The notes below the pieces were generated by a model. It was not told the origin of the DNA and searched no databases. It saw nothing but the letters and a program-made list of their open reading frames with translations. This document shows positions 1-64,000 of a stretch of 64,000 nucleotides of DNA, piece after piece (within the stretch, counting starts at the first letter, position 1; the number at the start of each line of letters is the position of its first letter). Where the stretch lies: NCBI RefSeq assembly GCF_017348835.2, contig NZ_CP071375.1. One strand, written 5' to 3'. The DNA comes from Escherichia coli (GTDB taxonomy: Bacteria > Pseudomonadota > Gammaproteobacteria > Enterobacterales > Enterobacteriaceae). The position numbers were made by a program, and so were the translations under genes.

Positions 1-215
<215 letters not shown>

Positions 216-283
216 CCTTAAAGAAGCGTTCTTTGTAGTGCTCACACAGATTGTCTGATGAAAATGAGCAGTAAAACCTCTAC

Positions 284-360
<77 letters not shown>

Positions 361-402
361 AATTTGCACGGCAAATTTGAAGAGGTTTTAACTACATGTT
401 AT

Positions 403-478
403 GGGGCTATAGCTCAGCTGGGAGAGCGCCTGCTTTGCACGCAGGAGGTCTGCGGTTCGATCCCGCATAGCTCCACCA
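403..478 (+). tRNA. alaT: tRNA-Ala (TGC anticodon), rrn spacer tRNA
   Basis: GGGGCTATAGCTCAGCTGGGAGAGCGCCTGCTTTGCACGCAGGAGGTCTGCGGTTCGATCCCGCATAGCTCCACCA. Confidence 0.95.
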
Positions 479-652
479 TCTCTGTAGTGATTAAATAAAA
501 AATACTTCAGAGTGTACCTGCAAAGGTTCACTGCGAAGTTTTGCTCTTTAAAAATCTGGATCAAGCTGAAAATTGAAACACTGAACAATGAAAGTTGTTC
601 GTGAGTCTCTCAAATTTTCGCAACTCTGAAGTGAAACATCTTCGGGTTGTGA

Positions 653-3555
<2,903 letters not shown>

Positions 3556-3648
3556 ACAACGCCGAAGGTGTTTTGGCGGATTGAGAGAAGATTTTCAGCC
3601 TGATACAGATTAAATCAGAACGCAGAAGCGGTCTGATAAAACAGAATT

Positions 3649-3768
3649 TGCCTGGCGGCCGTAGCGCGGTGGTCCCACCTGACCCCATGCCGAACTCAGA
3701 AGTGAAACGCCGTAGCGCCGATGGTAGTGTGGGGTCTCCCCATGCGAGAGTAGGGAACTGCCAGGCAT
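3649..3768 (+). rRNA. rrf: 5S rRNA
   Basis: TGCCTGGCGGCCGTAGCGCGGTGGTCCCACCTGACCCCATGCC...GGGAACTGCCAGGCAT, 120 nt. Confidence 0.95.
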
Positions 3769-3780
3769 CAAATTAAGCGA

Positions 3781-3807
3781 AAGGCCATCCGTCAGGATGG
3801 CCTTTTT
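3781..3807 (+). terminator. rrn operon intrinsic terminator
   Basis: AAGGCCATCCGTCAGGATGGCCTTTTT: GC-rich hairpin followed by a T-run, directly after the 5S gene. Confidence 0.85.
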
Positions 3808-3869
3808 GCATTGGCGCAGAAAAAAATGCCGGATGCGACGCTGGCGCGTCTGCTCCAGCCTACTCTTGC

Positions 3870-4397
3870 TTATCCGTCCTGATTTTGCATCCACTCCACC
3901 ACAAAATCAGCCAGCCCCTCAACATCATTAATATCCAGTAATGCGACATCAAGATTAAGCGGCACATCACTGGCTACAGCAATAACATGCCTGTCTATCA
4001 CTAATTCTTCAGGTCGATGTCCGGCTCCATCGCGAAACAGCACAATCTTTGCGATCTCTTCATGCTTAAACTCTTCGACCAGAATCAAATCCAGCTTTGA
4101 GGTATCCATTCGACTTGCGAGAAAATGTAGATCCAGCTCTTCTTCGTCTGGTGTTTCCGTCATCAAGGCCCATCGTTGCTGGCTGGCAACGATGGTTTGT
4201 GCCGCGCCAGCCTTGCGCAGCTCATAGCTATCTTTGCCTGGCTTATCAACATCCATATCATGGTGCGTATGCTTAATCAGCCCTGGACGGATCCCTCTGG
4301 CGCATAATGCCGGGATCAGTTTTTTCAAAAGCGTAGTTTTTCCGGTACCACTCCACGCGGCAAAGGCGAGTAACGGTATCATCGTTTTTCCTGCCAT
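3870..4397 (-). CDS. mobB: Molybdopterin-guanine dinucleotide biosynthesis adapter protein MobB
   Basis: 175-aa ORF with a P-loop (GTGKTT); overlaps mobA as in the mobAB operon. Confidence 0.9.
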
Positions 4398-4963
4398 CGG
4401 GCAAGCTCCTCTGGCGTATTCACGTTAACAAATGCATCTTTATGATCGCTGAAATCAACCGCATGACCGCCAGCCAGACGCATAAATGCCATTACCCGGC
4501 GTTCTCCTGCTTGCAGATATTCCAGTAATAAAGGCTCAATAGCGCGGTTTACCAGAGCAATAGTCGGGTGATCGCGTTCACCGTCATGGACCCACACGAC
4601 AGGCGCATCTTTGCGCTGATGATTAAGCCTGGCTGCTAAATCAGGGGGAATGTAAGGCGTATCGCACGGGCAAAACAAAAACCACTCACCAGCTTCCTGC
4701 TGCATTACTGAAAGCATTCCTGCCAGAGGGCCTGGGTAATCCGCCAGTGAATCTTCAATCACTTTCAGACCGCCTGCCTGATAGATTTCCTGATGACGAT
4801 TAGCATTAACCACGACGTGAGAGAGCTGCGTCATAAGCGCGTCAGCGACATGTTGCCACAGCGGTTTGCCATTTAAGTCCAGCAATCCTTTATCTACGCC
4901 GCCCATTCGTCTGGCTTTACCGCCTGCCAGCACAACGCCTGTTATCGTCGTCATCAGATTCAC
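4379..4963 (-). CDS. mobA: Molybdenum cofactor guanylyltransferase MobA
   Basis: 194-aa ORF beginning [22 protein letters not shown] (nucleotidyltransferase G-loop). Confidence 0.9.
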
Positions 4964-5032
4964 CGATATCGCCTCTTTTATTGTGGGATTGACCCTGCTA
5001 ACGTGTCTGTCTCAAGAGTAAGGAGCATCACT

Positions 5033-5302
5033 ATGAAATGTAAACGTCTGAATGAAGTTATTGAACTCCTCCAGCCAGCCTGGCAAAAAGAGCCAGACCT
5101 TAACCTGTTGCAATTTTTGCAGAAACTGGCGAAAGAGTCAGGTTTTGACGGCGAACTGGCGGATTTGACGGATGACATTCTGATCTATCACCTGAAAATG
5201 CGTGATTCCGCGAAAGATGCGGTGATCCCGGGTTTGCAGAAAGATTATGAAGAAGACTTCAAAACGGCGCTGTTACGCGCTCGTGGCGTAATTAAAGAGT
5301 AA
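5033..5302 (+). CDS. yihD: Small conserved protein YihD (DUF1040)
   Basis: Track ORF 5003..5302; start placed at the internal ATG (MKCKRLNEV...) preceded by the RBS AGGAGCA, giving 89 aa. Confidence 0.85.
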
Positions 5303-5378
5303 AAGCTTGTAAGCGGCGCCACCAAAATCATCGTGAAATGATATCCTTCATCATTCGTAATGTTTTCCGGATGATGGG

Positions 5379-6365
5379 ATGAACAACAGCGCTTTTACTT
5401 TCCAGACACTACACCCGGATACCATCATGGACGCTCTGTTTGAACAAGGGATCCGGGTGGATTCCGGTCTTACCCCGCTTAACAGCTATGAAAACCGTGT
5501 CTATCAATTTCAGGACGAAGATCGTCGACGTTTTGTCGTCAAATTTTATCGTCCTGAACGTTGGACAGCCGATCAAATCCTCGAAGAACATCAATTTGCG
5601 TTGCAGCTGGTAAATGATGAAGTTCCGGTTGCAGCACCTGTGGCTTTTAACGGTCAGACTTTATTGAATCATCAGGGATTTTATTTCGCTGTTTTTCCCA
5701 GCGTCGGTGGTCGCCAGTTCGAAGCTGATAATATCGATCAGATGGAAGCGGTTGGGCGTTATTTAGGGCGTATGCACCAGACGGGGCGCAAACAGCTTTT
5801 TATCCATCGCCCGACCATCGGTCTGAATGAATATCTCATTGAGCCACGCAAGCTGTTTGAGGACGCTACACTGATACCTTCCGGGTTGAAAGCGGCATTC
5901 CTGAAAGCGACAGATGAGCTGATCGCCGCCGTTACAGCACACTGGCGGGAAGACTTCACCGTTCTGCGGCTACATGGAGACTGCCACGCCGGGAATATTC
6001 TCTGGCGCGATGGTCCAATGTTTGTTGATCTGGATGATGCACGTAATGGTCCAGCTATTCAGGATTTGTGGATGTTGCTCAATGGCGATAAAGCCGAGCA
6101 GCGGATGCAACTGGAAACTATTATTGAAGCTTATGAAGAATTTAGCGAGTTCGACACCGCTGAAATCGGACTGATTGAACCTTTACGCGCCATGCGTTTG
6201 GTTTATTATCTTGCCTGGCTAATGCGGCGTTGGGCTGATCCCGCGTTCCCGAAAAATTTCCCGTGGTTAACCGGGGAAGATTACTGGCTACGACAGACGG
6301 CGACTTTTATAGAACAGGCAAAAGTTCTACAAGAACCCCCTTTGCAATTAACACCTATGTATTAA
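5379..6365 (+). CDS. srkA: Stress-response Ser/Thr protein kinase SrkA (RdoA/YihE)
   Basis: 328-aa ORF with the kinase-like motifs HGDCHAGNILW and DLDD. Confidence 0.9.
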   Translation: MNNSAFTFQTLHPDTIMDALFEQGIRVDSGLTPLNSYENRVYQFQDEDRRRFVVKFYRPERWTADQILEEHQFALQLVNDEVPVAAPVAFNGQTLLNHQGFYFAVFPSVGGRQFEADNIDQMEAVGRYLGRMHQTGRKQLFIHRPTIGLNEYLIEPRKLFEDATLIPSGLKAAFLKATDELIAAVTAHWREDFTVLRLHGDCHAGNILWRDGPMFVDLDDARNGPAIQDLWMLLNGDKAEQRMQLETIIEAYEEFSEFDTAEIGLIEPLRAMRLVYYLAWLMRRWADPAFPKNFPWLTGEDYWLRQTATFIEQAKVLQEPPLQLTPMY

Positions 6366-6381
6366 TCGGAGAGAGTAGATC

Positions 6382-7008
6382 ATGAAAAAGATTTGGCTGG
6401 CGCTGGCTGGTTTAGTTTTAGCGTTTAGCGCATCGGCGGCGCAGTATGAAGATGGTAAACAGTACACTACCCTGGAAAAACCGGTAGCTGGCGCGCCGCA
6501 AGTGCTGGAGTTTTTCTCTTTCTTCTGCCCGCACTGCTATCAGTTTGAAGAAGTTCTGCATATTTCTGATAATGTGAAGAAAAAACTGCCGGAAGGCGTG
6601 AAGATGACTAAATACCACGTCAACTTCATGGGTGGTGACCTGGGCAAAGATCTGACTCAGGCATGGGCTGTGGCGATGGCGCTGGGCGTGGAAGACAAAG
6701 TGACTGTTCCGCTGTTTGAAGGCGTACAGAAAACCCAGACCATTCGTTCTGCTTCTGATATCCGCGATGTATTTATCAACGCAGGTATTAAAGGTGAAGA
6801 GTACGACGCGGCGTGGAACAGCTTCGTGGTGAAATCTCTGGTCGCTCAGCAGGAAAAAGCTGCAGCTGACGTGCAATTGCGTGGTGTTCCGGCGATGTTT
6901 GTTAACGGTAAATATCAGCTGAATCCGCAGGGTATGGATACCAGCAATATGGATGTTTTTGTTCAGCAGTATGCTGATACAGTGAAATATCTGTCCGAGA
7001 AAAAATAA
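6382..7008 (+). CDS. dsbA: Periplasmic thiol:disulfide oxidoreductase DsbA
   Basis: 208 aa with a signal peptide and the CPHC active site ([13 protein letters not shown]). The 208-aa antisense ORF 6418..7044 is spurious. Confidence 0.95.
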
Positions 7009-7162
7009 TTCAATGTAAATTACATAAAGCCCGTGAATATTCACGGGCTTTTTTTATTATTTAATAAATATAAATACATTCTGATAATGCATCCTGCCGC
7101 TGGACATTATTTCAGCATAAGTGGATATTCAAAGTTTTGCTGTTTTATCAGGGAATATTTAT

Positions 7163-8593
7163 ATGATACGTAAGTCAGCTACAGGTGTTATTGTTGCGTT
7201 AGCCGTAATCTGGGGTGGTGGCACATGGTACACAGGTACGCAAATTCAGCCTGGTGTCGAAAAATTTATTAAAGATTTTAACGATGCTAAAAAGAAAGGT
7301 GAACATGCCTACGATATGACGTTAAGTTATCAAAATTTTGACAAAGGCTTTTTTAATTCCCGTTTTCAAATGCAAATGACATTCGATAACGGTGCACCTG
7401 ATCTCAATATCAAGCCAGGCCAGAAAGTTGTATTTGATGTGGATGTTGAGCACGGTCCGTTGCCCATCACAATGTTAATGCATGGTAATGTCATCCCAGC
7501 ACTGGCAGCGGCAAAAGTGAACTTAGTGAATAATGAACTGACACAACCGCTATTTATCGCCGCGAAAAATAAATCGCCCGTGGAAGCGACATTGCGATTC
7601 GCGTTTGGTGGCTCATTCTCCACGACATTAGATGTTGCCCCTGCAGAGTATGGAAAATTCTCTTTTGGTGAAGGCCAGTTTACTTTTAATGGTGATGGTA
7701 GTTCATTGTCTAACCTGGATATTGAAGGCAAAGTCGAAGATATTGTTCTGCAATTTTCACCAATGAACAAAGTAACGGCGAAAAGTTTTACCATTGATTC
7801 TCTGGCGCGATTAGAAGAAAAGAAATTTCCGGTTGGTGAAAGCGAGTCGAAATTTAATCAGATTAACATTATCAATCACGGGGAAGACGTTGCCCAAATC
7901 GATGCTTTCGTTGCAAAAACCAGGCTGGAACGCGTTAAAGACAAAGATTATATCAATGTCAATCTGACCTACGAACTTGATAAGTTAACAAAAGGGAATC
8001 AGCAACTCGGTAGTGGTGAGTGGTCATTGATTGCTGAATCTATTGATCCCTCAGCAGTGCGCCAATTTATCATCCAGTATAACATTGCGATGCAGAAGCA
8101 GCTTGCTGCACACCCTGAGTTAGCAAACGATGAAGTTGCTCTGCAAGAAGTGAATGCTGCATTGTTCAAAGAGTATTTACCGTTATTACAACAAAGTGAG
8201 CCGACCATTAAACAACCGGTAAGATGGAAGAACGCACTCGGCGAACTAAATGCCAATCTGGATATCAGTATTGCCGACCCAGCCAAATCTTCATCATCCA
8301 CAAACAAAGATATCAAATCGCTCAATTTTGATGTGAAGTTACCGCTTAATGTCGTCACAGAAACCGCAAAACAGCTTAATTTATCTGAAGGAATGGATGC
8401 GGAAAAAGCGCAAAAGCAGGCTGATAAACAAATCAGCGGGATGATGACATTAGGTCAGATGTTTCAGTTAATCACGATTGACAACAATACCGCCTCGCTG
8501 CAGCTGCGTTATACACCGGGTAAAGTTGTTTTTAACGGACAGGAGATGAGCGAAGAAGAATTTATGTCTCGTGCCGGACGTTTTGTTCATTAA
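7163..8593 (+). CDS. yihF: DUF945-family protein YihF
   Basis: Track ORF 7121..8593; start placed at the internal ATG (MIRKSATGVIVALAV...) with an N-terminal hydrophobic segment. Confidence 0.8.
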   Translation: MIRKSATGVIVALAVIWGGGTWYTGTQIQPGVEKFIKDFNDAKKKGEHAYDMTLSYQNFDKGFFNSRFQMQMTFDNGAPDLNIKPGQKVVFDVDVEHGPLPITMLMHGNVIPALAAAKVNLVNNELTQPLFIAAKNKSPVEATLRFAFGGSFSTTLDVAPAEYGKFSFGEGQFTFNGDGSSLSNLDIEGKVEDIVLQFSPMNKVTAKSFTIDSLARLEEKKFPVGESESKFNQINIINHGEDVAQIDAFVAKTRLERVKDKDYINVNLTYELDKLTKGNQQLGSGEWSLIAESIDPSAVRQFIIQYNIAMQKQLAAHPELANDEVALQEVNAALFKEYLPLLQQSEPTIKQPVRWKNALGELNANLDISIADPAKSSSSTNKDIKSLNFDVKLPLNVVTETAKQLNLSEGMDAEKAQKQADKQISGMMTLGQMFQLITIDNNTASLQLRYTPGKVVFNGQEMSEEEFMSRAGRFVH

Positions 8594-8633
8594 AATACTC
8601 ACTCGCCTCTGCTCATTCAGAGGCGAGTAAAAC

Positions 8634-9566
8634 TTACTTATTCTGACGCTGTGATGACATGAGAGACGTCAGAAGCCGGTCTTTTTCCTGCCACAATGAG
8701 TTCAGCCATTGCTGAAAATGGCGCTTAAAGCTTTTGTCATTGATGTAGTCGCCATGTAACTCATCGGCAATAGGCTGTAAATCCACATGTACGACAATCC
8801 GCGTCAGTTTACCGCTTAACATATCGAAGAACGGCTGACGGTTATTGTCCGGATAACACAACGTAACATTAAGCAGTTTATCGAATTGTTTACCCAGTAC
8901 ATTTAGCGCCATCGCAATGCCTGCCGCCTTTGGTGGCAACAAGTTTTGGAAAGTGGAGTGGGTTTGCTGATGTTTTTCTTGCGTGAAACGGGAGCCTTCA
9001 ACGAAATTGACAATGGTGGTGGGATGCAGGCGAAACTTTTCACAAGAACGCCGAGTGGTTTCAACATCTTTACCACGTCGCTCCGGATGACGTAATAAAT
9101 AAGCGCGGGAATAACGCTTCATAAACGGCATATCCAGCGCCCAGCACGCCAGGCCAAGAAATGGCACCCAGGCCAGCTGTTGCTTGAGGAAATATTTATT
9201 CATCGGAATGTGCTTACGAAACAGCACGCACAGTACGACAATATCTGCCCAACTACGGTGGTTACAAATAAGCAGATACCAGTTCTTCTTACTTAACCCT
9301 TCCAGCCCGTGAACTTCCCATTGCAGGTGTGGGTTCAGATGCAGTAATACCGCCAGACCTTCACACCAGCAATACATCATAAAATCACAAAAACGCGAAA
9401 CCTTTCGCCAAATGACTGGCACAGGTAGCAATAGTTTTACAATCCCGGCAATGATGATCGGGACGGAACAAAAAATAGTGACCAAAATGGTCAATACGAT
9501 ACTCAGCAAAAGGGTTATCGCAGCGAGTATTCTCGTCATAATGAATTTATTCAAAAGGTTAGCCAT
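8634..9566 (-). CDS. yihG: Putative acyltransferase YihG (PlsC-like)
   Basis: Track ORF 8634..9590; start placed at the internal Met (MANLLNKF...), giving 310 aa; contains the HRSWAD acyltransferase motif. Confidence 0.8.
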
Positions 9567-9929
9567 AGACAGTGCGCTAAAGAAGCGCAAGGCGCAGATT
9601 TTAGCAGAAAACGACCCAAATAACGGATGATCCTTAAGGAGAAAAATAATTCATATCTATCCACATTAGAAAAAATCCCATTATCTCAATTATTAGGGAT
9701 GGCTTTATTTTTAACTGCATGAAAAACAAAGACAAACATCATGCTGTAAAAAGCATGATAATAAATTAAAAGCGATGTAAATAATTTATGCACAAAGTTA
9801 TCCACATGACGATTTGCGAGCGATCCAGAAGATCTACAAAAGATTTTCACGAAAAGCGGTGAAAAACTCATGTTTTTATCCTGTCTGTGGCATCCTTTAC
9901 CCATAATCTGATAAACAGGCACGGACATT

Positions 9930-12716
9930 ATGGTTCAGATCCCCCAAAATCCACTTATCCTTGTAGATGGTTCATCTTATCTTTATCGCGCATATCACGC
10001 GTTTCCCCCGCTGACTAACAGCGCAGGCGAGCCGACCGGTGCGATGTATGGTGTCCTCAACATGCTGCGCAGTCTGATCATGCAATATAAACCGACGCAT
10101 GCAGCGGTGGTCTTTGACGCCAAGGGAAAAACCTTTCGTGATGAACTGTTTGAACATTACAAATCACATCGCCCGCCAATGCCGGACGATCTGCGAGCAC
10201 AAATCGAACCCTTGCACGCGATGGTTAAAGCGATGGGACTGCCGCTGCTGGCGGTTTCTGGCGTAGAAGCGGACGACGTTATCGGTACTCTGGCGCGCGA
10301 AGCCGAAAAAGCCGGGCGTCCGGTGCTGATCAGCACTGGCGATAAAGATATGGCGCAGCTGGTGACGCCAAATATTACGCTTATCAATACCATGACGAAT
10401 ACCATCCTCGGACCGGAAGAGGTGGTGAATAAGTACGGCGTGCCGCCAGAACTGATCATCGATTTCCTGGCGCTGATGGGTGACTCCTCTGATAACATTC
10501 CTGGCGTACCGGGCGTCGGTGAAAAAACCGCGCAGGCATTGCTGCAAGGTCTTGGCGGGCTGGATACGCTGTATGCCGAGCCAGAAAAAATTGCTGGGTT
10601 GAGCTTCCGTGGCGCGAAAACAATGGCAGCGAAGCTCGAGCAAAACAAAGAAGTTGCTTATCTCTCATACCAGCTGGCGACGATTAAAACCGACGTTGAA
10701 CTGGAGCTGACCTGTGAACAACTGGAAGTGCAGCAACCGGCAGCGGAAGAGTTGTTGGGGCTGTTCAAAAAGTATGAGTTCAAACGCTGGACTGCTGATG
10801 TCGAAGCGGGCAAATGGTTACAGGCCAAAGGGGCAAAACCCGCCGCGAAGCCACAGGAAACCAGTGTTGCAGACGAAGCACCAGAAGTGACGGCAACGGT
10901 GATTTCTTATGGCAACTACGTCACCATCCTTGATGAAGAAACACTGAAAGCGTGGATTGCGAAGCTGGAAAAAGCGCCGGTATTTGCATTTGATACCGAA
11001 ACCGACAGCCTTGATAACATCTCTGCTAACCTGGTCGGGCTTTCTTTTGCTATCGAGCCAGGCGTAGCGGCATATATTCCGGTTGCTCATGATTATCTTG
11101 ATGCGCCCGATCAAATCTCTCGCGAGCGTGCACTCGAGTTGCTAAAACCGCTGCTGGAAGATGAAAAGGCGCTGAAGGTCGGGCAAAACCTGAAATACGA
11201 TCGCGGTATTCTGGCGAATTACGGCATTGAGCTGCGTGGGATTGCGTTTGATACCATGCTGGAGTCCTACATTCTCAATAGCGTTGCTGGCCGTCACGAT
11301 ATGGACAGCCTCGCAGAACGTTGGTTGAAGCACAAAACCATCACTTTTGAAGAGATTGCGGGTAAAGGCAAAAATCAACTGACCTTTAACCAGATTGCCC
11401 TCGAAGAGGCCGGACGTTACGCCGCCGAAGATGCAGATGTCACCTTGCAGTTGCATCTGAAAATGTGGCCGGATCTGCAAAAACACAAAGGGCCGTTGAA
11501 CGTCTTCGAGAATATCGAAATGCCGCTGGTGCCGGTGCTTTCACGCATTGAACGTAACGGTGTGAAGATCGATCCGAAAGTGCTGCACAATCATTCTGAA
11601 GAGCTTACCTTGCGTCTGGCTGAGCTGGAAAAGAAAGCGCATGAAATTGCAGGTGAGGAATTTAACCTTTCTTCCACCAAGCAGTTACAAACCATTCTGT
11701 TTGAAAAACAGGGCATTAAACCGCTGAAGAAAACGCCGGGTGGCGCGCCGTCAACGTCGGAAGAGGTACTGGAAGAACTGGCGCTGGACTATCCGTTGCC
11801 AAAAGTGATTCTGGAGTATCGTGGTCTGGCGAAGCTGAAATCGACCTACACCGACAAGCTGCCGCTGATGATCAACCCGAAAACCGGGCGTGTGCATACC
11901 TCTTATCACCAGGCAGTAACTGCAACGGGACGTTTATCGTCAACCGATCCTAACCTGCAAAACATTCCGGTACGTAACGAAGAAGGTCGCCGTATCCGCC
12001 AGGCGTTTATTGCGCCAGAGGATTATGTGATTGTCTCAGCGGACTACTCGCAGATTGAACTGCGCATTATGGCGCATCTCTCGCGTGACAAAGGCTTGCT
12101 GACCGCATTCGCGGAAGGAAAAGATATCCACCGGGCAACGGCGGCAGAAGTGTTTGGTTTGCCACTGGAAACCGTCACCAGCGAGCAACGCCGTAGCGCG
12201 AAAGCGATCAACTTTGGTCTGATTTATGGCATGAGTGCTTTCGGTCTGGCGCGGCAATTGAACATTCCACGTAAAGAAGCGCAGAAGTACATGGACCTTT
12301 ACTTCGAACGCTACCCTGGCGTGCTGGAGTATATGGAACGCACCCGTGCTCAGGCGAAAGAGCAGGGCTACGTTGAAACGCTGGACGGACGCCGTCTGTA
12401 TCTGCCGGATATCAAATCCAGCAATGGTGCTCGTCGTGCAGCGGCTGAACGTGCAGCCATTAACGCGCCAATGCAGGGAACCGCCGCCGACATTATCAAA
12501 CGGGCGATGATTGCCGTTGATGCGTGGTTACAGGCTGAGCAACCGCGTGTACGTATGATCATGCAGGTACACGATGAACTGGTATTTGAAGTCCATAAAG
12601 ATGATGTCGATGCCGTCGCGAAGCAGATTCATCAACTGATGGAAAACTGTACCCGTCTGGATGTGCCGTTGCTGGTGGAAGTGGGGAGTGGCGAAAACTG
12701 GGATCAGGCGCACTAA
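9930..12716 (+). CDS. polA: DNA polymerase I
   Basis: 928-aa ORF with 5'-3' exonuclease, 3'-5' exonuclease and polymerase regions (...[14 protein letters not shown]..., ...QVHDELVFE...). Confidence 0.97.
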
Positions 12717-12863
12717 GATTCGCCTGAACATGCCCTTTTTTCGTAAGTAAGCAACATAAGCTGTCACGTTTTGTGATGGCTATTAGAAATTCCTATGCAA
12801 CAACTGAAAAAAAATTACAAAAAGTGCTTTCTGAACTGAACAAAAAAGAGTAAAGTTAGTCGC

Positions 12864-12972
12864 GTAGGGTACAGAGGTAAGATGTTCTATCTTTCAGACC
12901 TTTTACTTCACGTAATCGGATTTGGCTGAATATTTTAGCCGCCCCAGTCAGTAATGACTGGGGCGTTTTTTA
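12864..12972 (+). ncRNA. spf: Spot 42 small RNA
   Basis: GTAGGGTACAGAGGTAAGATGTTCTATCTTTCAGACC...GCCGCCCCAGTCAGTAATGACTGGGGCGTTTTTTA matches Spot 42 from memory, with a terminal hairpin and U-tract; position after polA. Confidence 0.85.
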
Positions 12973-13097
12973 TTGGGCGAAAGAAAAAATCCGCAATGCC
13001 TGATGCGCCATGTTTATCAGGCCAACGGTAGAATTGTAATCTATTGAATTTACGGGCCGGATACGCCACATCCGGCACAAGCATTAAGGCAAGAAAA

Positions 13098-13730
13098 TTA
13101 TTCGCCGTCCTGCGTTTCTTCTACAGGCTGCATCTCGCTAAACCAGGTATCCAGTTTCTGCCGCAGCTTGTCCACGCCTTGTTTCTTCAGCGAAGAAAAC
13201 GTTTCAACCTGCACATCACCGTTAAACGCCAGCACCGCTTCACGCACCATATTCAATTGCGCTTTACGTGCGCCACTTGCCAGTTTGTCCGCTTTGGTCA
13301 GCAGTACCAGCACGGCGATATTGCTGTCTACCGCCCACTCAATCATCTGCTGATCCAAATCTTTCAGCGGATGGCGAATATCCATTAGCACCACCAGACC
13401 TTGCAGGCTCTGACGTTTTTCGAGGTACTCGCCGAGCGCGCGCTGCCATTTGCGCTTCATCTCTTCCGGGACTTCCGCATAACCGTACCCAGGCAAGTCA
13501 ACCAGACGCTTGCCGTCAGCCACTTCAAACAGGTTGATAAGCTGGGTGCGTCCAGGGGTTTTTGAGGTACGAGCCAGGCTTTTCTGGTTAGTCAGCGTGT
13601 TCAGCGCGCTGGATTTACCTGCGTTGGAACGGCCTGCAAAAGCCACTTCAATTCCGGTATCGGAAGGTAGGTGGCGAATATCAGGCGCACTCATCACAAA
13701 ATGCGTCTGTTGATAATTCAAATTAGTCAA
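13098..13730 (-). CDS. engB: Ribosome-biogenesis GTPase EngB (YihA)
   Basis: 210-aa ORF with GTPase G1 (GRSNAGKSS) and G4 (TKADK) motifs. Confidence 0.92.
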
Positions 13731-14000
13731 AGCGGTCGTCTCCGTCAGTCAAAGCTTTGCGGCGATTATACCTGAACCATAATAAAAGGCGGATTTTTCG
13801 GCGTGAGCGTTGTAAGTAAAAGCCATACGCTTTGTGAGACATTGCCGATAGTCTTTATGCGAAATAGCAGAGAAAATTCTGCGATGCATGTCAAATAAGC
13901 TATATAAATCAGTGAATTGCTTTTATATAAAACTCTGAAAATGAGCAAATACTGATGGCGGTTGATTGTTTGTTTAAAGCAAAGGCGTAAAGTAGCACCC

Positions 14001-14245
14001 ATAGAGCGAGGACGCTAACAGGAACAATGACTCAGGATGAGGGTCAGGAGCGCCAGGAGGCGAAGACAGAGGATTGTCAGGAAGACAAACGTCCGGAGAC
14101 GTAATTAAACGGAAATGGAATCAACACGGATTGTTCCGGCTAATGGAAAAACAGGGTGTGTTGGCGGCCTGCAAGGATTGTAAGACCCGTTAAGGGTTAT
14201 GAGTCAGGAAAAAAGGCGACAGAGTAATCTGTCGCCTTTTTTCTT
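14001..14245 (+). ncRNA. csrC: CsrC small RNA (CsrA-sequestering)
   Basis: Multiple GGA-containing repeats (CAGGATGA, AGGAGC, CAGGAAGA, ACGGA...) and a terminal hairpin GGCGACAGAGTAATCTGTCGCCTTTTTT; lies between engB and yihI. Ends are approximate. Confidence 0.75.
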
Positions 14246-14311
14246 TGCTTGCTTTCTGTTAGATTCCGCCGCAAATCTATACTGAATAAAACGGCTAAAA
14301 GACGAACCATT

Positions 14312-14818
14312 ATGAAACCATCTTCACCATCACGCAGCAAAGGTCATGCAAAAGCGCGTCGCAAAACGCGCGAAGAGCTGAATCAGGAAGCTCGTGACCG
14401 CAAGCGTCAGAAAAAACGTCGTGGTCATGCGCCGGGCAGCCGCGCAGCGGGCGGTAACACCACGTCAGGCAGCAAAGGCCAGAACGCACCAAAAGATCCA
14501 CGTATTGGCAGTAAAACCCCTATTCCATTGGGCGTGACTGAAAAAGTCACCAAACAGCACAAACCGAAGAGTGAGAAACCTATGCTTTCACCGCAGGCGG
14601 AGTTGGAATTACTGGAAACGGATGAGCGTCTGGATGCGCTGCTGGAACGTCTGGAAGCAGGCGAAACCCTGAGCGCCGAAGAGCAATCCTGGGTGGATGC
14701 CAAACTGGATCGTATTGATGAGTTGATGCAGAAGCTCGGCCTCTCTTATGACGATGACGAAGAAGAGGAAGAAGACGAGAAGCAAGAAGACATGATGCGT
14801 CTGCTGCGGGGCAACTAA
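14312..14818 (+). CDS. yihI: Der GTPase-activating protein YihI
   Basis: Track ORF 14249..14818; start placed at [18 protein letters not shown]; highly basic N-terminus and acidic C-terminus ([14 protein letters not shown]). Confidence 0.85.
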
Positions 14819-15006
14819 CGGATTGCCGCCGTGGGCCTTCCCGTTCTGCTGATAACCCTTCCGGTTATATGTTATCTGGTGTGGTTATTCGTTAAACTAC
14901 AGCGGTTGTCGCGGCGACAAAAGTGGCTGCGCAACCGGCTGATGACCCGAAACGGGCATCCGCCGGTACGCCGTAGCCGCCAGAGACGCCATCGGAAGGA
15001 GTGAGC

Positions 15007-37593: not shown

Positions 37594-38490
37594 ATGGCAG
37601 CAATCGCGTTTATCGGTTTAGGACAAATGGGTTCGCCAATGGCGAGCAATTTATTGCAGCAAGGGCACCAACTTCGCGTCTTTGATGTGAATGCCGAGGC
37701 TGTGCGGCATCTGGTAGACAAAGGCGCGACTCCCGCCGCCAACCCGGCGCAGGCCGCTAAAGATGCCGAATTTATCATTACCATGTTGCCGAATGGCGAT
37801 CTGGTGCGCAGCGTGTTGTTCGGTGAAAACGGCGTTTGCGAAAGCTTATCTACCGATGCGCTGGTCATTGATATGTCGACCATCCATCCGCTGCAAACCG
37901 ATAAATTGATTGCCGATATGCAAGCCAAAGGCTTCAGCATGATGGATGTTCCGGTAGGCCGTACTTCTGCAAATGCCATTACCGGTACTCTGTTACTGCT
38001 GGCTGGCGGCACCGCTGAACAAGTTGAACGTGCCACGCCGATCCTGATGGCGATGGGCAGTGAGTTGATCAACGCTGGCGGTCCGGGCATGGGGATCCGC
38101 GTTAAGCTCATCAACAACTATATGAGCATCGCGCTCAATGCACTTTCGGCAGAAGCCGCCGTTTTGTGCGAAGCCCTGAATCTTCCCTTCGATGTTGCCG
38201 TCAAAGTGATGAGCGGTACCGCCGCCGGTAAAGGCCACTTCACCACTTCCTGGCCAAACAAAGTCCTCAGCGGAGATCTTTCTCCCGCCTTCATGATCGA
38301 TCTTGCCCATAAGGATCTTGGCATCGCCCTTGATGTCGCCAACCAGCTGCATGTGCCAATGCCGCTGGGGGCCGCCTCACGGGAGGTTTATAGCCAGGCG
38401 CGCGCAGCGGGTCGCGGTCGCCAGGACTGGTCCGCCATTCTGGAACAGGTCCGTGTCAGTGCCGGGATGACTGCCAAAGTAAAAATGTAA
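37594..38490 (+). CDS. yihU: 3-sulfolactaldehyde reductase YihU (NAD-dependent, HIBADH family)
   Basis: 298 aa with an N-terminal Rossmann motif ([13 protein letters not shown]). Confidence 0.9.
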
Positions 38491-38513
38491 CGACTGGATA
38501 AAGGAATAAATGA

Positions 38514-39392
38514 ATGAATAAGTACACCATCAACGACATTACGCGCGCCTCGGGCGGTTTTGCCATGCTGGCGGTCGATCAGCGCGAAGCCATGCGCATG
38601 ATGTTTGCCGCGGCTGGGGCACCCGCTCCGGTAGCCGATAGCGTTTTAACTGATTTCAAAGTTAACGCGGCGAAGACCCTCTCGCCTTATGCCTCGGCGA
38701 TTCTGGTAGATCAACAATTCTGTTACCGCCAGGTGGTTGAGCAAAACGCGATTGCCAAAAGTTGCGCCATGATTGTCGCCGCCGATGAGTTCATTCCTGG
38801 CAACGGTATTCCGGTAGATAGCGTGGTCATTGACCGCAAAATCAATCCGCTACAGATCAAACAAGACGGTGGCAAAGCCTTAAAACTGCTGGTGCTGTGG
38901 CGTAGTGATGAAGATGCGCAGCAACGCCTGGATATGGTGAAAGAGTTTAACGAACTGTGCCACTCACACGGCCTGGTAAGCATTATTGAGCCAGTCGTCC
39001 GCCCACCACGTCGTGGCGATAAATTCGATCGCGAACAAGCGATCATCGATGCCGCCAAAGAGCTGGGCGACAGTGGCGCTGACCTCTACAAAGTTGAAAT
39101 GCCGCTTTACGGTAAAGGTCCGCAACAAGAGCTTCTCAGTGCTTCACAACGTCTGAATAACCATATCAATATGCCGTGGGTGATCCTCTCTTCCGGTGTC
39201 GACGAAAAACTGTTCCCGCGTGCCGTACGCGTGGCAATGACAGCGGGTGCATCGGGCTTCCTGGCTGGTCGTGCCGTCTGGGCATCGGTCGTCGGTTTAC
39301 CAGACAACGAGCTGATGCTGCGTGACGTTTGCGCACCAAAATTACAACAACTTGGCGATATCGTCGACGAAATGATGGCTAAACGCCGTTAA
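38514..39392 (+). CDS. yihT: 6-deoxy-6-sulfofructose-1-phosphate aldolase YihT
   Basis: 292-aa ORF in the conserved position between yihU and yihS. Confidence 0.9.
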
Positions 39393-39407
39393 GATGGGGA
39401 TACAAAA

Positions 39408-40649
39408 ATGAAATGGTTTAACACTTTAAGTCACAACCGTTGGCTGGAACAGGAAACCGATCGCATCTTTGATTTTGGTAAAAATTCCGTAGTACCGACT
39501 GGATTTGGCTGGTTAGGCAATAAAGGGCAAATCAAAGAAGAGATGGGCACCCATCTGTGGATCACAGCTCGTATGTTGCACGTTTATTCCGTTGCTGCGG
39601 CGATGGGTCGACCTGGCGCTTACTCGTTGGTTGATCACGGTATTAAAGCCATGAACGGCGCACTGCGCGATAAAAAATATGGCGGCTGGTATGCCTGTGT
39701 GAATGACGAGGGCGTGGTGGATGCCTCCAAACAGGGCTATCAACATTTCTTTGCTCTGCTGGGTGCTGCCAGCGCCGTCACTACCGGTCATCCGGAAGCG
39801 CGCAAGCTGCTCGATTACACCATTGAAATTATCGAGAAATACTTCTGGAGCGAAGAAGAGCAGATGTGCCTGGAGTCCTGGGACGAAGCCTTCAGCAAAA
39901 CCGAAGAGTACCGCGGCGGCAATGCCAATATGCACGCAGTGGAAGCTTTCTTGATTGTGTATGACGTAACGCATGACAAAAAATGGCTGGATCGCGCGAT
40001 TCGCGTGGCTTCTGTGATTATCCACGACGTCGCCAGAAATAATCATTATCGCGTTAACGAACACTTCGATACCCAGTGGAATCCGCTGCCGGATTACAAC
40101 AAAGATAACCCGGCGCACCGCTTCCGCGCGTTCGGAGGTACACCAGGCCACTGGATCGAATGGGGCCGTTTAATGCTGCACATCCACGCGGCCCTGGAAG
40201 CCCGTTGCGAACAACCGCCAGCATGGCTGCTAGAAGATGCCAAAGGTCTGTTTAACGCCACCGTGCGTGATGCCTGGGCACCCGATGGTGCGGACGGGAT
40301 TGTTTATACCGTTGACTGGGAAGGAAAACCGGTGGTCCGCGAACGTGTGCGTTGGCCTATCGTCGAAGCGATGGGTACGGCCTACGCGCTCTACACCGTC
40401 ACCGGCGATCGCCAGTATGAAACCTGGTATCAGACATGGTGGGACTACTGCATTAAGTACCTGATGGACTATGAAAATGGTTCCTGGTGGCAGGAGCTGG
40501 ATGCGGACAATAAAGTCACCACGAAAGTCTGGGACGGCAAACAGGATATTTATCACCTGCTGCATTGCCTGGTGATCCCGCGTATCCCGTTAGCGCCAGG
40601 CCTGGCTCCGGCAGTTGCGGCGGGTCTGCTGGATATTAACGCGAAATAA
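39408..40649 (+). CDS. yihS: Sulfoquinovose isomerase YihS (AGE superfamily)
   Basis: 413-aa ORF; the antisense ORF 39513..40151 is spurious. Confidence 0.9.
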
Positions 40650-40715
40650 CTGACTAAAAAAACGACATATCAGGCTGCACGCCGGGTATGTCGTTATTCA
40701 ATAAAGGTACCTCGT

Positions 40716-41618
40716 ATGCAAATCACCAACATGCATTGCAGTGGACAGACCGTTTCACTTGCCGCGGGGGATTATCACGCGACCATTGTGACCGTCGGTG
40801 CAGGTCTGGCTGAATTAACCTTTCAGGGCTGCCATTTAGTTATTCCACATAAACCCGAAGAGATGCCGCTGGCACATCTGGGCAAAGTCCTTATTCCGTG
40901 GCCGAACCGGATCGCCAACGGCTGTTATCGCTATCAGGGGCAGGAATATCAGTTACCCATTAATGAACATGGTTCAAAAGCCGCTGTTCATGGGCTGCTC
41001 GCCTGGCGTGACTGGCAAATCAGCGAATTAACCGCCACCAGCGTTACCCTGACAGCTTTTCTGCCGCCCAGTTACGGCTATCCGTTTATGCTGGCTTCGC
41101 AGGTTGTTTATTCGCTCAATGCACGCACGGGTCTTTCCGTTGAGATCGCAAGTCAGAATATTGGTACTGTGACCGCACCCTATGGTGTGGGTATTCATCC
41201 TTATTTAACCTGCAACTTAACGCCTGTTGATGACTATGTATTCCAGCTTCCGGCAAATCAGGTTTATGCCGTCGATGAGCACGCGAATCCGACAACGCTT
41301 CACCACGTTGATGAGCTGGATTTAAATTTCACGCAGGCGAAAAAAATAGCCGCGACAAAAATCGACCACACCTTTAAAACCGCTAATGATCTGTGGGAAA
41401 TAACCATTACCCATCCACAGCAGGCGCTTTCGGTAAGCCTTTGTTCCGATCAACCCTGGGTACAAATTTATAGCGGTGAAAAATTACAGCGTCAGGGACT
41501 GGCAGTTGAACCTATGAGTTGCCCACCTAACGCCTTTAATTCAGGTCTCGACTTATTATTACTGGAACCAGGGAAAACGCACCGCCTGTTTTTTAATATT
41601 TACGGGCAGCACAATTAA
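40716..41618 (+). CDS. yihR: Aldose-1-epimerase-family protein YihR (sulfoquinovose mutarotase)
   Basis: 300-aa ORF in the conserved position. Confidence 0.88.
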   Translation: MQITNMHCSGQTVSLAAGDYHATIVTVGAGLAELTFQGCHLVIPHKPEEMPLAHLGKVLIPWPNRIANGCYRYQGQEYQLPINEHGSKAAVHGLLAWRDWQISELTATSVTLTAFLPPSYGYPFMLASQVVYSLNARTGLSVEIASQNIGTVTAPYGVGIHPYLTCNLTPVDDYVFQLPANQVYAVDEHANPTTLHHVDELDLNFTQAKKIAATKIDHTFKTANDLWEITITHPQQALSVSLCSDQPWVQIYSGEKLQRQGLAVEPMSCPPNAFNSGLDLLLLEPGKTHRLFFNIYGQHN

Positions 41619-41678
41619 TTTTATTAAGAAAAGAACGAGATCATTGTTTAGAGTTGTATTTACACAACAGGAAATATT

Positions 41679-42554
41679 ATGGACTTTTTTACGTTATTTT
41701 CACCGGATGGGGTCATGCTGGAAACAAACGTGGTATGTATCGTTATCGCGTTAATGTTTCTTTATACCTTTGTGGGGATATGCGCGGGATTTGGCGGTGG
41801 TTTAACCACTATGCCGCTCGTCACGTTAATGCTCCCCGTAAAAATGGCAACACCACTCTCGGTAATTGTCGGCACCGCGACCGCCTTGTACGCCACCTGG
41901 CTGTCACGTAAAGAAACGGATTGGCGATCGGCAATGGTACTGATTATTTTCTCGTTTCTGGGAATACCCGTCGGTTTATATGCGCTGTCGTATTTACCCG
42001 ACCATTTTATGAAAGTGGGCTTAGGCGGATTCCTTATCCTGTACTCCTTTTACAGTATGTTTATTCCACGCCTGCCGATTTATGACCGTAGCTGGATCGC
42101 CGCACCTATCGGTGCAGTAGCAGGCGCATTAGGCGCAGCTTTCTCAACCAACGGACCACCGATGGTTATCTACGGTATGCTGCGTAACTTAGGCCCGGCG
42201 GCATTTCGTGGCACTCTGAACGCTTTCTTCACCGCAAACAACATCGCGGTGATCGGCGGGCTGGCGACCAGCGGAATTTTGACTGTTTCGATCTTTAAAC
42301 TGGTGCTGTTTTGTATTCCCACCATGATCCTCGGTTCACTGGTTGGACAATATGTGCATAAACGTATTTCAGTCAAAGTGTTCCGTGTGATGGTCTTTTT
42401 ATTGCTGATTGCCTCCGGTTCCATGTTGATAAAAGGCGCGCTGGGAATTCCCGCCGCTGCCGCACTTCTACCTCCGTTTACCTTGTTAGTTATACTGCAA
42501 CTGGTATTTGGTAAAAAAGTGGCGGCAATCCGTCAGGCTGAAGCAAGTAAATAA
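41679..42554 (+). CDS. TauE/SafE-family membrane transporter (putative sulfite/organosulfonate exporter)
   Basis: 291-aa polytopic membrane protein with the two glycine-rich repeats typical of the family (AGFGGGLTTMP and GALGAAFSTNGPPM); RBS AGGAAAT upstream. I recall no gene at this position in K-12. Confidence 0.75.
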   Translation: MDFFTLFSPDGVMLETNVVCIVIALMFLYTFVGICAGFGGGLTTMPLVTLMLPVKMATPLSVIVGTATALYATWLSRKETDWRSAMVLIIFSFLGIPVGLYALSYLPDHFMKVGLGGFLILYSFYSMFIPRLPIYDRSWIAAPIGAVAGALGAAFSTNGPPMVIYGMLRNLGPAAFRGTLNAFFTANNIAVIGGLATSGILTVSIFKLVLFCIPTMILGSLVGQYVHKRISVKVFRVMVFLLLIASGSMLIKGALGIPAAAALLPPFTLLVILQLVFGKKVAAIRQAEASK

Positions 42555-42661
42555 TCACTTATGCGGGTTTAAATTTATATCCGCACACATTCTTTAATTA
42601 ATTAAACCTGTAATAACAGGATGGCATGAAATATTAGCTTTATACTCTATGGAGATTAGTT

Positions 42662-44698
42662 ATGGATACGCCACGCCCACAATTACCAGATTTTCAGTTT
42701 CATCAGAATAACGACAGTTTTACCCTACATTTTCAACAGCGTCTTATTTTAACCCATAGCAAAGATAATCCTTGTTTATGGATTGGTTCAGGTATTGCGG
42801 ATATCGATATGTTCCGCGGCAATTTCAGCATTAAAGATAAACTACAGGAGAAAATTGCGCTTACCGACGCCATCGTCAGCCAGTCACCGGATGGTTGGTT
42901 AATCCATTTCAGCCGTGGTTCTGACATTAGCGCCACGCTGAATATCTCTGCCGACGATCAGGGCCGTTTATTGCTGGAACTACAAAACGACAACCTTAAC
43001 CACAACCGTATCTGGCTGCGCCTTGCCGCTCAACCAGAGGACCATATCTACGGCTGCGGCGAACAGTTTTCCTACTTCGATCTGCGTGGCAAACCGTTCC
43101 CGCTATGGACCAGTGAACAAGGCGTTGGTCGCAACAAACAAACCTATGTCACCTGGCAGGCCGACTGCAAAGAAAATGCGGGCGGCGACTATTACTGGAC
43201 TTTCTTCCCGCAGCCTACGTTTGTCAGCACGCAGAAGTATTACTGCCATGTTGATAACAGTTGCTATATGAACTTCGACTTTAGTGCCCCGGAATACCAT
43301 GAACTGGCGCTGTGGGAAGACAAAGCAACGCTGCGTTTTGAATGTGCTGATACATACATCTCCCTGCTGGAAAAATTAACCGCGCTGCTGGGACGCCAGC
43401 CAGAACTGCCCGACTGGATTTATGACGGAGTAACGCTCGGCATTCAGGGCGGCACTGAGGTGTGCCAGAAGAAACTGGATACCATGCGTAACGCGGGCGT
43501 GAAGGTCAACGGCATCTGGGCGCAGGACTGGTCCGGGATCCGTATGACCTCTTTTGGCAAACGCGTAATGTGGAACTGGAAGTGGAACAGCGAAAACTAC
43601 CCGCAACTGGATTCGCGTATCAAGCAGTGGAACAAAGAGGGCGTGCAGTTCCTTGCCTATATCAACCCGTATGTTGCCAGTGATAAAGATCTCTGCGAAG
43701 AGGCGGCAAAGCGCGGTTATCTGGCAAAAGATGTCGCCGGTGGCGACTATCTGGTGGAGTTTGGCGAGTTCTACGGCGGCGTTGTCGATCTCACCAATCC
43801 GGAAGCCTACGCCTGGTTCAAGGAAGTTATCAAAAAGAACATGATTGAACTCGGCTGCGGCGGCTGGATGGCTGACTTCGGCGAGTATCTGCCCACCGAC
43901 ACGTACCTGCATAACGGCATCAGCGCGGAAATTATGCATAACGCCTGGCCCGCGCTGTGGGCGAAATGTAACTACGAAGCCCTTGAAGAAACGGGCAAGC
44001 TCGGCGAGATCCTCTTCTTTATGCGCGCCGGTTCTACCGGTAGCCAGAAATACTCCACCATGATGTGGGCGGGAGACCAGAACGTCGACTGGAGTCTGGA
44101 CGATGGCCTTGCGTCCGTTGTCCCGGCGGCGCTGTCGCTGGCAATGACCGGACATGGTCTGCATCACAGCGACATTGGCGGTTATACCACCCTGTTTGAG
44201 ATGAAGCGCAGCAAAGAGCTGCTGTTGCGCTGGTGCGATTTCAGCGCCTTCACGCCGATGATGCGCACCCACGAAGGTAACCGTCCGGGCGACAACTGGC
44301 AGTTTGACGGCGACGCGGAAACTATCGCCCATTTCGCCCGTATGACCACCGTCTTCACCACCCTGAAACCTTACCTGAAAGAGGCCGTCGCGCTGAATGC
44401 GAAGTCCGGCCTGCCGGTTATGCGCCCGCTGTTCCTGCATTACGAAGACGACGCGCAGACCTATTCCCTGAAATATCAGTACCTGTTAGGTCGCGACATT
44501 CTGGTTGCTCCGGTACACGAAGAAGGTCGCAGCGACTGGACGCTCTATCTGCCAGAGGATAACTGGGTCCACGCCTGGACCGGAGAAACCTTCCACGGTG
44601 GAGAAATAACTGTTGAAGCGCCCATCGGCAAGCCGCCGGTCTTTTATCGCGCCGACAGCGAATGGGCTGCACTGTTCGCCTCGTTAAAAAGCATCTAA
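42662..44698 (+). CDS. yihQ: Sulfoquinovosidase YihQ (GH31 family)
   Basis: 678-aa ORF; the antisense ORF 43376..44440 is spurious. Confidence 0.92.
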   Translation: MDTPRPQLPDFQFHQNNDSFTLHFQQRLILTHSKDNPCLWIGSGIADIDMFRGNFSIKDKLQEKIALTDAIVSQSPDGWLIHFSRGSDISATLNISADDQGRLLLELQNDNLNHNRIWLRLAAQPEDHIYGCGEQFSYFDLRGKPFPLWTSEQGVGRNKQTYVTWQADCKENAGGDYYWTFFPQPTFVSTQKYYCHVDNSCYMNFDFSAPEYHELALWEDKATLRFECADTYISLLEKLTALLGRQPELPDWIYDGVTLGIQGGTEVCQKKLDTMRNAGVKVNGIWAQDWSGIRMTSFGKRVMWNWKWNSENYPQLDSRIKQWNKEGVQFLAYINPYVASDKDLCEEAAKRGYLAKDVAGGDYLVEFGEFYGGVVDLTNPEAYAWFKEVIKKNMIELGCGGWMADFGEYLPTDTYLHNGISAEIMHNAWPALWAKCNYEALEETGKLGEILFFMRAGSTGSQKYSTMMWAGDQNVDWSLDDGLASVVPAALSLAMTGHGLHHSDIGGYTTLFEMKRSKELLLRWCDFSAFTPMMRTHEGNRPGDNWQFDGDAETIAHFARMTTVFTTLKPYLKEAVALNAKSGLPVMRPLFLHYEDDAQTYSLKYQYLLGRDILVAPVHEEGRSDWTLYLPEDNWVHAWTGETFHGGEITVEAPIGKPPVFYRADSEWAALFASLKSI

Positions 44699-44743
44699 TC
44701 ATGTCCGCCCGTGGGGAAACTCACGGGCACAGGGAGAACAAAG

Positions 44744-46129
44744 ATGAGTCACATCACAACGGAAGATCCAGCAACTTTACGCTTGCCCTTTAAAGAGAAA
44801 CTCTCTTACGGTATTGGCGACCTGGCCTCTAACATTTTGCTGGATATCGGCACGCTTTATCTTTTGAAATTTTATACCGACGTTCTGGGGCTGCCTGGCA
44901 CCTATGGCGGCATTATCTTTTTGATCTCGAAATTCTTTACTGCGTTTACGGATATGGGTACCGGCATCATGCTGGATTCCCGACGCAAGATCGGTCCAAA
45001 AGGTAAGTTCCGTCCTTTTATTCTGTATGCGTCATTCCCGGTCACCTTACTGGCAATCGCCAACTTTATCGGCACGCCGTTTGACGTCACCGGTAAAACG
45101 GTGATGGCCACCATCCTGTTTATGCTCTACGGACTGTTTTTCAGCATGATGAACTGCCCCTATGGCGCAATGGTTCCCGCCATTACCAAAAACCCCAACG
45201 AACGCGCATCGCTGGCGGCATGGCGTCAGGGTGGTGCTACATTGGGCCTGCTGCTGTGTACAGTGGGATTCGTGCCGGTGATGAACCTTATCGAAGGTAA
45301 TCCGCAACTGAGCTACGTTTTCGCCGCCACGCTATTTTCACTGTTCGGCCTGCTGTTTATGTGGATCTGCTACTCGGGCGTGAAAGAGCGTTATGTCGAA
45401 ACCCAACCTGCTAATCAGGCGCAAAAGCCAGGCTTGCTGCAATCTTTCCGCGCAATTGCCGGTAACCGCCCACTGTTCATTCTGTGTATTGCCAACCTCT
45501 GCACCTTAGGGGCGTTTAACGTCAAGCTCGCCATTCAGGTCTATTACACCCAGTACGTGCTTAACGATCCCATCCTGTTGTCGTATATGGGATTTTTTAG
45601 CATGGGCTGTATTTTCATCGGCGTGTTCCTGATGCCTGGCGCAGTTAGACGTTTTGGTAAGAAGAAGGTCTATATCGGCGGCCTGCTGATTTGGGTGTTG
45701 GGCGATCTGCTCAACTATTTCTTCGGCGGCGGTTCGGTCAGCTTCGTGGCGTTCTCCTGCCTGGCATTCTTCGGCTCAGCGTTTGTTAACAGCCTGAACT
45801 GGGCGCTGGTTTCCGACACCGTCGAGTACGGCGAGTGGCGTACCGGCGTTCGTTCGGAAGGTACGGTCTACACCGGTTTCACCTTCTTTCGCAAAGTGTC
45901 TCAGGCGCTGGCTGGTTTCTTCCCCGGCTGGATGCTGACGCAAATCGGTTATGTGCCGAACGTGGCGCAGGCTGACCACACCATTGAAGGGTTGCGCCAG
46001 CTGATCTTCATCTACCCAAGCGCACTGGCGGTAGTCACCATTGTGGCGATGGGCTGCTTCTACAGCCTGAACGAGAAGATGTATGTCCGCATTGTTGAAG
46101 AAATAGAAGCCCGTAAACGCACGGCGTAA
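44744..46129 (+). CDS. yihP: GPH-family sugar:cation symporter YihP
   Basis: Track ORF 44711..46129; start placed at MSHITTEDPATLRL with RBS GGGAGA, giving about 461 aa; paralogous to yihO. Confidence 0.88.
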   Translation: MSHITTEDPATLRLPFKEKLSYGIGDLASNILLDIGTLYLLKFYTDVLGLPGTYGGIIFLISKFFTAFTDMGTGIMLDSRRKIGPKGKFRPFILYASFPVTLLAIANFIGTPFDVTGKTVMATILFMLYGLFFSMMNCPYGAMVPAITKNPNERASLAAWRQGGATLGLLLCTVGFVPVMNLIEGNPQLSYVFAATLFSLFGLLFMWICYSGVKERYVETQPANQAQKPGLLQSFRAIAGNRPLFILCIANLCTLGAFNVKLAIQVYYTQYVLNDPILLSYMGFFSMGCIFIGVFLMPGAVRRFGKKKVYIGGLLIWVLGDLLNYFFGGGSVSFVAFSCLAFFGSAFVNSLNWALVSDTVEYGEWRTGVRSEGTVYTGFTFFRKVSQALAGFFPGWMLTQIGYVPNVAQADHTIEGLRQLIFIYPSALAVVTIVAMGCFYSLNEKMYVRIVEEIEARKRTA

Positions 46130-46171
46130 TAATAATAAACAACGCCCTGCGGGGCGTTATAAGGAGTGATT

Positions 46172-46694
46172 ATGTCTGACCATAATCCACTGACATTAAA
46201 ACTGAATCTGCGGGAAAAAATCGCCTATGGTATGGGCGACGTCGGTTCGAATTTAATGCTTAGCATCGGTACTCTGTATCTCCTCAAATTTTATACCGAT
46301 GAATTAGGGATGCCAGCTTACTATGGCGGGATTATCTTTCTGGTGGCGAAGTTTTTTACCGCGTTTACCGATATGCTCACCGGATTTTTACTCGACTCGC
46401 GGAAAAATATTGGGCCTAAAGGCAAATTTCGTCCCTTTATTTTATATGCAGCGGTTCCGGCGGCGTTAATTGCAACGCTCCAGTTTATCGCCACCACCTT
46501 TAGTTTGCCGGTTAAAACGACGATTGCCACCGCGCTGTTTATGATGTTTGGACTTTCATACAGTCTGATGAACTGCTCGTATGGTGCGATGATCCCGGCA
46601 ATTACCAAAAACCCGAATGAGCGCGCGCAGCTCGCGGCTTACCGCCAGGGTGGTGCAACCATAGGGCTATTGATTTGTACCGTGGCGTTTATTC
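46172..46694 (+). pseudogene. yihO: yihO, N-terminal fragment truncated by the IS
   Basis: MSDHNPLTLKLNLREKIAYGMGD... runs into the IS left end at 46695; the track ORF's last residues (NRPGNPGD) are read from IS sequence. Confidence 0.85.
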
Positions 46695-46748
46695 TGAACC
46701 GCCCCGGAAATCCTGGAGACTAAACTCCCTGAGAAAGAGGTAAACAGG

Positions 46749-47075
46749 ATGACTAAAAATACTCGTTTTTCCCCCGAAGTCCGTCAGCGGGCGATTCGTA
46801 TGGTTCTGGAAAGTCAGGATGAATATGACTCACAGTGGGCGGCAATTTGTTCCATTGCCCCAAAGATTGGCTGTACGCCGGAGACTCTGCGTGTCTGGGT
46901 TCGCCAGCATGAGCGGGATACCGGGAGTGGTGATGGTGGACTCACCACCGCTGAACGTCAGCGTCTGAAAGAGCTGGAACGTGAAAATCGTGAACTGCGC
47001 CGCAGTAACGATATCCTTCGCCAGGCTTCCGCTTATTTTGCGAAGGCGGAGTTCGACCGCCTCTGGAAAAAATAA
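46749..47075 (+). CDS. IS3-family transposase OrfA, copy 2
   Basis: Protein identical to the copy-1 OrfA. Confidence 0.9.
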
Positions 47076-47962
47076 TGCCACTGCTGGATAAGCTGCGTGA
47101 GCAGTACGGGGGCGGACCGGTATGCAGCGAACTGCATATTGCCCCGTCAACGTATTACCATTGTCAGCAACAGCGACATCATCCGGATAAACGCAGTGCC
47201 CGTGCGCAGCACGATGACTGGCTGAAGAAAGAGATACAGCGCGTATACGATGAAAATCACCAGGTATACGGTGTGCGTAAAGTCTGGCGTCAGTTGTTAC
47301 GGGAAGGTATCAGAGTGGCCAGATGCACTGTGGCACGTCTCATGGCAGTTATGGGACTTGCCGGTGTTCTCCGGGGTAAAAAGGTCCGCACTACCGTCAG
47401 CCGGAAAGCCGTTGCCGCATGCGACCGCGTAAACCGTCAGTTCGTGGCAGAACGTCCAGACCAGTTGTGGGTGGCTGATTTTACCTGGGTAAGCACATGG
47501 CAGGGCTTCGTTTATGTGGCGTTCATCATTGATGTGTTCGCCGGATACATCGTGGGATGGCAGGTCTCATCATCCATGGAAACAACATTCGTGCTGGATG
47601 CACTGGAGCAGGCGTTGTGGGCCCGTCGGCCGTCCGGCACAATCCATCACAGTGATAAAGGTTCTCAGTATGTATCGCTGGCCTACACGCAGCGGCTTAA
47701 GGAAGCCGGATTACTGGCATCAACAGGGAGTACTGGCGACTCGTATGACAACGCGATGGCTGAGAGCATCAATGGTCTTTACAAAGCGGAGGTAATACAC
47801 CGTAAGAGCTGGAAAAACCGGACAGAAGTGGAACTGGCCACACTAACGTGGGTGGACTGGTATAACAATCGACGATTGCTGGAAAGGCTGGGCCATATTC
47901 CTCCGGCAGAAGCAGAAAAAGCTTATTATGCTTCCATCGGAAATAATGATCTGGCAGCCTGA
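47075..47962 (+). CDS. IS3-family transposase OrfB (DDE), copy 2
   Basis: Protein identical to the copy-1 OrfB; -1 frame relative to orfA. Confidence 0.9.
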   Translation: MPLLDKLREQYGGGPVCSELHIAPSTYYHCQQQRHHPDKRSARAQHDDWLKKEIQRVYDENHQVYGVRKVWRQLLREGIRVARCTVARLMAVMGLAGVLRGKKVRTTVSRKAVAACDRVNRQFVAERPDQLWVADFTWVSTWQGFVYVAFIIDVFAGYIVGWQVSSSMETTFVLDALEQALWARRPSGTIHHSDKGSQYVSLAYTQRLKEAGLLASTGSTGDSYDNAMAESINGLYKAEVIHRKSWKNRTEVELATLTWVDWYNNRRLLERLGHIPPAEAEKAYYASIGNNDLAA

Positions 47963-48004
47963 GTTCACAGATAAAACACTCTCCAGGAAACCCGGGGCGG
48001 TTCA

Positions 48005-48223
48005 ATGGGCAGAATTTTACTCGATTTATCCGATGAGGTGATTAAGCGACTTGATGATCTCGAGGTGCAGCGTAATCTTCCTCGTGCGGACCTATTAAGG
48101 GAAGCGGTAGATCAATACCTGATAAATCAATCGCAAACAGCAAGAACCAGTGTTCCTGGCATCTGGCAAGGGTGTGAGGAAGATGGTGTCGAATATCAGC
48201 GTAAGCTGCGCGAGGAATGGTAA
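48005..48223 (+). CDS. yiiF: Ribbon-helix-helix (CopG-like) small protein YiiF
   Basis: 72 aa [39 protein letters not shown]...; the ATG is the first base after the IS right end, so the native upstream region is displaced. Confidence 0.8.
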
Positions 48224-48249
48224 TGGGAAAAAATGATGTCAATCAGATT

Positions 48250-48380
48250 GCTGACAACGTGCGCGTTGTTCATGCCGGATGCGGCGTGAACGCCTTATCC
48301 GGCCTACAAAGTCGTATAAATTCAATGTATTGCAGTTTATTGGTAGGCCTGATAAGCACAGCGCATCAGGCAATCTTACG
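48250..48380. repeat. REP (repetitive extragenic palindromic) elements
   Basis: GCCGGATGCGGCGTGAACGCCTTATCCGGCCTAC and GTAGGCCTGATAAGCACAGCGCATCAGGCA motifs; similar REP units occur at about 12990..13080, 16440..16540 and 26340..26410. Confidence 0.8.
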
Positions 48381-48535
48381 CTTGTCATCAGTCTCATGCC
48401 CATAACCTTATTGATGTGGTGGTGGGTAAATTGGCGGCATAGCTTGAGGTGGTAACGCGGAATACGAGAGATGGTGTCGTCACACCCTATGAGCTGTAAT
48501 CCGGGCGACCAGCGCCACCCGGAAAACGTCAGAGA

Positions 48536-49465
48536 TTACTCCCCTTCACCCGGAAACAGGAACGGGTTGATGGAACTGCGGGCATAGCCTTCTTGCTCCA
48601 TTCGTGCGTCCAGTACCAGAGAGGCGAGGTCATCTGCTACGGCTTCGATTTTTGGATCTTTTTCCTGATAGAGAATTTTCAGGTAAGTGCCGCAGTCATC
48701 GCAGCTTTCGGCTTTAATCGCGGCCTGTTCGTCATCCAGCGACCAGTAATGCAGTTTGCCGCTCTGCTCGCAGTTGCTGCATTTTACGCGCACTACGTGC
48801 CATTCGGTTTCACACAGGTTGCAGTGCAGGTAACGCAGACCCTGAGTGGTGCCAATTTGCACCATGCTGGACACCGGCATAGAGCCACATACCGGGCAAT
48901 ATTGACGTTGTTCGCCGTATTCAGCGCGGGCTTTGCCGGGGATCAGATTGGCCATCTGCGCCCAGTAGAGCGACAGCGCAGCCCAGATAAACGGCGCTTT
49001 ATCGCTGCTGACGGACGAGAAATCAGAGGCAAACAGCGCGCTGGCCATATCTTCCAGCTCCTGAGTCGATGCCTTCTCCAGATTCTCAATCACTGCCAGC
49101 GCCGGGCCGCTCATTTCAGGTTTCAGCTCAGCAATTAGCGCCATCAGCAGCTTTTGCCAGTGCTTATCACGCGGCAGAACGTGAATATCCAGCGGGGGCT
49201 TGCCCTGTGCGCTGGCTTCTTTAATGCGCGCGGTCAGATCCATCTCCAGCGGATGGTCGTACAGCACCACTTCCTGGGCGTGGGCGATAAGCGCAGCAAA
49301 GCGCAGGTAATCACCCAGCGGATTATTTTCTGCCAGCTCGCGCAGACGCTCGGCGCGGCGGTTGTATAAATTCTTGAGCCGAGGGAACAATAACGGCGGA
49401 ATCATATCCGCCGTACGTTTCTCGCTCGAACCCAGCTCATCTTGCGGGATTATGCGAATACTCAT
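48536..49465 (-). CDS. fdhE: Formate dehydrogenase formation protein FdhE
   Basis: 309 aa with paired CxxC motifs ([25 protein letters not shown]). Confidence 0.93.
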
Positions 49466-50097
49466 TCAGCTTTCTTTTCCGTTGTCTTGCGGACCTCACG
49501 GTACCAGCGCGGGTGATGTTTCTTCGCCCAGGCGCTGGTAACCCATCCTTCCACCATGGCGGTAATCGTGCCTTTCACCCAAAGGGCGGCGTAGATATGC
49601 ACCATGATAACCACAATTAACGCCACTGCGGCAAATGAATGCAGCATTAACGCGAATCGGATCACCGGGATTGAGAAAGCAGGCGCAAAATAAGGACGCC
49701 AGATAATCACGCCGCTCACCAGCAGCAGAACCAGGAAAATAATCGCCGCCCAGAAAACGCATTTCTGACCGAAGTTATAACGCCCGGTGTCACCTACTTC
49801 CTCGTTGACGACGATCTTACGAATATTCTTCGCCCAAAAGATATCATCCCGATTGATTAGGTTGTGATGCCAGTAACGGAAAAACATGATGATGAACGAG
49901 GCAAACATAACCACGCCGACAAACGGGTGCAGAATTCGCGCCAGCTGCGGTGTGCCCATGATTTGCATCAACCAGTTGAAGGACGGGAACAAAAAGCCCA
50001 GCCCGCTCACCGCCGCCAGGATGAAGCAGAAGGCGGTGATCCAGTGGTTGATACGTTCCGGCGCGGTGTAGCGCACGATGGTGTCACGTCGTTTCAT
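49462..50097 (-). CDS. fdoI: Formate dehydrogenase-O cytochrome b556 subunit
   Basis: 211-aa membrane ORF overlapping fdoH and fdhE. Confidence 0.92.
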
Positions 50098-50996
50098 TTG
50101 CGCTCCTCGTCTTTCTCTTCGTGCAGATTATTCTCTTCCTCATCCGCACGGTTCGGACCGACACCCACGTAGTGGAAGATACTGGCTGCGAAGGTAGCCG
50201 CAAAGCCAACAGCTGCGAGCGGTTTCCAGATGCCTTTCCAGAATTTCACGGTTTCGCTGATTTCCGGGTTCTCCGGCAAGCCATGATACAGATTTGGCTT
50301 GTCAGCATGGTGCAGCACGTACATAACGTGTGTACCACCGACGCCTGCCGGATCGTACAGACCCGCATTGTCGTAACCGCGGGTTTTCAGCTCAGCAACG
50401 CGCTCGCTCGCCAGCGTTTTCATCGACTCTTTCGTACCGAAGTGAATCGCGCCCGTTGGGCAGGTCTTCACGCAGGCTGGTTCTTGCCCAACCACCACGC
50501 GGTCAACGCACAGCGTACATTTGTAGACGCGGTTGTCTTCCGGGTTGAGGCGCGGAATGTCGAACGGACAGCCCGCAATGCAATAACCGCAGCCAATGCA
50601 CTGCTCGGACTGGAAGTCGACGATACCGTTGGCATACTGAATAATTGCACCTTCCGCCGGGCACGCTTTCAGGCAGCCTGGATCGGAACAGTGCATACAG
50701 CCGTCTTTGCGGATCAGCCATTCCAGTTTGTCGTTCTGCTCCACTTCTGAGAAGCGCATCACCGTCCACGATTTGGCGCTTAAATCATTGGGGTTGTCGT
50801 ACACCCCAATGTTATTGCCGACGGTATCGCGAATGTCGTTCCACTCTGAACACGCCACCTGACAGGCTTTACAGCCGATACAGGTGGTGACGTCGATGAG
50901 TTTCGCCACTTCTTCCTGGAAGTCCCGCGCCTGAGGCGCGGGGGTCAGACCGTTAGTCGCGGAACGACGAATGATATCTTGCGATTGATAAGCCAT
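50094..50996 (-). CDS. fdoH: Formate dehydrogenase-O iron-sulfur subunit
   Basis: 300 aa with several 4Fe-4S ferredoxin motifs ([37 protein letters not shown]). Confidence 0.93.
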
Positions 50997-51008
50997 ATGT
51001 CGTCTCCG

Positions 51009-54000
51009 TTACACCTTTTCCACATTCACAAGGAAGGACTTAAACTCCGGCGTCTGCGTGTTCGCATCACCAACGAATGGCGTTAACGTATTGGCAATAA
51101 AGCCTTTTTTAGCTACGCCTTCATAGCCCCAGTGAATCGGAATACCGATGGTATCGATATCTTTGCCGTTCGCTTTCAGCGTGCGAATACGTTTGGTCAC
51201 CACCGCTTTGGCTTTGATATAGCCACGGTTGGAGGAGACTTTCACGGTATCGCCCTGGGCAATGCCAAGTTTATTCGCCAGCGACTCACCGATTTCCACA
51301 AACTGCTCTGGCTGCAAAATCGCGTTCAACAGCGCGTGTTTGGTCCAGTAGTGGAAGTGCTCGGTCAGACGATAGGTGGTTCCGACATACGGGAACTTAT
51401 CGGCTTTACCCAATGCTTCGGCGTCGTCTTTAAAGATTCGCGCAGCCGGGTTCGAGATAACGTTTGGATGCAGCGGGTTAGTTCCCAGCGGCGTTTCAAA
51501 CGGCTCGTAGTGTTCCGGGAACGGACCTTCCGCCATCTTATCGAGGGCAAACAGACGTCCCATGCCTTCCTGCTGCATGATAAACGGCCCGACGCCGCTG
51601 CCCGGAGGCGCTGCGCTGTAGTCCGGAATATCCCAGCCGGTCCACTTAGTGCCGTCCCATTTCAGCAACTGACGCTTCGGATCCCACGGGTTACCCTGCG
51701 GATCTGCGGAGGCGCGGTTATACAGAATGCGGCGGTTAAGCGGCCATGCCCATGCCCAGCCCAGTGTGTTACCGAGGCCAGACGGATCGGCGTTATCACG
51801 GCGTGCCATCTGGTTGCCTTCCGGCGTCCAGCTACCGGCGAAAATCCAGCAGCCACAGGAGGTTGTACCATCATCGCGCAGTTGGGCGAACGAGCTAAGT
51901 TGTTGGCCTTTCTTGACGATAACCGCACCGGTTGCCGGATCGGTAATATCGGCCAGCGCCTTACCGTTGCTCTCCATCGCTACTTCTTCCGACTTCGGCT
52001 CATGCGGAATGGCGTAGTTCCATGTCATGTTCAGCACCTGGTCCGGGTTCGCGCCACCCTGTTCGGCATACATCTTGCGCAAGCGCAGGAAGATACCGGA
52101 GAGGATCTCGCCGTCAGTCAGCGCAATCCCCGGGGCGTCCGCACCTTTCCAGTGCCACTGTAACCAGCGACCTGAGTTAACGATTGAACCGTTCTCTTCT
52201 GCGAAGCAGGTCGATGGCAGACGGAACACTTCGGTCTGGATCTTCGACGAGTCAACTTCGTTCAGCTCACCGTGGTTCTGCCAGAAGTTAGAGGTTTCAG
52301 TGTTCAGCGGGTCGATGGTGACGAGGAACTTCAGTTTCGACAGACAACCGATCACTTTGTTTTTGTTCGGGAATGAGGCAACAGGGTTAAAGCCCTGGCA
52401 GATATAGCCATTGACCTTGCCCTCTTTCATCATCTCGAAGTATTGCAGGACGTCGTAGCCTTTATCCCACTTCGGCAACCAGTCAAAGCCCCAGCTATTT
52501 TCCGCCGTCGCTTTATCACCAAAGAAGGCCTTCATCATGGAGACGAAGAATTTCGGGTAGTTGCCCCAGTAGTTTACCTGGCCTTCCAGCAGCGGTTTTG
52601 GCGTGTTGGCGGTAAGGTAGGTTTGCAGATCGGTCTGCTTCTCGCTTGGCAGCGTCATGTAACCCGGCAGGCTCTGCGACAGCAGCCCCAGGTCCGTCAG
52701 CCCCTGAATATTGGAGTGACCGCGCAGGGCGTTAACGCCGCCGCCTGCCATCCCCATATTGCCGAGCAGCAGCTGGATCATCGCCATCGTACGAATGTTC
52801 TGCGCACCAACGGAGTGTTGCGTCCAGCCGAGGGCATACAGGAACGAGGCAGTTTTATCGTGAGCACTGGTTTCTGCGATGTATTCGCTGACTTTCAGGA
52901 ACGCGTCTTTTGGCGTACCACAGATGTTTTCAACCACATCTGGCGTGTAGCGGGAAACGTGCTGTTTCAGCAAGTTCCACACGCAGCGCGGATGTTGCAG
53001 CGTGGTATCGCGTTTGGCGAAGCCGTTTTCGTCCAGTTCGTAAGTCCAGGAGGATTTATCGTACTTGCGTTTTTCCGCGTCATAGCCGGTGAACAGGCCA
53101 TCTTCAAAGCCGTAATCCTCACGCACGATCAGGCTGGCGTTGGTATAGGCTTCGGTGTATTCGCGGTTGAATTTTTCATTGTTCAGCAGGTACAGCAATA
53201 CGCCTGACAGGAAAGCAATGTCAGTACCGGAACGAATAGGGGCATAGTAGTCAGCCACCGCCGCCGTACGCGTAAAGCGAGGATCGATCACAATCAGCTT
53301 CGCGCCATTGTGAATTTTGGCTTCCATCGCCCAGCGGAACCCGACCGGGTGAGCTTCAGCGGCGTTACCGCCCATCACCACGACGAGGTTGGCGTTCTTG
53401 ATGTCGACCCAGTGGTTGGTCATCGCACCGCGACCAAATGTTGGAGCAAGACTTGCTACCGTTGGTCCGTGTCAGACACGCGCCTGGTTGTCGACCGCGA
53501 GCATACCCAGCGCGCGGGAGAATTTTTGCGTTAAATAGCCGGTTTCGTTACTCGACGCGGAAGCACACAGCATCCCGGTGGAGAGCCAGCGGTTAACAGT
53601 CACGCCTTCGGCGTTTTGCGCAATGTAGTTAGCATCGCGGTCTTCTTTCATCAGTTTGGCGATGCGATCAAACGCCTCTTCCCAACTGATTTGCTGCCAT
53701 TTATCAGAACCTGGCGCACGGTATTCCGGAAACTTCAGACGGCTTTCGGAGTGGATGAAATCCACCAGGCCAGCGCCTTTCGGACAAAGTGCACCGCGGT
53801 TGACCGGGTGATCCGGATCGCCTTCGATATGGAAGATAGATGCTTTGGCGTTTTTTGCTCCGTCACCGAGGCTGTACATCAACAGCCCACAGCCTACGGA
53901 ACAATAGGTGCAGGTATTACGGGTTTCGCGGGTGCGCAGCAGTTTATACTGCCGGGTTTCCGCGAGTGCTACGCTGGGTGCAAAACCCAGTGCCGCTGCC

Positions 54001-54059
54001 GTGGTGCCTGCCATACCGCCAGCGCAGATCTTAAAGAACTGCCTTCTGCTGACCTGCAT
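51009..54059 (-). CDS. fdoG: Formate dehydrogenase-O catalytic subunit (selenocysteine-containing, Tat-exported)
   Basis: Track ORFs 53472..54059 and 51009..53423 share a frame and are joined by a single in-frame TGA (plus-strand TCA at 53472..53474) in the context ...ARV-U-HGPTVA...; twin-arginine signal RRQFFK at the N-terminus; 1016 codons in total. Confidence 0.93.
53425..53471 (-). promoter_or_regulatory. Probable SECIS stem-loop immediately 3' of the fdoG UGA codon
   Basis: Position inferred from the in-frame UGA and the known requirement for a downstream SECIS in bacterial selenoprotein mRNAs; the structure itself was not folded here. Confidence 0.5.
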
Positions 54060-54252
54060 GGATTGCTCCTTGTTTCGACATTGTCACGTCCCATTTACAT
54101 TCGCTTGCTGCGTGTGCAGGGAGTGGGAGTTATTTTTCTTTGCGGAAGGGGCCGCAAAGGTCCAGAATTGGCTCAATTTCCCTCCATCCAGGAAGGGTTT
54201 GTAACAGAATACCATAATGTTGGTGTGTGTGTTCTTATCTGGTTAAGAGAAA

Positions 54253-55086
54253 GTGAAAAAAACACAGCAAAAAGAAATCGAAAATGTGACAAATATCACA
54301 GGTGTTCGTCAAATTGAGTTATGGCGGCGTGATGATTTACAACACCCACGGTTAGATGAGGTCGCGGAAGAAGTTCCCGTTGCGCTGGTCTACAACGGCA
54401 TTTCGCATGTGGTGATGATGGCGTCGCCCAAAGACCTTGAGTACTTTGCGCTCGGTTTTTCGCTTTCCGAGGGGATAATAGAAAGTCCGCGCGATATCTT
54501 CGGCATGGATGTCGTTCCTTCCTGTAATGGTCTTGAAGTACAAATTGAGCTTTCCAGCCGCCGCTTTATGGGGTTGAAGGAGCGCCGCCGGGCGCTGGCG
54601 GGACGTACGGGCTGTGGCGTATGCGGCGTGGAGCAACTTAATGACATCGGAAAACCGGTGCAGCCGCTACCGTTCACCCAGACGTTTGATCTCAACAAAC
54701 TGGATGATGCATTACGTCATCTCAACGATTTTCAGCCAGTGGGGCAACTGACTGGTTGTACTCACGCCGCTGCATGGATGTTGCCATCTGGCGAACTGGT
54801 CGGCGGGCATGAAGACGTGGGTCGCCATGTGGCGCTGGACAAACTGTTAGGCCGCCGGTCACAAGAAGGGGAAAGCTGGCAGCAAGGTGCGGTACTGGTT
54901 TCCAGTCGTGCCAGTTATGAAATGGTGCAAAAGTCGGCGATGTGCGGCGTAGAGATTTTGTTTGCGGTGTCTGCCGCGACCACGCTTGCTGTAGAAGTGG
55001 CTGAGCGCTGTAATTTGACACTGGTAGGTTTTTGTAAGCCGGGTCGGGCAACGGTTTATACCCATCCGCAGCGTTTGAGCAATTAA
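54253..55086 (+). CDS. fdhD: Formate dehydrogenase accessory sulfurtransferase FdhD
   Basis: 277-aa ORF divergent from fdoG. Confidence 0.92.
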
Positions 55087-55238
55087 TTAAAATAAGTCCT
55101 GCGATATATATTAAATTGCAGGACTTATTCATTTCGTGAATTTTATTATTTTATTTATAAACAAAATGCGTGTAGTGGCGTTTTCTTTTTTCATTTATTA
55201 TGTTCACTCTCTTATCTATATATTTATAAGGCAATTAA

Positions 55239-56294
55239 ATGAAAAGGAATTTATTATCTTCCGCTATTATAGTCGCCATCATGGCCCTCAGTCTGACGGG
55301 TTGTGATGATAAAAAAGCCGAAACAGAAACGCTCCCGCCTGCCAATAGTCAACCTGCCGCACCAGCTCCTGAAGCGAAACCTACTGAAGCTCCCGTTGCA
55401 AAAGCAGAAGCTAAACCTGAAACACCTGCGCAACCGGTGGTCGATGAACAAGCGGTTTTCGACGAAAAAATGGATGTCTATATCAAGTGCTACAACAAGT
55501 TACAGATCCCGGTACAGCGCAGCCTGGCGCGTTATGCTGACTGGCTGAAAGATTTTAAACAGGGGCCTACCGGTGAAGAGCGTACTGTTTATGGCATCTA
55601 CGGCATTAGTGAATCCAACCTCGCTGAGTGTGAAAAAGGCGTAAAAAGTGCTGTGGCGTTAACGCCTGCGCTGCAACCAATTGATGGCGTGGCGGTGAGT
55701 TATATCGATGCTGTCGTGGCGTTGGGTAATACCATTAACGAAATGGATAAATATTACACCCAGGAAAATTATAAAGACGATGCGTTTGCGAAAGGGAAAA
55801 CGCTGCACCAGGCATTCTTAAAAAATCTGGAATCCTTTGAACCTGTAGCAGAATCTTATCATGCGGCGATTCAGGAAATTAATGATAAGCGTCAGCTTGC
55901 GGAACTGAAAAATATTGAAGAAAGAGAAGGGAAAACATTCCACTACTATTCTCTGGCAGTCATGATTTCAGCGAAACAAATTAATAACCTGATATCGCAA
56001 GAGAAGTTTGATGTTGATGCGGCAATGAAGAAAGTGTCTGAACTGGAAACGCTGGTGGCGCAGGCCAAAGAAGCGGATAAAGGCGGCATGAATTTCTCGT
56101 TCATTAATTCGGCAGACCAGTATCAACTCGAGACTAAAAAATATGTTCGCCGCGTCAGAGATAAAGTCCCGTACTCTGACTGGGATAAAGAGCATCTTCA
56201 GGATGCAAACACAAGCTGGATGGTCGAAGACTCATTTCCACGAGCGTTACGCGAGTACAACGAAATGGTTGATGACTATAATAGCCTGCGTTAA
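55239..56294 (+). CDS. yiiG: Lipoprotein YiiG (DUF3829)
   Basis: 351 aa with a lipoprotein signal peptide (LSLTGCDD) and a proline/alanine-rich linker. Confidence 0.85.
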   Translation: MKRNLLSSAIIVAIMALSLTGCDDKKAETETLPPANSQPAAPAPEAKPTEAPVAKAEAKPETPAQPVVDEQAVFDEKMDVYIKCYNKLQIPVQRSLARYADWLKDFKQGPTGEERTVYGIYGISESNLAECEKGVKSAVALTPALQPIDGVAVSYIDAVVALGNTINEMDKYYTQENYKDDAFAKGKTLHQAFLKNLESFEPVAESYHAAIQEINDKRQLAELKNIEEREGKTFHYYSLAVMISAKQINNLISQEKFDVDAAMKKVSELETLVAQAKEADKGGMNFSFINSADQYQLETKKYVRRVRDKVPYSDWDKEHLQDANTSWMVEDSFPRALREYNEMVDDYNSLR

Positions 56295-56343
56295 ACGTTT
56301 TTGATGATAAATGCAGTGTCGGATGCGGCGCATCCGACACAGT

Positions 56344-58092
56344 TCACCCCTTGTGAAGTAACTCCATAAATGCCTCATATCCTGTTAACCCGGCAATAAC
56401 TTCTGCCGGATGCTGACACAATACGCTTGCCAGATAGCTAAATATTTTTAGCTCATGACGCGCATCGGCGGCGGTGCAGGCGATCAAGACATGGTTAATG
56501 ACTTCGTTATTCACCTCAACTGGTTGGGCGAGGGTAATAAAAAATCCACGAAAACGTCGCTCCTGTTCGCTCCAGCAATGTGGGATGGCGAGGCGATTAA
56601 CAATCAGGTTTTCACCTTCGCCTTCGCGGGCGATGATCCGTTGCGCTTCATCGGCGGTAATATGGTGTTGTGCGACTAATTGCGCACAAATTTGCCGGGT
56701 AATATGTTGCCAGCTTTCACCGCGTACATTCGAATAATGAAAACTTCCGGGGGCAGAGAAAAAACGCTCCAGTTGCTGGCGAATAAATGCCGTCGCCAGA
56801 AAATGTTTTATTTGTTCGATACCGGCAGCCGTAATGATATTTTTTACGGTGATGTAATTATTTACCGCGTCATCCAGTAAATAATGGCTGTTGTTAATGA
56901 TCAATAACGGCTCAATTTCTTCGCGAATGGCAACAAGTTCGCTTAAGCTACGGGCAATAATCACCCGACAATGTAAAACATCGCGCTCAATGGCGAGCTG
57001 ATTAATGGTGGCAATCGCGTTCTGGTCCGAGAGCAAAATGATCGGCTGGCGTTCGTTTTGATGCCGTTCCAGCGCACAGGCAAAATACAAACCGATCAGA
57101 TCGCTGTCGAAAAGGGGAATATCGAGCTGTTCACGCAGTAGCGTAATAAAGTGCAGACTCATATCAAAGGCCGCAGGCCAGGCGGCTTTCAGGTTATTCA
57201 TGCTGCTTTGGCGGTGCTCAGCAATCCACACCGGTGCGGCGAGGCAACGTAATAAATGCCCGGTAATATTCTCAACCAACTGCGTATCAATAATATTCAA
57301 TGACGCGATGCCTGGCACCATTTGCAGCAACCCCAGCACATGATCGGCAGAAATTATCTGCGCTTGCTGATGCTGTTTCTCTATCAAACCCGTCAGGGTT
57401 CTTACAGCATTATCACCAAGAAACAGACCGCTATGTTCAACGATTTGTTTTATCTCGTTACCGGGATATTGCGGCCACTCATCGGTCAGTTGATTACGCA
57501 GGGCGTAAATCGCCAGAATCAGGCTGGAGAGATAATCACCCTGCATGAGCGGCCAGCGGTGTTGGTTGTCGCAGGCCGTGGATAAATGCTGAAGGTTGTC
57601 TCGTGTTACGCCCGCCAGCGGAATTAAAAACGGATCTTTGCGTAGCAAGTTCGCCAGCAAGATAACGCGTTTCTCTTCTGTTTCATCAATGAAATGGCCC
57701 AAACCAGGGCGGCTGGCCAGGCAACAAGTGCGTTCATAACGCTGTTTTAACCGGGGCAGACGCTCTGCGACCCACGTTTCCGGCAAATTAAGCACCGAGG
57801 CGAGTTGCGCACGGGGAGTAAAGGTATTCAGTAATAACAGCGCCAGCAGCCGATCGTCGTTATCGTGCTTTTGCAGCAACTGAAAAAAGCTGCGGCGCTC
57901 GAAGATTTCCAACTGATAGCCCGCACTGCCACTGGCAGAGATACGAGCTTTGCCGTTAAGGGTAAAGTTGAGATAGTCAATATCACGCAGGATGGTCCTG
58001 CCTGAAACGCCAGTCTGTTGCGCCAGCTCGCCAGGCGTGCGCGGCTGTTGCTCCAGCGGATCGACAATCTTTAACTGGCGTTCGTTTAGCAT
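56344..58092 (-). CDS. frvR: frv operon transcriptional regulator FrvR
   Basis: 582-aa ORF with an N-terminal HTH and C-terminal PTS EIIA-like region; immediately upstream of frvX. Confidence 0.88.
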   Translation of the reverse strand: MLNERQLKIVDPLEQQPRTPGELAQQTGVSGRTILRDIDYLNFTLNGKARISASGSAGYQLEIFERRSFFQLLQKHDNDDRLLALLLLNTFTPRAQLASVLNLPETWVAERLPRLKQRYERTCCLASRPGLGHFIDETEEKRVILLANLLRKDPFLIPLAGVTRDNLQHLSTACDNQHRWPLMQGDYLSSLILAIYALRNQLTDEWPQYPGNEIKQIVEHSGLFLGDNAVRTLTGLIEKQHQQAQIISADHVLGLLQMVPGIASLNIIDTQLVENITGHLLRCLAAPVWIAEHRQSSMNNLKAAWPAAFDMSLHFITLLREQLDIPLFDSDLIGLYFACALERHQNERQPIILLSDQNAIATINQLAIERDVLHCRVIIARSLSELVAIREEIEPLLIINNSHYLLDDAVNNYITVKNIITAAGIEQIKHFLATAFIRQQLERFFSAPGSFHYSNVRGESWQHITRQICAQLVAQHHITADEAQRIIAREGEGENLIVNRLAIPHCWSEQERRFRGFFITLAQPVEVNNEVINHVLIACTAADARHELKIFSYLASVLCQHPAEVIAGLTGYEAFMELLHKG

Positions 58093-59162
58093 TAATCCAC
58101 CTGACGGAACTGGCTAAACGCGTTGACTTTCTCCGCAGTTAAGGTGGTCAGAAAATCCCGTATCAGCGTGAGCAGAGCATCATAATCGGCTTTTGAAATC
58201 ATACCGCTGTTAGCGTGCAGATAACGAGTTGGCAGACACAGCGCGACAACCGGACGCCCTCCGCCCATTACGTTGTAGCGCCCGCCATCCGTCGCTCCGG
58301 TTTTCATGGTGGAAAATTGCAGCGGTAAACCGTTATGTGCGGCACAGTTTTTTAACGCCGCCACCAGTTTCTGGTTGGGTAAGTAGCGCTTGTCAAACAG
58401 CATCAGCCCCGGCCCCTGGCCCAGTTTCAGCGGGTATTTAATGTTATCAATGCCCGGAACATCACCTGCGACAGCGGTATCCAGCACAATCACCACATCC
58501 GGTTTAATGTGTTCCGCCGAGGTTTGTGCCCCGCGTAGCCCAACTTCTTCTTCCACGCTGCCGACGCCGTACAGCGTAATTTCTGGGTTATTTACTGTCT
58601 GTAGTAGCTCCGCCATCATCGCGCAGCCGATGCGGTTATCCAGCGCCTTGCCGACTACTTTATCTTCGCCCCAGCAGGCAAAATTGGCTTCCGGGCTAAT
58701 AAAATCGCCAATTTCCACGCCGCGCTTTTCCGCTTCTTCGCGACTTTTCGCGCCAATATCAATGAACATCTCATCAAATGACAGCGGTTGTTGCTTTTGC
58801 TTTTCCGTTAACGCATGAGGCGCGACGGAACCAATCACACCAGGGATTTTATATCCCTTGTGTGTGCGTATGGTTACCCGGTGGTTGAGCATCGACTGAT
58901 TCCACCAGCCGCCAATGGTGGTAAAGCGCAGAAAACCGCTCTCGTCGATGTGGGTGACCATAAAGCCGACTTCATCCATATGCCCGACAACGGCAACTTT
59001 TGGACCTTTATTTCCCTTACGGGCAACAAAGCTGCCCAGACCATCAAAGGTGATCTCATTAACGCAAGGTTCCAGCGTGTTTATCAGAATGTCGCGAACT
59101 TCCTGTTCATCGCCGCTGACGGCGCTGGCTTCGCACAACTGTTGCAGTAACTCAATGTTCAT
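58092..59162 (-). CDS. frvX: M42-family aminopeptidase/endoglucanase-like protein FrvX
   Basis: Track ORF 58092..59168 (358 aa); start tentatively placed at MNIELLQQL. Confidence 0.85.
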   Translation of the reverse strand: MNIELLQQLCEASAVSGDEQEVRDILINTLEPCVNEITFDGLGSFVARKGNKGPKVAVVGHMDEVGFMVTHIDESGFLRFTTIGGWWNQSMLNHRVTIRTHKGYKIPGVIGSVAPHALTEKQKQQPLSFDEMFIDIGAKSREEAEKRGVEIGDFISPEANFACWGEDKVVGKALDNRIGCAMMAELLQTVNNPEITLYGVGSVEEEVGLRGAQTSAEHIKPDVVIVLDTAVAGDVPGIDNIKYPLKLGQGPGLMLFDKRYLPNQKLVAALKNCAAHNGLPLQFSTMKTGATDGGRYNVMGGGRPVVALCLPTRYLHANSGMISKADYDALLTLIRDFLTTLTAEKVNAFSQFRQVD

Positions 59163-60603
59163 GGACAAGCTCCTGTTGCGCAGCTTTCGCTTTGCGGCGT
59201 AACCACAATCCTTTCAGGACGATAATGAATGAAATGTTCAGCGCGAGGCCAATCGCCAGCACCAGATAAAACGAACCCACCGGCGACATCAGGCCGATCA
59301 GCGGGTCAAAGATACCCAAACCAGGTGCCAGACGTTTGATTCCGAAAGCGATCACCAGCACGCCGGTAATACCGCCCGCCAGCGTATTGGCGGTAATCAT
59401 CGGCAACGGAGCTGCCAGAGCGTAAGGAATAGCCGGTTCGGTTGCGACTGTGGCACCGACCACAATGGCACTACTGGCAGCCTCTTTTTCCTGTCGGGTA
59501 AACAGTTTGGGCGCAATGAACGTCGCAAGACCCGCCGCGACGGGCGGCATCAGCGCGACAACGCCGACGATGGCGTACCAGTCATAAATGTGTTTTTCCA
59601 GCAGTGAGAAGCAGAAGAACCAGGCGGTTTTATTGATGGGGCCGCCCATATCGAACGCCAGCATCGCACCGACCAGAAACGCTGCCGCAAACTTCATTGA
59701 TGGAGGAATGGTATTGAGGAAGTGCAGTAGCCCGCCCATGAGGTCGGACATCACCGGTCCGATAACGTAGTAAGTGAGCACGCCAAAAACCAGCAGAGTA
59801 ACGAACGGGATCAGCATTGAACCGAGCAGCGGTTGTAATGCTTTGCCAAGACGGACTTTACGGAACCAGAAGACGAAATAGCCAATCGCCAGCCCCAGCA
59901 CCACCGCGCCGAGGAATCCCGCACCCGACTGGGTGCCGAGCAGCGCTTTGTCGTTCGCCAGATAGCAAACCAGAAACGCCGGAGCGAAAGCCGGTTTATC
60001 GGCAATCGACGAGGCAATATAAGCGCCCATGATGGGGATCATAAAGGTGAAGCCAAGGTAACCGATGGATTCAACTACCCAGGTAAACGACGGCGCGCCT
60101 TTCGACATATTGGTATACGGCAAACCGAACTGCACCAGCATGTTGGCAAGCGCCACCAGGATACCACCGCCGATGACAAACGGCAGCGCCGCAGAGACGC
60201 CCGCCATCAGGTGGCTCATCACGCTGCCGCTTTGTACTTCCTGTTTGCCTAGCTTCACGCCGCTATCTGCGGCAAAAAGCTGCGAGTTTGTTGGTAATTC
60301 ACTGAAAATCTGGTCGATATTTTTCAGCGCCTGGGAGATGGCAATCTCATAAACCTTTTTCCCGGCAAACCGCGCGCGATCGTCACCGCTCAGGCCACGC
60401 CCGGTGGCGAGAATCACGTAATCGGCAGCGGCAATCTCTTCGCTGGATAAGCGGTTTTCAACGCCGCTGGACCCTTGAGTTTCCACTTTTATGGTATGGC
60501 CGAGAGAACGGGCTTTCTGTTCCAGGGCTTCCGCCACCATGTAGGTGTGAGCGATCCCGGCGGGGCAGTTGGTGATCGCGACAATACGTAAGGATGACTC
60601 CAT
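59152..60603 (-). CDS. frvB: Fructose-like PTS permease EIIBC component FrvB
   Basis: Track ORF 59152..60609; N-terminal EIIB cysteine motif (ITNCPAGIAHTYM) followed by a polytopic EIIC domain. Confidence 0.88.
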   Translation of the reverse strand: MESSLRIVAITNCPAGIAHTYMVAEALEQKARSLGHTIKVETQGSSGVENRLSSEEIAAADYVILATGRGLSGDDRARFAGKKVYEIAISQALKNIDQIFSELPTNSQLFAADSGVKLGKQEVQSGSVMSHLMAGVSAALPFVIGGGILVALANMLVQFGLPYTNMSKGAPSFTWVVESIGYLGFTFMIPIMGAYIASSIADKPAFAPAFLVCYLANDKALLGTQSGAGFLGAVVLGLAIGYFVFWFRKVRLGKALQPLLGSMLIPFVTLLVFGVLTYYVIGPVMSDLMGGLLHFLNTIPPSMKFAAAFLVGAMLAFDMGGPINKTAWFFCFSLLEKHIYDWYAIVGVVALMPPVAAGLATFIAPKLFTRQEKEAASSAIVVGATVATEPAIPYALAAPLPMITANTLAGGITGVLVIAFGIKRLAPGLGIFDPLIGLMSPVGSFYLVLAIGLALNISFIIVLKGLWLRRKAKAAQQELVHEH

Positions 60604-60613
60604 CGCCACTTCC

Positions 60614-64000: not shown

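Follow-up and report, generated by a model that had tools for sequence, protein, structure and literature searches.

Sulfoquinovose (SQ) is a very abundant organosulfur compound, and its breakdown in the gut feeds 2,3-dihydroxypropane-1-sulfonate (DHPS) to sulfite-respiring, H2S-producing bacteria. We know of no demonstration of the DHPS export step; in Escherichia coli K-12, YihP has been named for it by elimination. Characterised members of the MFS_2 family are cation-coupled sugar importers. The TSUP family is named after a 4-toluenesulfonate uptake system, and both importers and exporters have been proposed among its members. The founders of the corresponding Pfam family PF01925 (TC 2.A.102), TauE of Cupriavidus necator H16 and SafE of Neptuniibacter, have reportedly been assigned to C2-sulfonate metabolism, in connection with sulfite or sulfoacetate, and the former is said to have been described as a sulfite exporter by Weinitschke in 2007. 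Proteins of the TauE type have also been predicted to export SL/DHPS or isethionate, namely SftE of the sulfo-TAL pathway and SqwE of the sulfo-TK pathway.

The sulfo-EMP pathway proceeds without desulfonation, and DHPS is excreted (PMC6278857 and the accessible text of PMC12608037). YihP is described only as 'most likely' the DHPS exporter of K-12, and a yihP mutant is not among the K-12 knockouts that failed to grow on SQ (PMC6278857). Knockout of yihO abolishes growth of K-12 on SQ (PMC6278857). A 2025 survey distinguishes, in its accessible text, two forms of the yih cassette only, a long ten-gene form (ompL-yihOPQRSTUVW) and a short four-gene form (yihTUVW), and this text makes no mention of an eleven-gene form containing tauE (PMC12608037).

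The tauE gene and its neighbours

The window, i.e. the stretch of 64,000 nucleotides of E. coli DNA analysed here, carries a yih cluster in the order csqR-yihV / yihU-yihT-yihS-yihR-tauE-yihQ-yihP-yihO', the last gene being split. The genes for the regulator CsqR (YihW) and the sulfofructose kinase YihV are located on the minus strand (35711..37432), divergent from yihU. On the plus strand, yihU (SLA reductase, which makes DHPS), yihT (aldolase) and yihS (isomerase) occupy 37594..40649, followed by yihR (SQ mutarotase, 40716..41618, assigned from the RefSeq annotation of identical or near-identical loci), tauE (41679..42554), yihQ (sulfoquinovosidase, 42662..44698) and yihP (MFS_2-family transporter, presumed DHPS exporter in the literature; 44744..46129). 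As given in the preliminary description, tauE is a co-oriented ORF between yihR and yihQ with its own ribosome-binding site. It starts with ATG and encodes a TauE/SafE (TSUP family) protein of 291 amino acids, a putative C3-sulfonate (DHPS) exporter in a sulfo-EMP cluster; a Shine-Dalgarno-like AGGA, read from the sequence, is found at 41669..41672 on the plus strand, 6 nt 5' of the start codon. The spacers to yihR and yihQ are 60 and 107 bp long, respectively, and all three genes are on the same strand. The GC content of tauE is 48.6%, compared to 48.7% for yihR and 49.9% for the window. The RefSeq entry for the identical protein (WP_000345437.1; O157:H7, strain PE164) is named 'sulfite exporter TauE/SafE family protein', and in the pig strain PE164 the whole yihR-yihQ region is 100% identical to that of the window.

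Downstream of yihP the cluster is disrupted by an inversion, which was traced by searching the window with the O157 locus and the IS element (blastn). The 5' fragment of the SQ importer gene yihO (46172..46694, plus strand; the first approx. 175 codons) is cut by an IS3-family element (46701..48004, plus strand; orfA 46749-47075, orfB 47075-47962), which forms the right end of the inversion. A second, identical copy in inverted orientation was located by blastn of the IS element at 28057..29360 (minus strand). To its left lies the 3' part of yihO (about 27174-28069, minus strand), followed leftwards by ompL, yihN, yihM and yihL. The two identical inverted copies bracket an inversion of approx. 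17 kb, which carries the whole yihV...yihP segment including tauE, and the right junction now adjoins yiiF/fdhE. Strain PE164 has the same inverted arrangement. Since the inversion splits yihO and K-12 needs yihO for growth on SQ, this strain probably has no functional SQ pathway, though tauE itself is intact.

Protein family and predicted structure

The earlier assignment to the TauE/SafE family was borne out by a Pfam match to TauE (PF01925, E=8.2e-35; residues 23-248, model positions 2-235 of 237), with which the RefSeq name agrees. An NCBIfam search with the TauE protein gave no match, nor did searches of the PDB sequences with the single TauE sequence and with a profile; no TSUP structure was found in the PDB. 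An AlphaFold2 model calculated from a 146-sequence alignment (pLDDT 96, pTM 0.92) is that of an all-helical membrane protein; this alignment was used instead of a 14-sequence orthologue alignment, with which the run reached a pLDDT of 41 and was discarded. The first block of the model comprises helices 16-36, 40-49, 54-75, 82-105 and 108-128, and is mirrored by a second one with helices 138-155, 159-168, 173-198, 203-227 and 232-255. An extra C-terminal helix is modelled at 259-290. The next full-length relatives outside the orthologous group described below are 26-38% identical and mostly approx. 240 amino acids long. They align with the query only up to around residue 250, and helix 259-290, the ninth helix, is therefore specific to the group.

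In the 146-sequence alignment, G37 is invariant, while F38, G39, P46, G145, G149, G159, P160 and P161 are invariant or nearly so. The motifs GFGGG (37-41) and NGPP (158-161) are located at two equivalent helix breaks of the model (36/40 and 155/159). Model and alignment together describe a polytopic protein with an internal repeat (about 4+4 helices) and conserved Gly-rich motifs, as is typical of PF01925, and the Pfam domain and the Gly/Pro motifs are common to TauE of C. necator H16 and SafE of Neptuniibacter. Of the duplicated Gly-rich signature claimed before, the conserved Gly and Pro residues at two equivalent helix breaks therefore stand, whereas an internal duplication was not detectable by sequence alone when the two halves were compared with each other (BLAST E=0.25, hhalign E=0.064; neither significant).

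In the structure of BacA, each repeat begins with a re-entrant pair of helices. If BacA-like re-entrant pairs are assumed for TauE, the Lys/Arg-rich loops (76-83, 129-137, 169-177, 228-236 and the C-terminal tail) come to lie on one side of the membrane and the acidic N-terminus on the other, which would argue for an N-out/C-in topology. BacA/UppP, the undecaprenyl-pyrophosphate phosphatase (PDB 5OON), is 8% identical to TauE and is an enzyme; no evidence for a function shared with TauE was found.

Orthologues in sulfo-EMP and sulfo-ED-like clusters

Relatives were sought among 1.84 billion representative proteins. The orthologous group of TauE corresponds to one 50%-identity cluster, the representative of which (P0088) is 80% identical to the query. 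Identity within the group is 75-98%, with 65% for Craterilacuibacter, the most distant member; throughout Enterobacterales, orthologues are found at 80-87% identity. The two nearest non-orthologous relatives (P0127 and P0131) are encoded in genomic neighbourhoods that have no relation to sulfonates and gave no functional lead.

Species loci were gathered with group-specific peptide patterns (n=28; the locus of Salmonella enterica is one more beyond these). In all 28 of them tauE is located inside a sulfoglycolysis cluster, 17 of the yih/sulfo-EMP and 11 of a sulfo-ED-like type, which substantiates the functional coherence with sulfoglycolysis that had been proposed. Among the yih clusters, tauE lies between yihR and yihQ in six loci (the Escherichia/Salmonella/Citrobacter group and relatives) and between yihQ and yihP or yihO in the other 11 (Kluyvera, Lelliottia, C. 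freundii, Pantoea, Atlantibacter and others). The sulfo-ED-like clusters with tauE, each spanning about 1-10900 of its locus, stem from Mixta, Leminorella, Edwardsiella, Buttiauxella, two Enterobacter, C. amalonaticus, Vibrio owensii, Aeromonas cavernicola and Craterilacuibacter. Sulfo-ED genes have already been noted in the literature for Hafnia, Leminorella, Serratia, Vibrio and Plesiomonas. A neighbour-joining tree of the TauE proteins places the two yih arrangements in separate clades and the sulfo-ED versions at a basal position, which suggests that tauE moved between pathway modules.

A typical sulfo-ED-like cluster encodes a LacI-type regulator, an SSS symporter, an IlvD/Edd-type dehydratase, an HpaI-type aldolase, a mutarotase, a putative lactonase, a YihU-like reductase, an SDR sugar dehydrogenase and TauE. 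The putative lactonase (291 amino acids) had no NCBIfam match. Both pathway types start from the sulfosugar substrate and encode TauE together with a YihU-type reductase and, in most clusters, a mutarotase, and YihU or a YihU-like reductase is encoded in all tauE clusters (the 28 loci and S. enterica). A YihU-like reductase instead of an SLA dehydrogenase was observed in the sulfo-ED-like loci L010, L015, L017, L018, L020, L022, L024, L025, L028, L029 and L030. Neither an SLA dehydrogenase nor a desulfonating or sulfite-forming enzyme was found in the E. coli, Salmonella or sulfo-ED-like clusters inspected. Because the reductase takes the place of an SLA dehydrogenase, DHPS and not sulfolactate is the implied product of the sulfo-ED-like clusters.

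The candidate importers vary, with YihO and YihP in most yih clusters and an SSS symporter in most sulfo-ED clusters; the sulfo-ED cluster of Aeromonas (L025) encodes two YihP-like proteins. According to Pfam searches with the Salmonella orthologues, YihO and YihP both carry an MFS_2 domain. YihP and TauE are encoded together in 15 of the 17 yih clusters, and two clusters keep TauE without YihP. The latter two, from Lelliottia nimipressuralis (L014) and an Enterobacter MAG (L027; 2000-12500 in both), have a YihO-like permease only and would represent a minimal transport set of one importer and one TauE. In Enterobacter sp. ENT03 (L017, 1-20873), a sulfo-ED-like cluster ending in tauE adjoins a yih cluster without yihR and tauE; here, a single mutarotase and a single TauE appear to serve both pathways.

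Compared to the systems described before, TauE resembles SftE (Bacillus, Enterococcus, Clostridium) and SqwE in belonging to the same Pfam family and being encoded inside a sulfoglycolysis cluster, and for all of them export of the sulfonate end product is a prediction. The gene is also co-oriented with the surrounding cluster in E. coli, Salmonella and the 28 species loci, as expected for an exporter of the TauE type. The pathways (sulfo-EMP and sulfo-ED-like) and the phyla are different, and TauE forms an orthologous group of its own, at most 38% identical to anything outside and with an extra C-terminal helix. At best, the group may therefore be regarded as a subfamily separate from SftE and SqwE, which are compared here by description only.

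Ancestry of tauE and its loss in E. coli

In S. enterica, tauE is found at the same chromosomal locus (dtd-yihY-yihX-csqR-yihV, followed by yihUTSR-tauE-yihQPO-ompL). A species-level scan revealed the order yihR-tauE-yihQ also in E. whittamii, S. diarizonae, Citrobacter sp. wls619, Mangrovibacter, Superficieibacter and an enterobacterial MAG. Pairwise dN/dS values of tauE range from 0.03 to 0.13, E. coli allele pairs included. The dS values are 0.09-0.10 between divergent E. coli alleles and 0.15-0.22 compared to E. whittamii, and are saturated compared to Salmonella. By these sequence measures, the conservation of tauE across many genera is far beyond chance, and the dN/dS and graded dS pattern is that expected from vertical descent. 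Since tauE is found at this position in E. whittamii, Salmonella and a Citrobacter as well, and the dS between Escherichia and Salmonella has reached saturation, the gene is, from the comparison of these genomes, ancestral, and the K-12-type arrangement is a derived deletion. The preliminary description had seen in tauE an addition in this lineage, which is contradicted by the presence of the same gene at the same locus in these relatives and in 24% of the complete E. coli genomes.

A recent horizontal acquisition of tauE as an island gene was also considered, and was ruled out by the synteny in the sister species, the saturated dS, the unremarkable GC content and a tree that follows arrangement and rough taxonomy.

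Within E. coli, tauE was found in 1295 of 5426 complete genomes, O157:H7 among them. It is always chromosomal and single-copy, except for one genome with two matching places, and intact (at least 80% query coverage) in all but eight of the carriers (1287/1295). The K-12-type yihR-yihQ spacer of 198 bp is present in 2634 of the 5426 genomes, in 2358 of them with at least 99% identity. The yihR-yihQ region as a whole was found in 4004 complete genomes; the remaining ones presumably carry the short cassette of PMC12608037. The absence of tauE from K-12, stated previously, was confirmed: K-12-type genomes have the 198-bp spacer only, and tauE is thus variable within E. coli, as its earlier classification as accessory implies, but by loss and not by gain. 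Only the flanks of the K-12-type spacer align with the window (approx. 29 bp of the left and approx. 65 bp of the right flank). No recognisable gene remnant was found; the central approx. 105 bp gave an unconvincing score of 21 against tauE, compared to a mean of 13.2 and a maximum of 22 for shuffled sequences.

The yihR gene of the tauE-minus strain HNSQ2209 is 98.4% identical to that of the tauE-plus strain O157, and yihR of the tauE-minus strain ST69 is 97.3% identical to that of the tauE-plus strain AST262. The C-terminus of YihR reads GQRK in four of four tauE-minus E. coli strains, GQHN in four of four tauE-plus strains and GQRN in E. whittamii. Judged from these sequences, the E. coli haplotypes around the presence/absence site are mosaic, yet the GQRK C-terminus is common to all tauE-minus strains examined. 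Together with the K-12-type spacer, at least 99% identical in most of its carriers, this points to a single old deletion allele that would have been spread by recombination. The yihR gene was observed to be much more divergent than its neighbours, with 67% nucleotide identity to Salmonella (yihQ: 80%) and 87% to E. whittamii (neighbours: 92-93%).

Elements in the spacers flanking tauE

A consensus scan of both tauE-flanking spacers, including the yihR-tauE spacer at 41619..41678, revealed no sigma-70-like promoter and no intrinsic-terminator-like site on the plus strand. The flanking genes yihR and yihQ are strongly induced by SQ in K-12 according to the accessible text of PMC12608037. Both observations make it likely that tauE is co-induced with its neighbours by SQ. 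The structure of the operon around tauE is less settled because of a stem-loop with a 7-bp stem (UGCGGGU...AUCCGCA) and no U-run, which is located just 3' of the tauE stop codon (42562..42585, plus strand). It is kept in the E. coli alleles, with a perfect stem in IMT16316. At this position, Salmonella and Citrobacter carry another hairpin, which is GC-rich and stronger. The fold of the spacer is not exceptional (z=-0.95). The stem-loop may act as a partial terminator or as an RNA stabiliser and may mark a point of processing or attenuation after tauE.

Upstream of yihQ, a perfect 14-bp palindrome, CCTGTAATAACAGG, is located at 42607..42620. It is found exactly in the window, AST262, E. whittamii and the K-12-type sequence, with one substitution in IMT16316 (CCTGTAACAACAGG) and with a 6-bp insertion (AATAAC) in the ST69-type spacer; it was looked for in Salmonella and is absent there. 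The palindrome is a possible operator or regulator binding site.

Proposed role in DHPS export and alternative roles

From its genomic context, TauE, as a permease of the inner membrane, is probably, though by no means certainly, the ancestral dedicated efflux route for DHPS made by YihU. Export of DHPS is favoured because the YihU-type reductase and TauE are constant across both pathways while the candidate importers vary. We infer for TauE the substrate, the direction and energetics of transport, the co-transcription and the membrane topology as follows. The tauE gene would be transcribed along with the SQ-inducible yihUTSR(-tauE)(-yihQPO) genes. The sulfosugar would be brought in by the MFS_2 (GPH-type) permeases YihO/YihP, or by the SSS symporter in sulfo-ED clusters. 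TauE would insert with the N-terminus outside and the C-terminus inside, its helix breaks at GFGGG 37-41 and NGPP 158-161 would meet mid-membrane to form an anion site, and the DHPS anion would exit through it down the membrane potential. As K-12 still excretes DHPS, tauE is not indispensable for this step. A search of the literature returned no transport, expression or mutant data on this TauE or any orthologue.

YihP, encoded in the same cluster and with the same proposed task in K-12, belongs to an unrelated fold and family (MFS_2). The frequent co-occurrence of YihP and TauE fits different roles of the two proteins and does not say which of them exports. A bolder interpretation, to which we attach somewhat less than even confidence, is that TauE and not YihP would be the native enterobacterial DHPS exporter, with YihP as a second importer (e.g. 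for SQ glycosides), K-12 as a natural deletion mutant of the export step, and the eleven-gene cluster as the ancestral form and a third variant of the yih cassette.

TauE might also export or relieve another anion, such as sulfolactaldehyde, sulfolactate or sulfosugar overflow, or serve general anion homeostasis during sulfoglycolysis. The genomic context would be the same in this case, K-12 exports DHPS without TauE, and TauE homologues have been tied in the literature to several different sulfonates. However, the constant partner in both pathway types is the YihU-type reductase, the product of which is DHPS, and an SLA dehydrogenase is missing from the clusters examined, so that such a role is considered unlikely.

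The origin of the TSUP name in a 4-toluenesulfonate uptake system would be in keeping with the reverse direction, i.e. with an uptake permease for SQ, SQ-glycosides or another sulfonate beside YihO/YihP. TauE/TSUP transporters in sulfo-EMP and sulfo-ED clusters have indeed been called importers of SQ and its glycosides (PMC8940949). Nevertheless, each cluster already encodes one or two permeases of the cation-symporter type (MFS_2 or SSS), which are variable while TauE is constant, and K-12 grows on SQ without TauE but requires yihO (PMC6278857). It would also be less plausible for a small permease that has no evident coupling partner to take up an anion against the membrane potential, and uptake by TauE is regarded as quite improbable.

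The literal reading as a sulfite exporter, suggested by the Pfam/RefSeq family name and by the description of C. necator TauE, was rejected as very improbable because the cluster has no sulfite-forming step. Sulfo-EMP does not desulfonate and its end product DHPS is excreted, no sulfo-lyase or sulfite-forming enzyme is encoded in the E. coli, Salmonella or inspected sulfo-ED-like clusters, and no TauE from outside the group shares more than 38% identity with the protein. In contrast to C. necator TauE and Neptuniibacter SafE, no sulfite is formed by the pathway of the E. coli cluster, and the likely substrate is DHPS. That tauE is a dispensable relic on its way out and functionless in present E. 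coli, as might be concluded from its deletion in 2634 of the 5426 complete genomes, for which no phenotype is known, and from the already broken pathway in the window, is hardly credible in view of the low dN/dS, which holds for the E. coli alleles as well, and of a gene that is full-length in nearly all carriers and conserved across genera.

Significance for enterobacterial sulfoglycolysis

The novelty of TauE as a candidate DHPS exporter is modest, since TauE-type exporters have already been predicted in other sulfoglycolysis clusters and tauE is annotated in RefSeq. The presumptive assignment of YihP as DHPS exporter rests on a strain without tauE, and the view of the ten-gene K-12 cluster as the complete cassette is corrected by the tauE-containing form, which would be the ancestral one. 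With its dedicated TauE-type permease in Salmonella, O157:H7 and a quarter of E. coli, this cluster offers a concrete and easily tested candidate for the export step, and strains that naturally possess or lack tauE are available for comparison.

Follow-up and report, generated by a model that had tools for sequence, protein, structure and literature searches.

Introduction

The selenocysteine at position 196 of E. coli FdoG and the SECIS element belonging to it have stood in textbooks since the 1990s, and the finding described here is already known and holds nothing new for biology. The experimentally dissected bacterial SECIS is that of E. coli fdhF (Sec140 of FDH-H), which is Rfam SECIS_2-like and serves a cytoplasmic protein without a Tat signal; bacterial SECIS elements have a minimal element of 17 nt and a spacing of 11 nt. 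Their conserved bulged U and loop GU are required for SelB binding (PMC8704476). In the catalytic subunits of all three E. coli formate dehydrogenases a selenocysteine ligand coordinates bis-MGD, FDH-N being induced by nitrate and FDH-O also being made aerobically at low levels (PMC6239281).

In this study, we analysed a window of 64,000 nucleotides from E. coli strain PE164, which matches the PE164 genome at 100% identity over 25 kb. In it, the initial annotation had interpreted an in-frame TGA of fdoG as a selenocysteine codon. The closest described relative is K-12 fdoG (b3894, Sec196), which is the same gene with like neighbours (fdoH, fdoI, fdhE, fdhD, yiiG) and is distinguished from the PE164 copy by strain-level polymorphism only. 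FdnG (PDB 1KQF/1KQG, SeCys196) is a paralogue encoded at another locus (fdnGHI, b1474-1476), which carries Sec in the same column and whose 71-nt SECIS region is identical to that of fdoG in the window. In the fdhF element, UGAC, G15 and G16, the bulged U17 and the loop nucleotides G23 and U24 are spaced as in fdoG, counted from the UGA, with a compensatory change in the apical stem (A18-U to U18-A); the element differs by an apical stem that is one pair shorter, a 4-nt GGUC loop and another lower-stem sequence.

We consider it nearly certain that this E. coli fdoG is intact and that its codon 196, the TGA at 53474..53472 on the minus strand, encodes selenocysteine. What we observed directly comprises the reading frame, the codon and its alignment with SeCys196, the SECIS match, the support that homologues give to the hairpin, and selABCD in the genome. 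The gene is taken to be intact because the apparent stop is a selenocysteine UGA with its hairpin signal directly downstream.

Reading frame and identity of fdoG

Translation of 54059..51009 on the minus strand, a strand that the initial annotation had left unstated, yielded one frame of 1016 codons without frameshifts, in which the TGA at codon 196 is the sole internal stop. The list of open reading frames cuts the gene into two minus-strand parts, 53472..54059 (195 aa) and 51009..53423 (804 aa). Since (53472-51009) mod 3 = 0, both parts share a frame, and translation together with this arithmetic bears out the earlier statement that they are joined by a single TGA. In RefSeq the PE164 gene is a single non-pseudo CDS of 3051 nt with coordinates identical to this frame. 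The features of the locus are collected in Table 1.

Table 1. Features of the fdoG locus in the PE164 window
Feature	Coordinates	Strand	Remarks
fdoG, catalytic alpha subunit of formate dehydrogenase-O	51009..54059	-	1016 codons incl. Sec196, plus stop codon
Shine-Dalgarno AAGGAG	54066..54071	-	6 nt upstream of fdoG ATG, read from sequence
Putative Tat signal peptide, codons 1-33	53961..54059	-	SRRQFFK, hydrophobic region, ending ALA
In-frame UGA, codon 196, read as selenocysteine	53472..53474	-	next base C (UGAC); column of FdnG Sec
Bacterial SECIS, Rfam RF01989 SECIS_3	53419..53477	-	3 nt before UGA to 53 nt after
Apical SECIS hairpin GGUAGCAAGUCUUGCUCC	53443..53460	-	nt 15-32 from U of UGA
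71-nt block, frozen synonymous sites	53407..53477	-	identical in window fdoG and K-12 fdnG
fdoH, iron-sulfur beta subunit	50094..50996	-	TIGR01582, 478.7 bits; RefSeq
fdoI, cytochrome b556 gamma subunit	49462..50097	-	NF007924, 453 bits; RefSeq
fdhE, formate dehydrogenase accessory protein	48536..49465	-	RefSeq annotation, identical PE164 sequence
fdhD, sulfurtransferase, divergent from fdoG	54253..55086	+	TIGR00129, 340 bits; annotation

The product matched TIGR01553, the model of the selenocysteine-containing formate dehydrogenase-N/O alpha subunit, over residues 2-1015 with 1570 bits (cut-off 814.2), and the Pfam domains PF04879, PF00384 and PF01568 were each found above threshold. Nucleotide identity to K-12 b3894 amounts to 99.12%, with 27 of 3051 nt and two amino acids (S391C, K689S) differing and zero differences within about 90 nt on either side of the TGA, while amino acid identity to fdnG is 76.9% over the full length. 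By identity and synteny with K-12 b3894, the gene is the orthologue of fdoG and not of fdnG. The RefSeq record of the PE164 gene carries the label 'fdnG'.

All four cysteines of the [4Fe-4S] cluster are present (Cys50/53/57/92). His197, adjacent to Sec196, and the conserved Arg446 are likewise present; both have catalytic roles in the 1KQF enzyme. The TGA resides in the protein context AVDNQARV*HGPTVASLAPT, as expected from the conserved ARV-U-HGPTV surroundings named in the initial annotation, which had also proposed an alignment with selenocysteine-containing formate dehydrogenases. In this alignment 1kqf_A (FdnG) runs unbroken over residues 1-1015 across the TGA, with SeCys196 in the TGA column. 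Unbroken homology to FdnG combined with a stop located precisely in the selenocysteine column indicates that the position of the TGA is not due to chance.

The same data bear on the possibility that two genes are present, with translation stopping at the UGA and the 804-aa protein starting independently at the ATG at 53423. The downstream open reading frame does have this ATG, and in cells short of selenium ribosomes would be expected to terminate at the UGA and leave a fragment of 195 residues. However, both the Pfam Molybdopterin domain (residues 107-589), which straddles the TGA, and the single-chain structure 1KQF cross the junction, the 16 codons from the TGA to the ATG encode conserved protein sequence (HGPTVASLAPTFGRGA), and the residue at the TGA is a catalytic metal ligand (PMC6239281). 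We therefore regard two separate genes as exceedingly improbable.

The protein begins with MQVSRRQFFK and continues with a hydrophobic stretch up to ALA|E; in this region, which aligns with the N-terminus of FdnG, a twin-arginine motif is recognised by eye. The Tat signal claimed for this protein is thus backed by its motif and by homology to FdnG, while profile searches gave no match above threshold: the generic Tat profile TIGR01409 reached 10.6 bits (cut-off 16.7), and no Tat domain was reported in the Pfam search of fdoG. We accordingly list the signal peptide as putative.

The SECIS element downstream of the UGA

The initial annotation had marked 53425..53474, which corresponds to the TGA (53474..53472) and the 47 nt 3' of it, i.e. 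the hairpin region, and had named the lack of a SECIS-like structure as evidence that would speak against its reading. The SECIS_3 covariance model detected an element at and after the TGA with 84.3 bits (gathering score 63; E = 1.4e-18 on the whole window), slightly wider than that span (53477..53419 compared to 53425..53474). The match is full-length (model 1-59 of 59), with the UGA at model positions 4-6. SECIS_3 is thus matched over its full length at a formate dehydrogenase UGA, with the enterobacterial sequence departing from the model in two lower-stem pairs, which in E. coli are non-canonical (A-C and A-G); ViennaRNA favours a lower-stem register shifted by one relative to the Rfam consensus. 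Membership in SECIS_2, the family of the fdhF type, was rejected, since the score of 28.1 bits is below the threshold of 70.

The apical hairpin has the layout GG-U-AGCAA-GUC-UUGCU-CC, with the bulged U17 at 53458 and the loop nucleotides G23 and U24 at 53452/53451, and was found in the MFE fold, the centroid fold and the Rfam consensus structure. The initial annotation had proposed to fold the 40 nt 3' of the UGA. Folding recovered the hairpin, but the folding energy by itself did not discriminate: for 50 nt it amounts to -14.6 kcal/mol, corresponding to z = -1.03, which is not significant, as 25 of 200 shuffled sequences folded equally well. For a context of 116 nt z was +0.73, leaving a predicted long-range GUCGAC/GUCGAC helix unsupported. 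With the energy signal being weak, we relied on the covariance model and on counts of base pairs instead. On the basis of published work and of the identical element in fdnG, the SECIS of fdoG is predicted to bind SelB and to direct selenocysteine insertion.

Selenocysteine and cysteine homologues

We scanned the genomes of 100,044 species with a pattern whose sole requirement was the protein context A-R-V-[TGA/TGY]-H-G-P-[T/S]-V. At least 103 sites with TGA and at least 16 with a cysteine codon were found in many species; these at least 119 sites are an arbitrary sample, and the scan pattern itself fixes some bases, including U17. In 59 distinct TGA homologues from other species among the matches listed, 97.1% of cells of the apical helix were paired, and four of its seven pairs showed compensatory changes on both sides. 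The apical covariation score was reached by none of 500 shuffles, and slid registers gave at most 50% pairing. In the lower helix, 84% pairing and no double-sided covariation were observed for the TGA homologues among the matches listed.

This conservation is decisive for the question whether the TGA is a genuine defect, i.e. a nonsense mutation or a sequencing error that would make fdoG a pseudogene in PE164. Such a reading could draw on the split in the list of open reading frames and on the many public gene calls that give the 195-aa and 804-aa proteins separately. It is opposed by the 71 nt around the TGA, for which the best match shows 100% identity in 5432 of 5433 E. coli records and which occur in two places per genome, by the presence of the same TGA in K-12 fdoG, fdnG and fdhF as well as in the scan sites of many species, and by an otherwise clean frame that bears no pseudogene flag in RefSeq. 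Since the TGA region is conserved across E. coli, we consider a defect refuted and give it practically no weight.

The cysteine-codon homologues behave differently from those with TGA, with only 42% pairing of the apical helix in the 16 sequences among the matches listed. The synonymous third position at nucleotide 15 carries G in 65 of 67 TGA sequences versus 3 of 16 cysteine sequences, and G23 U24 occurs in 65 of 67 versus 5 of 16, both among the matches listed. In folding energy the two classes differed modestly (Mann-Whitney p of about 0.03, among the matches listed).

When the base after a UGA is C, as here, the stop codon is comparatively leaky. The codon could thus be read by near-cognate suppression, with insertion of Trp or Cys and without SelB and Sec-tRNA, the hairpin being a by-product of protein coding; that the hairpin MFE is not significant by itself would agree with this. 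However, among the matches listed, homologues with a cysteine codon and very similar peptides (e.g. HGPTVSALASTFGRG) have neither the hairpin nor the fixed synonymous G15. The compensatory changes and frozen synonymous sites likewise argue against suppression, as do the complete selABCD set of the genome and the selenocysteine ligand published for all three E. coli formate dehydrogenases (PMC6239281). Near-cognate suppression is therefore judged very unlikely, and the comparison favours decoding of the UGA as selenocysteine.

The synonymous sites around the TGA were further compared between the paralogues. The 71-nt block is the longest identical run between fdoG and fdnG, whose overall nucleotide identity is 74.7%, and comprises 21 identical synonymous codons in a row, a result matched by 36 of 20000 shuffles. 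Across 20 enterobacterial loci, third-position identity is 0.95-0.99 within the block versus about 0.55 in the flanks. In Enterobacterales the freeze extends from codon -1 to about codon +21, which carries it roughly 18 nt beyond the predicted hairpin on the 3' side. This frozen tail may have an RNA function of its own in addition to the known SECIS, an idea that we regard as unlikely; it may offer SelB or the ribosome an extra contact, signal a pause or a change of translation rate once selenocysteine has been inserted, or be the target of a regulatory RNA. Alternatively, the tail could be a by-product of gene conversion between fdoG and fdnG or of codon preference.

Selenocysteine machinery and proposed decoding

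Within the window no selenocysteine machinery was found, the tRNA search returning only tRNA-Ile and tRNA-Ala, both in the rrn operon. In the PE164 genome selA and selB (141745-144977), selC encoding tRNA-Sec (65055-65149) and selD (2841085-2842128) are all annotated as intact. The absence of selABCD, which the initial annotation had named as a second finding that would count against selenocysteine, is therefore not what the genome displays. Each of the sel genes was found in 5424-5425 of 5426 complete E. coli genomes.

For SelB binding, selenium insertion and Tat export in PE164 we rely on established knowledge, from which the following sequence of events would be expected. As the ribosome nears the UGA, the mRNA just downstream would fold into the SECIS hairpin, to which the C-terminal domain of SelB would bind while SelB carries GTP and Sec-tRNA(Sec). 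This tRNA, the product of selC, would be charged with serine and converted by SelA with selenophosphate from SelD. SelB would bring Sec-tRNA to the A site, competing there with release factor 2, and the selenocysteine, once inserted, would be the residue through which the protein coordinates the molybdenum of the bis-MGD cofactor in formate dehydrogenase-O. FdoGHI would then be membrane-bound, periplasm-facing and Tat-exported, and would pass electrons from formate to the quinone pool.

Neighbouring genes and annotation in public databases

The neighbours of fdoG fit this assignment, with the TIGR01582, NF007924 and TIGR00129 matches all being over their cut-offs. The gamma subunit scored higher with the FDH-O model NF007924 (453 bits) than with the FDH-N model NF007558 (244 bits). 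All three E. coli formate dehydrogenases depend for their maturation on FdhD (PMC6239281), which is encoded divergently from fdoG. PE164 carries a large inversion relative to K-12, and an IS3-bounded inversion ends about 0.5 kb beyond fdhE.

For genome annotation, scans should call the TGA of fdoG neither a pseudogene nor a boundary between two genes, and the gene constitutes a clean positive control for the detection of recoding. The signal is identified by the covariance model and the comparison of selenocysteine and cysteine homologues, while folding energy alone fails to do so. The remark that automated callers often split this gene agrees with the databases, where both exact fragments exist as proteins, the 195-aa fragment on at least 1000 contigs and the 804-aa fragment on 14, while RefSeq/PGAP calls fdoG correctly. 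Public protein sets thus contain split calls in abundance, and wrong names are borne by some entries of the 195-aa fragment.

Reading frame and gene identity

The in-frame TGA of fdoG could be confirmed, and its interpretation as a selenocysteine codon and not a defect, as put forward in the initial annotation, is supported by the selenocysteine column of 1kqf_A, the SECIS_3 match, the comparison of Sec and Cys homologues and the sel genes. Since (53472-51009) mod 3 = 0, the 195-aa and 804-aa ORFs lie in a common frame, and translation of the whole gene gives codon 196 (context AVDNQARV*HGPTVASLAPT) as the sole internal stop, so that ORF list and translation both bear out the described split by one TGA. 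From the frame and the TGA position it follows that the initially highlighted span 53425..53474 consists of the TGA and the 47 nt 3' of it.

Window 27001-52000 (25 kb) is 100% identical to E. coli strain PE164 (NZ_CP114128.1), the only one among 5426 complete genomes to cover at least 80% of it. In the RefSeq record of PE164, our annotated counterpart, 51009-54059 corresponds to a single, unjoined 3051-nt CDS without pseudogene flag, flanked by fdoH, fdoI, fdhE and the divergent fdhD. The gene differs from K-12 fdoG (b3894) at 27 of 3051 nt and two amino acids (99% identity), while its identity to the FDH-N paralogue fdnG is 76.9% (aa) and 74.7% (nt); the adjoining gamma subunit scores 453 bits with the FDH-O model versus 244 bits with the FDH-N model. 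On these three grounds the name fdoG is right, as originally assigned. RefSeq/PGAP calls the PE164 locus 'fdnG, formate dehydrogenase-N subunit alpha' despite its neighbours fdoH and fdoI, a naming inconsistency that is systematic across the listed E. coli genomes; the label is a generic name derived from TIGR01553. All 27 differences to K-12 fall downstream of the UGA; the 585 nt before it (53475-54059) are identical where an even spread would predict about five differences, and this one-sidedness may reflect a recombination mosaic.

Both exact fragments exist as public database proteins, the N-terminal one on at least 1000 contigs (cluster of 3382 members) and the 804-aa one on 14 contigs (cluster of 6687 members), with 'formate dehydrogenase-O major subunit [E. 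coli KTE214]', 804 aa, as a named example. Given this abundance, split calls are common, as had been anticipated, though RefSeq/PGAP calls the gene correctly. Some 195-aa fragments (Cronobacter malonaticus, Hafnia alvei) carry the name 'sulfate ABC transporter substrate-binding protein', probably a mis-annotation spread from the Tat-signal region.

Features of the window and of the PE164 genome
Feature	Position	Remark
fdoG, single frame	54059..51009 (-)	1016 codons
N-terminal ORF	53472..54059 (-)	195 aa; six-frame ORF listing
C-terminal ORF	51009..53423 (-)	804 aa; six-frame ORF listing; starts at first ATG past the stop
Codon 196, TGA	53474..53472 (-)	next base C
SECIS_3 (RF01989)	53477..53419 (-)	full length; 84.3 bits vs 63, E = 1.4e-18
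Run identical to K-12 fdnG	53477..53407	71 nt
3' tail of run	53407-53425	
16S rRNA 3' end	1-215	rRNA operon, 1-3766
tRNA-Ile, tRNA-Ala	284-478	same operon
StyR-44	546-645	match
23S rRNA	653-3555	same operon
5S rRNA	3651-3766	same operon
Spot 42	12854-12972	Rfam match
CsrC	14001-14254	Rfam match
ES222	21029-21136	Rfam match
STnc370	23026-23094	marginal Rfam match, 55.6 bits vs threshold 54
yihN (MFS transporter)	~25058-26323	annotated pseudogene with internal stop in PE164
yihO pieces	27173-28060; 46172-46693	
IS3-family copies	28057-29366; 46695-48004	1310 nt each
Inverted segment	29367-46694	17.3 kb
tRNA-Sec (selC)	PE164 65055-65149	annotated intact
selA + selB	PE164 141745-144977	annotated intact
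selD	PE164 2841085-2842128	annotated intact

Protein context

The product scores 1570 bits with the TIGR01553 profile (cut-off 814) and contains the Pfam domains Fe4S4, Molybdopterin and dinucleotide-binding, with the TGA inside the Molybdopterin domain (residues 107-589). The best solved relative, E. coli FdnG (1kqf_A), aligns over residues 1-1015 and places its selenocysteine, written X, in exactly the TGA column, so that the proposed alignment with selenocysteine formate dehydrogenases supports the claim. His197, Arg446 and Cys50/53/57/92 are all found. This continuity of domains and structure across the TGA contradicts readings of the codon as a pseudogene defect, as the division between two separate genes or as a UGA read through without selenocysteine. 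In all three E. coli formate dehydrogenases bis-MGD is coordinated via a selenocysteine ligand, and FdoGHI faces the periplasm with the I subunit as anchor (PMC6239281). The Tat signal ascribed to the N-terminus is supported by homology and by a motif read by eye (SRRQFFK, a hydrophobic region, then ALA), but the generic Tat profile scored under threshold there.

SECIS hairpin and comparative evidence

The Rfam scan of the whole window at gathering threshold yielded the SECIS_3 match; SECIS_2 (fdhF-type) membership was rejected at only 28.1 bits vs threshold 70. Counted from the U of UGA, the apical hairpin GG-U-AGCAA-GUC-UUGCU-CC has U17 bulged and G23 U24 in the loop; SelB binding requires such conserved features, a bulged U and unpaired GU in the loop (PMC8704476). 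The hairpin of K-12 fdhF, the FDH-H gene, has U17, G23 and U24 at equal positions and differs in the apical stem by a compensatory A18-U to U18-A exchange. Folding energy by itself is uninformative here: the 50-nt fold reaches -14.6 kcal/mol (z = -1.03, 25 of 200 shuffles being as stable) and the 116-nt context z = +0.73. In the suggested check by folding the nucleotides 3' of the UGA, energy alone did not discriminate; the hairpin was identified by the Rfam match.

A pattern scan of one genome per species (100,044 species), fixing only A-R-V-(TGA/TGC/TGT)-H-G-P-(T/S)-V, gave at least 119 usable sites among the matches listed, a sample with at least 103 TGA and at least 16 Cys codons. In 59 distinct Thr-type TGA sequences among the matches listed, window included, 97.1% of apical-helix cells are paired, four of seven apical pairs are changed on both sides (18-30 GC/AU/CG, 19-29 GC/UG, 21-27 AU/CG/GC), the covariation score was reached by 0 of 500 shuffles, and sliding the 3' partner by one to three columns leaves 28-50% pairing. 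The lower helix is paired in 84% of cells of these sequences, with no pair covarying on both sides, a weakness consistent with the apical part being the functional core, as Liu et al. reportedly found in 1998. In the 16 Cys-codon homologues among the matches listed, whose encoded peptides are very similar to the TGA class, apical pairs form in just 42% of cells. Nucleotide 15, a synonymous third position, is G in 65/67 TGA versus 3/16 Cys sequences among the matches listed, and G23 U24 occurs in 65/67 versus 5/16, whereas U17 is held constant by the Val codon of the scan pattern. Both the conservation of the TGA and this contrast between Sec and Cys homologues again oppose a pseudogene, two genes and read-through without selenocysteine. 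Two loci outside the window (L040 and L087, from Desulfovibrio and Mailhella) have TGA in the same protein context with the sequence GGUACCGGCUCUGGCAGAG, which lacks GU at nt 23-24 and misfits the SECIS_3 apical hairpin, suggesting a different SECIS form in Desulfovibrionaceae.

The longest run identical between window fdoG and K-12 fdnG starts 3 nt 5' of the UGA and holds 21 consecutive identical synonymous codons, matched by 36 of 20000 shuffles. In 5432 of 5433 E. coli records its best match is at 100% identity, and the median genome has it at two places. When 20 distinct enterobacterial loci are compared with the window, identity at third positions is 0.95-0.99 for codons -1 to +21 against ~0.55 in the flanks. 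While the 5' edge coincides with the hairpin start, the 3' edge lies ~18 nt past the end of the predicted hairpin, and the fold of the 116-nt context revealed no long-range structure supporting this tail. The tail, the sole non-trivial loose end of the case, may stem from gene conversion between fdoG and fdnG, from codon preference or from a further function of the RNA. In the E. coli collection, seven fdoG/fdnG matches, 71-nt SECIS block included, lie on records classed as plasmids.

Decoding machinery

Within the window there are no sel genes, and its only tRNAs are tRNA-Ile and tRNA-Ala. The initial annotation had named a lack of SECIS-like structure and of selABCD as grounds against its claim; what we find is the SECIS_3 match and all four genes in PE164. 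Among 5426 complete E. coli genomes, selA/selB, selC and selD are each present in 5424-5425; fdoG is missing in one, selAB in one and selD in one. Codon, homology, comparatively supported SECIS and machinery are all present, and from established knowledge we infer SelB binding and selenium insertion in PE164. SelB with GTP and Sec-tRNA(Sec) would bind the apical hairpin emerging at the ribosome and deliver the tRNA at the UGA, with C as next base, in competition with RF2, and the selenocysteine would become the Mo ligand of FDH-O. The Sec codon and SECIS of fdoG are already known, and the case is of value as a positive control and as a caution for annotation.

Genomic surroundings

The two IS3-family copies are inverted relative to each other and 100% complementary, each with one ALIL frameshift pseudoknot. 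Relative to K-12, the segment that they enclose is inverted; it reaches from part of yihO to yiiE, and yihO is broken into pieces, an arrangement found in PE164 alone among 5426 genomes. This resembles an IS3-mediated inversion whose end lies ~0.5 kb from fdhE. The order of the rRNA operon fits an rrnA-type spacer. Gene orientation at four loci outside the window (L007, L132-L134) shows that PE164 carries a large chromosomal inversion compared with K-12: minCDE and selD have the K-12 orientation, while the dnaA-selC-selA region lies opposite to it.
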